IMG/VR virus record: IMGVR_UViG_3300021092_000008
Strand: one strand, 5' to 3'
From: a virus
Length of the DNA stretch: 64,000 nucleotides
This document shows positions 1-64,000 of the stretch, piece after piece. Numbering within the stretch: the first letter of the stretch is position 1; every line of letters starts with the position of its first letter. The position numbers and the translations under genes are program-made. The notes under the pieces are model-generated. The model saw nothing but the letters and a program-made list of their open reading frames with translations. It was not told the origin of the DNA and ran no database searches.

Positions 1-13
1 AATCGGTCACAAA

Positions 14-3000
14 ATGTTCGGGCAAAAAAGTGCCATTCTTAACATTAAAGAACATACTGGTGACGTTGCTAAATTAAATGCTTTAATTACAGCAGGAACT
101 AATATTGTTGGGCAACAAACGTCGTGTTCAGCAACTTTAACGTCTATTATTTCTGCTACTCCTGCTCCTGATTATGTGTGGGAAGCTGAGCAAGAATATT
201 TAGTTGGGGATATTGTAAGAGTAAGCAATTCAATTTATAAAGTAACCACCTCAGGAAGTAGTGGAACTATTGCTTATAGTGGTGTATTAGCTACACCAAA
301 AAATGCTGTAAACGGATCATCTGCATATATCTATTTGGGTGATAGAAGAGAAGCATCTTTAAATATTACAGTAAATGATAATTCTCCATCACAGTCTTTT
401 GCTGATGATGAAGTTATTTCATACGTAATAAATTCTGTTACTTATCTAGCTAACGTAGCATTATTTAAATCAACTAGAGCAGAAGGTGAAGTTGTAAAAT
501 ATGGCGAGACAGAATTAAGAGAATACATTGTAGAAGAAATTGATGCTAGTAAATGGTCTACTCACCCAACGCCAGGTGATAATGGTCAATTAACTCCTGG
601 TAGTGGTGGTATAATTTTTAAATTTGCTGGTCTTCATGAATTTAAAGAATTCGATATTGTTTTTATATCAAAACCAAATAATGCCCCAGTTGCTTTAAAT
701 TCATTCTTTGGTTTTCAAAGAGTTGATCAAGTTTTATATGATGCTGACGGTTTTTCTAGAAGAATTGTCGTTAAGAAACAAATTCAACCAAGTTACACCT
801 CAGTATATTTACCACCAATTGGACAGTGTAAAGCAAAAGCAAAAACAAAGTATGTCGAGATTTCGCTATTAAACTCTCCATATGGATTTACTGATTCTAC
901 ATTTACATCATATAGATTTATAGATGCTGTAACATTTATTAGAAATAATAGAGATTTTATCGCTGAAGAAATTACTGGAGCAATTAGTTCTCGTTATCCA
1001 GATTTTGTCTATCCTGGTACAAATGCTAGTAGATTAAGATTTAAAGATGCTAGAAATTTAATCTACAAAAATTTAGATTTTATTGCCGATGAAGCTATTG
1101 GATGGTTGTGGAATGAATCAAACTTTGCTACTTGGGGAGCAGCAAACTTAGCATTAAAAAGTAAATGCCGTAGAGATGTCAAGATCTTTTTAAGAGGTCT
1201 GGCAAATGATTTATATGACGGATCAAATAAGAGTACAATTGTTGTAACCAGATCTTATTTTAATGCCATTACTGGAGTGCCAATTCCTAATGGTCTTGTT
1301 GGTGTTGAACCTCAATCTATTGCTGTTTTCACCAAAGCTGCTGAATATGCAAAATTAGCTGTTAACAATTCATTGCCTATAACTCCAACTTATTCGCCGT
1401 TAAAAGCATATAGAGATCTTTCAATAACTCATGATCCAACAACATACTTAACTGTTGGGGAAAATAATTGTGCTAACGTTAAAACCGCTATTACTACTTT
1501 AACAACCATTTTAACTAGTGCTATTAGTGCTGGCAATTTGACTGGATTACCACCAGTTAGTTCTGACGATGGTGCTTCAGATGGAGAAAATCTTTGTAAG
1601 AGAGATCTTAAACATATTTTAAATGCTGTTATTGCCGATCTCCCATATGGTGGCAACGCTACTTCAATCGAAGCGGCAAAATCATATAGAAATAATTCTA
1701 CTCAATCAGTTGAATATATTGATAACCAGCATAGACAATCTCGTTTTGCTTTCCAATTAGCAAGAGATTATGCTATTCTTGCCATGAGAAATTGGCAAAC
1801 AAAAATTAGTCTGAAGTTTAAAAAAGATAGTGATATTGTTGAAGTTGTTTCAGCAGCAGGAACAATTGGTCTTGTTCCCAAAATGAGATTATATTCTTAT
1901 AATAATCTAGAACAACAAGTAGAAACAGATTACTTCATTAAAGAAGTTGTATCTCCAACTCAAATAAGAATCTGGAAATTTAATACAGGTCTTTCTGGAG
2001 CAGATCACACTTTTGCTGATGGTGAAATAACAGGCTTTAAAACAAGAAATATTAATTTAAAACTTAGTGAAGGTGAAACATCATTTACACCAATTTGGAC
2101 AGATGATTTAGTTCCAAGAACTACCAACTATCCAGAATTTCCAGAATGTACTAACGTTGCTGTTACATTAACAAACTTATTTACTTTAATTGATGATATT
2201 GTAGTAAACAATACGGATGATCGTTACTTTGACGCTACAAATCAGATAGAATTTAATAAAGATTTTATTGCTGAGGAAGTTAATGGTTGGTTAAAAGAGA
2301 CATATGATGGATTTGCTTATCCATTACCAACTTTTACCAAAACAGTTATTGATACTTCAAACGCTGATGCTTATCCATCTTTTATTCAAATAACTAATAC
2401 TGCAAAAGTAAAGGTAGGGCAATTAGTAACTAGCGGTGACGCTATTCAAGATAATACATACATTACTTCTATTGATGTAGAAAATAAAATTTTATATCTA
2501 AGTAAATCATTAGAAAGTGAGATGGATAGTGTTACTATTCATCCTGATGTATATCTTGATGAGTCGATGAGATATAAGGACGCTTCTAACCTTATTCTCA
2601 AAAACAAAAACGAAATTACTGACAAAGCACTTGCTCAGATTGCTGTAGAATTTCCAGACTTCGTTTTCCCTGGAAATTCAGTTACTGACGAATTCAGTAG
2701 ATTTGCTGATGGATACCGTTTAATTACTCAAAATATCAAAGAAATTGTTGATCGTTCTTCAGCAGAAGTTGCTGTACAACATCCAGATTTTTATTTCCCT
2801 GCCGATGCTCAAACTACAAAGAGATCAAGATTTAAAGATGCTTATCGATTAATCCAATTAAACAAACAGGAAATTATTGATACTGCTTATGCTACTATGG
2901 AAGCAAATGGTCTTCCATCCCCAGCTCCAACTGATCTAGAATCTAAGTGTAAGCGTGACATTGGTTTGTTAGTTGATTACGTATCACTTGATGTATTTGT

Positions 3001-6000
3001 TGGTGGCAACACCTATGCCAGAAAGTTTGTTCTAACATATTTCAATGGCAACACATTTATTCCAGATGGTTTGGAAGGAGAAGTTCCTCAGTCAATAACA
3101 GCATTCAATGCTGCTAGAGATTTGATGAAGCAAGCTATTGCTAATCAATTAACAGTTAAAGATTTAACCATCACTCCTGGTGCTGCTACTTATGGTGGAG
3201 GTGGTGGAAACATTCCAAATGATAATGTTGGCGCTTGTGCTGATGTTCAATCTGCTATCACATCATTAGTTGCTGTTGTAACTGACGTACTAACATCATT
3301 AAACATCAATAATCTAGTAAAAGAAAATGATGGCAACAATAACCGTTACGAAGATTCGGCGGATTTAATTTATAATAACAAGCAAGAAATTATTGATCGT
3401 GCTGCTGCTCAGATTGCTGTGGAGTATCCAGATTTCTATTATCCTGGCGATCCTCAAACTACATCTTCTTCAAGATTTAGAGATTCGTATCGTTTAATTC
3501 AGCAGAATAGGCAGCAAATTATTGACCGTGCTGCTGCTGAAATTGCTATACAATTCCCAGATTTCTATTATCCTGGAGATGCTCAAACAACTCCTACATC
3601 TAGATTTAAAGATGCTTATCGTTTAATTCAATTAAATCGAGATGAAATTATAGCAAATGCTTATGCTGCTATTTTAATATTCAATCCAGAATTTGTAAAT
3701 CCAAATCCACAAAAATGCCAGAGAGATATTGGTATTTTCGTCGATGCTTTATCTTTGGATATTTCTAATGGTGGTGGTAATACATATACTCGTAAATTTG
3801 TACTACAATATTTTAATAATGGTATTCCTATTTCCAATGGTCTTCTAGGAGAAGAAGCGGAATCAAATGTTGCTTTTAATAAAGCAAGAGACGAGATGAA
3901 TAGGGCTGTTGCTAACCAGTTAACAGTTAAAGATCTTACTATTACCGCAGATCCAACACCTGGATCTGGAACTGTATCGAATACAAATCCCGACTCCTGT
4001 GCTAACGTTCAAGCAGCTATTACTAGCTTAGCACTTATTGTCACAGATAGAATTACTGCTGGTAATATAATTGGTTTACCATCTGAAACAACAGGAACGA
4101 TTCCTGCTGGGGAAGCAAAGTGTAAGAGAGATTTAGCATACTTTGTTGATTCTGTATCTCTAGATTTAACTTTAAAATCAAACAAATATTCACGTAAATT
4201 TGTACTACAATATTTTAATAATGGTATTCCTATTTCCAATGGTCTTGTAGACGAAACAGCTCAATCTGTAGTTGCTTTTAACATGGCTCGTGACATGATG
4301 AAGAATGCGATTACTAACCAGTTGTTCGCTAAAGATCTTACAATTACTCCAGACCCAGCACCTGGATCTGGAGCTGTATCAAATACAAATCCTAACTCCT
4401 GTACTAACGTAAGATCTACTATTGATACTTTATCTTCATTGATTACAGCAAGAATTACCGCAGGTAATTTAACTGGTCTTCCAGCAGAAGTAGAACCAGT
4501 TACACTCAAGGGAGAAACAAAGTGTAAGAGAGATATTGGGCAATTTGTTATTGCTATTGAAGCTGATTTACGTCAATTAACCGATTTCAATACGAGAACA
4601 TTCTTATCACGTTATTTCACTCCCGATGGTTCTTCTTGGATTAGTAATGGATTACAAAATGAGGAAGCACAATCTGTAGTTGCTTTTAACAAAGCAAGAG
4701 ATGTAATTAATCAAGCGATCACCAATCAACTTTATTACAAAGACCTCACAATTACAGCAGATCCTGTAACAGGAAGCAATGCCAATCCTTCTTCGTGTGC
4801 TGATGTTCAAACAGCAATTACAACTCTAACGACACTTGTAACAACCAGAATTACTGCTGGAAACTTAGGAACAACCAAAAGTTCTTTCCTTGCTGCTGCT
4901 ACTTACGATGTTTTAGTTGGAGAAATTAAGTGTAAGCGTGATGTTAAGAAGTTTGTAGAAGCAGTTTCTTTAGATGTATTTACTAAAGGTAACAAATATT
5001 CAAGAGAATTTGTAAATCAATATTTCACAAATGTTTCAAGTCCTCTTTCAAATGGATTAGTAAACGAAGAAACTCAATCTATCACAGCATTCAACATGGC
5101 TCGTGATATGATGAGGAAAGCAGTAACTAATCAATTAACAATTAAGGATTTAACTATTACTGCAGGACCAGCCCAATATAACGGAAGTGGTGGCAATATC
5201 CCAAATCTGCCTTCAGGAACTGCTGCAGCATGTGTTGATGTTCAAGCAGGAATCGCATCGTTAAGTAAGATTATTACTGATGTCATTACTGCTGGATCTT
5301 TAACTGGATTAGATGCTTTCCCAGAAACACAAGGAGTGTTTGGAATTGGTGAAACAAAATGTCGTAGAGACATTGGTATCATTGTTGATGCTGTAGCAAA
5401 AGACGTTGCTGACGGTAGTAACTGGAGATCAGTAACTGCTGCTAGATCTTATTTCCAAGAAGGGCAACCAATTTCAAATGGTCTGGTTGATGAAGAAGCA
5501 GCATCTATTTTTGCTTTTAATAAAGCAAGAGATCTCATGATTCTTGCCATAAGAAACCAATTGAACTATCGTGATTTATCAATTACTGCTGATCCAGAAA
5601 GATTAACAAACTTTGATAAATTTGTCTGCTCTGATGTTGCTTCAGGAATTACTACTTTAGTTTCTATTATTACTACAACTATTAATGATGGTGATTTAGA
5701 TTCTTTATCTGGAATAACTGTAAATAGAGGAACATATTCATTTAACGAAATTAAGTGTAAGAGAGATATTAAGCTTCTTATTGATGCTGTCATTAATGAT
5801 ATAACTTTAAATGATAGCAACGCAAATAGTATTAACTATGCCAATTTATACAAGGAGCAAAACGGTAACATCAAATTAATCGATAATCAACTAATTCAAT
5901 CTGTTGCCGCTTTCAGAAAAGCAAGAGATCTATGTATCCTTGCTATGAGAAATTGGATTGAATTCCCAGGAAAACAATATTATCAGAAGGAGTATACAGA

Positions 6001-9000
6001 TCTTGATTATGTAAGAGATGAGTTCTTAATTATTGATACTGAAACTCCTTATTGCCAGAATGTTGCCACTGCTATTACAAATAGATTTGATTTAATCATT
6101 AATATTTTAACTGGTGATGCTGAAAATTCAAATCTAGATACAGCTAATCAAATTGCTATTAATGAAAACTTTATTATTAACGAAGCATTAGCATCAGGAG
6201 AAGTTTCTTTCCCTGGTGTTTCAATTCCAAACATTACTAAATGTAAGAGAGATTTAAGAATTATCCTTCGCTCCGTACAACGTGATATAATTCTTGGTGG
6301 TACTGTTGGTATTGTTCGTTCAGCAGATTCTTATTTAACTGGAGCAACTTTAGATGTAGGTTTTGTTGGCGATCAATTAGGTAAGACTTTACACATTTAC
6401 GATTATGCCAAGCATATGGCAATTGCTGCCACAAGAAATTGGAATTTTGAAATTAGAGACTGTACGACAGTAAGCGGAAATAATGTAGTAACAGTTCCTA
6501 ACACAAATGGCGTTGTTCTTGGAATGAGAGTATCTGCTAATGAGTTTAGATACACTGATCTTACCCCAGATTCATATGCTTATGTAATTGGAATTAATAG
6601 AGGAAGCAATACAATAACTTTAGGTAACTCTAAGTCATTGACAGCTGCTGCTTTCCCAGCAAATGCTTCAACAACAACAGCAAAACTATTCTTCTCATTT
6701 AGTGAAGTAGGTGCTCCATGGTTTGATGCTGCTAATAACATCACTGCTAATAAGACATTTATTAAGCAGGAAGCAGTTGGATACATTGAAAATATCTATC
6801 CATATCTAACCACACTTAATCCTTCAACTTCATTAGCTAATCTTGTTTCTCAGTATGATAATGCTACATGCCAAAGAGATATTGGTTATGTATTAGATGC
6901 TCTCATTTTTGATTTAAGATATGGCGGCAACTCAGAAACTATTAAAGCTGCCGAATTATATAGAAATGCTTCTGGTCACCTTGACTATATTGGTAATCAA
7001 CTAGTTCAAAGTATAGAAACTTTTGAAAAGGTAAAAGATCTAGCAGTCCTTGCTATGAGAAATTGGAAGACTAGTGCTACTACAACGTATACTAAACAAT
7101 TTGCCACAGCAGATTATGTCGTAAACAATGATATATTACCAGATCCTGCTGGATATCCACAGTGTGCTTTCGTGGAAGCATCAATAGAATCTTTATTCCA
7201 GCAGTTTGTTGACATCATCACAAATGATTCTGGAGGAACTAAAATTGATGCTGCTAGACTTATTGCTAGAAACTTTAAATATATCGCTGAGGAAGCAGTA
7301 GGTGCTGCTAACGAGGAGTATCCTCTTGTAACAATTCCAAATGAAGCAAAATGTTTGAGAGACACTCAATTAATTATGACCGCTTGGATTAAAGATTTAA
7401 TTACTGGAGGCAACTCTGCTACAATTCAAGCAACTCAATCTTATTTAACAAATACTGGCGCTGTTACTTTTATTCAGGATGAACTACAAAAGAGTAGATA
7501 TGCTTATGAGTACGCTAAAAATCTAGTTAAATTAGCAGTTACAAATAATTTACCTGATCCAGGAGAATATACAGACGAAGATCCATTTACTGATTTATCT
7601 ATTCTCCCAGATCCTCTTACTAATGACAATACAGATCCAACGTCATGTGCTTCAGTACAAAGCACCATAGAAACTTTATGGAGTATTCTTGATAGTACTT
7701 TAGCTCAATCTGGAGCTCCATTACCAGCAGCTACTTATGGCACTCAATACAATCCTCGTAAATACTTCCCAGCAAACTTCCCTGGTATTTTTGCTGGTGA
7801 TTATTTCCAAGGTTTACAAAGAGCGTCTACGGATGAATTCATTACAGAAGACACATCCTATCCAGAATGTGCCAATATTATTACTACATTAATTAATCTA
7901 TTTGCCATCTTAGATGCTGTGCTAAATGGTGGAGATTTACCAGAGGCTACTAATGATAACGTTGCTTTAGTTGTTAGAAATCGAGGAACTCTTTACAACC
8001 CAACAATTGTACAAGGTTCTGGTACAATGATTGATGCTGGTAACAGACCAGTAATTCGTGGTAGAATGATTAATGCCAATGACATTATTGAAACTTCTCC
8101 ATATATTCAAAACTGTTCGATTATTTCATTCTTAGGTGGTGGTGGTTGTGAAGTTGATGGTTCTAAGATTAAACAAATTAACGTTCCTCGTCCAGGTTTG
8201 AAAGAAGATGGATCATCAAAGCTTGCCCCACAAGGTAAATCGATGGTTGCTAACGCCTTCACTATTATTTCACAGGGAGGCACTGGATACTTAGTTAAGA
8301 ATGATGGTTACACTCAGTTGGTATCTGTATTCTGTATCTTCTGCCAAGATGGTATTCTTGCCGAATCTGGTGGATATGCTTCTGTTACCAACTCTGCTTC
8401 AAACTTTGGTACATATGCTCTACGTGCTACTGGATATAGAGAAGAACCATATGTATTTGATATTGCTACCATTAGCGAAATTGGTGTTACGGGCGCTGGT
8501 AAAACAATATTCCGTGTAGATGGATTAGGAAGAAGACCACAAGAAAACTTTGTTGTTAAAATTGATGGATATGAAAATGTCGTATCAGACATTGAATTTT
8601 TTATAACTGTAGTATCTCAAACAACAGTTGGTGGAACTGGAGAAGTTAGTTCTAGAATTGAGTTAAATGATGCTCTTTTAATAAAAAATAAAGAATCTGG
8701 TCAGATAGTCAATCTCAACACTTCAGAATTAATTAATAAAACAATTAGATTATTCAGACCATCTATCATTAACTCTTCTGGTCATTCGTTTGAATATATT
8801 GGTTCTGGTATTAATTACTATGCTCTACCAGAAAATGGTGGACAGAAGATTGAAGATAACGAGCAAGTATCACAAAGTTACGGTAGAGTATATGCTTCTG
8901 GTACTGATGAGGCAGGTGACTTCAAGGTAGGTCGTACCGTGAAGATGGAAAACAGAACTGGTAACATTTACTTTACTGGTCAAGTATCTATCTCGGAAAT

Positions 9001-12000
9001 TGAATTCTTACGTATTCGTGGTGGTGATCTTGTTGTTACTGGATTTGATGCTTCGCCAACATTAGGTGGTGCTGCTGCTACAAACCAAAAACTACCAACA
9101 CAGAAAGCTGTTAGAGACTTTGTAACTAATAACCTAGGTCCATATTTTGGTAAACCATATTCAACAAATCCAGTTCCAAATGCTCTTGTAGAACTAGGAA
9201 ATGATGGTAAGATTAATCTAGATCAAATTCCACCTATCAGACCATTTAAAGTTTATACAGTAGAAAACACTTCCCAAAGACTTGCTTTAGAAGGATTAAA
9301 TTCTGGTGATATTGCTGTACAAGTTACAAGATTGAATGATACTATCAGTGCTTCTGATGTTGATGTAGCAAATAATAAAATCTTTACTCCTAAAACTGGA
9401 TTCTCTAGCGGTCAAATTCTTTCAATTGTATCAAGTCCAGTTAACCCAATTCAAACAACTGATGGTCCTATAGTTGCTGGAGAGTCTTATTATCTTATTG
9501 TTCTTCCAAATAATTTTGTTCAGTTAGCAGCATCTCCAGAAAATGTTATTGACGAAATTCCTATAACAATTACTGACGCTGGATCTGGCAATACAGAAGT
9601 TCAAATCGCTACTGGTACAGTTTCATATATTTTAAATAATGATGTAGATACTCAATTTTTAGCTTATCCTCCAAATATATCCACAACATTTACAACTGGA
9701 TCATTAGTTATTGGTTCGGCAACAGGTGCTATTGGTTCAGTAACTAGTACTTTATATGGTACTGTATTCTCAATTTCAGTTTCTGGCGGTGGTAATGTTT
9801 ATTTAAATGAAACTCCATCTGTAGTTATCTCTGCTCCGAATCAAGGTGATGGTGTTCAAGCAACAGCAACTCCTGTTGTTGTTGGTAGTAGAATTTCGGC
9901 AGTTGAAATTACCAATAAAGGAAGTGGATATGATACCACACCAACTGTATCTATTTCTATAGGAGAAGTTGCTTGGTCAGCAAATCAAACATATCTTGTC
10001 GATGATTTAATTTTTGTTGGAACAAATCTTTATAAAGTAACAACAGAGGGAACTTCAGGAACATCTGCTTTCTCTGGTCAATCTGGCATTCCTCAACCAG
10101 CAGATGGTGGTACATGTTTCTATGTTTACGTCGGGGAAAGAGCTCAATTAACATCTTTTGTTGAAAGTAGAGTTTCTATTAATATTGAAAATTCTGTTAA
10201 ATTTACTGATGTTGACAATATTAATAGTCATAATGCTACTCCTGTCACAGTAAACATATCTAGAGTTGTTAATACATCAGGATCAAATGAATTTAACTGG
10301 GTTCCACTGACATCAGCTTCTATTGATGCTGCTTCTATTACTACTGGTACTATTTCTACTTCTAGATTAGCATTACCTAATACTGGTTCAGCAAACTCGT
10401 TTACATTCTTAAGGGGCGATCAATCATTTAAACCAGTTGTACAAGGTGTTAAATTACCAGAATCTAAATTCTTAGTAAAAACTGTTCTATTCTCACCTGG
10501 AAGTGGTGATCCTTTAATCCCGCCAGTAAACTACATCACTATTCCATTAACGAGTTTAATACAAACTGGACAGAGAGTTATTGGTAATGGTGTGTCAGCA
10601 GATACAATTGTTCTTGAAATATTAACTGTTGGTGGTAATACTAGAGTTGTATTAAGTTCTACGCTAATTAATGATGTCCCTGTTGGTACAGTATTTACCA
10701 TTATAAGAACAGAAACTGCATTACAATTTGATTCTAACTTTACCAAAGGAGCATATGCTGCTGGCATCTTTATAGAAAGTCCAGGTAACTATTACACTTC
10801 AACTATTACCAATGGTAATATAGGAGAAAATACAATTAGCGTAGTTGACGTTACCAAAGCTGTTATTGGGCAAAAGGTAACTGCTGAGGGAGTTGCTACC
10901 AATGCTATTATCACCAGCATTCAGCTTGATAGTGGAACTTCGGGAACAATTACTTTATCAGCAAATAATACTGCTAATATAGTAAACAAAGAAGTTCAGT
11001 TTGGAGTTCCATTCTCAACTGGTACGTTCAATAACGTAGAACTATTCGGTTCAAATACAGGTTCTGGTGCTAAAGCAACATTTACTGTTCAAAATGGTTT
11101 AATTACTAATGCCCTTATAACTGATGGTGGTAATGGATATACAGAAGATTTTGATATCGATCCCATTCCAGGTGCTTTAGGATTAGGAACTGGCGCTAAA
11201 CTTACTGTTCTTGCTTCAACTCAGCAAACATACTTCTCTAGCATCGAAATGGATGTCAAGAGAGTTACAAATCAAACAACATCATTAGATCCTTTTGGTA
11301 CAGTTGGTGTTGCTAGATTCCAGAAATCACAATATACATATGGTCCTGATGGAGCAGTTACTTTAAAAACTGGTCCAGAATCAGGATTAGATTCTGACTT
11401 ACTTGATGGTAAGCAAGGTGTATTCTATCTTGATGCTTCAAACTTAGAATCTGGCACTCTAAGACCAGATAGATTATCTGGTACATATTCAATTGATATT
11501 ACTGGCAAATCTGGTACTACAACTAGAGTAGAAACTATAACAGATTCCATCAACGCTGTACCAGCTCCTTCTGCTTACGGATCAGGTTTAAGTTTGGCAG
11601 CAAGAATATCTTCTAATTTTAGATCTTCTCTAGTTGATAGAACCTTAGAAGATGAAGGAGAGCGTGTAACATTACTGACTATTAGACCATCTGGTATTGG
11701 TACAGATGCTAGTAATGGTGGTTTAAAACAGTTAGCATTTACTGATGGTACTCTTAACGTTGGTACAGGTGGTGGTGGTGCTAGTTCTTCTACAACTCTT
11801 GATGATGTTGTTCCAAATATGTACATTCGTGGTACAGGAAACATTATCCCAACTGATCCAACAAACGCTTTCTCACCTTGGTATAAGGTATGGACTTCTG
11901 GTAATGATGGATTTGGATCTGGATTAGATGCTGATAAACTACAAGCAAAAGATGCCAAGTTCTATACAAATGCTCTAAACCTTGATGGTGGCAGCATCAA

Positions 12001-15000
12001 TGATTCCAGATTACAACCAATAATGTCTTCTAAGAAATTCTTAGAATCATTAACTACTGTTAGATATATTGACAAAGCACACTATGAAATTTATTTCTCT
12101 GGAAGATTAAATAACGGAGATCTTAACTTCGTAATTGGCACCACTTACTCATTATACAATGATATTCTCCAAGTAGTTGGTCAAGCAACATTAAAGCTGA
12201 TAGAGCAAAAATTCCCTGTAGAAGAGGTTAAAACAGAACTTAATTACGTAATTCTTACAATTCAATTAGATAGTGGTTCTATTGGTTCTGCTACAAAAAT
12301 TGGATTTACTGGTTTTGAACAAACATGGAATTCACTAAGACTTTCGCCATTTGCCACCTATACTTCTTCTACATTACAAGATGATGGTACTGGAGCTAGA
12401 TTAATCTTAGGAAGAAATGATGGTAACAATGTTGCCAACAACACTCCTTCTAGTGGTGCTATCATTGATTTCCATTCAAGCGGAGCATTCAATGAATATG
12501 ATGTAAGATTCCAAGTCACTGGGGGTACTACTAATAGTGGTAATGGTGCTTTAAATATTACTGGTAATGGATTTACTTATAACAGCAATACTGTCTGGCA
12601 CTCTGGAAATGACACTGATATTTCAGGTCTGAATGCCAACTTCTTACAAGGTATTACAAAATCTCAGGTAATGAGATCTGATGAGAATACAGCAACGGCT
12701 GGATCATTAACCGTAACTGGAGTTACAACATTATCAAGTTTCGTAACTATTAATGACGCTGCTCAATTAGCAGATAACACAATTATTGATCCTGATATTT
12801 ATTCTAACAAAGTTATTGCTGGTAATTTAGCAGATGGTGGAGGATTCTCTGTTATTGGTATTGGCGGTAATGCTGGAGTAGGTAAATCTTGGGCAATAGG
12901 TCATAATGGAACTTCATTGTACTTTGGTATTGGCGATGGAAGTGCTGCTGATACATTAACAACATGGGCACAAGTAGATGCCGACAGAACAATTAGATTC
13001 TTTGCTAAAAATAATAGCTCAATATTCTTCAGTTCTGGTACTAATGATTATAGAATTTGGAATGAAAATAATGATGGTTCTGGTTCTGGTTTAGATGCCG
13101 ATCTCTTAGATGATAGAGATTGGAACTCTAGAGATAAATCAATTCTCAGAACTTCTGGATCTCATATTGCTGGTGGTTTATACATTAATGATGGCACTAA
13201 ATATCAAACTTCAAACTTTGGTTTCTTAATTAGGCATTCTGATGCCAATGGTGTAAGTGCTGGTGCTGGTGGTAGACTAGATTTTGTATTTGGAGACGAT
13301 GCTTCTAAAGCAGCAGATCAAACTGTATCAACTCTTCGTACATTCTCATTTGATAAATCTGGTCAATTAATTCTTCCAGCGCCTACAGGTACTTCTCCAT
13401 TATCTGTAACTTCTACGACTAAAGTAACAAATTTAAATGTTGATTTACTAGATGATCAGGATGGTAGTTATTATACAAACGTCAACAATGCTAATGCTGG
13501 TACTTTAGCTGCTGTTAGAGGTGGTACAGGAATCAATGCTTATGCTATTGGTGATATGTTGTATGCTTCAGCAACAACCCCAACACTAGCAAAATTAAAT
13601 ATTGGTACTACCAACCAAATTCTTACAGTAAATTCTGACGCCACTGCTCCTAAATGGACCTCACCATCAGCGATTAATATTGGATCAGCAACTAAAATTG
13701 CTGTTACATCAGATGCTGCTACATCAACTAATTTGGTGGTTGGATTCTTCTCATCTACAGAAACCCCAGCAGATATTAAATATAGCTCAGACTCTTCACT
13801 TGGATTATTCTTTAATCCATCTGTAGGAAGATTAACAGCTAAAACATTCAATGGAGCTTTAAGTGGAAATGCTACAAGTGCTACTAACGTTTCTGCTGGT
13901 GGTGCTGCTGGATCTCTACTTTATCAATCAGGAACAAATACAACAACAGTTTTAGGAATTGGTACTTCTGGTCAGGTATTGGTAGTAGGTGGGTCTTCGG
14001 CTCCTATTTGGACAGCACAAATTAACATTACTGCTGGTAATATTAATGGTGGAGTTCGAGGGCAAGTATTATATCAATCTGGCGTTGGAGCAACAGCAAA
14101 ATTACCTGTAGGTGCTGCTGGATCTTTACTCCAGACTAATGGAACTAATCAAAATCCTTCATGGGTGGCACAAAATACAATCACTGCTGGCAACATACAT
14201 GCTGGTGTTGCTGGCGATCTCTTATATCAATCTGCTGCCTCAACAACTTCTAAGTTAACCATTGGATCTGCTGGTCAGGTATTGGTAGTAAATACCAATG
14301 CTACGGCTCCTTCTTGGACAGCACAAAGCAATATTACTGCTGGTAATATTGCTAGCGTTGATGGTGATACTGGATCTTTACTATATCAATCTGCCGTAAA
14401 TGTTACGTCCAAGTTCTCACAAGGAACAGCTGGTCAAGTATTAAGTTCACAAGGAACTGGAGCAGCTCCTCTTTGGATCAACCAATCTTCTATTACTGCT
14501 GGTAACATACATGCTGGTGTACGTGGCGATCTCTTATATCAATCTAACGTTGGAACAACTGTTAAATTAAATATTGGATCTGCTGGTCAGGTATTGGTAG
14601 TAAATGCTGGTGCTACGGCTCCTTCTTGGGTAGCACAAAATACAATCACTGCTGGTAATGTGGATGGTGGAGCTATTGGTGAAGTTCTATATCAATCTGC
14701 TGCTGGAGCAACAGCTAAATTGCCAGTATCAAATTCTGGATTTATTTTATCAACTCAAGGAGCAAATAACCCACCTGCTTGGATTAATCCAAATACAATT
14801 ACTGCTGGTAATATTAGTGGTGGTGCTGCTGGAGAAATTCTATATCAATCTGGTACTGGAGCAACAGCAAAACTTCCTGTGGCAGCAGCATCTGCTGGAC
14901 AAGTTCTTGCTCTAAGTTCCTCCAAATTACCAGTTTATATTAATCAATCTTCAATTGTTGCTGGCAACATTACCAGCATCGCCGCCGATACCAATAAAAT

Positions 15001-15967
15001 TTTGTATCAGTCTGCCGTTAATACTACATCTAAATTACCAACAGGCGAGGCTGGTCAAATATTAAGGTCTGGTGGAAGCCTTGCTGTTCCTGGTTGGGTT
15101 GCCCAATCAACTCTTACTGTTGGAGCTGCTGCTAACGTATCAGGTGGTGGTGCTGGACAAATACATTACCAAAGCGGTCCTGGAGCAACGGCATTCTTAG
15201 CGGCAGGACAGAATACACAGGTTCTGATTGGTGGAGCAGCGGCGCCTGCTTGGTCTAATATTTCTGGTCTTTCTGTTGCCTCTGCTGCAAATATTACTGC
15301 TGGTGTTGCTGGCGATCTCTTATATCAATCTGCTGCCTCAACAACTGTTAAATTAAACATTGGATCTGCTGGTCAGGTATTAGTTGTTAACACTGGCGCT
15401 AGTGCCCCAACGTGGGTTAACCCATCAACATTAACCGTAGGTAATGCTACCACAGCAGTCAATACCACTGCTGGTATGCCTAATAATACTGACACTGTTT
15501 TAAATGCTCGTATTATTAGAAACAACAATAGCACCAGCGCCAATGACGGTATGTATATTGGTTATGGTAATACTAATAGTGGTCTTACTAGATTGTATGG
15601 CGGTGGTTCTACTTCAAATAGGTTAGAAATCAATTCCGCAGGTAATGTTACTGTAACTGGTACAGTAACAGCAAGTTCTGATATCAGACTTAAGAAAAAT
15701 ATCAAAACAATTGAAAATGCTTTAGATAAAGTTCTAAATCTTAGAGGTGTAGAATTTGATCGAATTGATATTGATACTCACCAGATTGGTTTAATTGCTC
15801 AAGAGGTTGAGGAAGTTATTCCAGAAGTTATATTTGAAAATGAAGATGGCATGAAGACTGTTGCTTATGCTAATATGGTATCAGTCCTCATTGAGGCAAT
15901 CAAAGAACAACAAATTCAAATAAATATGCTACAAGAGGAAATTAAATCTCTCAAAGACAAACCATAA
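14..15967 (+). CDS. Giant tail-fibre-like virion protein, probably 5'-truncated: CBM-like modules, 12 phycobiliprotein-like helical domains, beta-helix segment, fibre repeats, C-terminal peptidase S74-type intramolecular chaperone
   Basis: 5317 aa ORF; the frame is also open from base 2 (atc ggt cac aaa), so the true start may lie upstream. C-terminal SDIRLKKNIKTIENALDKVLNLRGV...GLIAQEVEEVIPE is the autocleaving chaperone signature of tail fibres; several LDADLLDG-type fibre motifs; SPYIQNC beta-helix segment near 8095-8440. Confidence 0.85.
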   Translation: MFGQKSAILNIKEHTGDVAKLNALITAGTNIVGQQTSCSATLTSIISATPAPDYVWEAEQEYLVGDIVRVSNSIYKVTTSGSSGTIAYSGVLATPKNAVNGSSAYIYLGDRREASLNITVNDNSPSQSFADDEVISYVINSVTYLANVALFKSTRAEGEVVKYGETELREYIVEEIDASKWSTHPTPGDNGQLTPGSGGIIFKFAGLHEFKEFDIVFISKPNNAPVALNSFFGFQRVDQVLYDADGFSRRIVVKKQIQPSYTSVYLPPIGQCKAKAKTKYVEISLLNSPYGFTDSTFTSYRFIDAVTFIRNNRDFIAEEITGAISSRYPDFVYPGTNASRLRFKDARNLIYKNLDFIADEAIGWLWNESNFATWGAANLALKSKCRRDVKIFLRGLANDLYDGSNKSTIVVTRSYFNAITGVPIPNGLVGVEPQSIAVFTKAAEYAKLAVNNSLPITPTYSPLKAYRDLSITHDPTTYLTVGENNCANVKTAITTLTTILTSAISAGNLTGLPPVSSDDGASDGENLCKRDLKHILNAVIADLPYGGNATSIEAAKSYRNNSTQSVEYIDNQHRQSRFAFQLARDYAILAMRNWQTKISLKFKKDSDIVEVVSAAGTIGLVPKMRLYSYNNLEQQVETDYFIKEVVSPTQIRIWKFNTGLSGADHTFADGEITGFKTRNINLKLSEGETSFTPIWTDDLVPRTTNYPEFPECTNVAVTLTNLFTLIDDIVVNNTDDRYFDATNQIEFNKDFIAEEVNGWLKETYDGFAYPLPTFTKTVIDTSNADAYPSFIQITNTAKVKVGQLVTSGDAIQDNTYITSIDVENKILYLSKSLESEMDSVTIHPDVYLDESMRYKDASNLILKNKNEITDKALAQIAVEFPDFVFPGNSVTDEFSRFADGYRLITQNIKEIVDRSSAEVAVQHPDFYFPADAQTTKRSRFKDAYRLIQLNKQEIIDTAYATMEANGLPSPAPTDLESKCKRDIGLLVDYVSLDVFVGGNTYARKFVLTYFNGNTFIPDGLEGEVPQSITAFNAARDLMKQAIANQLTVKDLTITPGAATYGGGGGNIPNDNVGACADVQSAITSLVAVVTDVLTSLNINNLVKENDGNNNRYEDSADLIYNNKQEIIDRAAAQIAVEYPDFYYPGDPQTTSSSRFRDSYRLIQQNRQQIIDRAAAEIAIQFPDFYYPGDAQTTPTSRFKDAYRLIQLNRDEIIANAYAAILIFNPEFVNPNPQKCQRDIGIFVDALSLDISNGGGNTYTRKFVLQYFNNGIPISNGLLGEEAESNVAFNKARDEMNRAVANQLTVKDLTITADPTPGSGTVSNTNPDSCANVQAAITSLALIVTDRITAGNIIGLPSETTGTIPAGEAKCKRDLAYFVDSVSLDLTLKSNKYSRKFVLQYFNNGIPISNGLVDETAQSVVAFNMARDMMKNAITNQLFAKDLTITPDPAPGSGAVSNTNPNSCTNVRSTIDTLSSLITARITAGNLTGLPAEVEPVTLKGETKCKRDIGQFVIAIEADLRQLTDFNTRTFLSRYFTPDGSSWISNGLQNEEAQSVVAFNKARDVINQAITNQLYYKDLTITADPVTGSNANPSSCADVQTAITTLTTLVTTRITAGNLGTTKSSFLAAATYDVLVGEIKCKRDVKKFVEAVSLDVFTKGNKYSREFVNQYFTNVSSPLSNGLVNEETQSITAFNMARDMMRKAVTNQLTIKDLTITAGPAQYNGSGGNIPNLPSGTAAACVDVQAGIASLSKIITDVITAGSLTGLDAFPETQGVFGIGETKCRRDIGIIVDAVAKDVADGSNWRSVTAARSYFQEGQPISNGLVDEEAASIFAFNKARDLMILAIRNQLNYRDLSITADPERLTNFDKFVCSDVASGITTLVSIITTTINDGDLDSLSGITVNRGTYSFNEIKCKRDIKLLIDAVINDITLNDSNANSINYANLYKEQNGNIKLIDNQLIQSVAAFRKARDLCILAMRNWIEFPGKQYYQKEYTDLDYVRDEFLIIDTETPYCQNVATAITNRFDLIINILTGDAENSNLDTANQIAINENFIINEALASGEVSFPGVSIPNITKCKRDLRIILRSVQRDIILGGTVGIVRSADSYLTGATLDVGFVGDQLGKTLHIYDYAKHMAIAATRNWNFEIRDCTTVSGNNVVTVPNTNGVVLGMRVSANEFRYTDLTPDSYAYVIGINRGSNTITLGNSKSLTAAAFPANASTTTAKLFFSFSEVGAPWFDAANNITANKTFIKQEAVGYIENIYPYLTTLNPSTSLANLVSQYDNATCQRDIGYVLDALIFDLRYGGNSETIKAAELYRNASGHLDYIGNQLVQSIETFEKVKDLAVLAMRNWKTSATTTYTKQFATADYVVNNDILPDPAGYPQCAFVEASIESLFQQFVDIITNDSGGTKIDAARLIARNFKYIAEEAVGAANEEYPLVTIPNEAKCLRDTQLIMTAWIKDLITGGNSATIQATQSYLTNTGAVTFIQDELQKSRYAYEYAKNLVKLAVTNNLPDPGEYTDEDPFTDLSILPDPLTNDNTDPTSCASVQSTIETLWSILDSTLAQSGAPLPAATYGTQYNPRKYFPANFPGIFAGDYFQGLQRASTDEFITEDTSYPECANIITTLINLFAILDAVLNGGDLPEATNDNVALVVRNRGTLYNPTIVQGSGTMIDAGNRPVIRGRMINANDIIETSPYIQNCSIISFLGGGGCEVDGSKIKQINVPRPGLKEDGSSKLAPQGKSMVANAFTIISQGGTGYLVKNDGYTQLVSVFCIFCQDGILAESGGYASVTNSASNFGTYALRATGYREEPYVFDIATISEIGVTGAGKTIFRVDGLGRRPQENFVVKIDGYENVVSDIEFFITVVSQTTVGGTGEVSSRIELNDALLIKNKESGQIVNLNTSELINKTIRLFRPSIINSSGHSFEYIGSGINYYALPENGGQKIEDNEQVSQSYGRVYASGTDEAGDFKVGRTVKMENRTGNIYFTGQVSISEIEFLRIRGGDLVVTGFDASPTLGGAAATNQKLPTQKAVRDFVTNNLGPYFGKPYSTNPVPNALVELGNDGKINLDQIPPIRPFKVYTVENTSQRLALEGLNSGDIAVQVTRLNDTISASDVDVANNKIFTPKTGFSSGQILSIVSSPVNPIQTTDGPIVAGESYYLIVLPNNFVQLAASPENVIDEIPITITDAGSGNTEVQIATGTVSYILNNDVDTQFLAYPPNISTTFTTGSLVIGSATGAIGSVTSTLYGTVFSISVSGGGNVYLNETPSVVISAPNQGDGVQATATPVVVGSRISAVEITNKGSGYDTTPTVSISIGEVAWSANQTYLVDDLIFVGTNLYKVTTEGTSGTSAFSGQSGIPQPADGGTCFYVYVGERAQLTSFVESRVSINIENSVKFTDVDNINSHNATPVTVNISRVVNTSGSNEFNWVPLTSASIDAASITTGTISTSRLALPNTGSANSFTFLRGDQSFKPVVQGVKLPESKFLVKTVLFSPGSGDPLIPPVNYITIPLTSLIQTGQRVIGNGVSADTIVLEILTVGGNTRVVLSSTLINDVPVGTVFTIIRTETALQFDSNFTKGAYAAGIFIESPGNYYTSTITNGNIGENTISVVDVTKAVIGQKVTAEGVATNAIITSIQLDSGTSGTITLSANNTANIVNKEVQFGVPFSTGTFNNVELFGSNTGSGAKATFTVQNGLITNALITDGGNGYTEDFDIDPIPGALGLGTGAKLTVLASTQQTYFSSIEMDVKRVTNQTTSLDPFGTVGVARFQKSQYTYGPDGAVTLKTGPESGLDSDLLDGKQGVFYLDASNLESGTLRPDRLSGTYSIDITGKSGTTTRVETITDSINAVPAPSAYGSGLSLAARISSNFRSSLVDRTLEDEGERVTLLTIRPSGIGTDASNGGLKQLAFTDGTLNVGTGGGGASSSTTLDDVVPNMYIRGTGNIIPTDPTNAFSPWYKVWTSGNDGFGSGLDADKLQAKDAKFYTNALNLDGGSINDSRLQPIMSSKKFLESLTTVRYIDKAHYEIYFSGRLNNGDLNFVIGTTYSLYNDILQVVGQATLKLIEQKFPVEEVKTELNYVILTIQLDSGSIGSATKIGFTGFEQTWNSLRLSPFATYTSSTLQDDGTGARLILGRNDGNNVANNTPSSGAIIDFHSSGAFNEYDVRFQVTGGTTNSGNGALNITGNGFTYNSNTVWHSGNDTDISGLNANFLQGITKSQVMRSDENTATAGSLTVTGVTTLSSFVTINDAAQLADNTIIDPDIYSNKVIAGNLADGGGFSVIGIGGNAGVGKSWAIGHNGTSLYFGIGDGSAADTLTTWAQVDADRTIRFFAKNNSSIFFSSGTNDYRIWNENNDGSGSGLDADLLDDRDWNSRDKSILRTSGSHIAGGLYINDGTKYQTSNFGFLIRHSDANGVSAGAGGRLDFVFGDDASKAADQTVSTLRTFSFDKSGQLILPAPTGTSPLSVTSTTKVTNLNVDLLDDQDGSYYTNVNNANAGTLAAVRGGTGINAYAIGDMLYASATTPTLAKLNIGTTNQILTVNSDATAPKWTSPSAINIGSATKIAVTSDAATSTNLVVGFFSSTETPADIKYSSDSSLGLFFNPSVGRLTAKTFNGALSGNATSATNVSAGGAAGSLLYQSGTNTTTVLGIGTSGQVLVVGGSSAPIWTAQINITAGNINGGVRGQVLYQSGVGATAKLPVGAAGSLLQTNGTNQNPSWVAQNTITAGNIHAGVAGDLLYQSAASTTSKLTIGSAGQVLVVNTNATAPSWTAQSNITAGNIASVDGDTGSLLYQSAVNVTSKFSQGTAGQVLSSQGTGAAPLWINQSSITAGNIHAGVRGDLLYQSNVGTTVKLNIGSAGQVLVVNAGATAPSWVAQNTITAGNVDGGAIGEVLYQSAAGATAKLPVSNSGFILSTQGANNPPAWINPNTITAGNISGGAAGEILYQSGTGATAKLPVAAASAGQVLALSSSKLPVYINQSSIVAGNITSIAADTNKILYQSAVNTTSKLPTGEAGQILRSGGSLAVPGWVAQSTLTVGAAANVSGGGAGQIHYQSGPGATAFLAAGQNTQVLIGGAAAPAWSNISGLSVASAANITAGVAGDLLYQSAASTTVKLNIGSAGQVLVVNTGASAPTWVNPSTLTVGNATTAVNTTAGMPNNTDTVLNARIIRNNNSTSANDGMYIGYGNTNSGLTRLYGGGSTSNRLEINSAGNVTVTGTVTASSDIRLKKNIKTIENALDKVLNLRGVEFDRIDIDTHQIGLIAQEVEEVIPEVIFENEDGMKTVAYANMVSVLIEAIKEQQIQINMLQEEIKSLKDKP
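911..7930 (+). repeat. Array of 12 helical protein domains (RF.DA..LI..N / KCxRD / C..V...I..L)
   Basis: C-x-R-D cysteine codons at 1166, 1595, 2948, 3716, 4121, 4523, 4931, 5360, 5756, 6242, 6869 and 7352; 12 matching N-terminal motifs and 12 second-Cys motifs counted in the translation. Confidence 0.9.
13545..15440 (+). repeat. About 11 copies of a ~51 aa fibre repeat (ITAGNI.GG..G.LLYQS...T.KL..G..GQVL....P.W)
   Basis: Ten YQS-containing units spaced about 150-160 nt apart plus one divergent upstream copy (GDMLYAS). Confidence 0.9.
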
Positions 15968-15970
15968 ATA
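15963..15970 (+). promoter_or_regulatory. T4-type late promoter (CATAAATA)
   Basis: TAAATA box overlapping the stop of the giant gene, about 50 nt before the next start. Confidence 0.6.
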
Positions 15971-16018
15971 ATTATGTTACAATATCCTTCGTACAGTATT
16001 ATTAAAGAGGAACTTATT

Positions 16019-16231
16019 ATGTCTACTGACACTACCGCTCTTAGAGAAAATTTTGAGAATCAACTCAAAAATATTAATGAGCAAATTACCAAACTTGAAG
16101 AAGATCTATCAAAAGCAAGAGAGTATAGAACCAAACTACAAGGGGGTCTAGAAACTCTCCAAATTTTAGATCCTAAGGAAGAAGTTTCAGCAGAAGAAAC
16201 TCCCGTTTCCGAAACTGAAGTTGTAGAATGA
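16019..16231 (+). CDS. Small coiled-coil hypothetical protein (possible fibre chaperone)
   Basis: ATG at 16019 with AAAGAGG RBS is preferred over the track start at 15974; heptad pattern LKNINEQITKLEEDLSKA and acidic tail. Confidence 0.75.
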   Translation: MSTDTTALRENFENQLKNINEQITKLEEDLSKAREYRTKLQGGLETLQILDPKEEVSAEETPVSETEVVE

Positions 16232-16238
16232 TTAAACC

Positions 16239-16259
16239 ACCCCCTTCGGGGGGTTTTTT
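16239..16259 (+). terminator. Intrinsic terminator
   Basis: ACCCCC-TTCG-GGGGGT followed by a T run. Confidence 0.85.
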
Positions 16260-16272
16260 ATTGTGAGGTGAT

Positions 16273-16716
16273 ATGAAATTTGAATCTATTATAGGGCAAT
16301 ATTTAAATAAAAAACAAGCGTTTTCTTATCCATCACAATTCGCAATGATCCGTATTGTGTATAAAGATTTGGGCGATAATAAATTGATGTCTCAAAATTG
16401 GTATGAGTATCAATATCCTAGGGGTAGACCTTATAGACAAGAGTATCATAAGTATGAATATATTACAGAAAAAGAAGTAATATTTCAATCATATAATATG
16501 GATTGGGAATTGAATTGTAATTATCAATTTAATTATGTGAACGGATTTTGGATTGCCATGCCTTGTGGGGAATGTATCGTAAAAGGAATTAGAATTAACA
16601 GTGAGGTTAAATTTAATGATTCTCAGTACATAGCAAAAGATACTGGTTATGATGCTGACGGTAGATTAGTTTTTGGCAAGTCTACTGGCGGACCCTTCAT
16701 TTTTGATAGGGTATAA
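16273..16716 (+). CDS. cpeT: T-type phycobiliprotein (bilin) lyase, phage CpeT/CpcT-like
   Basis: N-K-K-Q-A-F..P..F, PYRQ and DTGYD..G..VFG....PFIFDR motifs typical of CpcT/CpeT; compact 147 aa form like cyanophage homologues; GAGGTG RBS. Confidence 0.85.
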   Translation: MKFESIIGQYLNKKQAFSYPSQFAMIRIVYKDLGDNKLMSQNWYEYQYPRGRPYRQEYHKYEYITEKEVIFQSYNMDWELNCNYQFNYVNGFWIAMPCGECIVKGIRINSEVKFNDSQYIAKDTGYDADGRLVFGKSTGGPFIFDRV

Positions 16717-16719
16717 ATA
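16712..16719 (+). promoter_or_regulatory. T4-type late promoter (TATAAATA)
   Basis: Exact T4 late consensus just upstream of gp13. Confidence 0.8.
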
Positions 16720-16740
16720 TAAAAAAGAGTATTTAAATAC

Positions 16741-17571
16741 ATGGCAAGACCATCTACTCGCCAGGGGTTAATTGATTACTGTAAACGTCAACTTGGTTAT
16801 CCTGTGTTACAGATTAACATAGATAATGATCAAGTTGATGATATTATTGATACAGCTATTCAGTTTTATCAAGAGTGGCACTATGATGGCGTGGAAACAA
16901 TGTACTTAAAGCATGAAATTACCGAAGACGATTATAATAGATTTGACAGTTCAGACGAATCAGAAACTACCTTAGATCCTTATTCTGCTACGTGGGAAAA
17001 TAGAAATAATTTTATAGAAGTTCCAGATCATGTTATTGGTATCACCAAAGTATTTGGCGTTTCTTCTAATTGGGTTCGTAATGATTTGTTTGGTTTAAGC
17101 AACCAGTATTTCTTGATGGATATTTTTTCATTCTCATCTGGGTTTGCTTTTGGTAATTTTGACATGCCAAATTATTATATGATTCGTCAGTATTTTGAAA
17201 CGCTTGACATGGTTGTTAATACTGGTGCTGTAGTACAATTTAGATTTAACAAACGTCAAGATCGTTTATATATTGATATTGATAAATCAAGATTGATACC
17301 AGGCAATTATCTATTAATCGAATGCCATCGTGCTTTAGATCCAGAAAACTGGTCTCAAGTATATAACGATAGCTTCCTCAAAAGATATGCTACTGCTTTA
17401 ATGAAGAAGCAATGGGGACAGAATTTAATTAAGTACAATAACATAACTCTTCCTGGTGGAGTAAATTTAAATGGAAGACAGTTGTATGAAGATGCTATTG
17501 CTGAGATACAACAATTAGAAGATGATATGCCTACTAAGTATACACTCCCACCAATCGATATGATCGGATAA
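16741..17571 (+). CDS. gp13: Neck protein gp13
   Basis: LIDYCKRQLGYPV and KKQWGQNLIKY..LPGGV.LNG motifs; T4 synteny. Confidence 0.95.
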   Translation: MARPSTRQGLIDYCKRQLGYPVLQINIDNDQVDDIIDTAIQFYQEWHYDGVETMYLKHEITEDDYNRFDSSDESETTLDPYSATWENRNNFIEVPDHVIGITKVFGVSSNWVRNDLFGLSNQYFLMDIFSFSSGFAFGNFDMPNYYMIRQYFETLDMVVNTGAVVQFRFNKRQDRLYIDIDKSRLIPGNYLLIECHRALDPENWSQVYNDSFLKRYATALMKKQWGQNLIKYNNITLPGGVNLNGRQLYEDAIAEIQQLEDDMPTKYTLPPIDMIG

Positions 17572-17572
17572 T

Positions 17573-18457
17573 ATGCCTACCAGTCCTTATTTTCCCACGT
17601 ATTATGATGGATACCAAGGGGAACAAAATCTATTACAAGATTTAGCAGACGAACAGATTAAATTGTTTGGTTCTGATATCTACTATCTACCCAGGACTAT
17701 TTTAAAGGAAGGTCCTTTGGGGGATGATGATGTTATCTATTCAAAATATGAAGATCAATTTCAAATTGAAATGCTTCTACAAAATGTAGAGGGATTTGGA
17801 AATCAATCAGAATTCATTAGTAAATTTGGATTAAGAATTACTGATGAAATTAGATTTACTGTGTCTCAAAGAAGATGGCAACAAGCTTCTAATAATCATA
17901 CATTAACAATTCCAGAAAGACCCAATGAAGGTGATTTGCTTTACGTCCCATTGACTAAAGCTTTATATGAAATAAAATTTGTACAAAGAATTAGTCCTTT
18001 TTTCCAGTTGGGAAAAATTTATTTCTACACTATTGTAGCAGAAATTTACGAAATTGGCAGTGATAATATTGATACTGGTGTTGATGAAATTGATGAAATA
18101 GAGCAGTTGTTTAGTTCTGCTATTGGTTTAATTATGAGTTCTGGTGGTATTGGAAATTTCACACCAGGAGAATTAGTAACTAGCACCCCTGGTAATATTA
18201 TGGCAAAAGTTAAATCATGGGATTCAACAACCAGAGTATTACAATTAGTTAATCGTACTGGAAATTTTGCTGACGAAGACACCATTACTGGGGATGATAG
18301 CGGAGCTGTGTGGGAGGTAGGATCATTTGATACTCTAAATAATACTAATAGCAATTATGATAAGAATAGAGATTTTGAAGATGCTGGTGACGATATAGTT
18401 GACTGGGCAGAAAGAAATCCTTTTGGTGAATATGGTAATTTTACAGGTAGTATCTGA
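17573..18457 (+). CDS. gp14: Neck protein gp14
   Basis: EQIKLFG.D.YYLPR, SKFGL, RPNEGDL.Y.P, PFFQLGK motifs. Confidence 0.95.
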   Translation: MPTSPYFPTYYDGYQGEQNLLQDLADEQIKLFGSDIYYLPRTILKEGPLGDDDVIYSKYEDQFQIEMLLQNVEGFGNQSEFISKFGLRITDEIRFTVSQRRWQQASNNHTLTIPERPNEGDLLYVPLTKALYEIKFVQRISPFFQLGKIYFYTIVAEIYEIGSDNIDTGVDEIDEIEQLFSSAIGLIMSSGGIGNFTPGELVTSTPGNIMAKVKSWDSTTRVLQLVNRTGNFADEDTITGDDSGAVWEVGSFDTLNNTNSNYDKNRDFEDAGDDIVDWAERNPFGEYGNFTGSI

Positions 18458-19266
18458 TGTTAGGACGACATTTTTATAACGAAGCAATTAAAAAAACTGT
18501 AGTTGGTTTTGGAACTCTATTCAATAATATTGAAATTAGAAAGATAGATCCACAAACAGGAGATGTTCTAGAAGTTGAAAAGGTTCCTATTGCTTATGGT
18601 CCTAAACAAAAATTTCTAACTAGGATTGAACAGAATTTAGATACTACTTCAAAAAGAAGAGTTGCTATCGTATTACCTAGAATTTATTTTGAATTGTCTA
18701 ACGTATCTTATGATGGGTCTAGAAAAACTAGTCCGATTCAAAAGTATAGAAATATTATAGATGACAACGGAAATGAAGTAAAGGTTCAATATGTTCCCGT
18801 ACCTTATAATTTAGAATTTGAACTTGGTATTATTGCTAAGAACCAAGATGATGGTCTACAAATTTTAGAGCAAATATTACCATTTTTTCAACCAAATTTT
18901 AATATCACTCTTAACATGATCCCAGACATGAATGAGAAAAAAGATATTCAAATTTGTTTAAATAATATTAATTATGAGGATGATTGGGATGGAGATTTTC
19001 TATCAAGAAGAACAATTGTTTGGACTTTAAATTTTACAGCAAAATCATATATCTACGGTCCATTTAACCAGGCTGATATCATTCGTAAAGCAATAATTTA
19101 CGAGACACTCGGAGATCTGAATGAACATAAGAGAAATGCTAAATTTACATATACACCAAAAGCTCTCCAAGATAAAGATGCAGATGGAGATATTGATCAA
19201 GCTGATGATTTGTTAGTTGTTGCTGACGATGACTTTGGATTTAACGAGGGCATAGAATTGTATTGA
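18457..19266 (+). CDS. gp15: Tail sheath stabiliser/terminator gp15
   Basis: FGTLFNNI, VPIAYGPKQKFL, PVPYNL, QILEQILPFFQP motifs. Confidence 0.95.
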   Translation: MLGRHFYNEAIKKTVVGFGTLFNNIEIRKIDPQTGDVLEVEKVPIAYGPKQKFLTRIEQNLDTTSKRRVAIVLPRIYFELSNVSYDGSRKTSPIQKYRNIIDDNGNEVKVQYVPVPYNLEFELGIIAKNQDDGLQILEQILPFFQPNFNITLNMIPDMNEKKDIQICLNNINYEDDWDGDFLSRRTIVWTLNFTAKSYIYGPFNQADIIRKAIIYETLGDLNEHKRNAKFTYTPKALQDKDADGDIDQADDLLVVADDDFGFNEGIELY

Positions 19267-19270
19267 TCTT

Positions 19271-19687
19271 ATGAATGAGTTTGAAAAAAATATGGAACAA
19301 ATATTTGACATTGATGTTGTAAAACCAGAGAATATTGAAATAACACCAGTTGCTCCTAAGAAGCAAGAAGACCCAGAAAAAGATTATGAATATACCAGGG
19401 GTCAGTTATACGATCTCATAGAGAAAGGTCAGGAGGCGGTACAAGGCGCCTTAGAGGTTGCTCAGGAGTCTGGACACCCTAGAGCGTATGAAGTCGCTGT
19501 AAACGCTATGAAGCAGGTCTCAGACATGACCGATAAGCTTATAGATTTACAGAAGAAGATGAAAGATCTAGATGCTCCAATAAAAGGTTCTGCTCCAACA
19601 ACTGTAAACAATACTATGTTTCTTGGTTCTACAGCTGATCTACAGAAGATGCTCAAAGAAATGGGCAAGAAAATTTCAGAAGAATAA
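19271..19687 (+). CDS. gp16: Terminase small subunit gp16
   Basis: DYEYTR, HPRAYEV, F.GST.DL motifs. Confidence 0.95.
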   Translation: MNEFEKNMEQIFDIDVVKPENIEITPVAPKKQEDPEKDYEYTRGQLYDLIEKGQEAVQGALEVAQESGHPRAYEVAVNAMKQVSDMTDKLIDLQKKMKDLDAPIKGSAPTTVNNTMFLGSTADLQKMLKEMGKKISEE

Positions 19688-19690
19688 ATA
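19683..19690 (+). promoter_or_regulatory. T4-type late promoter (AATAAATA)
   Basis: TAAATA box overlapping the gp16 stop, upstream of ORF 19701. Confidence 0.65.
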
Positions 19691-19700
19691 ATAATAAAAA

Positions 19701-19958
19701 ATGTCTTACATTAGATACGATAAGGATAACAATCCAGTTGATGCTCAACCAGAATCATATTCAGTTACTCTTTATTCTGGAACTGAAGGTTGGTCAACTA
19801 TGACATATGATGTATGGAATGGTGATTATGTGCCAAGGAATTCAGACAATACTGTAAGAACTCCTGGAACATATCAAGCAAGAAATTCTGATAATACTAC
19901 CAGAACTCCTGCTGCCTATCAACGTTATGATACAACTAACAATCCAATACTAATATAA
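19701..19958 (+). CDS. Hypothetical protein with internal 15 aa repeats
   Basis: 85 aa ORF with RNSDNT.RTP..YQ repeats, behind a late promoter. Confidence 0.7.
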   Translation: MSYIRYDKDNNPVDAQPESYSVTLYSGTEGWSTMTYDVWNGDYVPRNSDNTVRTPGTYQARNSDNTTRTPAAYQRYDTTNNPILI

Positions 19959-20055
19959 ACTTCGTGCTTGGGATTGCTAACATAACATGTCTTAATTGCT
20001 ACTTCACGATACTAAAGTATACTATATAATAAATTGCCGTCTTATTGTAAGTCTT

Positions 20056-20286
20056 ATGAATATTAAAACCTGTCCTAAATGCGGGGCGAACTGGATTAAT
20101 GGGCAGCATTACTGGAGTGGAACTAACAAAAAAGGAGATGATACAACATTAGCTTCTTTGGTTTGTGATAAATTCGGTGATAATACTTGCATCAATCCAT
20201 GTAAAGGAACTACAGAAGGTGATGGGTGGAAGAAGAGAATGGAAGATTTAAATTTAATGTCCGTTTATAAACAAAATTATGGCTGA
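20056..20286 (+). CDS. Cys-rich hypothetical protein (CPKCG...C....C.NPC)
   Basis: ATG at 20056 (MNIKTCPKCGANW) is more plausible than the TTG at 19996; overlaps the gp17 start. Confidence 0.7.
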   Translation: MNIKTCPKCGANWINGQHYWSGTNKKGDDTTLASLVCDKFGDNTCINPCKGTTEGDGWKKRMEDLNLMSVYKQNYG

Positions 20287-21928
20287 TGGTGTATATCTTG
20301 GTAATCCTTTATTAAAAAAAGCAAATGTTCCTATTGATTTTACTAGGGAACAAATTGAAGAATATATTAAATGTAAAGAAGACCCCGTTTACTTTGCTTT
20401 AAATTATGTCAAAATTGTTTCTGTTGATGAAGGTCTTATTCCTTTTAGGATGTATGAATTCCAAAAAGAATTAGTTGATAAATTTCATAACAATAGATTC
20501 AATATTGCTAAGTTGCCACGTCAGACAGGCAAATCTACTGTTGTGGTTTCTTATCTACTTCACTATGCTTTGTTTAATGATAGTTCCAACATTGGTATTC
20601 TTGCCAACAAAGCATCCACTGCTCGTGACCTATTAGGAAGATTACAGACAGCATACGAGAATCTTCCTAAATGGTTACAGCAAGGTGTGATCGTTTGGAA
20701 CAAGGGTTCTATGGAACTTGAGAATGGTTCCAAGATTATGGCGGCATCTACATCAGCATCTGCTGTTCGAGGGATGTCATTTAATATCATCTTCCTGGAC
20801 GAATTTGCTTTCGTTCCAAATCATATTGCAGATGACTTTTTCTCATCTGTATATCCTACTATTTCATCTGGACAAAAAACTAAAGTTATTATTATTTCTA
20901 CTCCATATGGTATGAACCACTTTTATAAGTTGTGGGTAGATGCACAAAATGAACGCAACAATTATATTTGGACAGAAGTTCATTGGTCTGAAGTTCCTGG
21001 TCGTGATTCAAAGTGGAAAGAAGAAACAATCAAGAACACTTCAGAACGCCAGTTTACTCAAGAATTTGAGTGTGAATTTTTAGGGTCTGTTGATACATTA
21101 ATTGCTGCTTCTAAATTACGTTCATTAGTTTTTGATACTCCAACTAGTAGTAATAAGGGATTAGATGTTTATGAATCTCCCAACGAGAAATCAGAATATA
21201 TCATAACAGCTGACGTGTCAAGAGGCATTGGTGGTGATTACTCTGCTTTCATTGTATTTGATATTACTACAGTTCCATATAAAATTGTAGCGAAGTATAG
21301 AAACAATGAAATAAAACCAATGTTGTTTCCTAATATAATTAATGATTTAGCAAGAGCATATAATAATGCTTACGTGTTGTGTGAGGTTAACGATGTTGGA
21401 GATCAAGTAGCATCTATTTTAAACTATGATTTAGAATATCCTAATGTATTAATGTGTTCAATGCGAGGTCGTGCTGGACAAATAGTTGGACAAGGATTTT
21501 CTGGAAGTAAAACTCAACTTGGAGTTAAAATGAGTATTACTGTCAAAAAAATTGGTTGCGCCAACCTCAAAACAATTATTGAAGATGATAAATTATTGTT
21601 TAGAGATTATGAAATTATATCTGAACTCACTACATTTATCCAGAAAAAACAATCATTTGAAGCAGATGAAGGTTATCATGATGACTTAGTAATGTGTTTG
21701 GTTATTTTTGCTTGGTTGGCAGTACAAGATTACTTTAAAGAAATGACGGATAATGATGTTCGTCAAAGAATTTACGAAGAGCAAAAAAATCAAATTGAAC
21801 AAGATATGTCTCCATTTGGTTTTATTGTAACTGGATTGGAAGGTGATGAGGGATTTGTTGAAAGTGGTTCTTTATGGGAATATGGTGATACTCAAGAAGA
21901 TGTCTCGTATATGTGGAGTCATTATTAA
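20279..21928 (+). CDS. gp17: Terminase large subunit gp17
   Basis: PRQTGKST Walker A, IFLDEFAF Walker B, DVSRG and HDDLVM nuclease motifs. Confidence 0.98.
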   Translation: MADGVYLGNPLLKKANVPIDFTREQIEEYIKCKEDPVYFALNYVKIVSVDEGLIPFRMYEFQKELVDKFHNNRFNIAKLPRQTGKSTVVVSYLLHYALFNDSSNIGILANKASTARDLLGRLQTAYENLPKWLQQGVIVWNKGSMELENGSKIMAASTSASAVRGMSFNIIFLDEFAFVPNHIADDFFSSVYPTISSGQKTKVIIISTPYGMNHFYKLWVDAQNERNNYIWTEVHWSEVPGRDSKWKEETIKNTSERQFTQEFECEFLGSVDTLIAASKLRSLVFDTPTSSNKGLDVYESPNEKSEYIITADVSRGIGGDYSAFIVFDITTVPYKIVAKYRNNEIKPMLFPNIINDLARAYNNAYVLCEVNDVGDQVASILNYDLEYPNVLMCSMRGRAGQIVGQGFSGSKTQLGVKMSITVKKIGCANLKTIIEDDKLLFRDYEIISELTTFIQKKQSFEADEGYHDDLVMCLVIFAWLAVQDYFKEMTDNDVRQRIYEEQKNQIEQDMSPFGFIVTGLEGDEGFVESGSLWEYGDTQEDVSYMWSHY

Positions 21929-22158
21929 TGGATATAGAAGATCAGTTTACACTAAATCATCTTTTATTTAAAGAGAGAAGGTGTAGGTCTTGCTTAAAAG
22001 TAAAAGATCTTCTATCAGATTTTTACTTAACCAGAAAAGACAGGTCATCGTGTTTATCTGCTTATTCATATGAATGTAAAGAATGTACGTCAAAGAGAAT
22101 AAAGCAATCAAGAAAAAATAAAAATATCGATTTTAAATGGGAGTATCCTGATTGGTAA
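21928..22158 (+). CDS. Small Zn-finger-like hypothetical protein
   Basis: CRSC...YSYECKEC; starts at a TAATG overlap with the gp17 stop. Confidence 0.75.
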   Translation: MDIEDQFTLNHLLFKERRCRSCLKVKDLLSDFYLTRKDRSSCLSAYSYECKECTSKRIKQSRKNKNIDFKWEYPDW

Positions 22159-22198
22159 AGTGTTCATGCACTCTTTCCCCAGTTAAAAGAATCAATTT

Positions 22199-22206
22199 AC
22201 TAAATA
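22199..22206 (+). promoter_or_regulatory. T4-type late promoter (ACTAAATA)
   Basis: TAAATA box upstream of the gp18 RBS AAGGAG. Confidence 0.75.
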
Positions 22207-22244
22207 ATTTTAGATCAAAATGAAATCTTTACAAGGAGAAAAAC

Positions 22245-24674
22245 ATGGCAAGTCAGGTATCGCCTGGAATTACTATTAAGGAGCGTGACCTATCTAATGC
22301 TGTTGTTATTGGTGCTCAACAAATCAACGCCGCTTTTGCATCTTCATTCAAAAAAGGACCAATTGGAAAAGTAACTAGCGTAAGTTCACAAAAAGAACTT
22401 GTTAATATTTTTGGGAAACCCTCGGACGCTAACGCAGAAGATTGGTTTGTTGCATCTGAATTTTTGGGTTATGGTGGTAGATTGTCAGTTGTACGCGCTG
22501 CTACTAATGTGTTGAACGCAACTAGCGGCACAGCTGGTGTCCTAGTTAGAAACGAAACGGATTGGGCAGCAGGAGCTGGCACATCAGAAGTTTATGTTGC
22601 CAAAACATCTGGATCTTGGGGTAATAGTTTAAAAGTAGTTTTAGTAGATCGTGGTGCAGATCAATACGTTACATTCTCATCAGTTCCATCTGGAATGGCG
22701 GCAGGTACTGACGTTGCATTTAGCGGTGGTAAACTAGGAGAGGTTCTTTCTTGGGACACAACAACTAAAACCGCAGCAGTTATTTTAAACGATCCCACTG
22801 TTCGCCTAACCACTAGTGATACGTTAGCATCACCAGAACTTGGTGTAGTTGCTACAACATCTAACCTGTCTGGTGGTACACTTTATACTGCTGCAACTGG
22901 CGTAGCAACTACTGGTGGATCTGGAACTGGTCTAACAGTAAACACCACAGTTACTGTTGGTTCGGTTCTAACTTTTGCGGCAGGAAGTGGCGGAACTTTA
23001 TATGTAACCGCAAACAACGTTACCACAACTGGCGGAACTGGAACTGGTTTAACAGTAAACATTGTTGCAGCTGCAGGATCAATTACTGGAATCGTAATTG
23101 CAAACGCTGGTACTGGTTATACAGTTGGTGATACAATCACAATTGCTGGCGGTGGTAGTAATGCAACATTTGTTGTTTCAACAGTAAAAGGTGCAGTTTC
23201 TGCAGTTGCAGTTGCTGCTGGCGGAGTTGGTTATCTTGTTAATGATACAATAACTATTTCTGGTACAACAGGAACATCCGCTACTTTCAAAGTTGCTACT
23301 GTTACTGACACAAATATTTCTATTACTGCAGTATCAGATTGGTATTCAAATACAAATATTCCAGGCACAGATCTCAAACTAACTGCTATTGGCATAAGAC
23401 CAGGAACATCACAATATGCATCTGATACTGGTGTTTCTTATGATGAACTTCATGTGGTAGTTATTGATATTGATGGTCAAGTTTCTGGGGCAAAAAATAC
23501 TATTCTAGAAAGATTGACACACCTTTCCAAGTTAACAGATGGTAAGAGTTCAGAAGGTGCCGCAACTTATTATAAAGATGTAATTAATTCAAATTCAGCA
23601 TACATCTTTGCTGGTGCTACTGTTAGTGGTTTTACAAATCCTTCTTCTCTCGGGGCGGGACAAACTTGGGATCAAACAGCATCTGCATCTGCTGTAAGTG
23701 GCGGAAAACTTAATCTTTCTGGACTAAAAGTTTCAGATCTTAAGTTTGGAATAGATGATTATGCATATACTAATGCTGAAATTGGAGATGCTTATGATCT
23801 ATTTTTAGACACAGAAACTATTAAGATTGATTTTATTTTGATGGGTGGTTCTATGACTTTAGAAACTAACTCAAAATCAAAGGCATCAAAAGTTATTTCT
23901 ATTGCCGCTAGTAGAAAAGATTGTGTCGCTTTCGTTTCTGCTCACAAAGGAAATCAAATCGGAACTAATGGTGCTTTAACTGCTACTCAACAAAGAGAGA
24001 ATACAATTAACTTTTTCAATGGTTTAACTTCAACTTCATACGCTGTGTTTGATAGCGGTTACAAATATTTCTATGATCGCTTTAATGACAAGTATCGTTA
24101 CTTACCATGTAACGGTGATATCGCTGGTCTATGTGTATCTACTTCTGCTGCCTTAGATGATTGGTATTCTCCTGCTGGTTTAAACAGAGGTTCTTTAAGA
24201 AACGCTGTTAAACTTGCTTATAACCCAAATAAAGCAGATAGAGATGAACTCTATCAGAATAGAATCAATCCTATTGTTTCTTTCCCTGGTTCTGGCGTAA
24301 CTCTATTTGGAGATAAGACCGCTCTTGCTTCTCCTTCCGCATTTGATAGAATTAATGTTCGTCGTTTATTCCTCAATATTGAGAAGAGAGTAGAAGGTCT
24401 TGCTAAGCAAGTTCTATTTGAACAGAACGATGAGATCACAAGATCATCGTTTGCTAGCGCCATTAATTCGTACATGGCAGAAATTCAAGCAAGAAGAGGC
24501 GTGACCGACTTCTTAGTTGTTTGTGATGACACTAACAATACACCTGATGTTATTGATCGTAACGAATTTGTTGCTGAATTGTTTATCAAACCAACTCGTT
24601 CAATCAATTATGTATCAGTAACATTTACTGCTACTAAGACTGGTGTTTCGTTTGCTGAAGTAATTGGTCAGTAA
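22245..24674 (+). CDS. gp18: Tail sheath protein gp18 with Gly/Thr-rich insertion
   Basis: SPGITIKERD, WYSPAG.NRG, FDRINVRRLF, IKPTRSINY motifs. Confidence 0.97.
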   Translation: MASQVSPGITIKERDLSNAVVIGAQQINAAFASSFKKGPIGKVTSVSSQKELVNIFGKPSDANAEDWFVASEFLGYGGRLSVVRAATNVLNATSGTAGVLVRNETDWAAGAGTSEVYVAKTSGSWGNSLKVVLVDRGADQYVTFSSVPSGMAAGTDVAFSGGKLGEVLSWDTTTKTAAVILNDPTVRLTTSDTLASPELGVVATTSNLSGGTLYTAATGVATTGGSGTGLTVNTTVTVGSVLTFAAGSGGTLYVTANNVTTTGGTGTGLTVNIVAAAGSITGIVIANAGTGYTVGDTITIAGGGSNATFVVSTVKGAVSAVAVAAGGVGYLVNDTITISGTTGTSATFKVATVTDTNISITAVSDWYSNTNIPGTDLKLTAIGIRPGTSQYASDTGVSYDELHVVVIDIDGQVSGAKNTILERLTHLSKLTDGKSSEGAATYYKDVINSNSAYIFAGATVSGFTNPSSLGAGQTWDQTASASAVSGGKLNLSGLKVSDLKFGIDDYAYTNAEIGDAYDLFLDTETIKIDFILMGGSMTLETNSKSKASKVISIAASRKDCVAFVSAHKGNQIGTNGALTATQQRENTINFFNGLTSTSYAVFDSGYKYFYDRFNDKYRYLPCNGDIAGLCVSTSAALDDWYSPAGLNRGSLRNAVKLAYNPNKADRDELYQNRINPIVSFPGSGVTLFGDKTALASPSAFDRINVRRLFLNIEKRVEGLAKQVLFEQNDEITRSSFASAINSYMAEIQARRGVTDFLVVCDDTNNTPDVIDRNEFVAELFIKPTRSINYVSVTFTATKTGVSFAEVIGQ

Positions 24675-24705
24675 TTTCATCACAAATTTTACGAGGTAAA
24701 AAACA

Positions 24706-25329
24706 ATGGCAACCAAAATTTCTAATTTCATCTCACAGATTGGACAAGGCGTTAAGCCTAATATGTTCTATGTTGAGATTCCTTTCCCAACCGCTGGCAA
24801 CGGATTGAAAGGTGGAACAATTAGCGCCGATGACCAAGGATTAGTTAACTTACTTTGTAAGTCAGCAGCTCTTCCAGCATCACAATTAGGTGTTATCGAA
24901 GTTCCTTTCCGTGGAAGAACAGTCAAGATCGCTGGTGATAGAACCTTTGATACTTGGACTGCTACCTTCTTCAATGATAAAGATATGAAGATTCGTGGAT
25001 TATTCGAGCAGTGGTTAGAAGCTATCAACACTCATGATAACAACAACGCCCCTCTCTTTACTCCATCTGTAGATGGTTCAACTGGTTATGCTCAACTTCT
25101 AAAAGTTAAGCAACTAGAAAAGAACTCATCGACAGAACCAACAACTGCTGCTATCTTAAGAGAGTATTCTTTACACTATGCTTTCCCAACTAACGTTTCT
25201 CAAATTGATCTTGCTTATGATAGCAATGATCAGATTGAAGAATTTACAGTTGAATTCCAATATTCTTATTGGACAGTTGCAACTGCTGGTACAAGATCTG
25301 GTTCTTCAAACCGTATTGTAAATCAGTAA
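24706..25329 (+). CDS. gp19: Tail tube protein gp19
   Basis: VPFRGR.VKIAGDRTFDTWT and IEEFTVEFQYSYW motifs. Confidence 0.97.
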   Translation: MATKISNFISQIGQGVKPNMFYVEIPFPTAGNGLKGGTISADDQGLVNLLCKSAALPASQLGVIEVPFRGRTVKIAGDRTFDTWTATFFNDKDMKIRGLFEQWLEAINTHDNNNAPLFTPSVDGSTGYAQLLKVKQLEKNSSTEPTTAAILREYSLHYAFPTNVSQIDLAYDSNDQIEEFTVEFQYSYWTVATAGTRSGSSNRIVNQ

Positions 25330-25335
25330 TAAATA
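25328..25335 (+). promoter_or_regulatory. T4-type late promoter (AATAAATA)
   Basis: TAAATA box between gp19 and gp20. Confidence 0.7.
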
Positions 25336-25361
25336 GTATATAACTGAGTTCTACCATTACT

Positions 25362-27092
25362 ATGAGTCAACTATTTGGATTTCTAATTAACAAGGAGGGT
25401 GGAAATAGGGGTCAATCTCCTATTTCCCCAAACCAAGATGATAACATAGCCACCGTAGCAGGTGGCTATTTTGGCACATATGTAGATACAGAAGCTGTTG
25501 CTAAGAACGAATACGAATATATCAAAAGATATAGGGATATGGCAATGCACCCTGAATGTGATTCAGCGGTAGATGAAATTGTCAACGAGTTTGTTGTTAG
25601 CGATGCTGATGATTCCCCTGTACAGGTTGAGTTATCTAATTTAGAAATTAGTGATACATTAAAATCAAAAATTATCAATGAATTTAATTACATTAAAAGG
25701 TTATTACAATTTGATAAAAAATGCCATAACATTATTCGTAATTGGTATGTAGACGGAAGAATATTTTACCACAAAGTTATTGATTTAGACAACCCCAAAA
25801 AAGGTATTTTAGAATTAAGGTATGTCGATCCGCTCAAATTAAAAAAAGTAAGGCAGCAAATTAAAGATACAAATGCTGATGCTCACTTAATGAGAGGGTC
25901 AGCAATGGAATATGATTGGGGAGATTATATAGAATATTATCTTTACAATCCAAAAGGTTTTACTACTTCATTACCATCTAATTCCCCATCAGATTATTCT
26001 GTTGCTAACGGTATTAAGATAGCAGTAGATTCTATTGCTACTGCTGATTGTGGTGTAAAAGATCTTAACAAAAAGATGACGTTAAGTTTCTTACACAAAG
26101 CAATCAAAGCACTCAACCAGTTAAGAATGATTGAAGATTCGCTGGTTATCTATAGATTATCTCGTGCCCCAGAAAGAAGAATTTTTTACATTGATGTTGG
26201 TAATCTTCCTAAAGTAAAAGCAGAGCAATACCTTCGTGAGGTTATGGCTCGCTATAGAAATAAACTTGTCTATGATGCTAGCACTGGAGAGATTCGTGAT
26301 GATAAAAAGCATATGTCGATGCTTGAAGACTTCTGGTTACCTCGCCGTGAAGGTGGTAGAGGAACTGAAATCACTACACTCCCAGGCGGTCAGAACCTTG
26401 GTGAACTCAAGGACGTTGAGTATTTCAAAAAGAAACTTTACAACTCACTCAACCTACCACCTTCCCGCCTTACTGATGACAACAAAGGGTTTAATCTTGG
26501 TAAGACCACAGAGGTTCTCAGGGATGAACTTAAGTTTACTAAATTTATCGGAAGACTTCGTAAAAAATTCAGTGAGTTATTCCACGATATTCTCAAAACA
26601 CAATTAATCCTCAAAGGTATTATCACTCCCGAAGATTGGGAGGATATGGAAGAACATATCCAATATGACTACTTGTTTGATAATCACTTTAATGAATTAA
26701 AAGAACAAGAACTCAATCTTCAAAGAATTCAACTTGTTACCCAAATGGATCCATTTGTTGGTAAGTATTTCTCAGTTGAATATATTCGTCGCCAAGTATT
26801 AATGCAAACTGAGCAAGAATACAAGGAAATGGATAAGCAAATGAAGAAAGAAATTAAATCTGGATTGGCAGTTAATCCTGTAGATCTTAATGCCATGAGT
26901 ACAATGGATGCTCAAAATTCTGCTTTCGCTCCAGAGATTCAGGATATGCAAGCACAAGCTTCATTTGATAGAGATCAAGAATCCGCTGATGCTGCATTTG
27001 ATAGGAATGAAAAATCTGCTGATGCTGCTGCTAGTAGAGAAATGAAGGCGCTAAAGTCTCAACCAAAACCAAAAACAAGTTCTACTAAATAG
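25362..27092 (+). CDS. gp20: Portal protein gp20
   Basis: YRLSRAPERRIFYIDVGNLPK and EDFWLPRREGGRGTEITTLPGG motifs. Confidence 0.98.
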   Translation: MSQLFGFLINKEGGNRGQSPISPNQDDNIATVAGGYFGTYVDTEAVAKNEYEYIKRYRDMAMHPECDSAVDEIVNEFVVSDADDSPVQVELSNLEISDTLKSKIINEFNYIKRLLQFDKKCHNIIRNWYVDGRIFYHKVIDLDNPKKGILELRYVDPLKLKKVRQQIKDTNADAHLMRGSAMEYDWGDYIEYYLYNPKGFTTSLPSNSPSDYSVANGIKIAVDSIATADCGVKDLNKKMTLSFLHKAIKALNQLRMIEDSLVIYRLSRAPERRIFYIDVGNLPKVKAEQYLREVMARYRNKLVYDASTGEIRDDKKHMSMLEDFWLPRREGGRGTEITTLPGGQNLGELKDVEYFKKKLYNSLNLPPSRLTDDNKGFNLGKTTEVLRDELKFTKFIGRLRKKFSELFHDILKTQLILKGIITPEDWEDMEEHIQYDYLFDNHFNELKEQELNLQRIQLVTQMDPFVGKYFSVEYIRRQVLMQTEQEYKEMDKQMKKEIKSGLAVNPVDLNAMSTMDAQNSAFAPEIQDMQAQASFDRDQESADAAFDRNEKSADAAASREMKALKSQPKPKTSSTK

Positions 27093-27112
27093 AATATAAC
27101 TTTATTATTAAT

Positions 27113-27283
27113 ATGGAATCGACTTTAGATATTATTAATTTACTTCATGCCAATAAAAAGGCAGATGCTTTAGAGAAGATTGATGATCTTCTCTACAAAA
27201 AAGCTGCCGAAGTTATTGACAATTATAAGAAAGTAGTTGCCGCTACTTACTTTGACGAACCAGTAGACACAGAAGAACAATGA
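27113..27283 (+). CDS. Small prohead core-like protein (56 aa, not in the ORF track)
   Basis: MESTLDIINLLHANKKADALEKIDDLLYKKAAEVIDNYKKVVAATYFDEPVDTEEQ; fills the gp20-gp21 gap behind ACTAAATA (27084-27091), at the position of T4 gp67/68. Confidence 0.7.
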   Translation: MESTLDIINLLHANKKADALEKIDDLLYKKAAEVIDNYKKVVAATYFDEPVDTEEQ

Positions 27284-27924
27284 AACTCATCACGGAAAAT
27301 ATCGAGAACGTTCAAGTACTCGTAGAAGAAAAGAATGGAAAGAAAAATCTTTACATTGAAGGAGTGTTTCTACAATCAGAAACAAAAAACCGCAATGGAA
27401 GGATTTATCCTTTCGATATTTTAAATCGTGAAGTAGAAAGATACAATCAAGAATATGTATCTGCTGGTCGTGCTCTAGGTGAACTAGGACATCCTGATGG
27501 ACCTAGCGTAAATCTAGATCGTGTATCCCATAAGATTGTGTCTCTTCGCTCTGAAGGCACAAACTTTATTGGTAAAGCACGTATCTTAGATACACCTATG
27601 GGACAAATTGCTAAGTCACTTCTTGAGGAAGGAGTAAAGCTTGGTGTTTCTTCTAGAGGCATGGGTTCTTTAGAAGAAAAGAATGGTGTGAAATATGTTC
27701 GTGATGATTTCATGCTTGCTACTGCTGCTGATATTGTAGCAGATCCCTCCGCACCTGACGCTTTTGTTCAGGGAATTATGGAAGGTAAAGAGTGGGTCTG
27801 GGACAACGGACTTCTAAAAGAATACCGTGTTTCCGAAATTAAGCAATATATTTCGGGAGCGACCCGTAAAAATTTAGAGGAAAGAAAGTTAAAAGCATTT
27901 ACTGCTTTCCTTTCAAATCTATAA
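27280..27924 (+). CDS. gp21: Prohead protease gp21
   Basis: NRNGRIYP, ALGELGHP, GVSSRGMGS, DIVADPSAPDA motifs. Confidence 0.97.
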   Translation: MKLITENIENVQVLVEEKNGKKNLYIEGVFLQSETKNRNGRIYPFDILNREVERYNQEYVSAGRALGELGHPDGPSVNLDRVSHKIVSLRSEGTNFIGKARILDTPMGQIAKSLLEEGVKLGVSSRGMGSLEEKNGVKYVRDDFMLATAADIVADPSAPDAFVQGIMEGKEWVWDNGLLKEYRVSEIKQYISGATRKNLEERKLKAFTAFLSNL

Positions 27925-27928
27925 ATTT

Positions 27929-27936
27929 GATAAATA
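27929..27936 (+). promoter_or_regulatory. T4-type late promoter (GATAAATA)
   Basis: TAAATA box upstream of gp22. Confidence 0.7.
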
Positions 27937-27979
27937 ATTCATAGAATAAATTTAATGTAGAATTACGAGGAATACTCAA

Positions 27980-29143
27980 ATGTCAGATAGATTAAACGAA
28001 AAGTTTGAGGAGCTTGTATCTGGTGCTGGAATTATTGTAGAAGCTGGCGACCCAATGCCTACCGTTAATGCTTCTGTAATTCCTGGAGGATCAGGTTCTG
28101 CTCCTAGCGGACAAGTTAATGATGCTCAAACTAGAGGTGGTGGTCATGATCCACAACCTACAGTAACAACACAAGCTGTTGCTCCTTACCACCAATCAAT
28201 TACTGATCTTGGCGGAACTTCAACAACTCCACATGAGCATGATGAAGATGGTGAAGAAAATCCTGGTGCTAAAGCAGCTGCTCCTGTTGGTGCTAAGGCT
28301 GCTCAAAGCGATGGAACCGCTCAAACTTCTCACATTCATGACCCAGGCGAAATGGGTAAAACTCCTAGTGTTGGTGTAGAAGTAGCGTATGGTACTCACA
28401 CTGGTCCAAATGTAACCTACCCAATTAAGCCTTCATACGAAGAACTTGATCTATCTAGCGACGTTGCTGCTCTCACCGAAGGGGAAGATCTTTCGGAAGA
28501 TTTCAAAGCAAAAGCAAAAACAATTTTAGAAGCCGCCGTAACTTCAAAATTAAATGAAGAGTATGCTAAATTAAACGAGCAGTTTGAAGCTCGTGTTGCT
28601 GAGCAAGTAGAAATTGTTAAGAAAGAACTTGCTGAGCAAGTAGAAGGAACAATCAATTATGCTATCAACAACTGGCTAGAAGAAAATCAAGTCAGTGTTG
28701 ATCGTGGTGTCCGTAATGAAATCACTGAAGATTTCATTGCTGGTCTCAAAAATCTATTCCAAGAACATTACATCAGCATTCCTGATGAAAAAATTGATGT
28801 TCTTGAAGGAATGACCGACGAGCTTCGTGAGATGGAACAACGCCTCAATGAACAAATTGAGCGTAACGTGGAATTAAATAATCGTCTTTCTGAGTCAACC
28901 CGTGTAGTTATTCTGAATCAAATTTCAGAAGGACTTGCCGATACTCAGAAAGAAAAGCTTGCTTCTTTATCAGAGGGTGTCAATTTTGAATCCCCTGAAA
29001 AATTTGCTGAAGCAGTAAAGACTCTACGTGAGTCATATTTCCCTCAGTCAGTTACTAAAGAAGTAAGTGACGAAACTCCAGTAGATGGCGATGTAACACC
29101 AGCAATGGCTGCTTACCTCAATGCTATCGCTCGCTGGAAGTGA
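27980..29143 (+). CDS. gp22: Prohead core scaffold protein gp22
   Basis: LSEDFKAKAKTILEAAV, W.EEN, LRESYF motifs; lies between gp21 and gp23. Confidence 0.93.
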   Translation: MSDRLNEKFEELVSGAGIIVEAGDPMPTVNASVIPGGSGSAPSGQVNDAQTRGGGHDPQPTVTTQAVAPYHQSITDLGGTSTTPHEHDEDGEENPGAKAAAPVGAKAAQSDGTAQTSHIHDPGEMGKTPSVGVEVAYGTHTGPNVTYPIKPSYEELDLSSDVAALTEGEDLSEDFKAKAKTILEAAVTSKLNEEYAKLNEQFEARVAEQVEIVKKELAEQVEGTINYAINNWLEENQVSVDRGVRNEITEDFIAGLKNLFQEHYISIPDEKIDVLEGMTDELREMEQRLNEQIERNVELNNRLSESTRVVILNQISEGLADTQKEKLASLSEGVNFESPEKFAEAVKTLRESYFPQSVTKEVSDETPVDGDVTPAMAAYLNAIARWK

Positions 29144-29148
29144 TACTT

Positions 29149-29156
29149 TATAAATA
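29149..29156 (+). promoter_or_regulatory. T4-type late promoter (TATAAATA)
   Basis: Exact consensus upstream of gp23. Confidence 0.85.
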
Positions 29157-29205
29157 ATTATCATCAAACCCACACAATCTTTTCCAAAAAAAGAAGGAGA
29201 AACAA

Positions 29206-30612
29206 ATGTTTAACGCTAAACTTCTCCAGGAAAAGTGGGCACCTGTTCTAAATCACTCGGAAGCTCCCGCTATCCAAGATCGTTACAAGCAGGCTGTTAC
29301 CGCTGTTCTCCTGGAAAATCAAGAAAGAGCCCTACGTGAAGAGCGTAACATCCTCAATGAGGTTGCTGTAAACTCACTAGGCGCTGGAACTATTGATCCA
29401 GCTGGTTCAGCTCTATCAACCGCCAACACTGGTGGACTTGCTGGTTTCGATCCAATTCTAATCAGCCTAGTTCGTCGTTCAATGCCAAACCTCATGGCTT
29501 ATGACGTTTGTGGTGTTCAACCAATGAGCGGTCCTAATGGACTTATCTTTGCCATGAGATCACGTTACGAGAATCAAGCTGGCGAAGAAGCTCTATTCAA
29601 CGAACCAGATACTGGATTCACTGCTGGTTACGACGCAACTACTGGCGCTTACACCCCAAGAACTGGTGCTGGTGTTGGTGGAGATTCTGAAGGTAACAAT
29701 CCTTCTCTACTTAACGACGCTACCCCTGGCACTTATGAAGTTGCTCGTGGTATGAGCCGTGAAGACCTAGAAAGAATGGGCGAGTCAGGTCGTCTATTCC
29801 GTGAGATGTCATTCAGCATCGAGAAGACTTCGGTTACCGCCAAGTCAAGAGCCCTCAAAGCTGAGTACACTCTAGAACTTGCTCAAGACCTTAAGGCTAT
29901 TCATGGTCTTGATGCTGAGCAAGAACTTGCTAACATTCTTTCAAGTGAAGTTCTTGCCGAAATCAACCGTGAAGTTGTTCGTACCGTTTACCGTGTTGCC
30001 AAGAAAGGCGCTCAGAATAACGTTGCTACCGCTGGTGTATTTGACCTCGACGTTGATTCCAACGGTCGTTGGACGGTTGAAAAGTGGAAGGGTCTACTCT
30101 TCCAGATTGAAAGAGATTGTAACGCTATTGCCCAAGACACTCGTAGAGGCAAGGGTAACTTCCTCATCTGCTCAGCTGACGTTGCTTCAGCTCTAGCGAT
30201 GGCTGGTACTCTCGATTATTCCTCAGGTCTCGGCGGCGCTGGTGGTCCTTCCCTCAGTGGTGTTGATGACACTGGCAACCTTGCTGTTGGTACAATCAAT
30301 GGTAGAATCAAGGTCTTTGTTGATCCTTATGCTGCTAATGTTTCTGATAAGCATTACTACCTCGTAGGTTATAAGGGTTCTTCACCATATGACGCTGGAT
30401 TCTTCTACTGCCCATATGTACCCCTCCAGATGCTCCGTTCGATTGATCCTAACACCTTCCAGCCTAAAATTGGCTTCAAGACTCGTTACGGCATGGTATC
30501 GAACCCATTCGTCACCACCAACGGTGCTTACAACGGCACTCCAGATGGCGAGACTCTCACCCCTAATGCTAACATGTACTACAGAAGAGTACAAGTTAAG
30601 AACCTCATGTGA
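29206..30612 (+). CDS. gp23: Major capsid protein gp23
   Basis: GVQPMSGP.GLIFAMRSRY, KSRALKAEYTLELAQDLKAIHGLDAE, FQPKIGFKTRYG motifs. Confidence 0.99.
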   Translation: MFNAKLLQEKWAPVLNHSEAPAIQDRYKQAVTAVLLENQERALREERNILNEVAVNSLGAGTIDPAGSALSTANTGGLAGFDPILISLVRRSMPNLMAYDVCGVQPMSGPNGLIFAMRSRYENQAGEEALFNEPDTGFTAGYDATTGAYTPRTGAGVGGDSEGNNPSLLNDATPGTYEVARGMSREDLERMGESGRLFREMSFSIEKTSVTAKSRALKAEYTLELAQDLKAIHGLDAEQELANILSSEVLAEINREVVRTVYRVAKKGAQNNVATAGVFDLDVDSNGRWTVEKWKGLLFQIERDCNAIAQDTRRGKGNFLICSADVASALAMAGTLDYSSGLGGAGGPSLSGVDDTGNLAVGTINGRIKVFVDPYAANVSDKHYYLVGYKGSSPYDAGFFYCPYVPLQMLRSIDPNTFQPKIGFKTRYGMVSNPFVTTNGAYNGTPDGETLTPNANMYYRRVQVKNLM

Positions 30613-30630
30613 TTCATCACTGGTTCATCT

Positions 30631-30654
30631 AGACCCCTTCGGGGGTCTTTTTTT
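30631..30654 (+). terminator. Intrinsic terminator after gp23
   Basis: AGACCCC-TTCG-GGGGTCT followed by a T run. Confidence 0.9.
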
Positions 30655-30659
30655 ATGCA

Positions 30660-30667
30660 GATAAATA
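30660..30667 (+). promoter_or_regulatory. T4-type late promoter (GATAAATA)
   Basis: Directly after the terminator and upstream of gp3. Confidence 0.7.
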
Positions 30668-30688
30668 GTAGTAGCTTGGGAAGTTGAC

Positions 30689-31198
30689 ATGCCTGCCAAA
30701 TGGTTTGATGAACAACCAAAAAATAGGAATTTCTTAACTCCTATTGGTTTTAAATTAAATTTAGAAATTTTTAATAGTGTAGATTTTTTCTGCCAATCAA
30801 TAAATCTTCCTGATGTAAACATGCCGTTTACTGACGTACCAACAAGATTTAGATCGTTTCCAATTGTTCCTGGTGGTGGAATGCAATTTGGTGATCTAAG
30901 AATTAGATTTATTATTGATGAAGATTTACACAATTATAACTCTATTCATTCGTGGATCAAAAAAAATTCTGGGGCTAACGAACATCCAGATATGCCAGAG
31001 TATTCACATGGTCAATTGTTTATTCTGACATCTAATTTTAATACAAATAGAATTGTAGATTTTGAAAATTTATTTCCTATTAGTTTAACTGATATTACTT
31101 TTGATTCTACAGCAACCGATGTAGAATATTTTACTGCTGACATATCATTCAAATTTACTGACTACACTATTCGTGATAAAAACTTTAAACCAATATGA
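30689..31198 (+). CDS. gp3: Tail completion / tube terminator gp3
   Basis: NRNFL.P.GF, FFCQ..NLP, F.IDEDL.NY, FP.SL motifs. Confidence 0.9.
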   Translation: MPAKWFDEQPKNRNFLTPIGFKLNLEIFNSVDFFCQSINLPDVNMPFTDVPTRFRSFPIVPGGGMQFGDLRIRFIIDEDLHNYNSIHSWIKKNSGANEHPDMPEYSHGQLFILTSNFNTNRIVDFENLFPISLTDITFDSTATDVEYFTADISFKFTDYTIRDKNFKPI

Positions 31199-31671
31199 AA
31201 TTTGAAACTATAGTATCTCTCTTTGAAGGCATAAAAAATCAATGGAAAGAAGATTCAGAAATTGATTTCCAATTTAAAAATAAACAATATTCGGAAGATC
31301 TAGCAAGGTTATCTTTAGAGATACCTTTTCAACACAATAAATATTTAAACCATTATACAGATCTTAATGGTATTAAAACCAGTTTAGAATTTAATCTTAG
31401 AAAATTAATAAAAAATAAAAGAGAATATTACGGCGGCGAAGCAGACGCTAAAGTATATGCCGAAAAACCATTTGGATCTAGTATTAAAACATCAGACAAG
31501 ATGAGAGTTTATCTTGAATCAGATGAGGATATTATTAATTTAGAAGCAAAAATTAAATACGTAGACCAAGCATTATATTTTCTAGATCAGGTTTTAAGAA
31601 TGATTTCGCAAAGAAATTATCACATTAAGAATGCTATTGAATGGGAAAAATTCATCAATGGAAATACATGA
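31195..31671 (+). CDS. uvsY: Recombination mediator UvsY
   Basis: SLEIP..H.KY, EYYGG.A, R.YHIKNAIEW.KF..G motifs. Confidence 0.92.
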   Translation: MKFETIVSLFEGIKNQWKEDSEIDFQFKNKQYSEDLARLSLEIPFQHNKYLNHYTDLNGIKTSLEFNLRKLIKNKREYYGGEADAKVYAEKPFGSSIKTSDKMRVYLESDEDIINLEAKIKYVDQALYFLDQVLRMISQRNYHIKNAIEWEKFINGNT

Positions 31672-33134
31672 TGTCAAATATTATCATCCGTAAGAAGAAC
31701 GAAGTCTTTTTAAAGTTGGAGTCCGAACCTCATGTTCATCGTGAGTTGTCGGACTATTTTTCTTTTGAAATGCCAGAAGCAAAATTTTTAAAAAGAAATC
31801 CTAGATATCGTTATTGGGATGGGGTCATTCATTTGTATTCCCCAGGTACAGGAGAATTATATGGCGGGTTACTTCCCCATTTAAAACAATGGTGTCAAGA
31901 AAGAAGTTACCAGTTATCTTATGAAACAGATAAATGGTATGGCGATGTAGAAGAAAAAAATCAAATGGTTTCTCCCGCTGGGGTTAAAGTGTTTATGGAT
32001 AAGATCTGTAAATTTGCTCCTAGAGATTACCAGTACTCAACTGTATATCAAGCATTAAAAAATAATAGAGGGTTGTTTTTATCTCCTACAGGATCTGGTA
32101 AATCATTAATGATCTATTCGATTGTGAGATATTATGTAGCTACGGGAAAGAAAATTTTATTAGTTGTTCCTACTACTTCTCTCGTTGAACAAATGGTAAA
32201 AGATTTTGGAGAATATGGTTGGAGCACCGAGGAGAATGTACATACAATATATTCGGGCAAAGATAAGAACACAGATAAGCCTGTCATCATTTCTACATGG
32301 CAGTCAATCTACAAATTCCCCAAAAGGTATTTTGACGATATTGACTGTGTTATTGGCGATGAAGCACACCTATTTAAGTCAAAGTCCCTCACAGGAATTA
32401 TGACAAAACTTCATAATGCCAAGTATCGTTTTGGATTTACTGGAACATTAGATGGATCTAAGACACATAAGTGGGTGCTAGAAGGATTGTTTGGTGCCTG
32501 TGAAAAAGTTACAAAGACTGATGATCTAATTAAACAAGGGCACCTATCAAATCTTCGTATCAAAATTCTTGTATGTAAACACGAGTATCAATATTTTGAA
32601 GACTATCATTCTGAAATTGAATACTTAGTGAACAATCGTAAAAGAAACAATTTAATTAAAAACCTTGTACGTGATTTAGAAGGCAACACATTAGTTTTAT
32701 TTAACTATGTCGAGAAACATGGTGAACCTTTGTATGAATTAATAAATAATGATATCGGAGAAAAAAGAAAAATTTTCTTCGTACACGGTTCCGTTGATGT
32801 TGAAAATAGAGAGCAAGTTAGAGTAATTACTGAGCAAGAAAATGATGCTGTAATTATTGCTTCTTACGGAACATTCTCAACTGGAATTAATATTAAAAGA
32901 TTACACAATATTGTATTTGCTTCACCATCTAAATCAAGAATTAGAAATCTTCAGTCAATCGGAAGAGTTCTTCGTAAAGGTGAAGGAAAAGATATAGCAA
33001 CTCTTTATGATATAGCTGATGATATATCAAATGGTAATCGTCAAAATTATACTTTAAATCATTTGGTAGAACGCATCAAAATTTATCAAGAAGAAAATTT
33101 TAAATACGAAACTATAACAATAAATTTAAAATAA
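31668..33134 (+). CDS. uvsW: SF2 helicase UvsW
   Basis: SPTGSGKS, DEAH, QSIGRVLR motifs; the start at the ATGATG overlap with the uvsY stop is preferred to 31641. Confidence 0.96.
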   Translation: MMSNIIIRKKNEVFLKLESEPHVHRELSDYFSFEMPEAKFLKRNPRYRYWDGVIHLYSPGTGELYGGLLPHLKQWCQERSYQLSYETDKWYGDVEEKNQMVSPAGVKVFMDKICKFAPRDYQYSTVYQALKNNRGLFLSPTGSGKSLMIYSIVRYYVATGKKILLVVPTTSLVEQMVKDFGEYGWSTEENVHTIYSGKDKNTDKPVIISTWQSIYKFPKRYFDDIDCVIGDEAHLFKSKSLTGIMTKLHNAKYRFGFTGTLDGSKTHKWVLEGLFGACEKVTKTDDLIKQGHLSNLRIKILVCKHEYQYFEDYHSEIEYLVNNRKRNNLIKNLVRDLEGNTLVLFNYVEKHGEPLYELINNDIGEKRKIFFVHGSVDVENREQVRVITEQENDAVIIASYGTFSTGINIKRLHNIVFASPSKSRIRNLQSIGRVLRKGEGKDIATLYDIADDISNGNRQNYTLNHLVERIKIYQEENFKYETITINLK

Positions 33135-33529
33135 TGGAAGAAGAATTTTATTCAATTATAAAATTAGTATCAGGTGAAGAAATTATTGCTAAAGTATGTT
33201 ACTTGCCAGATGAAGATAGTTTATTAATTGAAAATCCTTTAAAGGTAGAAAGAATGTCACATAAGAAAGGATCTCATTCTGATGGGTTTACTCTCAACGA
33301 ATGGATCCATGCTACTTATGATAATATGTTTGTAATACCTAAAAGTGCTGTTATTACAATGACTGAACTAGATAAAAAAATTGAAGGGTATTACATCAGA
33401 ATGGTAAACAATGAAGAACTATCTAATGAAGTTGATGTGAAACCAGAACGTTTATCTAAACGAATGGGTTACTTAGGATCAGTAACTGATACTAAAAAAT
33501 ACTTAGAAGATATATTTAAAAGAAGCTAA
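33134..33529 (+). CDS. Conserved hypothetical protein, Sm-like fold candidate
   Basis: IKLVSGEEIIAKV...IENPL...W...F.IP...VITM pattern, also present in the three ORFs at 45591-46622. Confidence 0.75.
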   Translation: MEEEFYSIIKLVSGEEIIAKVCYLPDEDSLLIENPLKVERMSHKKGSHSDGFTLNEWIHATYDNMFVIPKSAVITMTELDKKIEGYYIRMVNNEELSNEVDVKPERLSKRMGYLGSVTDTKKYLEDIFKRS

Positions 33530-33561
33530 AAGCTATATATCCTTTGAACCCTGACAGAGTT

Positions 33562-33590
33562 ATTGTACTGGGTTTTTGAGATCTTGTCAA
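33562..33590 (-). promoter_or_regulatory. Divergent antisense sigma70-type promoter
   Basis: Minus strand TTGACA (33590-33585), 17 bp spacer, TACAAT (33567-33562). Confidence 0.6.
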
Positions 33591-33596
33591 GCCCCC

Positions 33597-33625
33597 TTGA
33601 CATTTTGTGAGGAATCCTTTATACT
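33597..33625 (+). promoter_or_regulatory. Sigma70-type promoter for gp55
   Basis: TTGACA (33597-33602), 17 bp spacer, TATACT (33620-33625). Confidence 0.85.
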
Positions 33626-33647
33626 CGTATCAAGACTAACAAATCAT

Positions 33648-34139
33648 ATGAGCAAGAAAAATACAGAGTATTATGTAAATAACAAAGAATTTTTAGAAGC
33701 AATAACTGTGTTTAAAAAACAAGTTAATGAAGCTAAGAAAAACGATCTTGCTCGCCCACGTATCACTAGGTATATTGGTGATTGTTTTTTAAAGATCGCT
33801 ACACATTTATCCTATAAACCAAACTTTGTCAACTATACTTTTAGAGATGACATGATCTCCGATGGTGTAGAAAATTGTGTACAATACATTGATAACTTTG
33901 ATCCAGAAAAATCACAGAATCCGTTTGCTTATTTCACACAAATTATTTACTATGCCTTCTTAAGAAGGATTCAAAAAGAAAAGAAACAGTTAGAAATTAA
34001 AAATAAAATTTTAGAAAAGTCTGGATACGACCATGTAATGTATACAGAAAGCTACAATGGAGATATGGCTGGTATGAATTCCAGTTATTCTGATATGACA
34101 GGCATCAAAGAATCACTTGAGATTAGGAACAAAAGATGA
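33648..34139 (+). CDS. gp55: Late transcription sigma factor gp55
   Basis: YYVNNKEF, NFVNYTFRDDMISDG.ENC, NPFAYFTQI motifs; ATG at 33648 lies downstream of the promoter. Confidence 0.96.
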   Translation: MSKKNTEYYVNNKEFLEAITVFKKQVNEAKKNDLARPRITRYIGDCFLKIATHLSYKPNFVNYTFRDDMISDGVENCVQYIDNFDPEKSQNPFAYFTQIIYYAFLRRIQKEKKQLEIKNKILEKSGYDHVMYTESYNGDMAGMNSSYSDMTGIKESLEIRNKR

Positions 34140-35182
34140 CAATTGCTCTTATTACAGATCAACATTTAGATGGTCGTAAAGGAAGTTTAGTTTTTTGGGA
34201 ATACTTTAAAAAGTTTTACGATGAAATTTTCTTCCCCACACTTAAAAAACATAATATCAAAACTGTTATTGATCTTGGAGACACATTCGATAATAGAAAG
34301 AGTATTGATTTTAATGTTTGGAATCGTATTCGGAAGCATTATTTTGATCGCCTCAGGGATTCTGGTATTTCCGTTCATATGATTCTTGGTAATCATTGTA
34401 CATACTATAAAAATACAAACGAGATCAACTCCCCAGAACTTCTTTTACAGGAATACGATAACATTCAAATCTATTCCAAACCAGAGACAGTAATGATTGA
34501 TGGCACTAAAATTCTTATGATGCCATGGATCAATTCTTCTAACATGGAAGAAACAATGGCATGGATTAATGATACCAGTGCTGAGATTGCTATGGGTCAT
34601 TTAGAACTGAATGGATTTGTAGTTACCCCAGGAACAAAAATGGATCATGGTATGGATCCTTCCATCTTTAAAAAATTCAAACAAGTATTCTCTGGGCACT
34701 TTCATCATAAATCTTCTAGAGGAAACATTACCTACTTAGGTAATCCTTACCAAATGTTTTGGAACGATTATAAAGACGAGCGAGGATTTCATCTCTATGA
34801 ACCAAAGACCAATAAACTCAAGCGGGTCAAGAACCCTTATGAGATTTTCCAGAAAGTATTTTATAATGATTCTACTGGTTCTCATCTCAGCATCGATCCC
34901 TCTCAGTTTACAAATTCTTATGTCAAGATTATCGTAGAAGAGAAAAAAGATTATCAACAGTTTGAAGATCTTCTTGAAAAACTATATCAAGCAAATGTCA
35001 TTGATTTAAAAATTGTAGAAACATTCATTGATGACAACACAGAAGAAGATACTGATGTTGAAATTAAAGATACGCTTACTCTTCTCAATGAATATATTGA
35101 CGAGGTAGAGATATCCGTAGATAAAAATAAATTAAAACAACTTATGAAATCACTATATATTGAAAGTTGTGAAGTAGTATAA
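34136..35182 (+). CDS. gp47: Recombination endonuclease subunit gp47 (Mre11/SbcD-like)
   Basis: TDQH, LGDTFD, GNH, SGHFH phosphoesterase motifs. Confidence 0.96.
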   Translation: MTIALITDQHLDGRKGSLVFWEYFKKFYDEIFFPTLKKHNIKTVIDLGDTFDNRKSIDFNVWNRIRKHYFDRLRDSGISVHMILGNHCTYYKNTNEINSPELLLQEYDNIQIYSKPETVMIDGTKILMMPWINSSNMEETMAWINDTSAEIAMGHLELNGFVVTPGTKMDHGMDPSIFKKFKQVFSGHFHHKSSRGNITYLGNPYQMFWNDYKDERGFHLYEPKTNKLKRVKNPYEIFQKVFYNDSTGSHLSIDPSQFTNSYVKIIVEEKKDYQQFEDLLEKLYQANVIDLKIVETFIDDNTEEDTDVEIKDTLTLLNEYIDEVEISVDKNKLKQLMKSLYIESCEVV

Positions 35183-35186
35183 ACTT

Positions 35187-35450
35187 ATGTTCATCATTAC
35201 ACTTCAACATAGAGAAGATGGAGTCTATTCGGTGTTATCTGATAATGGTGAACACATTATTCCTTTATTTGAAGATGAGGATGATGCTGATCGTTATTTA
35301 ATTTTACTTGAACTTGAAGATGAAACAACCCCGCCAATGAGAGTAAGACCTATTGACGGGGATGTTATAATACAAGCATGTACAGAAAGATCCCAAAAAT
35401 ATTCAGTCATAACTTCTGACGATTTTATTATTCCACCTAATCCACCATGA
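35187..35450 (+). CDS. DUF3110-like hypothetical protein
   Basis: DGVYSV...LFEDEDDADRY..LLE resembles a small cyanobacterial family (recognised from memory). Confidence 0.65.
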   Translation: MFIITLQHREDGVYSVLSDNGEHIIPLFEDEDDADRYLILLELEDETTPPMRVRPIDGDVIIQACTERSQKYSVITSDDFIIPPNPP

Positions 35451-37177
35451 TCATTTTTAAAACTATCCGTTGGAAAAATTTTCTCTCAACTGGGAATGTT
35501 TTTACTGAAATCAATTTGGATTCTAATAAATCAAATTTAATTGTCGGAACTAATGGAGCAGGTAAGAGCACTATTCTGGATGCTCTTACTTTTTCTTTGT
35601 TTGGGAGACCATTTCGTAAGATTAATAAACCGATGCTTGTGAATAGCATCAATGAAAAAGATTGTCTTACTGAAATTGAATTCTCTATTGGCAAGAATGA
35701 ATTCAGGATTCGCCGTGGAATTAAACCAAACATCTTTGAAATCTATCAGAACGGTGCCATGTTGGATCAAGCATCTTCTGCCATTGATTTTCAAAATCAA
35801 TTGGAACAAAATATTTTAAAAATGAACTATAGATCTTTCACACAGATTGTTGTGCTTGGATCTTCTACGTTTGTTCCTTTTATGAGATTGCCGATTGCTT
35901 CTCGTCGAGAAATCATTGAAGATATTCTGGACATTCAAATCTTTTCTGTGATGAATCAAAACCTGAAAGAAAAGGTTAGAATCATTAATGATGAAGTTAA
36001 AGATCATCAATACAAATATGATTTATTAAAAGAAAAAATTTCTATGCAGAAGCAATTCATGCTAGATATTGAAAAGAAAAATAAAGAAGACATTCAAGAA
36101 AAAGAGAATCGTAAAGAAATTTTATTAAAAGAAGCACTTAATCATGAATCTGAAATCCTCGATAACGACAAGGAAATCGACGCTAAGACCATTGCCGTTT
36201 CAGACACGTCGAAAGTTAAAGCAACAATCTCTAAGGTTGATTCGCTCAAGAACAAAATTGCAACCAAACAAAAGTCATATAATAAAGAAAAAGTATTCTT
36301 TGAGCAGAATGATTCGTGCCCGACATGTGGGCAATCGATTGAGGAGCATTTTAAACAAGAGAAGATCCAAGTTCTCTCGGATAAACTTGCTGAGGTGGAG
36401 AAAGCTATGTCTGATTTGGGACAACAACTTTCCAATCTCCAAAGTCAAGAAGATACCTTTATTCTTTTGATTGATGAAATAAACGAACTCAATCTAAAGA
36501 ATCGACAACTCAATAATGAAATCAGGTCACTTCATAAAAGAATTTTTGAACTTGATGATGAGATTAAAAAATTAGAAGACACTGACGTAAATCAAAAAGA
36601 ACAGTTTGTGATCCTTAAAGATCTTACTGATCAAAGTAAAACGGTACAGAAAACTATTTCTGATACTAAAGAAGAAAAAGATTGCTTGACCGTTGCTTCT
36701 ATGCTTCTGAAAGATAATGGAATCAAAACCAGAATTATTAAGAAGTATCTGCCAGTAATGAATAAACTACTGAACCAGTATCTTCAGAATATGGATTTCT
36801 ATGTTAACTTTACATTGAATGAAAATTTTGAAGAAACAATTAAATCAAGATATAGGGATGTGTTTTCTTATGAATCTTTTTCTGAAGGAGAGAAAGCTAG
36901 AATTGATATTGCTCTGCTGCTTACTTGGAGAGCTATTGCTAAACTTAAGAATAGCGTAGATACTAACCTCCTGATCTTAGATGAAATCTTTGATGGTTCT
37001 TTAGATCAAACTGGCAGCGGTGAACTTAGTTTTATTCTCAGAAAATTTGATGACAATACAAATGTATTTGTAATCACTCATAAAGAACAACTTATTGACA
37101 AATTTGATAGAACAATCACTTTTGATAAAGTCAAAAATTATAGTGTTGCTAGTGTGACACTTTCTGAACTGGACTAA
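35447..37177 (+). CDS. gp46: Recombination endonuclease subunit gp46 (Rad50/SbcC-like)
   Basis: GTNGAGKS, CPTCGQ zinc hook, FSEGEK, LILDEIFD motifs. Confidence 0.97.
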   Translation: MIIFKTIRWKNFLSTGNVFTEINLDSNKSNLIVGTNGAGKSTILDALTFSLFGRPFRKINKPMLVNSINEKDCLTEIEFSIGKNEFRIRRGIKPNIFEIYQNGAMLDQASSAIDFQNQLEQNILKMNYRSFTQIVVLGSSTFVPFMRLPIASRREIIEDILDIQIFSVMNQNLKEKVRIINDEVKDHQYKYDLLKEKISMQKQFMLDIEKKNKEDIQEKENRKEILLKEALNHESEILDNDKEIDAKTIAVSDTSKVKATISKVDSLKNKIATKQKSYNKEKVFFEQNDSCPTCGQSIEEHFKQEKIQVLSDKLAEVEKAMSDLGQQLSNLQSQEDTFILLIDEINELNLKNRQLNNEIRSLHKRIFELDDEIKKLEDTDVNQKEQFVILKDLTDQSKTVQKTISDTKEEKDCLTVASMLLKDNGIKTRIIKKYLPVMNKLLNQYLQNMDFYVNFTLNENFEETIKSRYRDVFSYESFSEGEKARIDIALLLTWRAIAKLKNSVDTNLLILDEIFDGSLDQTGSGELSFILRKFDDNTNVFVITHKEQLIDKFDRTITFDKVKNYSVASVTLSELD

Positions 37178-37211
37178 GGCAGGGGCAACTCTGCCTTTTT
37201 TAGTTTAAAAT
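37156..37211 (+). promoter_or_regulatory. Palindrome + hairpin + -10 element (early-type promoter, copy 1)
   Basis: GACACTT-TCTG-AACTGG, hairpin AAGGCAGGG-GCAA-CTCTGCCTT with T run, TAAAAT at 37206-37211. Confidence 0.65.
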
Positions 37212-37232
37212 GATTTCAGTTGAAACAAACCC

Positions 37233-39419
37233 ATGACCGTCAATCACGAAGTTAAAGGTACTCTCGCCAAACTGCTTGCTACAGAGAACCTTATCATTGA
37301 GCACAGGAAGGTCTCTACCGCCTGCTTTGATGTTCTGAACCGTGTTCTGGTACTTCCTATCTGGGACAGAGCTTCAAGCACCGTGTACGACCTCCTGGTG
37401 GGGCATGAGGTGGGTCATGCTATCTATACCCCTAGCGAAGATTGGTCTGAGAAGTATAAAATTCCTAAAGACTTTGTGAACGTGATTGAGGATGCTCGTA
37501 TTGAGAAGCTGATGAAGCGTAAGTATCCTGGTCTTGCTCGTAGTTTTTATAACGGATACAAAGAACTTAATGATGATGACTTCTTTAGTATTGCTAATGA
37601 AGATATGAATAACGTTTCTTTGATTGACCGTATCAATCTTCATTTCAAAATCGGTTCTCATGCTTGTATTCCTTTTTCCGAGAAGGAACAAATGTATGTT
37701 GAAATGACTGAGAAAGCAGAAAGCTTTCAGGATGTTATTGAAATCTGTCAATTAATTTATAAAGAGATCCAAGATAAAATACAGGAGTCTGTGGAAGTTC
37801 CCGCCAATGTTTCCAATAATGAATCTGGTGTAGGTGAAAACATGAATGGTAGTCAATCTTCTTCAGAAGAATTTACCGAAGAATCTGAGGAAGGAGATAC
37901 AAACAGTACGGAAGAAAATTTATCTGATATGCTTGATAGCAATTCCAATTCTGTTCATCCTGAAGTTGATGAGACTGTTTCTAAAACTCAAAAGTCGTTT
38001 GATAATGAAGCAGAAAAACTGACGGATAAATTTCCTTTTGTTGATGATCATACTTACGTCGAAGTTCCTGAAGCTGAGATCGATAAAATTATTGTAGATA
38101 CGAATACCATTCGTCCTTATTTGACTGCCCAATTTCGTTATACTGAGCTTGACAAGCAAAAACATTTCGGGAAAATTTTTGATCGCTCAGATACTGAGTA
38201 TCGTAAATATAAAACAGAATCTCAAAAAGAAGTTAATTATCTTGTTAAAGAATTTGAGATGAAAAAATCTGCTGATTCTTATCAACGGTCGGCAGTTTCT
38301 AAAACTGGTGTTCTTGATACTGGTAAACTTCATACTTACAAGTACAATGAAGATCTTTTCAAGAAAGTTTCTGTAATTCCTGACGGTAAAAATCATGGTC
38401 TAATTTTTGTGGTTGACTGGTCTGGTTCTATGGGGAACTATATTCTTGATACTGTCAAGCAATTACTTAATCTTGTTTGGTTCTGTAAGAAAGTTCAAAT
38501 TCCTTTTGAGGTATATGGATTTACTTATGAATGGTCTCCTCGTTTAGTTGATGCTAATTGTGATTTTGATTTTGAAAAAAATTACAGGTACGAACGAAAG
38601 CATGGATCAATTTCTATCCATAGGAATTTTTATCTCTTAAACTTCCTCACTTCTAAAGCAAGTGGTAGAAACTTTGAGCAAGATTGCCTTCACCTTTGGC
38701 GACTTGCTTTTAAGATGGGAGATCCCCACGACAATTCGTATCGTATTCCTCCTGGTTTTGATTTGAGTGGAACTCCCCTTAATGAATCAGTGATTGCCCT
38801 TCATCAAATTATTCCTCAGTTCAAATCTCAGTACAAACTCCAAAAAGTAAATGTTGTTATTCTTACTGATGGGGAATCTAATGGAATTACCTATGATGTA
38901 GATCTCAGTAGAAAGTATCCTGGTGGTCCTAGTCGTCTTGGCAATCATCATGTAAACAATCAAATTCTTCGTAATCGAAAGACTGGTCGAATCTATCGTA
39001 GGTTCGGTAACAGGATGCCCGATGGGATTACTACTATTCTTTTAGAAGATCTCAAGCATACTTTTCCAGAAGTTAACTTGATTGGTTTCCGTATTCTTAC
39101 TGGATCTAGTGCTTCTAGTTTGATCCGTGAATCACAAGGTCTTAATAGCTACAACTATTTTGTTGAAGAACCTAAGTCCGTTAAAAAAGCACAAGATCTT
39201 ATTTCTATTTGGAAAAAAGATAAGTCTGTTGAATTGAATGAAGGTATTGGTTATCACGCTCTGTATGCTATTTCCGCTCATAATCTTTCTGCTAACACAG
39301 AATTTGATGTAGATCAAAATGCTTCTACTAAAGAAATTGGTAGAGCATTCCGAGGAATGCTTAAAAAGAAAACAGTGAATAAGAAAATTCTTTCGTCGTT
39401 TGCTAGACTCGTATCTTGA
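37233..39419 (+). CDS. HExxH metallopeptidase-like / VWA domain protein (CobT-like partner of the AAA ATPase)
   Basis: HEVGH and N.IEDARIE in the N-terminus, acidic linker, MIDAS DWSGSM, GTPL and LTDGE motifs. Confidence 0.85.
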   Translation: MTVNHEVKGTLAKLLATENLIIEHRKVSTACFDVLNRVLVLPIWDRASSTVYDLLVGHEVGHAIYTPSEDWSEKYKIPKDFVNVIEDARIEKLMKRKYPGLARSFYNGYKELNDDDFFSIANEDMNNVSLIDRINLHFKIGSHACIPFSEKEQMYVEMTEKAESFQDVIEICQLIYKEIQDKIQESVEVPANVSNNESGVGENMNGSQSSSEEFTEESEEGDTNSTEENLSDMLDSNSNSVHPEVDETVSKTQKSFDNEAEKLTDKFPFVDDHTYVEVPEAEIDKIIVDTNTIRPYLTAQFRYTELDKQKHFGKIFDRSDTEYRKYKTESQKEVNYLVKEFEMKKSADSYQRSAVSKTGVLDTGKLHTYKYNEDLFKKVSVIPDGKNHGLIFVVDWSGSMGNYILDTVKQLLNLVWFCKKVQIPFEVYGFTYEWSPRLVDANCDFDFEKNYRYERKHGSISIHRNFYLLNFLTSKASGRNFEQDCLHLWRLAFKMGDPHDNSYRIPPGFDLSGTPLNESVIALHQIIPQFKSQYKLQKVNVVILTDGESNGITYDVDLSRKYPGGPSRLGNHHVNNQILRNRKTGRIYRRFGNRMPDGITTILLEDLKHTFPEVNLIGFRILTGSSASSLIRESQGLNSYNYFVEEPKSVKKAQDLISIWKKDKSVELNEGIGYHALYAISAHNLSANTEFDVDQNASTKEIGRAFRGMLKKKTVNKKILSSFARLVS

Positions 39420-39426
39420 CAAGTAA

Positions 39427-39482
39427 TCCAGTTTTAAAACTGTCTACCCCCCCTTCTCAGGAAGGGGTTTTTCTTTTATAAT
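39427..39482 (+). promoter_or_regulatory. Palindrome + hairpin + -10 element (early-type promoter, copy 2)
   Basis: TCCAGTT-TTAA-AACTGT, hairpin CCCCTTC-TCAG-GAAGGGG with T run, TATAAT at 39477-39482. Confidence 0.65.
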
Positions 39483-39505
39483 ACTTACACAACACAAGAG
39501 GTTTT

Positions 39506-40609
39506 ATGTCCCGAAAATCCAATATTGATCAAGCTGTTCTCATTGAGTTTCTGTCTCAAAATTATGGTGATGAGTTTGGCAGCAACGCTGTGATTGCTGC
39601 TTCTGATCACTTTGGTGTTTCCTACCCTACCCTCACCAAACGTATTGACAAATACAAAGTTGGTCATGGTCGTTGGAATCTGACCGTAAAAGAACTCGAA
39701 ACCGTTTACGCTGCTCCTTCTGCTGCTCCTGCTGTAGAAGTTCAGCAATCAGTCGTTCAATCTCTCGTTCCTATTAAAGATGATAACTTCATCAGCTTTG
39801 GTAATTTCAGTGATCTTAAGAAGATTCTTTCTTCTAGCATTTTTTATCCTGTGTTCATCACTGGTCTCTCTGGTAACGGTAAGACTTTTAGTGTTGAACA
39901 AGCTTGTGCTCAACTGAAGCGTGAACTGATTCGTGTCAACATCACAATTGAAACTGATGAGGATGATCTCATCGGGGGATTCCGTCTTGTCAATGGTGAT
40001 ACTGTGTGGCACAACGGTCCCGTGATTGAAGCACTTGAACGAGGTGCTGTTCTTTTGCTTGATGAGATTGACCTTGCTTCTAACAAGATCATGTGTCTTC
40101 AATCTATTCTTGAAGGTAAAGGTGTCTTCCTCAAAAAGATTGGTAAGTATGTGAAGCCCGCTGCTGGTTTCAACGTGATCGCTACTGCCAACACTAAAGG
40201 TAAGGGTTCAGATGACGGACGTTTCATCGGCACCAACGTGCTGAACGAAGCATTTCTTGAGCGTTTCGCTCTCACCTTTGAGCAAGAGTATCCCACTCAA
40301 AAAACTGAGCAGAAAATTCTTGAAAAGATGATGGAATCTTTAGGTCAGAATGATTTTGAGTTCTGTGAGAAACTGTCCCAATGGTCTGATATTATTCGTA
40401 AGACCTTTAAGGATGGTGGTATCGATGAAGTAATTTCTACTCGTCGCCTGGTTCACATCATTCGTGCCTTTAGTATTTTTGGCAAACGTATGAAAGCAAT
40501 TGAAGTTTGTGTCAATCGCTTTGATGATGAAACTAAAACAGTGTTCATTGAACTGTATGATAAAATTGACGCTAATGCTCAGGAAATCAATGAAAAATAT
40601 CCGTTCTGA
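39506..40609 (+). CDS. cobS: CobS-like MoxR-family AAA+ ATPase
   Basis: GLSGNGKT, LLLDEID, ATANTKGKG, NEAFLERF, ISTRRL motifs; conserved in T4-like cyanophages. Confidence 0.9.
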   Translation: MSRKSNIDQAVLIEFLSQNYGDEFGSNAVIAASDHFGVSYPTLTKRIDKYKVGHGRWNLTVKELETVYAAPSAAPAVEVQQSVVQSLVPIKDDNFISFGNFSDLKKILSSSIFYPVFITGLSGNGKTFSVEQACAQLKRELIRVNITIETDEDDLIGGFRLVNGDTVWHNGPVIEALERGAVLLLDEIDLASNKIMCLQSILEGKGVFLKKIGKYVKPAAGFNVIATANTKGKGSDDGRFIGTNVLNEAFLERFALTFEQEYPTQKTEQKILEKMMESLGQNDFEFCEKLSQWSDIIRKTFKDGGIDEVISTRRLVHIIRAFSIFGKRMKAIEVCVNRFDDETKTVFIELYDKIDANAQEINEKYPF

Positions 40610-40763
40610 ATTTCACGGATATGTTGGACATCTTGCCGTCCTCAAAGATGGCAGGACTGTTCGGATCCTGGGAGGTCACAATTCTAAATTATTTGTAAAA
40701 CATCTTGACGGCACGATAGAAGAGTGCTATCATGATAATCTAGATTATATTACCGAGGCTTAA
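40590..40763 (+). CDS. Hypothetical protein (57 aa)
   Basis: ATG at 40590 with AGGA RBS (MKNIRSEFHGYVG...); fills the gap after cobS. Confidence 0.6.
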   Translation: MKNIRSEFHGYVGHLAVLKDGRTVRILGGHNSKLFVKHLDGTIEECYHDNLDYITEA

Positions 40764-40764
40764 A

Positions 40765-41043
40765 ATGGCTAACAAACCCCAAACTGAAGTTGTGCTTAAA
40801 TTTGGCACAATTAAAACAAATTATTTGCTTGACGGATTGGCTTCTTTGCTGAATGATCATGAGCATAAAATTTTTATGATGAAAGATACAAATTATACAA
40901 TCTATAAAAATTTGTATGATGAAATTAACACCGCTCTTGTTAAGGCACAAAAAGGTTCTGGTTATAGTAAGAGAGGAGTAAAACGAGAATTTGTTGATCC
41001 AGAACGCAGGAATTATCTCCTTCAACAAGAACAAAATTATTGA
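40765..41043 (+). CDS. Hypothetical protein
   Basis: 92 aa ORF with GAGG RBS, tightly packed between its neighbours. Confidence 0.65.
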   Translation: MANKPQTEVVLKFGTIKTNYLLDGLASLLNDHEHKIFMMKDTNYTIYKNLYDEINTALVKAQKGSGYSKRGVKREFVDPERRNYLLQQEQNY

Positions 41044-41053
41044 GAATTAAATC

Positions 41054-41362
41054 ATGCAATGGAAATACAATGAGGATAAGATCCTCAAAGATGTTGAAGA
41101 CTATGTAGTTAGCACTTATGGTAGTCACTACTGTGGTCATGATGATGAGTACAGTGATATTCAAACTATCGATTTGATGGCTGCTAAAGATCTTGCTCCT
41201 GGTTTTTGTCAGGCAAACATTCTTAAGTATGGCAGTCGTTACGGCGATAAAGAAGGTCGTAACAAACGAGATCTTTTGAAAGTGATACATTACGCTATGC
41301 TGTTGCTTCACTTTGATCGCCATTATTCTCGTACTAACAACGGTCTACAGGAGTTTAAATGA
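41054..41362 (+). CDS. DUF3310-like protein (putative nucleotide kinase family)
   Basis: TYGSHY, GFCQANILKYGSRYG.K.G....DLLK..HY motifs. Confidence 0.75.
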   Translation: MQWKYNEDKILKDVEDYVVSTYGSHYCGHDDEYSDIQTIDLMAAKDLAPGFCQANILKYGSRYGDKEGRNKRDLLKVIHYAMLLLHFDRHYSRTNNGLQEFK

Positions 41363-42033
41363 GTAACGTTACAATTTCCCAGCAAACAATGGTGGTTCTG
41401 AAGAACTTCTCCACCATCAATGGTTCTATTCTTATTCGAGAAGGAAACATGCTGAAGACTATTAGCCTTGGTGAAAATCTTATTGCTCAGTATACCTGTC
41501 CTGAAGATTTCCCATTGACTTTTGGTGTCTATGATCTCAGTCAGTTTCTGCTGGGTCTTAGTTTGTTTAACGGATTAAGACCTGTTCTCAATTTTAATAG
41601 TAAAGATTATGTAACTATTTCTGGTGGTAATCGTAGTGCTAAGTATTACTTCAGTGATCCTGAGATTACTTTGAAGACTGCTCCAGAAAGGAATGTAAAC
41701 TTCCCCGAATCTGATATTGAGTTTACTTTGACCGCTGATGATATCGAGCGGCTCCAGAAAGCATCTGGTGTTTATAATCTAGAAGATCTTTCTTTTGTTT
41801 CTACTGACGAGGGTGGTATTACTCTCAGTTTGTGTAATAAAGAAAACGATACTAGTAACGTTTACACTCAAACAGTAAAAGGTACAACTACGGGAGCACA
41901 TGAATTGTTCCTTAAAGTTGAGAATCTTAAGTTGCTTCCTGGGGACTATAATGTTAAACTCTCTAGTAAGTTGATTACTGAATGGAAACATCAACAACTT
42001 GATCTCGTTTATTATATTGCTCTTGAACCTTGA
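41359..42033 (+). CDS. gp45: Sliding clamp gp45
   Basis: LKNFSTIN, FGVYDL..FL, ENLKLLPGDY, YYIALEP motifs. Confidence 0.96.
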   Translation: MSNVTISQQTMVVLKNFSTINGSILIREGNMLKTISLGENLIAQYTCPEDFPLTFGVYDLSQFLLGLSLFNGLRPVLNFNSKDYVTISGGNRSAKYYFSDPEITLKTAPERNVNFPESDIEFTLTADDIERLQKASGVYNLEDLSFVSTDEGGITLSLCNKENDTSNVYTQTVKGTTTGAHELFLKVENLKLLPGDYNVKLSSKLITEWKHQQLDLVYYIALEP

Positions 42034-42977
42034 TGAATAAGAAATTTTTGTGGGTGGAAGAATATCGTCCTCATACAATTGATGACTGTATTCTTCCAGT
42101 GAATATTAAAAACGTATTTAAAGGATTTATCGAACAGAAAGAGATCCCTAACCTTTTACTTACTGGTAGTGCTGGTGTCGGAAAGACCACAGTTGCCAAA
42201 GCCCTATGTGATGAGATTGGAGCTTCCTACATTGTTGTTAACGGTTCGGACGAGGGGAGGTTCCTCGATACGGTCAGGAACAGGGTCAGGCAGTTTGCTA
42301 CAACCGTCTCATTGACTGCTGGTGCCGCCCACAAGGTCGTCATCATTGATGAGGCGGATAACACCACTAGCGATGTTCAACTGTCCCTCAGGACCGCTGT
42401 AGAAGAGTTTCACGGCAACTGTCGTTTTATCTTTACTTGTAACTTCCCCAATAAAATTATCGATCCTCTACACTCACGTTGTACTGTGGTTGATTTTAAA
42501 ATCAATAAGGAAGAAGAAGATAAACTTCAAGCTAAGTTTTTCATTCGCTTAAAAAATATTCTTGATTCTAATTTGGTTGAGTATGATGATAAAGTTTTGA
42601 TCAAACTTATCAAACGATACTATCCAGATTGGCGTCGTCTTCTTAATGAAACTCAACGCCATGCTGCTACAGGTAAAATTGACAGTGTAATTCTTGTAGA
42701 TATTTCTGATGTTAATCTTGATGATCTAATTCGTTCCGTCAAGAACAAAGAGTTTACGGTTGTCAAAAAATGGGTTGTAGAAAATATCAATAATGATCCT
42801 TCTTATATTATGAGAAAGATCTATGATAATTTGTATGACCATCTAAAATCATCTTCTATTCCAGAAGCTGTACTTATTATTGCCAAGTACATGAGAGATA
42901 TTCAGATTGTACCTGATCAAGAAATTAATCTTCTTGCTTGCCTTACCGAAATTATGATGAGTTGTGAATTCAAATGA
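42033..42977 (+). CDS. gp44: Clamp loader large subunit gp44
   Basis: LWVEEYRP, GSAGVGKTT, IIDEAD, PLHSRC motifs; TGATG overlap with gp45. Confidence 0.97.
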   Translation: MNKKFLWVEEYRPHTIDDCILPVNIKNVFKGFIEQKEIPNLLLTGSAGVGKTTVAKALCDEIGASYIVVNGSDEGRFLDTVRNRVRQFATTVSLTAGAAHKVVIIDEADNTTSDVQLSLRTAVEEFHGNCRFIFTCNFPNKIIDPLHSRCTVVDFKINKEEEDKLQAKFFIRLKNILDSNLVEYDDKVLIKLIKRYYPDWRRLLNETQRHAATGKIDSVILVDISDVNLDDLIRSVKNKEFTVVKKWVVENINNDPSYIMRKIYDNLYDHLKSSSIPEAVLIIAKYMRDIQIVPDQEINLLACLTEIMMSCEFK

Positions 42978-43144
42978 GAGTAAAAACCACACCACAAAAT
43001 GTATTGGAAGCAAACCTCGGTTTGTTTTGTGCTAAAATGAACTTGCCCGCTGCTGCAGCCCACTGTGGCATGACACACAAAGAAATGAAATTAACATTTC
43101 GTGAATTTTTGAAGTATCACCCAGCTAATTATGAAATCTCTTAA
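42974..43144 (+). CDS. Small hypothetical protein (56 aa, not in the ORF track)
   Basis: MRVKTTPQNVLEANLGLFCAKMNLPAAAAHCGMTHKEMKLTFREFLKYHPANYEIS; ATGA overlap with the gp44 stop; fills the gap. Confidence 0.7.
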   Translation: MRVKTTPQNVLEANLGLFCAKMNLPAAAAHCGMTHKEMKLTFREFLKYHPANYEIS

Positions 43145-43958
43145 GACTCCTCTTCGTTATCCTGGTGGGAAATCCCGAGCAGTATCAAAACTATTTCAAT
43201 ATATTCCTGATCTGAAGACCTTTGATGAATACCGAGAACTATTTCTTGGTGGTGGTTCTGTAGCACTTGAAGTTGCCAAGCGATATCCTTTCTTGGATAT
43301 CTGGGTGAATGATCTATACAATCCTCTGTATACCTTCTGGTGTATTCTTCGTGATGAACCAAAGGAACTGTATGAATGTATCAAAGGATATAAAGAAGAC
43401 TACGGCACTCCTGAGCTTGCCAGAGAACTCTTCAATTTGATGAAGGATCATCTCAATCATCCAGAAGCAGAAGATTTCTATCGTGCTGTAGCATTCTACA
43501 TTATCAATAAATGTAGTTTCTCTGGTCTGACTGAAAGTTCTTCTTTCTCACCACAAGCAAGTATCAATAATTTTTCTATGAATAATATTGAAAAACTTCC
43601 TGGGTATGGTGAGATTATCAAAGACTGGAAGATTACTAACCATTCGTATGAAAAACTATTGACCGATGATATGGGTGTATTTGTGTATCTGGATCCTCCT
43701 TATGACATTAAGGATAATCTCTATGGGCGTAAAGGATCAATGCACAAAGGATTTGATCACGATAAGTTTGCTATTGATTGTGACAGGCACCTTTGTTCTC
43801 AACTGGTCTCATACAACAATTCCAATCTCGTGAAGGAACGTTTTAAAGAGTGGACAGTTGGTGAATTCTCACACACTTACACCATGAGGTCCACGGGGTC
43901 CTATAATACAGATCAAGCAAGTCGGCACGAACTGGTGCTGTTTAATTATGAAGTGTAA
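43131..43958 (+). CDS. dam: DNA adenine methyltransferase (Dam-like)
   Basis: LRYPGGKS, FLGGGSV and DPPY motifs. Confidence 0.93.
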   Translation: MKSLKTPLRYPGGKSRAVSKLFQYIPDLKTFDEYRELFLGGGSVALEVAKRYPFLDIWVNDLYNPLYTFWCILRDEPKELYECIKGYKEDYGTPELARELFNLMKDHLNHPEAEDFYRAVAFYIINKCSFSGLTESSSFSPQASINNFSMNNIEKLPGYGEIIKDWKITNHSYEKLLTDDMGVFVYLDPPYDIKDNLYGRKGSMHKGFDHDKFAIDCDRHLCSQLVSYNNSNLVKERFKEWTVGEFSHTYTMRSTGSYNTDQASRHELVLFNYEV

Positions 43959-44088
43959 AGTTCAACTGTATGTTGGTGGCAAAGTCTTTGACGAAATTGT
44001 TGAAGCAGTTAATTACCAAGATGCCAAGCAAACTGCTCTGGCACGAAATCCTAAAGCAAAAGTTGTTAGTGTAACCTCTGTTCTATGA
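43948..44088 (+). CDS. Small hypothetical protein (46 aa, not in the ORF track)
   Basis: MKCKVQLYVGGKVFDEIVEAVNYQDAKQTALARNPKAKVVSVTSVL; overlaps both neighbours and fills the gap. Confidence 0.7.
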   Translation: MKCKVQLYVGGKVFDEIVEAVNYQDAKQTALARNPKAKVVSVTSVL

Positions 44089-44471
44089 AGCATGAATTAA
44101 AAGACTATCTTTATACAATTAACCAATCAAAACAAAATCTTTTAGAAGAAGATCCTGAGGCAGAAAAAGATTATCCACCTTTTATTGTCAATAAATGTTT
44201 GGCATCATTTACTGATACTATTTTGTATGCCAATGAAATGAATAAAAATTGTCATCTTCCTAAAAAATTACAATACGATTTTTTTATAAATAGTTTGAAA
44301 CCGAGGAAAAGATTTTCTCCTTGGATCAAAAAACAAACTCTTGAGCATCTTGAATTGGTGAAGGAGTATTATGGTTACAGTCATAATAAAGCTCTAGAAG
44401 CATTGAGGATTCTTAGGACCGATCAACTTGATTTTATAAAAAAATCGTTAGACAAAGGTGGAACTAAATGA
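44085..44471 (+). CDS. gp62: Clamp loader small subunit gp62
   Basis: YPPFIVN, ANEMN, QYDFFINS, KRFSPW, EYYGYS..KA motifs. Confidence 0.95.
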   Translation: MKHELKDYLYTINQSKQNLLEEDPEAEKDYPPFIVNKCLASFTDTILYANEMNKNCHLPKKLQYDFFINSLKPRKRFSPWIKKQTLEHLELVKEYYGYSHNKALEALRILRTDQLDFIKKSLDKGGTK

Positions 44472-44890
44472 CAACTGATATTGAAATACAATGGCAACAA
44501 TCTGATATGGTTGAAGTTGCTTTAGGACAACCAGATGATTTTCTGAAAGTCCGTGAGACTCTAACTAGAATCGGTGTCGCTTCTAGAAAGGAACGAAAGA
44601 TTTATCAATCTTGTCACATCCTTCATAAACAAGGTAAGTATTATATTGTTCATTTCAAGGAACTGTTTGCCCTTGATGGAAAGAAAACAAATCTTTCATT
44701 GAATGATTTACAGCGTAGAAATCGAATCATTCAACTTCTTTCTGATTGGGGTCTTGTTACTGTAGTTAATCCAACTAGTATTGAAGATGTTGCTCCTTTA
44801 AACCAAATTAAAGTTTTATCTTTCAAAGATAAAGATGAATGGACTTTAGAAAGCAAATATAATATTGGACGGAAAAAGCAAGAAGTATAA
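44468..44890 (+). CDS. regA: Translational repressor RegA
   Basis: DDFLKVRETLTRIG and QSCHILHKQGKYYIVHFKELF motifs. Confidence 0.97.
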   Translation: MTTDIEIQWQQSDMVEVALGQPDDFLKVRETLTRIGVASRKERKIYQSCHILHKQGKYYIVHFKELFALDGKKTNLSLNDLQRRNRIIQLLSDWGLVTVVNPTSIEDVAPLNQIKVLSFKDKDEWTLESKYNIGRKKQEV

Positions 44891-44955
44891 ACCGAACAGT
44901 AAATGTATGGTTATCAGTACGTTTCTTTTTTAAGCGTGTTACTATATAATAGTAA

Positions 44956-45010
44956 GAGATGCCTTCGGGATCTCACTTAAACACTCGCTTATTCAAGGAG
45001 CAATCAAATG
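44956..45010 (+). promoter_or_regulatory. Structured hsp20 5' UTR, ROSE-like RNA thermometer candidate
   Basis: Hairpin GAGATGCC-TTCG-GGATCTC, then CTC(G)CTT-ATTC-AAGGAG sequestering the Shine-Dalgarno with a bulged G. Confidence 0.6.
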
Positions 45011-45493
45011 ACAAATACATATACCTGGGATGTTTATACTCCCTTTGGTGTAGGGTTAGAAAATATTTTTAATAGGCTTGATGCTATGTCAGGTCATAAC
45101 ACTAGTTACCCACCATATAACATTATCAAAAACGATGAATCTAATTACGAAATTGAAGTTGCTTTGGCAGGATTCAAATCAGAAGAGATTGAAGTCTCTA
45201 CAGAACAAAACATTCTCCGAGTTACCTCGAAGGTTTCGAAACGAGATACTGAACGAACTTACTTACACAAAGGTCTCTCCAAACGTTCCTTCTTTCACAG
45301 TTGGCAACTTGCCGACGACGTAAGAGTATCTTCTGTTGATTTTGCTGATGGTCTGTTGGTAGTATCTTTAGAAAAAATTATTCCAGAGCATCAAAAGAAA
45401 ACGGTATATAAAATTAGTAATGTAGAATTACCCGTACCAGAGTTCTTGACGGAAGATCGTACTTCAAACTTTCCTGGAGAAAATAATAAATAA
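45008..45493 (+). CDS. hsp20: Small heat shock protein Hsp20
   Basis: YPPYNI, EVALAGF, YLHKGLSKRSF, DGLL.V.L.KIIPE motifs. Confidence 0.96.
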   Translation: MTNTYTWDVYTPFGVGLENIFNRLDAMSGHNTSYPPYNIIKNDESNYEIEVALAGFKSEEIEVSTEQNILRVTSKVSKRDTERTYLHKGLSKRSFFHSWQLADDVRVSSVDFADGLLVVSLEKIIPEHQKKTVYKISNVELPVPEFLTEDRTSNFPGENNK

Positions 45494-45510
45494 TTAAGTA
45501 TCGTCGGCGC

Positions 45511-45553
45511 GGGAGTTCCCTTGGCAAATATCAAGGGGGGCTCCCATTTTTTT
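45511..45553 (+). terminator. Long hairpin / intrinsic terminator after hsp20
   Basis: GGGAG-TTCCCTTG-GCAAATAT-CAAGGGGGG-CTCCC followed by A and a T run. Confidence 0.75.
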
Positions 45554-45559
45554 ATTATG

Positions 45560-45568
45560 TGGTATAAT
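45560..45568 (+). promoter_or_regulatory. Extended -10 promoter (TGGTATAAT)
   Basis: TGn-TATAAT about 22 nt before the ATG at 45591. Confidence 0.7.
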
Positions 45569-45590
45569 GTAATTACTGAACTATAAACTT

Positions 45591-45950
45591 ATGAAGGAAG
45601 AGATAAAAATAGTGATGTTTAAAAATGGGCATCACATTATTTCCAAAATAAATGAATTGTATGTTGAAGGGAGAGAAGATCCAATTTGTTTTCTTTTAAC
45701 AGCACCTTTAATAATCACATACAAATCACCAAACGAAGGTGAGTTAGAATTGTCATTTACTTTATGGTCACCATTTTCAAAAAGTGTAGAATTTAGAATA
45801 CCATTTGATCATGTTTTAAGTGTGGGCGAACCTAAAGAAGATATTTTAGAAAAATATCTTGAGATAGCAGCACCTTTAATTGAAAAATTAGAAGAACTAA
45901 AACAAGAGCAACAACAAAATACAAATATTGAAACGGAGGAAAATTCATGA
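45591..45950 (+). CDS. Hypothetical protein, Sm-like paralogue 1
   Basis: KIVMFKNG..IIS...P...W.PF....EFRIPFD.V.S.GEP pattern. Confidence 0.75.
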   Translation: MKEEIKIVMFKNGHHIISKINELYVEGREDPICFLLTAPLIITYKSPNEGELELSFTLWSPFSKSVEFRIPFDHVLSVGEPKEDILEKYLEIAAPLIEKLEELKQEQQQNTNIETEENS

Positions 45951-46375
45951 GCACATCTATTGTTATTCTGAAAACAGGTGAGAAACTAATTACTGATTTA
46001 CAAGAAGCTTTTAATGGAGATGACGAAAATAGATCTGGCATTTGTCTGATTATGAGACATCCGTATGAGCTTTCTCTTGCTCCAGCGGATGATGATAACG
46101 AACTTGATTTGAAAGTAGAGTTTACTAAGTGGTGTCCATACGCGATAGATGTTGAATTTAGAATTCCATATGATTCTGTAATTTCTATAGGCAAACCTGA
46201 TCCTACTTTAGCAGAGGCTTTTGAAGCTAAGGTACAAAGAATTGAAGAAACTGTGACAGAAGAAACTAGTAATTTTGCTGTACAGCAGCAGGCAATTGCT
46301 GAAGCACTTGCTGAAATGTCGGCAATTCCTCAGGGTAACTATGTTGTGACATCTGCTTCCGAAGAAAATGATTAA
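45947..46375 (+). CDS. Hypothetical protein, Sm-like paralogue 2
   Basis: IVILKTGEKLIT...HPY...W.PY....EFRIPYD.V.S.GKP pattern. Confidence 0.75.
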   Translation: MSTSIVILKTGEKLITDLQEAFNGDDENRSGICLIMRHPYELSLAPADDDNELDLKVEFTKWCPYAIDVEFRIPYDSVISIGKPDPTLAEAFEAKVQRIEETVTEETSNFAVQQQAIAEALAEMSAIPQGNYVVTSASEEND

Positions 46376-46622
46376 GGCAATTAAATTTGACGGTGACTGG
46401 ATCGTTTCAGAAATTGAACAAATTGAGGATGCGCCGTTCGGAGAACCTGATTGTGTGCTAAAATATCCGTATCAAGTGGATGGAGAATGTTTGTCGGCGT
46501 GGCCTAGATACACAGATGAAAGAGAAATCATTGTTAGATCTTCTGAAATAACAGTTATCTGTGATCCAAGAACATTCCTCCTCAGTTCTTATATTAATGT
46601 AGTTGGCGAAGAGAAAGCATGA
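46368..46622 (+). CDS. Hypothetical protein, Sm-like paralogue 3
   Basis: IVSEIEQ...KYPY...WPRYT...ITVICDP pattern. Confidence 0.7.
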   Translation: MIKAIKFDGDWIVSEIEQIEDAPFGEPDCVLKYPYQVDGECLSAWPRYTDEREIIVRSSEITVICDPRTFLLSSYINVVGEEKA

Positions 46623-49111
46623 AATTTTATACCAGTGTTGAACAATCTGGAAATAACATTCTAGTTCGTGGTTATGAAAATGGTAAACAATTTCAAGATA
46701 AAGTACAATTCAACCCCACTCTATTTCTTCCCACATCAAAAGATTCGGAGTGGAAAACTTTAGATGGTAAAAATGTTCGTCCTGTTCAGCAAGGAACAAT
46801 TCGTGATGCAAAACAATTTGTGGAAGAACATAAAGACATTGAAGACTTTGAGATCTGTGGTCAAACTAGATTTCTAAATCAATACATTTTAAATGAATAT
46901 CCTGATGATGAGATTAAATATGATGTAAGTAAAATTAGAATTTTTACTATTGACATCGAGACTGGTGCTGAGAATGGTTTCCCAAACATTGAAACTGCTG
47001 ACCAAGATATTTTGGCTATTAGTATTCAAGATAGCAATACTAATCGTATTACTGTTTTTGGTGCTAAATCATTTAGAAATGAAATGGCGGATGTTGACTA
47101 TCTTCATTTTGAAACTGAGACAGGTCTACTCAAAGGTTTTCTTCACTGGTGGTCTTCTAATTATCCAGACATTATTACAGGATGGAATGTTCAACTATTT
47201 GATATACCGTACATTCTTCGTAGAGTAGAACGTCTTCTTGGCGAGAAAGAAGCACGTATGATTTCCCCATGGAATAATATTCTGTGTCGTGAAATTTATA
47301 TTAAAGGACGTAACCAGATTGCTTATGACATCAGTGGTATTGCTACACTTGATTACCTAGAACTATACAAAAAATTTACATACACTAATCAAGAATCATA
47401 TCGTCTTGATCATATTTGTAATATAGAACTTGGTGCTCAAAAACTGGATCACAGTGAGTTTGATACATTCAAAGAATTTTATACCAAAAATTGGCAGAAG
47501 TTTGTTGAGTATAATATTCATGACGTTCGTCTTGTGAATCAACTTGATGACAAGATGAAGCTACTTGAACTTGCTGTTACTATGGCATATGATGCTAAGG
47601 TCAACTTTGAGGATGTATATTCTCAAGTTAGAATGTGGGATAACATCATTTATGTTTATCTTGCTAAACAAAAAATTACTATCCCACCAAAGAAAGAAAG
47701 CACTAAGGATAACAAATACGCTGGTGCTTATGTCAAAGAACCTATTCCTGGAATGTATGATTGGGTTGTGAGTTTTGACCTTAACAGTCTGTACCCACAT
47801 TTAATCATGCAATATAATCTTTCACCAGAAACTCTTCTTGGGCATAGACATCCTAATGCTACCGTAGATCGTTTATTAAACAAAGAATTAGATCTTCGTG
47901 ATCTTGATGGGCAAACTCTTTGTGCCAATGGTACATTTTATGATACAACTTACCAAGGATTTCTTCCTAAGTTGATGGACAAAATTTACCAAGAACGTAC
48001 CATCTATAAAAAGAAGATGCTTGCTGCCAAGCAGCAGTATGAAAATAATCCTAGTGTTGAATTGAAGAAAGAGATTGCTCGCTGCAATAACATTCAGATG
48101 GCACGTAAGATTCAACTCAACTCTGCCTATGGTGCTATCGGTAACGAGCACTTCCGTTATTACAAACTTGAAATCGCTGAGGCAATCACGCTTTCTGGGC
48201 AGTTGTCAATCCGCTGGATTGGTAATAAAATGAATGCCTATCTCAATAAGATTTTAAAATCAAAGGATATTGATTATGTTATTGCTTCTGATACTGATTC
48301 TATGTATCTTAATCTTGGTCCGTTGGTGGACAAGATATTCGCTGGCAGAGAGAAAACTAGTGAAAGCATTGTTTCTTTCCTTGATAAGATCTGTGAGATG
48401 GAACTTGAGAAGTATATTGAAAGTTCTTACCAGGAATTGGCAGACTACCTCAATGCCTATGAACAGAAAATGAAGATGAAGCGTGAGAACATTGCTGAGC
48501 GTGGTTTCTGGACTGCCAAGAAACGCTATGTTCTTAATGTGTGGGATAGTGAAGGTGTACGATATACCAAACCAAAGATGAAAGTTTGTGGTATGGAAAC
48601 TGCACGTTCTTCAACTCCTGCTTACTTCCGAGATAAACTTACTCAGGCATATACAATTATTATTACCAAATCTAATGATGATATTTTAGATTTTATTGAT
48701 GAAATAAAAAATGACATCAAAAAACAAGACTATTTAAATATTGCTTTTCCCCGAGGTGTAAATGGATTGGAAAAATATAAAAGTGTGGCGACCATATTTG
48801 GAAAGGGATGTCCCATTCAGGTCCGAGGTGCATTATTATATAATCACCTTGTTGGCAAGCTTAAACTTACTCATAAGTATCCTCTTATCCAAGAGGGAGA
48901 GAAAATTAAGTTCCTCTACTTACGAACACCAAATCCGATCCAACAAAATGTAATATCATTTTTCCAAACACTTCCTCCAGAATTTAATCTTGAGAAGTAT
49001 GTGGATTATAAACTTCAATTTGAGAAGTCATTTTACGAACCACTCAAAAATGTGCTAGAATGTATTGGGTGGGATAGCGAGAGAAAGGTCTCTCTTCTTA
49101 GTTTCTTTTAG
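46619..49111 (+). CDS. gp43: Family B DNA polymerase gp43
   Basis: DIET exonuclease, [27 protein letters not shown] motifs; uninterrupted. Confidence 0.99.
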
Positions 49112-49119
49112 GAGTCTAT

Positions 49120-50151
49120 ATGGATTTTTTATCACAAATAATTAAAGATAGTAAAAATGAATACGTTGGTCTTGTCAGTGACGGGATTGCTGCTGGTGAT
49201 GTTGAATCTTTTATTGATACTGGGAGCTACGTGTTTAATGCCTTGGTTTCTGGTTCGCTATTTGGAGGTATTCCATCCAACAAAATTACTGCTCTTGCTG
49301 GAGAGTCGGGCACTGGTAAGACTTTCTTTTGCCTTAGTGTTGTACGTAGTTTCCTTGATAGCGATCCTAATGCTGGAGTCATTTATTTTGAAACTGAGTC
49401 TGCCATTAGCAAGAACATGATCGAAAGTCGTGGTATTGATTCTAAGCGAATGGTAATCTATCCTGTGGATACCATTGAAGAATTCCGTACTCATGCTGTT
49501 CGTATCATTGATAAATATATAGAACAACCTAAAGAGGAACGTAAACCTCTTATGTTTGTTCTCGACTCTCTTGGTATGCTATCTACGAACAAGGAAGTTG
49601 AAGATGCTTCCAACGATAAAAATGTTCGTGACATGACTAAAGCACAACTTACCAAATCTGTGTTTAGGATTCTAACATTGAAACTTGGTAAAGCAAATAT
49701 TCCAATGCTAGTTACAAACCATACTTACGATGTTATTGGCTCTTACGTTCCTACAAAAGAAATGGGTGGTGGTGCTGGTCTTAAGTACTCTGCTAGCACG
49801 ATCATTTTTCTTTCCAAGAAAAAAGAAAAAGACGGAACCGATTTGGTCGGAAACATTATTAAGTGTGAGGCGAAGAAGTCCCGTTTAACCAGAGAAGGAT
49901 CTAAAGTAGAAACACGTTTGTTTTTTGATGAACGTGGGTTAGAAAAATACTATGGTCTATTAGAACTTGGGGAAGAAGCAGGCATTTGGAAAAATGTTGC
50001 TGGTCGATATGAAGTTGATGGTAAAAAAGTTTACGCCAAAGAAATTTTAAAGAATCCCGAAAAGTATTTTACTGATGATATAATGGCTAGGTTGGAAGAA
50101 AAAGCACGAGAAGAATTTCTTTACGGGGTAGCAGATGACGGAGAGGATTGA
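49120..50151 (+). CDS. uvsX: RecA-like recombinase UvsX
   Basis: [22 protein letters not shown] motifs. Confidence 0.97.
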
Positions 50152-51526
50152 ATTTACTATCTTAAGAAATCTAGTTTGTAATGAAGATTTCTATCGTAAG
50201 GTAGTTCCTTTTGTCAAACCAGATTATTTTACTGAACAACACGAGCGTGTTATTTACGAAGAGGTCTGGGACTTCGCTAGCAAATATAAAATGATGCCAA
50301 CAGCAGAAGTCTTAGTTATTAATTTACAATCTAGGAAAGATTTAGATGAGGAAACATATACAAACGCTGTTAAGTCAATTAAAGACTTCAATCAAAATGA
50401 GGTTGAACATCAATGGTTGCTCGACACCACAGAAAAGTGGTGTAAAGATAGAGCCATCTATCTCGCACTCTTGGAGTCTATCAAAATCGCAGATGGCGGC
50501 AATCCGAAAGTATCAGCTGATGCGATTCCAAGCATTCTTCAAGATGCCTTAGCAGTATCTTTTGACGAACATGTAGGTCACGATTACGTTGATAACGCTC
50601 AGGAAAGATATGATTTTTACCACCTCCAAGAAGAAAAAATACCCTTTGATCTTGAAAAATTTAACATCATCACAAAGGGTGGTCTTCCAAATAAAACACT
50701 TAATATTGCTTTGGCTGGCACTGGTGTTGGTAAATCTCTCTTTATGTGTCACTGTGCCGCTTCTGCTCTTTCCCAGGGGAAGAATGTTTTATACATCACT
50801 TTGGAAATGGCAGAAGAAAAAATTGCTGAGAGAATTGACGCTAATCTCCTCAACGTAAATATCAAAGATATTAACACATTACCAGAAGCAATCTTTACTT
50901 CTAGGATCATTGAGATTGGAAGAAAAACTCAGGGTCGTCTAATCATCAAAGAATATCCTACAGCAGCTGCTCACACAGGACATTTTAAATCTTTATTAAA
51001 TGAACTGAGTTTGAAGAAGTATTTTAGACCAGATATTATTTTTGTTGATTACTTAAACATCTGTGCTTCTGCTAGATACAAAGGTCATATTGTAAATTCT
51101 TATACTTATGTTAAAGCTATTGCTGAAGAACTACGTGGTCTTGCTGTTGAACACAACGTACCTATTGTCTCAGCGACGCAAACAACCCGTAGTGGTTTTG
51201 GCAATAGCGACGTGGATCTTACTGATACTTCGGAGTCCTTTGGTTTACCTGCCACTGCTGACTTTATGTTTGCTCTTATATCGACGGAGGAGCTTGAGGC
51301 GTCGGGCAGAATCATGGTTAAACAACTCAAGAACAGATACAACGACCCCACCTATCACAAGAGATTTACCGTAGGGGTTGACAGGGCAAAGATGAAGTTG
51401 TATAATGTCGATGATTCAGATGGGTCTGCCCTTGTCACAGATCAAGAGGATGAAACATATGAGTACCTTGAGGATGTCTCTAACCGTCAATCAAGGATGG
51501 ATAAATTTTCTAAATTCGTAATTTAA
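50135..51526 (+). CDS. gp41: Replicative helicase gp41
   Basis: [42 protein letters not shown] motifs. Confidence 0.98.
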
Positions 51527-51529
51527 TGT

Positions 51530-51940
51530 ATGGCAAATCAGATTAATTTTCAACGGTATCAAGAGTTTGTTGATGCTGTTACTTCAGACGCTTCTACAGA
51601 CTTTGTTGCCCTATCTGATCGGCTTGTTGAGTTGGATCGTAAGGGTGCCAATATTGAACGACTGCTTACTGCTGGCGTCGGTATTAATGCTGAGGGTGGT
51701 GAGTTTCTTGAGATCATCAAGAAAATGATTTTCCAAGGCAAACCCTTCAACGAAGATAACCGAGAGCATATGATTATTGAACTTGGTGATCTGATGTGGT
51801 ATGTAGCTCAAGCATGTATTGCTCTTGGAGTTACATTTGAGGAAGTGATTGAACGTAATGTCACTAAACTCGAAAAACGTTATCCAGGTGGTACGTTTGA
51901 TATTTACTACAGCGAAAATCGTGCTGACGATGATCGATAA
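51530..51940 (+). CDS. mazG: MazG-family nucleotide pyrophosphohydrolase
   Basis: AEGGEFLEIIKK, ELGDLMWY, N..KL.KRYP motifs. Confidence 0.93.
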   Translation: MANQINFQRYQEFVDAVTSDASTDFVALSDRLVELDRKGANIERLLTAGVGINAEGGEFLEIIKKMIFQGKPFNEDNREHMIIELGDLMWYVAQACIALGVTFEEVIERNVTKLEKRYPGGTFDIYYSENRADDDR

Positions 51941-51963
51941 ACAAACGGGGTTCGCCCCCAATT

Positions 51964-52048
51964 GGAAGGGTGGTCGAGTGGTTTATGGCACTGGTCTTGA
52001 AAACCAGCGATGTGAAAGCATCCGTGGGTTCAAATCCCACCCCTTCCG
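51964..52048 (+). tRNA. tRNA-Ser (anticodon TGA), CCA not encoded
   Basis: Acceptor stem GGAAGGG/CCCTTCC plus discriminator G; anticodon arm CTGGT-CTTGAAA-ACCAG; long variable arm; T arm GTGGG-TTCAAAT-CCCAC. Confidence 0.95.
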
Positions 52049-52067
52049 TTTTACTATATAAAAAATT

Positions 52068-52268
52068 ATGTATACTAATCTCACAGACTTTGAAAAAGCA
52101 CTTGCTCGATTTGGGGATCGAGTTGAATTAATTATTGGATTAGAAGTTGGCGGTAAGTTAGATGCTGATGAAGCATATCAACAAATCAAAGAAATGCTAA
52201 AACAATTGAAGAAACTTCGTAGAGATGAACTTAGGCATGGTAAAGATTTGGATAATCTAGACTACTAA
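52068..52268 (+). CDS. Small hypothetical protein resembling a cyanobacterial family
   Basis: F..RV..I..LE.GGK....EAYQQIK...KQLK pattern recalled from small cyanobacterial proteins. Confidence 0.65.
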   Translation: MYTNLTDFEKALARFGDRVELIIGLEVGGKLDADEAYQQIKEMLKQLKKLRRDELRHGKDLDNLDY

Positions 52269-52276
52269 TATATTAC

Positions 52277-52310
52277 AACCCTTTCCTAAATATTTGGGAA
52301 GGGGTTTTTT
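52277..52310 (+). terminator. Intrinsic terminator with an embedded late-promoter box
   Basis: AACCCTTTCC-TAAATATTTG-GGAAGGGGTT followed by a T run; CTAAATA at 52286-52292. Confidence 0.75.
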
Positions 52311-52319
52311 GTATCTCAT

Positions 52320-53606
52320 ATGAATTTAACTTGGGGTCAATTTGCTAAAAGAAATCGTTTTGAGAACAATGTAACTGTTCTTTATAACAGAGCAAAAAAC
52401 AATGAACCTATGCACTTCATTGATAAGCAAGGAAATATCAATGGAGATGGCATGAAATTGTATGTGAAGTATTTACATCTTGCAATTCCAAATATTAAAA
52501 ACGGTAGATTAGTTTCTAATAAAAGAACTATTGATAGAACTTTTAATTTGGGAAGAGGTAATGCTTCCTTTCAAAGTGCCGCTGCTTTATTAAAAGCATT
52601 GTATGAAAGTGGCATACCAAGAAGAGTTGTTATGTCTGGAGCTTATAATAATTTTCCAGTTGAAATGTCATTGAGCGAAACAAAAACTGGAACTAAATAC
52701 CCTCTTAGTTATTTTTTAAAAGATTTTGATTTTGGTGGGCAGTTAGCACCAGGACAAAATATTCAAGTCAATTGGGGGTTGTTAGGTTATTGGGTAAATG
52801 AAGTTGGGATGACATATAAACTTAATGTTCCTTCTATTAAAGAAAGGGGAGAGTTAAATTTATTGACAGATCTCAATAAAGCAGTAATGAATATTGTTGA
52901 GCATAGGGGAATGGGATTTGCTGATGGTATTACAATAACAGTTGGAGATAATAATCCAAAGACATTTCATAATATTGTTGGGTTTAATAAACAAGAGGGG
53001 CATGTAAAAGCTGATATTGTTATGGTTCAAAAAGATGGTAATACCTTAAAGGATGTAGCTTGGTTTTCTCATAAGGAAGGATATAAAGCAAATCACTTCC
53101 AGCAATGGGGTGGGGTATCACACTTTTTAAATGATAAGGATGAAACTTTAGATGTCTTTCCAGAGATTAGAAAGTTTGGAAACTACATGAAAAAAATATG
53201 TGGTAGAGGAGGACTGTATGATTTCAGTACTCCAGCTGGAAAAGGATTTACAGCAATGATGGATATACAGGATAAAGCACTAAAGATGCAATCTGTTTAC
53301 GGAAAAGATTTTACTCCTGGATCAAATTTTGGTAAGTCAAACTGTACTGGTGTACTACAGGGCGATGCTTCCATCGTCAGCAACGGGGCAGATAAGTATA
53401 AGTTACAGATGAGCGCCCATGCCCACATAAATCCTTATGAGATGACTGGTGACTATGACCCAGTTCTTATGATAATATACAAGGGTGACCGAAATGATCT
53501 TGGCATCACTGGCGCCAGGGTGGTTGTCCAACCACGGGAAAGTCGAAACGCTAAGTTTGTTGTTACCAAAGACAGAAACGGAAATTACCAAATGAATCCA
53601 ACATGA
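52320..53606 (+). CDS. Hypothetical protein with a PD-(D/E)xK-like nuclease domain candidate
   Basis: 428 aa ORF with a GE...KADIV...FSHK....FQQWGG arrangement. Confidence 0.6.
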   Translation: MNLTWGQFAKRNRFENNVTVLYNRAKNNEPMHFIDKQGNINGDGMKLYVKYLHLAIPNIKNGRLVSNKRTIDRTFNLGRGNASFQSAAALLKALYESGIPRRVVMSGAYNNFPVEMSLSETKTGTKYPLSYFLKDFDFGGQLAPGQNIQVNWGLLGYWVNEVGMTYKLNVPSIKERGELNLLTDLNKAVMNIVEHRGMGFADGITITVGDNNPKTFHNIVGFNKQEGHVKADIVMVQKDGNTLKDVAWFSHKEGYKANHFQQWGGVSHFLNDKDETLDVFPEIRKFGNYMKKICGRGGLYDFSTPAGKGFTAMMDIQDKALKMQSVYGKDFTPGSNFGKSNCTGVLQGDASIVSNGADKYKLQMSAHAHINPYEMTGDYDPVLMIIYKGDRNDLGITGARVVVQPRESRNAKFVVTKDRNGNYQMNPT

Positions 53607-54814
53607 GCAAAAATACTCACCTAGAACACTTAGAAGACAGCATTCTTTTTGATGGAGAAGAAGGAGCAAAAGATGCTTTTGCTTTTTTAGATTCTCTCAC
53701 TAAAACTTTTAGTGGAACTCCTTCTAGTAACTTTATGATCACTACAAAATGGGATGGTGCTCCCGCTATCGTTTGTGGTGTTGATCCAAAGAATGGAGAT
53801 TTCTTTGTTGGAACAAAATCAGTATTTAATAAAACAGAACCTAAAGTTAATTATAGTGATGCTTACATCGAAGCAAACCATGGCAATTCTTCTGGTCTTG
53901 TGGAAAAACTTAAAGTAGCACTACAGTATTTTCCTGAACTTGGAATCAAAGGAATTATTCAAGGCGACCTTTTGTTTACTGATGATGCCAGAGAAGAAAA
54001 GATTGACGGTGTTGATTACTTAACTTTTACCCCCAACACTATTACATACGCTATCCCTAAAGGTACTCCTGCTTACGAAAAGGCAAAGAGAGCTAAGGTT
54101 GGTGTGGTATTTCATACACGCTATGTTGGTGCTAGCATTGCTGAATCCCATGCTACCTTTGGTGTTAATGTGAATGAGTTTAAAAAGACTAGTAATGTTT
54201 TTGTTATCAGTGCTGAGGTAGATACAATGGGAAGTAATATGATTCTCAATGCTTTTGAACGTCGTAATCTCAGCAATATGAAAAGAACTGCTATACCAGC
54301 TCTTCGTTCTGCTGGTTCTTTCTTAAATGAAATTTCCGAACAGATTAATTCAAAAGATAATTTTAGTATTGGCACTCGCCTTAAAACCTATTTCAATACC
54401 TATGTGAGAGAGGGTAAAAAAATTAATAACCTTTCTCGTTTCATTGATGACTTTAAAAAGAACTATCATGAAACCATGATGAAGGAAGTTAACAAAGTTA
54501 AGCAGGAAAAAACTAAAGCTGTTAAACTTAAAAAACTTTACGATGGTATAGAGTATGTTGAAAAAAATGTTGCTGGATTCAAAGCAACTATTACTCTTTA
54601 TGTAATTCTTCAAAATGCCAAGAACATGTTTGTAAAAAAACTTGCTTCTGCTGATAGCACTAGAACTTTTCTTCGTACTGATGATGGATTCCGTGTTACT
54701 GCTCCTGAAGGATTTGTTGCTATTAAAGATGGTAACGCTACTAAACTTGTAGATCGTCTGGAATTCAGTCAGGCAAACTTTACGTTACAAAAGAACTGGG
54801 TCAAGGGAAACTAA
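53603..54814 (+). CDS. Conserved T4-like phage protein (DUF6267-like) with ligase-type nucleotidyltransferase motifs
   Basis: NTHLEHLED, TTKWDG (KxDG), QGDLLF, PEGFV, KLVDRLEFS motifs. Confidence 0.7.
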   Translation: MSKNTHLEHLEDSILFDGEEGAKDAFAFLDSLTKTFSGTPSSNFMITTKWDGAPAIVCGVDPKNGDFFVGTKSVFNKTEPKVNYSDAYIEANHGNSSGLVEKLKVALQYFPELGIKGIIQGDLLFTDDAREEKIDGVDYLTFTPNTITYAIPKGTPAYEKAKRAKVGVVFHTRYVGASIAESHATFGVNVNEFKKTSNVFVISAEVDTMGSNMILNAFERRNLSNMKRTAIPALRSAGSFLNEISEQINSKDNFSIGTRLKTYFNTYVREGKKINNLSRFIDDFKKNYHETMMKEVNKVKQEKTKAVKLKKLYDGIEYVEKNVAGFKATITLYVILQNAKNMFVKKLASADSTRTFLRTDDGFRVTAPEGFVAIKDGNATKLVDRLEFSQANFTLQKNWVKGN

Positions 54815-54817
54815 ATA
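54810..54817 (+). promoter_or_regulatory. T4-type late promoter (ACTAAATA)
   Basis: Overlaps the stop of the upstream gene, 10 nt before the next ATG. Confidence 0.65.
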
Positions 54818-54826
54818 CAAATAAAA

Positions 54827-55381
54827 ATGTTTAAGAAAGTAGTCATCACTTTCGGTCGCTTCAATCCTCCCACCATTGGTCATGAAAAATTGATCAATGC
54901 TGTGGCGAAGACTGCTGGCACTGATGATTATAAAATTTACACAAGTCACACTAAAGATAAGAAAAAAAATCCTTTATCTGCTGATCAGAAAGTTGGATAC
55001 ATGAAAAAAATGTTTCCAACACATAAGGATCATATCATGTTGAATGATGAATTGAAAACCATCATTAAAGTTCTTCAAAGTTTACAAGGCGATTATGCTG
55101 ATGTGGTTCTTGTAGTTGGCAGTGATCGTGTTCAGGAAATGGATTCGCTTATACAAAAATATAATGGAGTAGAGTATACATTTAAATCTTTAAAAGTTAA
55201 ATCTGCTGGTGAGCGTGACCCTGATGCTGATGGTGCTACTGGTATGTCGGCAAGTAAAATGAGAGAAGCAGCTTCTGTTGCTAATGTGGATCAATTTCGT
55301 AAAGGAATACCAAACACATTAAATGATAGTGACATGATGAAATTAATGAAAGAAGTTAGAGAAGGTTTGGGAATCAAATGA
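54827..55381 (+). CDS. Cytidylyltransferase-like (HIGH-family) nucleotidyltransferase
   Basis: FGRFNPPTIGH, KNPL, VVGSDR, MSASKMR motifs. Confidence 0.88.
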   Translation: MFKKVVITFGRFNPPTIGHEKLINAVAKTAGTDDYKIYTSHTKDKKKNPLSADQKVGYMKKMFPTHKDHIMLNDELKTIIKVLQSLQGDYADVVLVVGSDRVQEMDSLIQKYNGVEYTFKSLKVKSAGERDPDADGATGMSASKMREAASVANVDQFRKGIPNTLNDSDMMKLMKEVREGLGIK

Positions 55382-55668
55382 AAGATTTTAGGAAATTAAG
55401 AGAAGAAGCATTACGTCAGCAATATCGTGCTAAGGATGTTTTTGTTGAAGGTGATTATATTATGTCATCTGTTACAGGAGAAAAAGGTCGTATTCATAGA
55501 TCTGGAACTAACTATGTGATTGCCATCACTGAAGATGGTAAGATGTTTCGTGCTTGGGTAAAAGATATTAGAGAACTCAATTTAACAGAAAGCATAAATA
55601 AAGAAAAAGAAAGTATTATTTTCAATAATGGAAAGACAAAAAACGACAACCCAAGTGAAGCATCTTGA
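55378..55668 (+). CDS. Hypothetical protein (SH3/KOW-like beta barrel candidate)
   Basis: F.EGD.I......G.I.R.GTNYVI......MFR.WV.DI pattern. Confidence 0.7.
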   Translation: MKDFRKLREEALRQQYRAKDVFVEGDYIMSSVTGEKGRIHRSGTNYVIAITEDGKMFRAWVKDIRELNLTESINKEKESIIFNNGKTKNDNPSEAS

Positions 55669-56551
55669 TGCTTTCTCACAAGCATTGATTCAATCAACTG
55701 CTTCTTATCTTGGTGAGGAAGGCATTCCTACTCTTGAGAAACCAGCTACGGAAGAATCTACTGAAAAAAAAGATCCAAAAGCAAATGCTCATGCTGCCGA
55801 TCCTGCTGTAGTTCTCAGTAATAATTTGAGAACTGGTACTGGTATTAAGCAATCACACGGCGCTACAATTAAGTACACTAACGTAGTTGCTAAAGAAGAA
55901 GTACATAAAGAAAAAGAAGAAAAATGTGAGAAAAAGAACAAAGAGGAAAAAATGAAAGAATCATTTAATCTTTATGTTGAAGGTGTTCATTATGTTTTTG
56001 AAAAAGCAAAAGGTCTTGATGGTAAAGCTTGCTGGAAAGGATATAAGTTAGCAGGCACCAAACAAAAAGGCGGCAAGACAGTTGATAACTGTGTAAAAGC
56101 TGGTTACGAACCATTTGGAGAACTTATCCTTGATGAAAAGACATCTTCAAGTGATACATATGGACATATGGTAAATTACATTGAAGAGAAGAATGGTTTG
56201 TATGCCAACATCCATGCCAAGCGTAAGCGTGGAGGAGCACCTGCCAAACCAGGGCACGAAGATTATCCAGCAAAGGATGCTTTTAAAAAAGCAGCAAAAA
56301 CTGCCAAGAAAGAAGAGTATGATGTAGATACCGCTAATCAACTGTGGTCTGAAGTTGCTGAGAAACTTGAGCAACTTGGAGAAATGGATGGATCTAAGTT
56401 TAAAGTTATTGGTGAAAAGAAATTAGATCCAGTCGGTAAAGAAGATGGAGACATCGACAACGATGGTGATAAGGATAAGTCAGATAGTTATCTCCATGCC
56501 CGTCGTAAAAAAATAACTAACATTATTGCCAAGTCAAAAGGAAAAAAGTGA
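55628..56551 (+). CDS. Lys/Glu-rich modular late protein (putative internal head protein)
   Basis: Late box CATAAATA at 55593-55600; short modules such as CWKGYK, GLYANIHAKRKR and LDPVGKEDGDIDNDGD. Confidence 0.75.
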   Translation: MERQKTTTQVKHLDAFSQALIQSTASYLGEEGIPTLEKPATEESTEKKDPKANAHAADPAVVLSNNLRTGTGIKQSHGATIKYTNVVAKEEVHKEKEEKCEKKNKEEKMKESFNLYVEGVHYVFEKAKGLDGKACWKGYKLAGTKQKGGKTVDNCVKAGYEPFGELILDEKTSSSDTYGHMVNYIEEKNGLYANIHAKRKRGGAPAKPGHEDYPAKDAFKKAAKTAKKEEYDVDTANQLWSEVAEKLEQLGEMDGSKFKVIGEKKLDPVGKEDGDIDNDGDKDKSDSYLHARRKKITNIIAKSKGKK

Positions 56552-56700
56552 ATGAGGCATCTGCCGTAGAGGTGATGCCTGATATTCCTGACAAACCTTT
56601 GGATGATATGGATCAAAAAAAGAATAGTAAGTATATTAAGAAAGCTATTAAAAATCAACAAAAAGGCGAAAAAGGAATAAATAAATTTACGTCAACATAA
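56548..56700 (+). CDS. Small hypothetical protein (50 aa, GTG start, not in the ORF track)
   Basis: MNEASAVEVMPDIPDKPLDDMDQKKNSKYIKKAIKNQQKGEKGINKFTST; GTGA overlap with the upstream stop. Confidence 0.5.
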   Translation: MNEASAVEVMPDIPDKPLDDMDQKKNSKYIKKAIKNQQKGEKGINKFTST

Positions 56701-56718
56701 ATTTATTGGAGTAATATA

Positions 56719-56898
56719 ATGTCCGCACTCGTCGCCTGGGCTCTCGCCAACCAAGCTTTAATTGCTACAGTTCTCTTTGCAGTTTCTGAAGCACTTGGAG
56801 CAACCCCCAAAGTTAAGTCAAATGGTATTCTTTCACTCATTCTTCTTCAAGTCCAAGGACAATTGAAGAGAAAGGGTGCTAAAGATCTGACTCCCTGA
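56719..56898 (+). CDS. Small membrane protein (59 aa, not in the ORF track)
   Basis: MSALVAWALANQALIATVLFAVSEALGATPKVKSNGILSLILLQVQGQLKRKGAKDLTP; GGAG RBS; AATAAATA at 56676-56683. Confidence 0.75.
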   Translation: MSALVAWALANQALIATVLFAVSEALGATPKVKSNGILSLILLQVQGQLKRKGAKDLTP

Positions 56899-56903
56899 TA
56901 TTT

Positions 56904-56930
56904 AAGAGACCTTTAAGGTCTCTTTTTTTT
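56904..56930 (+). terminator. Intrinsic terminator
   Basis: AAGAGACC-TTTAA-GGTCTCTT followed by a T run. Confidence 0.85.
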
Positions 56931-56937
56931 ATAAATA
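56930..56937 (+). promoter_or_regulatory. T4-type late promoter (TATAAATA)
   Basis: Exact consensus directly after the terminator. Confidence 0.8.
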
Positions 56938-56972
56938 CCTAATAGATATAAAGTTAGATTCGGAGAAATTAA

Positions 56973-57548
56973 ATGTCTCTATACGGTAGAACCGATTCAG
57001 TTGCTAATCAAACAAAAGCATCGATTGGAGTTGCTGCTTCGTCTCAAGATAAAACAATCGTATTTGTTGATGACACAGAAGTTGCTCTTTCAGAAAATAA
57101 GAAAAGAGGAATTCATGCCCCAGGTTGGTGGTCATATTATACCTTCACTGATTGTGAAGGAAACACTCGCCATAAAGCTGAGTGCTTATTAACTCTTGCT
57201 GATCCAGATACTAATGCTAATGAGACTCAAGATGATGACACCATCGCAGCAGACGTAACATCTGTAATCACCATTACTACACAACCAACAGACCAGACAA
57301 CTTCTCAAGGCGATGCTACATTCACCGTGGTTGCTACAGCTAATGTTGGAACTGTCACCTTCCAGTGGCAGCGTAGAACAACTAGTGGTGGTAGATTTAC
57401 AAATGTCTCTGGTGCTACAAGTGCTTCACTTGTTCTCGCTGGACAGACTGCTTCTGCCGATAGTCATGAGTATCGTGTCAAACTGAATTCAACTGCTGGT
57501 GCTACTGAAGTAATCTCTAACGAAGTTACCCTCACATTCGGCACCTGA
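56973..57548 (+). CDS. Virion structural protein with a C-terminal Ig-like domain (Hoc-like decoration candidate)
   Basis: ITITTQP......ATFTV.A......FQWQ.....GATSASL.......YRV is an Ig I-set-like pattern; late promoter upstream. Confidence 0.75.
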   Translation: MSLYGRTDSVANQTKASIGVAASSQDKTIVFVDDTEVALSENKKRGIHAPGWWSYYTFTDCEGNTRHKAECLLTLADPDTNANETQDDDTIAADVTSVITITTQPTDQTTSQGDATFTVVATANVGTVTFQWQRRTTSGGRFTNVSGATSASLVLAGQTASADSHEYRVKLNSTAGATEVISNEVTLTFGT

Positions 57549-57554
57549 TAATGT

Positions 57555-57911
57555 ATGTTATTTGATGAGTTGACAAAAGAAAATTGGATGATGTTCGCTA
57601 TTAAACATTATGATAATCCTACATCAGTTACCTATGAAGATTTTGAAGAGGATATAAATCGATTCAAATATATTAAAAGGTTACTTCGTAGATATGAAAC
57701 AACAGGTGAATTGAAAACTCATCTTATTCTCAATCATATAATTTTAATGTATAATGTATTTGGTGATGCTGCTACGCCATTATTGTTTTTTAAAATCGAA
57801 GCCATATCCTGGCCAGTTTTAAAAGCATTTCTGTTATTCCTAAATAGATTACCAGAACCACTTAATAACACGGTTGATCAAGAATGTCTGAAAGCACTGA
57901 ATCTAATTTAA
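57555..57911 (+). CDS. Conserved T4-like phage hypothetical protein
   Basis: FAIKHYDNP, RFKYIKRL, LILNH.I..YNVFG motifs. Confidence 0.8.
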   Translation: MLFDELTKENWMMFAIKHYDNPTSVTYEDFEEDINRFKYIKRLLRRYETTGELKTHLILNHIILMYNVFGDAATPLLFFKIEAISWPVLKAFLLFLNRLPEPLNNTVDQECLKALNLI

Positions 57912-58573
57912 ATGAAATGATGGCAGGAGATGGAGCATCTCTGTCTATGCCACCAGCATTTGTATTTGTTAAAACAAGATCTAATCGTGCTTACAAAAAA
58001 CCTGTGAAAAAATTAGCCTCTCGTATTTCCAAACGTAAAAAAATGAAAGAAGAACTAGAACAAGTTATTTCTGAAGCAGTGCCCTCAGAAACCGAGAGAG
58101 CACAAAAACAGATTGGGCAAATGAAGAAGCTCAATCGTCAGAAAGATTTACAGAAAAAGCGTGACGAAGCTAAAAAGAAAATGCAGAACAAAACCAGAGA
58201 AATGGATGTTCTCATGAAAGCTCGTCTTGCTGATTTTAAAAAGAAAGCTTCTGATCAACAGAAGCGTGTACAACAAAAAAACTCTTATGAACCTGAAGGT
58301 GAAATTATGAACGAATCGACAAACACAATGGATGCTCTTGAAGTTGCTCTTCACGTTGCTACATCAGAACTAAATCCAAGAGGAGAAGCTGATTTCGCTA
58401 AGATTCAATTTAATGATGGCAGTGTACAAAACCTAGATAATTTTTCGGCAAAAAGAATTGCTGCTGCTTATGCTCAACTAGACGATACAAACAAAGATAC
58501 GTATCGTTATATGTTAAACAAAGATGCTGCTACATTCCAAAGTGCCCTTGAATTTGCTGTAAGAAACGTTTAA
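57884..58573 (+). CDS. Hypothetical coiled-coil, basic protein
   Basis: 229 aa ORF; the start is uncertain (57884 or a downstream ATG). Confidence 0.7.
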   Translation: MSESTESNLNEMMAGDGASLSMPPAFVFVKTRSNRAYKKPVKKLASRISKRKKMKEELEQVISEAVPSETERAQKQIGQMKKLNRQKDLQKKRDEAKKKMQNKTREMDVLMKARLADFKKKASDQQKRVQQKNSYEPEGEIMNESTNTMDALEVALHVATSELNPRGEADFAKIQFNDGSVQNLDNFSAKRIAAAYAQLDDTNKDTYRYMLNKDAATFQSALEFAVRNV

Positions 58574-58586
58574 CAACGAGGTAAAT

Positions 58587-58982
58587 ATGTTTGGATTTGG
58601 TAACAGCGTAAGTGTTCTAGAAGCCAAGTTTCAGATATATGAAGATCTCTCTAAGGAGATGCTTGACAAACTTGAGAGAGCAGTTGATAAAATCAGTGAG
58701 GGCAACCAGAATGTTGCTCTTATACTAGAGCGTCACGAGAATAGATTAGAACAAGTAGATAAAGCAGACGCAGCAATTTTAGAATTAATTAAAGGAATTA
58801 ATACCAAACTAGACAAACTTGAAAAAAGAATTGATGAACTTTCAAAGTTTCGTTGGATGACTGTTGGCATCGCTACTGCTGCTACTGTTGTTATTGGTTC
58901 AGCTACATTCTTTGGTAATATCTTGACAGTAGGAAAAACAGGTGCTACAGTAGGAGGGCAATCCATCCAACAATTGAAATGA
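58587..58982 (+). CDS. Coiled-coil protein with a C-terminal transmembrane segment
   Basis: Heptads, then FRW followed by hydrophobic MTVGIATAATVVIG; GAGG RBS. Confidence 0.75.
   Translation: MFGFGNSVSVLEAKFQIYEDLSKEMLDKLERAVDKISEGNQNVALILERHENRLEQVDKADAAILELIKGINTKLDKLEKRIDELSKFRWMTVGIATAATVVIGSATFFGNILTVGKTGATVGGQSIQQLK
58923..58951 (+). promoter_or_regulatory. Sigma70-type promoter for primase, inside the upstream CDS
   Basis: TTGACA (58923-58928), 17 bp spacer ending in TGC, TACAGT (58946-58951). Confidence 0.65.
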
Positions 58983-59977
58983 GTTATATTGATGTAAAGT
59001 ATGTTGGACTAATATCTCCATATCTTCAAAAATTTGTAAAGAAAAAAGAATCTCTTTATAACTTTCGTTGCCCTTACTGTGGTGATAGCAAGAAGCGTAA
59101 GGATAAAGCAAGAGGTTATATCTTTAAAGTTAAAAATGATTTGGTATTTAAATGCCACAACTGTGGTGTTGGGAGAACGTTTACTAACTTCTTAAAAGAT
59201 CAAAATAAGATCTTGTACGATCAGTATGTGATGGAAAGGTATAAAGAAGGTTTGACTGGAAAAGCAACCGTAACGCCAAATCCCACCTTTAATTTTCAGG
59301 AACCTAAATTTTTAAATAAGAATGAAAATTTGGAAGAATTGAAAAAGATCTCGGAACTAAATATTACACACCCAGCAAGGGAGTATTTGGAAAGTAGAAA
59401 AATTAAAGATTTAGATTACTTTTATTATTGTCCCAAATTTAAAGAATGGACAAACTCCCACATCAAAGTATTTGATACCTTGAGAAAGGATAGTCCCAGA
59501 ATAATTATTCCACTCAAGGACAAGCAAGGAAATATGTTTGGATTCCAAGGAAGATCCTTGGCACCGATGGCTAAATTGAGATACATTACTATAATGATAC
59601 AAGAAGATCAACCTAAAATTTTTGGGTTAGATCGTGTAAATACAACGAGAAATGTTTATGTTACGGAAGGTCCCTTCGATTCAATGTTCATTGACAACAG
59701 CATTGCAATGTGTGGCAGTGACGTTGTACTTGATAGGATACAGTTTCCTAATTGTACATTTATTTACGACAACGAACCAAGGAACAAGCAAATCGTGGAC
59801 CGTATTGACAAAACCATACGACAAAACGATAAGGTAGTTATTTGGCCATCAAATATTAAAGAAAAAGATATCAATGATATGGTCCTGGCTGGACGAGATG
59901 TTCAGCGGGTGGTAGAATCTAATACTTACCAAGGACTAGAAGCAAAAGTTAAATTAATCGAATGGAAGAAAATATGA
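58979..59977 (+). CDS. gp61: DNA primase gp61
   Basis: NFRCPYCGDS, KCHNCG, TEGPFDSMF, YDNEPRN, KDINDM motifs. Confidence 0.97.
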   Translation: MSYIDVKYVGLISPYLQKFVKKKESLYNFRCPYCGDSKKRKDKARGYIFKVKNDLVFKCHNCGVGRTFTNFLKDQNKILYDQYVMERYKEGLTGKATVTPNPTFNFQEPKFLNKNENLEELKKISELNITHPAREYLESRKIKDLDYFYYCPKFKEWTNSHIKVFDTLRKDSPRIIIPLKDKQGNMFGFQGRSLAPMAKLRYITIMIQEDQPKIFGLDRVNTTRNVYVTEGPFDSMFIDNSIAMCGSDVVLDRIQFPNCTFIYDNEPRNKQIVDRIDKTIRQNDKVVIWPSNIKEKDINDMVLAGRDVQRVVESNTYQGLEAKVKLIEWKKI

Positions 59978-62286
59978 GCAACGGGATTAAAGTTACAAAA
60001 CGTGATGGTTCTATTGAACCTCTTAATCTAGATAAACTTCATCGTATGGTTGAAGAAGCATGTGATGGAATGGCAGGTGTTTCGGCATCTCAGGTAGAAA
60101 TGAATTCTGGCATTCAATTTTATGATGGTATCACTACAGAAGAAATTCAAGAAATTCTGATTCGTTCTGCTAGCGATCTTATTTCTCTAGACAATCCTAA
60201 CTATCAATTTGTTGCTGCCAGATTACTGCTGTTCTCTTTGAGAAAGCAAGTATTTCATAAAAATATTTGGAAAGAAGGAATGCCTTCGTTATTTGATGTA
60301 GCAGCATATAATTCTACTATTATTAAAGTTTATGATGAAGAGATTCTTGACAAATATTCCGATGAAGATTGGAGTAAAATTAATAGTTGGGTTGATCATG
60401 ACCGTGACTATCTATTCTCTTATGCTGGTTTACGTCAGGTCGTTGATAAATATCTCGTGCAAGATAGAAGCAGCGGAGAAGTATTTGAAACTCCACAATA
60501 TATGTACATGATGATTGCTGTAACTCTCTTTGCTGAGTATCCGTACAGTACTAGATTAGATTACGTTCGCCGTTACTACAATGCCATCAGCAAACACAAA
60601 ATCAACATCCCAACACCAATCATGGCGGGAGTTAGAACCCCACTTAGACAATTCGCTAGTTGTGTTCTTATTGATTCTGATGACACCCTCAATAGCATCT
60701 TTAGCAGTGACATGGCTATTGGCAGGTATGTTGCTCAAAGGGCGGGCATCGGCATCAACGCAGGTAGAATCCGTGCTATCAACAGCAAGATCCGAGGTGG
60801 AGAAGTTGCTCATACAGGCGTCGTACCTTTCCTCAAAAAGTTTGAGGCAACTGTCCGATGCTGTACTCAGAATGGGATTAGAGGTGGCAGCGCGACAGTC
60901 CACTTCCCAATCTGGCACAAAGAAATAGAAGATATTATTGTACTAAAAAATAATAAAGGAACTGAAGATAACCGAGTTCGTAAGTTAGATTACTCTATTC
61001 AAGTCAGCAAACTGTTCTATGAAAGGTTTATTCAAAATCAAACCATCTCGCTTTTTTCACCTCATGATGTTCCTAACCTTTATGAGAATTTTGGGACCAG
61101 TGGTTTTGATGATCTATACTGCCAGTATGAGTCAGACGATTCTATCCCCCGCAAAACAATCAATGCCCAAGAATTAATTTTTAGTATTCTTAAAGAACGG
61201 GCAGAAACTGGGCGCATCTATATTATGAACCTTGACCACTGTAACTCACACTCGTCATTCTTAGACAAGGTAAATATGAGTAACCTGTGTCAAGAGATTA
61301 CACTCCCCACAGATCCAATCCAACATATTGATGGTGAAGGTGAAATTGCTTTGTGTATTCTTTCTGCTATTAACATTGGTAAGTTAAAAAATCTAGATGA
61401 ACTTGAAGAGCTATGTGATCTTTCTGTACGTGGTCTAGATGAACTAATTGATTACCAAAATTATCCAGTTAAAGCAGCAGAAGTTTCTACAATTAATCGT
61501 CGTTCTCTTGGTATTGGATATATTGGTCTAGCACATTATCTTGCTCGCCATGGATTTAAATATGGAGATCCTTTGGGGTGGATTGAAGTTCATAAATTAA
61601 CTGAAGCATTCCAATACTATCTACTCAAGGCATCCAATCAACTTGCTGTAGAAAAAGGAGCATGTGGATACTTTAATCGTACTAAGTATGCCGAAGGAAT
61701 TCTTCCAATTGATACATATAAAAAGGATGTTGACGAACTAGTACCCCCCTCTTACAATTATGATTGGGAAACTCTTAGAGCATCAATCGTGGATCACGGT
61801 CTTAGGAACTCAACACTGTCGGCACAAATGCCTTCGGAAAGCAGTTCCGTTGTGTCAAATGCCACAAACGGAATTGAGCCACCTAGAGATTACTTGTCCG
61901 TTAAGAAGTCGAAGAAAGGTCCGCTCAAGCAAGTTGTTCCTCAGTACCAAACACTTAAGAATAATTACACGCTTCTTTGGGATATGCCTGACAATAGTGG
62001 TTATATTGCTATTGTTGCTGTTATGCAGAAGTTCTTTGATCAAGCAATTTCTGGAAACTGGTCATATAATCCAGAAAATTATCCCGATAATGAAGTTCCT
62101 GTGTCAGTAATTGCCAATGACTTTTTGACAACATACAAGTATGGATGGAAGACTTCTTATTATCAAAATACATATGACGTTAAAAAAGATGATGTGATTG
62201 ATGACGAAAAGAAACAAAGTATTGAAGATATGCTCAACGAAATTTTAAGTTCTCAGGAGGAAGATTGTGACAGTTGCAAGATTTAG
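59974..62286 (+). CDS. nrdA: Ribonucleotide reductase class Ia alpha subunit
   Basis: ATP cone (VTKRDG), QFASCVL, SNLCQEI, TNGIEPP and C-terminal CDSCKI; ATGA overlap start preferred. Confidence 0.98.
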   Translation: MSNGIKVTKRDGSIEPLNLDKLHRMVEEACDGMAGVSASQVEMNSGIQFYDGITTEEIQEILIRSASDLISLDNPNYQFVAARLLLFSLRKQVFHKNIWKEGMPSLFDVAAYNSTIIKVYDEEILDKYSDEDWSKINSWVDHDRDYLFSYAGLRQVVDKYLVQDRSSGEVFETPQYMYMMIAVTLFAEYPYSTRLDYVRRYYNAISKHKINIPTPIMAGVRTPLRQFASCVLIDSDDTLNSIFSSDMAIGRYVAQRAGIGINAGRIRAINSKIRGGEVAHTGVVPFLKKFEATVRCCTQNGIRGGSATVHFPIWHKEIEDIIVLKNNKGTEDNRVRKLDYSIQVSKLFYERFIQNQTISLFSPHDVPNLYENFGTSGFDDLYCQYESDDSIPRKTINAQELIFSILKERAETGRIYIMNLDHCNSHSSFLDKVNMSNLCQEITLPTDPIQHIDGEGEIALCILSAINIGKLKNLDELEELCDLSVRGLDELIDYQNYPVKAAEVSTINRRSLGIGYIGLAHYLARHGFKYGDPLGWIEVHKLTEAFQYYLLKASNQLAVEKGACGYFNRTKYAEGILPIDTYKKDVDELVPPSYNYDWETLRASIVDHGLRNSTLSAQMPSESSSVVSNATNGIEPPRDYLSVKKSKKGPLKQVVPQYQTLKNNYTLLWDMPDNSGYIAIVAVMQKFFDQAISGNWSYNPENYPDNEVPVSVIANDFLTTYKYGWKTSYYQNTYDVKKDDVIDDEKKQSIEDMLNEILSSQEEDCDSCKI

Positions 62287-63451
62287 AATAAATGTGGAAA
62301 CACACCCCCCAGTAGAGGGTATGACAGTTTTCAACACAGAAAAAATCAATACGTTAAAACAACCAATGTTTTTTGGTGCTCCATTAGGAGTTCAACGATA
62401 TGATCAATTTAAATATCCTGTGTTTGATAAACTAACACAACAGCAACTTGGATATTTCTGGAGACCTGAAGAGGTCTCCCTCCAAAAAGATCGTGCTGAT
62501 TATCAAATACTTCGTCCAGAACAAAAGCACATCTTTACTTCTAATTTAAAATATCAAATTCTTCTTGATAGTGTTCAAGGTCGTGGTCCTGGCATGGCAT
62601 TCATTCCTTATTGTTCACTACCAGAGCTGGAATCTTGTATGACAGCGTGGGAATTTATGGAAATGGTACATAGTCGTTCCTATACTTACATCATTAAAAA
62701 TGTTTATCCAGATCCATCCGAGGTTCTTGATACGATCATTGATGATGATTATATCATTCAAAGAGCTGCTAGTGTAACTGAAGCATATGATGATTTTATT
62801 CAAGCAGCACAAGATTATTCTTCTGGTAATCAATGGCAGCATCAACTTGAAGGTTGCCCAGCAGCTAAACAAACTCTATATGAATTAAAGCGTAAACTAT
62901 ATCGTGCCATCATTAATGTTAATATTCTTGAGGGTATTAGATTCTATGTTTCATTTGCTTGTTCGTTTGCTTTTGGTGAACTTAAGTTGATGGAAGGTAA
63001 TGCCAAGATCATTGGTTTGATTGCTAGGGATGAATCACAGCACCTAGTTATAACTCAAAATATTATTAACAAATGGCGTGAAGGTGATGATCCAGACATG
63101 CTTAAGATCGCTAAAGAAGAAGAACAAAATGTAATTGATATGTTTAAAAGATGTGTCGAAGAAGAAAAGATCTGGGCAGAATATCTATTTAAAGATGGAT
63201 CTATGATTGGATTAAACTCAAAACTATTACAAAAATATGTTGAGTGGATTGCTAATCGTAGAATGAAAGCAATTGGTATTAAACCAATTTTTGATGTTCC
63301 TGCTAATAGTAATCCACTGCCATGGACTGAACATTGGTTGTCTTCTAAGGGTCTTCAAGTTGCTCCACAAGAAACAGAAGTTGAGTCCTATGTCATCGGA
63401 GGAATTAAACAAGATGTTAAAAAAGATACTTTCGCTGGTTTTAAACTGTGA
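62267..63451 (+). CDS. nrdB: Ribonucleotide reductase class Ia beta subunit
   Basis: FWRPEEV, EMVHSRSY, LEGIRFYVSF, RDESQH, APQETEVESY motifs. Confidence 0.98.
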   Translation: MTVARFRINVETHPPVEGMTVFNTEKINTLKQPMFFGAPLGVQRYDQFKYPVFDKLTQQQLGYFWRPEEVSLQKDRADYQILRPEQKHIFTSNLKYQILLDSVQGRGPGMAFIPYCSLPELESCMTAWEFMEMVHSRSYTYIIKNVYPDPSEVLDTIIDDDYIIQRAASVTEAYDDFIQAAQDYSSGNQWQHQLEGCPAAKQTLYELKRKLYRAIINVNILEGIRFYVSFACSFAFGELKLMEGNAKIIGLIARDESQHLVITQNIINKWREGDDPDMLKIAKEEEQNVIDMFKRCVEEEKIWAEYLFKDGSMIGLNSKLLQKYVEWIANRRMKAIGIKPIFDVPANSNPLPWTEHWLSSKGLQVAPQETEVESYVIGGIKQDVKKDTFAGFKL

Positions 63452-63603
63452 AAAGAAAAGAGTGGGAAAAACTGATGGAGTTGAGGGAGAGGTTGCTGGA
63501 AAACAATGGACCCAACAGCCTCTCAGCAGCATGGGCGCTGTGGGCGATAGAACAAAAGATGAGAAGAATGGGAGTATCCCCGACCCTTGGTTCAACTGAA
63601 TAG
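63448..63603 (+). CDS. Small hypothetical protein (51 aa, GTG start, not in the ORF track)
   Basis: MKRKEWEKLMELRERLLENNGPNSLSAAWALWAIEQKMRRMGVSPTLGSTE; GTGA overlap with the nrdB stop. Confidence 0.5.
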   Translation: MKRKEWEKLMELRERLLENNGPNSLSAAWALWAIEQKMRRMGVSPTLGSTE

Positions 63604-63630
63604 ATAAATACCTCCATCTGGAGGTTTTTT
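63603..63630 (+). promoter_or_regulatory. Late promoter box (GATAAATA) fused to a terminator-like hairpin
   Basis: GATAAATA at 63603-63610, then ACCTCC-ATCT-GGAGGT and a T run. Confidence 0.6.
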
Positions 63631-63633
63631 ATT

Positions 63634-63975
63634 ATGAATCCAAGTTCAGCAAAAGCAAAAGGTCGCCGCCTACAACAATGGGTAAGAGATAAACTCATTG
63701 AAATGCTTGAAGTACATCCAGAAGATATAGAATCTCGTAGCATGGGAGCAGGTGGTGAAGACCTTATTATGGCTCGTGCTGCTAGGTTAAAATTCCCACA
63801 TAGTATTGAATGTAAGAACGTGGAGAAGCTAAATATATGGGACGCTTATGAACAAGCATCTGCAAACTGTGGTGACTATGAACCTATTGTTGTGATGAAA
63901 AAGAATGGCAAAAAACCATTGGTGGTGGTAGACGCAGAGTATTACATATCTTTATTTGGGGGGAAAATCGGATGA
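63634..63975 (+). CDS. PD-(D/E)xK nuclease, Holliday junction resolvase-like
   Basis: SAKAKGRRLQQ, MGAGGEDL, IECKN, AYEQA motifs. Confidence 0.8.
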   Translation: MNPSSAKAKGRRLQQWVRDKLIEMLEVHPEDIESRSMGAGGEDLIMARAARLKFPHSIECKNVEKLNIWDAYEQASANCGDYEPIVVMKKNGKKPLVVVDAEYYISLFGGKIG

Positions 63976-64000
63976 AAATCGATTTACATAACTTTTTTAA
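63972..64000 (+). CDS. Start of a gene truncated by the window edge (MKIDLHNFF...)
   Basis: ATGA overlap with the previous stop; the frame is open to the end of the window. Confidence 0.5.

Follow-up and report, generated by a model that had tools for sequence, protein, structure and literature searches.

The window analysed here is a stretch of 64,000 nucleotides of viral DNA (IMG/VR record IMGVR_UViG_3300021092_000008), and the genome to which it belongs is that of an S-PM2-like cyanomyovirus (a T4-like cyanophage). At its left end lies a giant gene whose real start is 383 codons (1,148 nt) 5′ of the window and whose full product comprises 5,704 amino acids. This gene and its neighbours are as follows:

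2–15967, forward strand: giant tail-fibre gene with a match to phrog_5342 (tail fiber protein); orthologue of S-PM2 p091.
15677–15829, forward strand: Peptidase_S74 intramolecular chaperone (E 1.7e-15).
15974–16231, forward strand: 85-aa ORF of unknown function (phrog_580).
16273–16716, forward strand: 147-aa CpeT/CpcT-type bilin lyase gene, cpeT (phrog_488, E 9e-32; also matches 4o4o, CpcT, and 5hi8).

The giant gene matches 347 phage records, comprising 346 cyanophages and one unannotated marine virus. With a C-terminal Peptidase_S74 domain and a location in the tail module, it has the defining features of a chaperone-bearing phage tail fibre, and its placement in the virion is inferred from annotation and gene position. 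Peptidase_S74 is typical of trimeric fibres and spikes; a trimer within the particle is inferred from this family knowledge only. The protein is orthologous along its length to S-PM2 p091 and to Kyanoviridae “short tail fiber” proteins (phrog_5342, phrog_4527), which likewise contain a nested array, of five units or more. Those fibres are annotated only as tail or structural proteins, whereas the window copy has 12 units. A GC-rich hairpin with a T-run, read directly off the sequence, is found near 16239–16259, 3′ of the 85-aa ORF, and cpeT starts 305 bp downstream of the giant gene.

A first-pass annotation had described twelve domains in this gene, each split into an N-part and a C-part and nested in one another like balanced brackets. 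With the Met at window nt 14 as residue 1, the N-part Asp anchors are located at 304, 345, 740, 856, 899, 942, 1114, 1157, 1200, 2042, 2238 and 2412, the CxRD motifs at 385, 528, 979, 1235, 1370, 1504, 1640, 1783, 1915, 2077, 2286 and 2447, and the last-helix Cys at 486, 712, 1075, 1329, 1463, 1595, 1740, 1872, 2014, 2384, 2545 and 2619. In the N/C order originally given, a stack parse of these twelve sets closes without leftovers, and the 12/12/12 string is found again by an HMM scan. The units and their inserts are arranged as follows:

911–2215, forward strand: block 1, in which N304 + C528 + H712 hosts N345-C385-H486 in its B-E loop (depth 2).
1802–2083, forward strand: non-globin insert of ~95 aa, beta-rich by look, in the G-H loop of unit 304.
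2219–6125, forward strand: block 2, with seven units, six levels and one fork.
2324–2566, forward strand: non-globin insert of ~80 aa that precedes unit 856 within the B-E loop of unit 740.
3335–4879, forward strand: modelled native three-level nest (inner domain 85–241 and outer domain 1–511 in model residues).
6128–7940, forward strand: block 3, formed by N2042 + C2077 + H2619, whose G-H loop contains a beta-domain plus units 2238 and 2412 (from spacing and motif; fold unusable).
6443–6715, forward strand: beta-rich insert of ~90 aa in the G-H loop of unit 2042 (strands in a low-confidence model).

Within block 2, unit 740/1915 encloses 856/1783, which in turn encloses 899/1640. The latter hosts both 942/979 and 1114/1504, and 1114/1504 hosts 1157/1370, itself the host of 1200/1235. 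The maximum depth is six, at N1200-C1235, in agreement with the depth first proposed. The topology is also branched, with units 899 and 2042 hosting two inserts each, but the antenna-like physical shape envisaged for it has not been shown. An RNW signature that had been taken to mark outermost C-parts is indeed present at nt 1781, 5942, 6428 and 7052; it is not a strict mark of that position, because the nested unit 2238 carries it as well. A plain tandem array is ruled out by the bracket order and by the nested topology of the model described below. An assembly artefact is likewise ruled out, since the N-part copies share just 44–71% DNA identity with each other and three further JGI assemblies have a 5,704-aa gene call in this position.

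The repeated unit is a phycobiliprotein beta-type globin domain, comprising helices A to H without helices X-Y. It matches Pfam PF00502 (E 3.9e-25), and a profile of 59 units matches 93 PDB sequences, all of phycobiliprotein type among the 60 listed. The inner domain of the three-level model superimposes on beta subunits (Z 17.6, rmsd 2.0, 136 of 176 residues aligned), and beta chains make up nearly all of the 50 structural matches listed. A Foldseek search of the PDB with the three-domain model gave no E <0.001, yet phycobiliproteins ranked top with probability 1.0. Sequence identity between the units and true phycobiliproteins is 13–19%. All 12 units keep CxRD (the beta84 site), the last-helix Cys (the beta155 site) and the helix-A Asp (Asp39). 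In an alignment to 6jpr_B these positions fall on beta Cys82, Cys153 and Asp39, respectively; the match over the Cys153 stretch is local and weak, and the structural chain range extends to 176. The earlier account of the nesting did not identify the domain as a phycobiliprotein-like globin. It had supposed that nesting hides most copies from local searches, which is only partly right: unsplit units give E 0.02–0.06 in Pfam or no match at all, so that the misses are due mainly to divergence, and a family profile detects every unit.

The units share the A-to-H globin fold, Cys82/84 in CxRD, Cys153/155 and Asp39 with the beta subunits of phycocyanin and phycoerythrin (CpcB, CpeB; PF00502), but differ in being fused and nested as 12 copies in a structural protein, without X-Y, the Asn72 loop or a detected alpha partner. 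They start at beta residue 31–34, and the N-terminal helices X-Y, which serve alpha/beta pairing, are absent. The methylated-Asn72 loop is missing, with an eight-residue gap over it in the profile alignment. In this 81%-complete record, PF00502 matches were limited to two giant genes, and no alpha partner was found. BBAGs and photoglobins are bilin-binding globins that also occur outside light harvesting, some with CXRD (PMC10151467); in contrast to the phage units, they are single cellular domains beside bilin synthesis genes and bind bilin without a lyase. The phage units fit beta subunits better than photocobilins (Z 16–17 versus 11). The bilin domain of ApcE (LCM) has the same fold (4xxi_A, Z 14.4) and carries an insert, its PB loop, between helices B and E, where the phage units also take theirs. 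ApcE differs in having a single insert, of non-globin type, and no beta155 site, whereas the phage insert is the same domain, recursively.

That N- and C-parts nest through the loop before CxRD, as first inferred, is supported in four ways: by the native-segment model, orthologue gain and loss, mirror tests and family grammar. An AlphaFold model of the native three-level segment (pLDDT 85.5, pTM 0.86) is nested, with a contiguous inner domain and an outer domain that spans residues 1–511. Whole globins (2vry_A, 141 aligned, rmsd 3.7; 4uii_B, 2d2m_D, 3pt7_B) align across model residues 1 to ~511, albeit with Z of merely 5.5–7.2, which pairs N1114 with C1504/H1595. The separate prediction for an S-CAM1 protein agrees with it at all three levels (TM 0.91, rmsd 1.7); AlphaFold models have common training biases, and only single chains were modelled. 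In a mirror similarity test of the window gene, bracket pairing scored 0.64 (p 1.5e-4) versus 0.20 for first-in-first-out pairing, and the values for 38 other clusters were 0.64 and 0.40 (null 0.17 ± 0.06). First-in-first-out pairing was rejected on these scores and on its mismatch to orthologue gains. The exact pairing of the six inner units of block 2 is unresolved by sequence, the bracket solution ranking 49 of 2,880. Stacked N-parts are spaced 41–43 aa apart, which leaves space for helices A and B only. The B-E loop thus fulfils the definition of recursive self-insertion, in which a domain is repeatedly placed in a loop of its own paralogue.

The same grammar extends across the family. Among 44 other clusters (at the 50% identity level) with a last helix and stacked N-parts, 38 are balanced, versus 7.6 expected for random order; of the six that are not, two or more resemble fragments. 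Balance also holds in orthologues of 11, 12 and 13 units, which retain the outer pairs, and halves are gained or lost in homologues as matched pairs. A gain of one level would shift orthologous partners under first-in-first-out pairing, which counts against crossed pairing. The motif CxRD is kept in 213/267 among relatives, with C.DD in its place in P-HM2, Syn9 and S-SKS1. In HMM-selected N-parts the helix-A Asp is kept in 192/199, and the CxRD Asp is kept in 199/204.

The loop before the last helix (G-H) is probably used for insertion as well, as the first-pass annotation had it; counting, spacing and motif class fit, but the evidence is weaker than for the B-E loop. From C2286 to H2384 there are 98 aa, the spacing of an unsplit unit, and the pairing of C2077 with H2619 rests on counting, spacing and motif class only. 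A fold of block 3 (window 6119–7951, four sequences) reached a pLDDT of 39.8 and is unusable, and C-to-H similarity does not discriminate between the six pairings (all 0.52–0.56). When the 2619 helix was modelled together with the 2042/2077 core, the score was 0.28 against a mark of 0.32, which is evidence neither way. The association between RNW and PxC (20/22 versus 11/141) stems largely from close orthologues.

The neighbouring lyase belongs to the T-type (CpcT/CpeT) family, as judged from its PF06206 membership with the PYR motif and Asp retained. It shares these features with CpcT (4o4o) and cyanophage CpeT (5hi8), and differs from both in a Met that replaces the His of their AHIR motif. 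T-type lyases act on Cys-beta155, a specificity known for cellular CpcT (PMC2327270), and CXRD is the usual bilin motif (PMC10151467). Phage cpeT has been found in 12/16 cyanomyoviruses without its usual operon partners, and its role was described as unresolved (PMC3037559). In the present locus the lyase gene adjoins a candidate substrate encoded by the phage itself, which sets this locus apart from what is known of cyanophage CpeT. Both domain-bearing genes of this genome have cpeT within ~1 kb, and in ~19 loci retrieved cpeT lies just upstream of domain-bearing genes. In a panel of 16 cultured cyanophages, eight have domains and cpeT, seven have neither and one has domains only (agreement 15/16, Fisher p 0.0014); the panel was not chosen for the trait but is confounded by clade, with a podovirus among the negatives. 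A domain bearing the last-helix Cys occurs in S-SKS1, in which no cpeT was found. In S-PM2, the 3,340-aa fibre, the true orthologue, is far from cpeT. Searches of the 81%-complete record for ho1, pcyA/pebS (bilin reductase), cpeS and psbA gave no match.

The reading that we favour, at a probability of roughly 0.6, is a branched virion fibre loaded with bilin, although no pigment has been shown. Likewise, we infer, with somewhat better than even confidence and without any measurement of pigment binding, that the domains are real biliproteins carrying bilin. Helix A starts near the end of helix H, so that a whole domain fits into a surface loop of another, and the B-E loop just before CxRD has been reused repeatedly, to six levels and one fork. 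Nesting implies arms of stacked globins, along which the chain runs outward to each tip and returns. A level would be gained via paired changes on both sides, unbalanced products being lost, and the number of sites could change without moving the fibre anchor or tip. Late in infection, bilin made by the host may be attached at the beta155-type Cys by the phage T-type lyase, with a host S-type lyase or spontaneous attachment possibly supplying the beta84-type Cys. This would provide up to 24 bilin sites per chain, or 72 if the fibre is trimeric. With much less confidence, we infer that the pigment might make the particle light-responsive; our first guess is light-gated host attachment, and our second is photoprotection of the particle.

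The bracket rule could be a property of the sequence and not of the fold, if halves pair in a crossed manner or swap between the chains of a trimer. The unresolved inner units of block 2, the uniform similarities in block 3 and the use of single-chain models leave room for this, but we consider it highly improbable: the model retains N1200 with C1235 and N1114 with C1504, first-in-first-out pairing scores lower in both mirror tests and mismatches the orthologue gains, and the C2286-H2384 spacing is that of an unsplit unit. The arms could also be nested but colourless, the phycobiliprotein fold having been captured as a rigid block or adhesion module, with structural Cys (e.g., in inter-domain or inter-chain disulfides) and a cpeT that serves host phycoerythrin. 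Phage fibres often recruit host folds. Some relatives have lost the CxRD Arg, bilin synthesis genes were not detected in this record, and published work links cpeT to the assembly of the host antenna (PMC13041748, PMC10452541). A colourless fold does not explain why the helix-A Asp and CxRD Asp are kept alongside both Cys, or why cpeT lies beside both genes and co-occurs with the domains. Moreover, the distance between the two bilin Cys of beta subunits precludes a bond inside a single domain. We therefore regard this explanation as unlikely, without dismissing it.

The pigmented fibre leaves the light response to be accounted for. P-HM1, P-HM2 and S-PM2 adsorb light-dependently and P-SSM2 and P-SSP7 adsorb in the dark, with light-only adsorption attributed to unnamed light-sensitive receptors or tail fibres (PMC6628666). 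The three light-dependent phages carry domains and cpeT and the other two carry neither, a contrast that counts against a purely host-side light effect but that rests on a very small sample. In such a host-side scenario, which remains a real possibility even if not the one we prefer, the role of the bilins would be light screening or quenching for the particle, or that of a sink depleting the host antenna. All the pigment evidence fits it equally, light-sensitive host receptors were named as an equal candidate, and adsorption of P-SSM2 is reduced in the dark despite its lack of domains (PMC6628666). The most far-reaching version of the pigmented fibre is that many T4-like cyanophage particles are biliproteins, their nested arms pigmented by their own CpeT, and attach only to illuminated hosts by means of a virion photoreceptor; we think that it will probably not hold in full. 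Bilins in phycobiliproteins are usually photo-inert, which weighs against a light response.

No description of phycobiliprotein-like domains or of nesting in cyanophage structural proteins was found in the literature, with subscription journals outside the coverage. A pigment-bearing virion, if confirmed, would be new, and it is now testable, given that both bilin sites are kept and a lyase gene adjoins. Cultured S-PM2, P-HM1 and P-HM2 make the target of phage cpeT and light-only adsorption directly testable questions. If true, a monomeric two-site bilin-binding globin that takes large inserts in two loops would be a useful scaffold. Deep nesting itself has a precedent in cyanobacterial RpoC2 Si3, where one domain family is recursively inserted to six levels, with forks, a case highlighted by a 2026 survey on domain insertions (PMC13114784). 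Si3 consists of beta sandwich-barrel hybrid motifs in an enzyme (8–10 domains in the quoted representatives), whereas the phage units are helical globins in a fibre. The nest described here equals Si3 in depth, and its relatives range from two to ten levels; because depth varies among close orthologues, the family shows how recursive insertion grows.

The array lies in a tail-fibre gene that forms one open frame in the window, itself the terminal 64 kb of a 156.6-kb virus record (81% complete). The gene starts 383 codons ahead of the window, and its full product of 5,704 aa matches tail-fibre families of PHROG and has a Peptidase_S74 chaperone at its C-terminal end. The features concerned are:

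2-15967: tail-fibre gene with the array (residues numbered from the Met at nt 14)
3335-4879: native three-level segment, from outermost pair N1114 with C1504 to innermost unit N1200-C1235
6128-7940: third block, one unit (N2042, C2077, last helix 2619) predicted to host a beta-domain and two further units in its G-H loop
16273-16716 (+): CpeT/CpcT-type lyase gene

T4 neck genes come after the fibre gene, the capsid protein shares 88% identity with that of a 196,280-bp record, and p091 of S-PM2 is an orthologue of the fibre protein. Matches to the array occur in 347 phage records, 346 of them from cyanophages and the remaining one from an unannotated marine virus. Because its copies are divergent at the DNA level and other assemblies contain the gene as well, an assembly artefact was ruled out. 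The distal fibre ahead of the S74 chaperone contains about 15 tandem repeats of about 38 aa with a GxLLYQS-like motif (13900-15500). In one relative, the fibre gene (8962-18383) occurs as two frames of 641 and 2,514 aa, broken after the first nested pair by either a sequencing error or a real split.

The unit matches Pfam Phycobilisome (E 3.9e-25), and all 60 matches listed in a PDB search, using a profile made from 59 unsplit units, are phycobiliprotein-type chains. In the predicted three-level model, the innermost unit aligned with beta subunits from residue 31 (Z 17.6, rmsd 2.0), compared with scores of 14.4 for ApcE and at most 11 for non-phycobiliprotein globins. The N-part corresponds to helices A and B, with its Asp aligned to beta Asp39; the beta82/84 site is formed by CxRD, and the last-helix Cys aligns with beta Cys153. 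The units lack helices X-Y as well as the Asn72 loop, and are therefore phycobiliprotein-like domains, not phycobilisome subunits. Insertion involves two points, the B-E loop and, on weaker grounds, the G-H loop.

The first-pass annotation had described the halves as nested like balanced brackets, and both the order and the exact closure were borne out: N-parts, CxRD motifs and last-helix cysteines number 12 each and, parsed as a stack, they pair off completely, with a greatest depth of 6. Spacing is regular, at 41-43 aa from one N-part to the next and 41-45 aa from last helix to CxRD part, and N and CxRD parts of unsplit units are 35-48 aa apart. The halves might instead be paired crossed or swapped, and sequence alone gave no ordering of the six inner units in the similarity test. 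N-N and C-C similarities agreed at 0.64 under bracket pairing (p 1.5e-4) and at 0.20 under first-in-first-out pairing; in 38 other clusters the values were 0.64 and 0.40, with a null of 0.17. The native three-level segment was predicted with pLDDT 85.5 and pTM 0.86, model residues 85-241 forming one complete domain. Four whole globins align over residues 1 to ~511 (109-141 pairs), which in this model would represent the outermost N-part joined with the outermost CxRD part, albeit at low Z and without contact data. A separate prediction for an S-CAM1 protein can be superposed on the model at each of its three levels (TM 0.91). The number of units varies from 11 to 13 among orthologues, with equal numbers of N and CxRD parts in every case, and the entire difference in those with 11 falls within the 1114/1504 bracket. 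Thirty-eight of 44 nested representatives are balanced, at depths of 2 to 10. The model, orthologue counts, similarities and balanced representatives together uphold nesting in the loop before CxRD (B-E). The insertion also claimed before the last helix (G-H) fits in the third block by counting, spacing and motif class only, with no further support: a similarity comparison of CxRD parts with last helices scored all six pairings there alike (0.52-0.56), and the predicted fold of the block had a pLDDT of just 39.8. Depth would presumably grow by paired changes, unbalanced products being lost. In a relative of 2,927 aa, ten N-parts are stacked and again balanced, so nesting extends up to ten levels.

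Both pigment sites are kept in 12/12 units, and the CpeT-type gene lies 305 bp downstream of the fibre gene. Cys-beta155 is the bilin attachment site of T-type lyases (PMC2327270). At ~19 fetched loci, cpeT is immediately upstream of genes with such domains. Among 16 cultured cyanophages picked without regard to trait, domain and cpeT co-occur in eight, seven have neither and one has the domain only; this is only suggestive, since related phages share states. The fold, site residues, B-E loop nesting and neighbouring lyase are computational observations; we infer, with a probability of roughly 0.6, that phage CpeT attaches bilin drawn from the host's pool to the units. If the fibre assembles as a trimer, it would offer up to 72 sites. 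On a less favoured reading, the units form a scaffold without colour: in S-SKS1, P-HM2 and Syn9, most units of the giant genes carry C.DD instead of CxRD, the Arg often being lost, and cpeT is still modelled as an aid to host antenna assembly (PMC13041748). The same units keep the beta155 Cys and helix-A Asp, a pattern expected, judging from sequence, under selection on the beta155 site. A GC-rich hairpin and T-run (16232-16273) end just ahead of cpeT, and the window's lyase may thus be made by read-through.

Adsorption is light-dependent in P-HM1, P-HM2 and S-PM2, whereas P-SSP7 and, less well, P-SSM2 adsorb in the dark (PMC6628666); domains and cpeT are both present in the former three and both absent from the latter two. 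That light gates attachment through bilin-loaded units is an inference we consider doubtful. Pigment might be present and put to another use. The array is real and a variant of kinds already known, six-level self-nesting having been described in RpoC2 Si3 (PMC13114784) and bilin-binding globins outside antennae (PMC10151467); it would be categorically new only if pigment were shown. A literature search that did not extend to subscription journals turned up no description of phycobiliprotein-like domains in the structural proteins of phages.

A second giant gene in the same record, outside the window (3677-14659), encodes a 3,660-aa protein that has five phycobiliprotein-like units, of which three are nested; 1 kb upstream of this gene is a second cpeT (record 2222-2674), which shares 46% identity with the one in the window. 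Segments flanking the whole array (window 7990-8600, and ~300 codons into the full gene) match segments only ~170 aa apart in this second protein, so the array itself may, on sequence grounds, be inserted within a single domain. In a sister family the units are shorter and follow one another in linear tandem, up to 34 per array; they retain CxRD, but nothing in them matched the segment with the last-helix Cys. Stacked N-parts occur in 2/93 of that family, compared with 45/57 of the family with the last helix.
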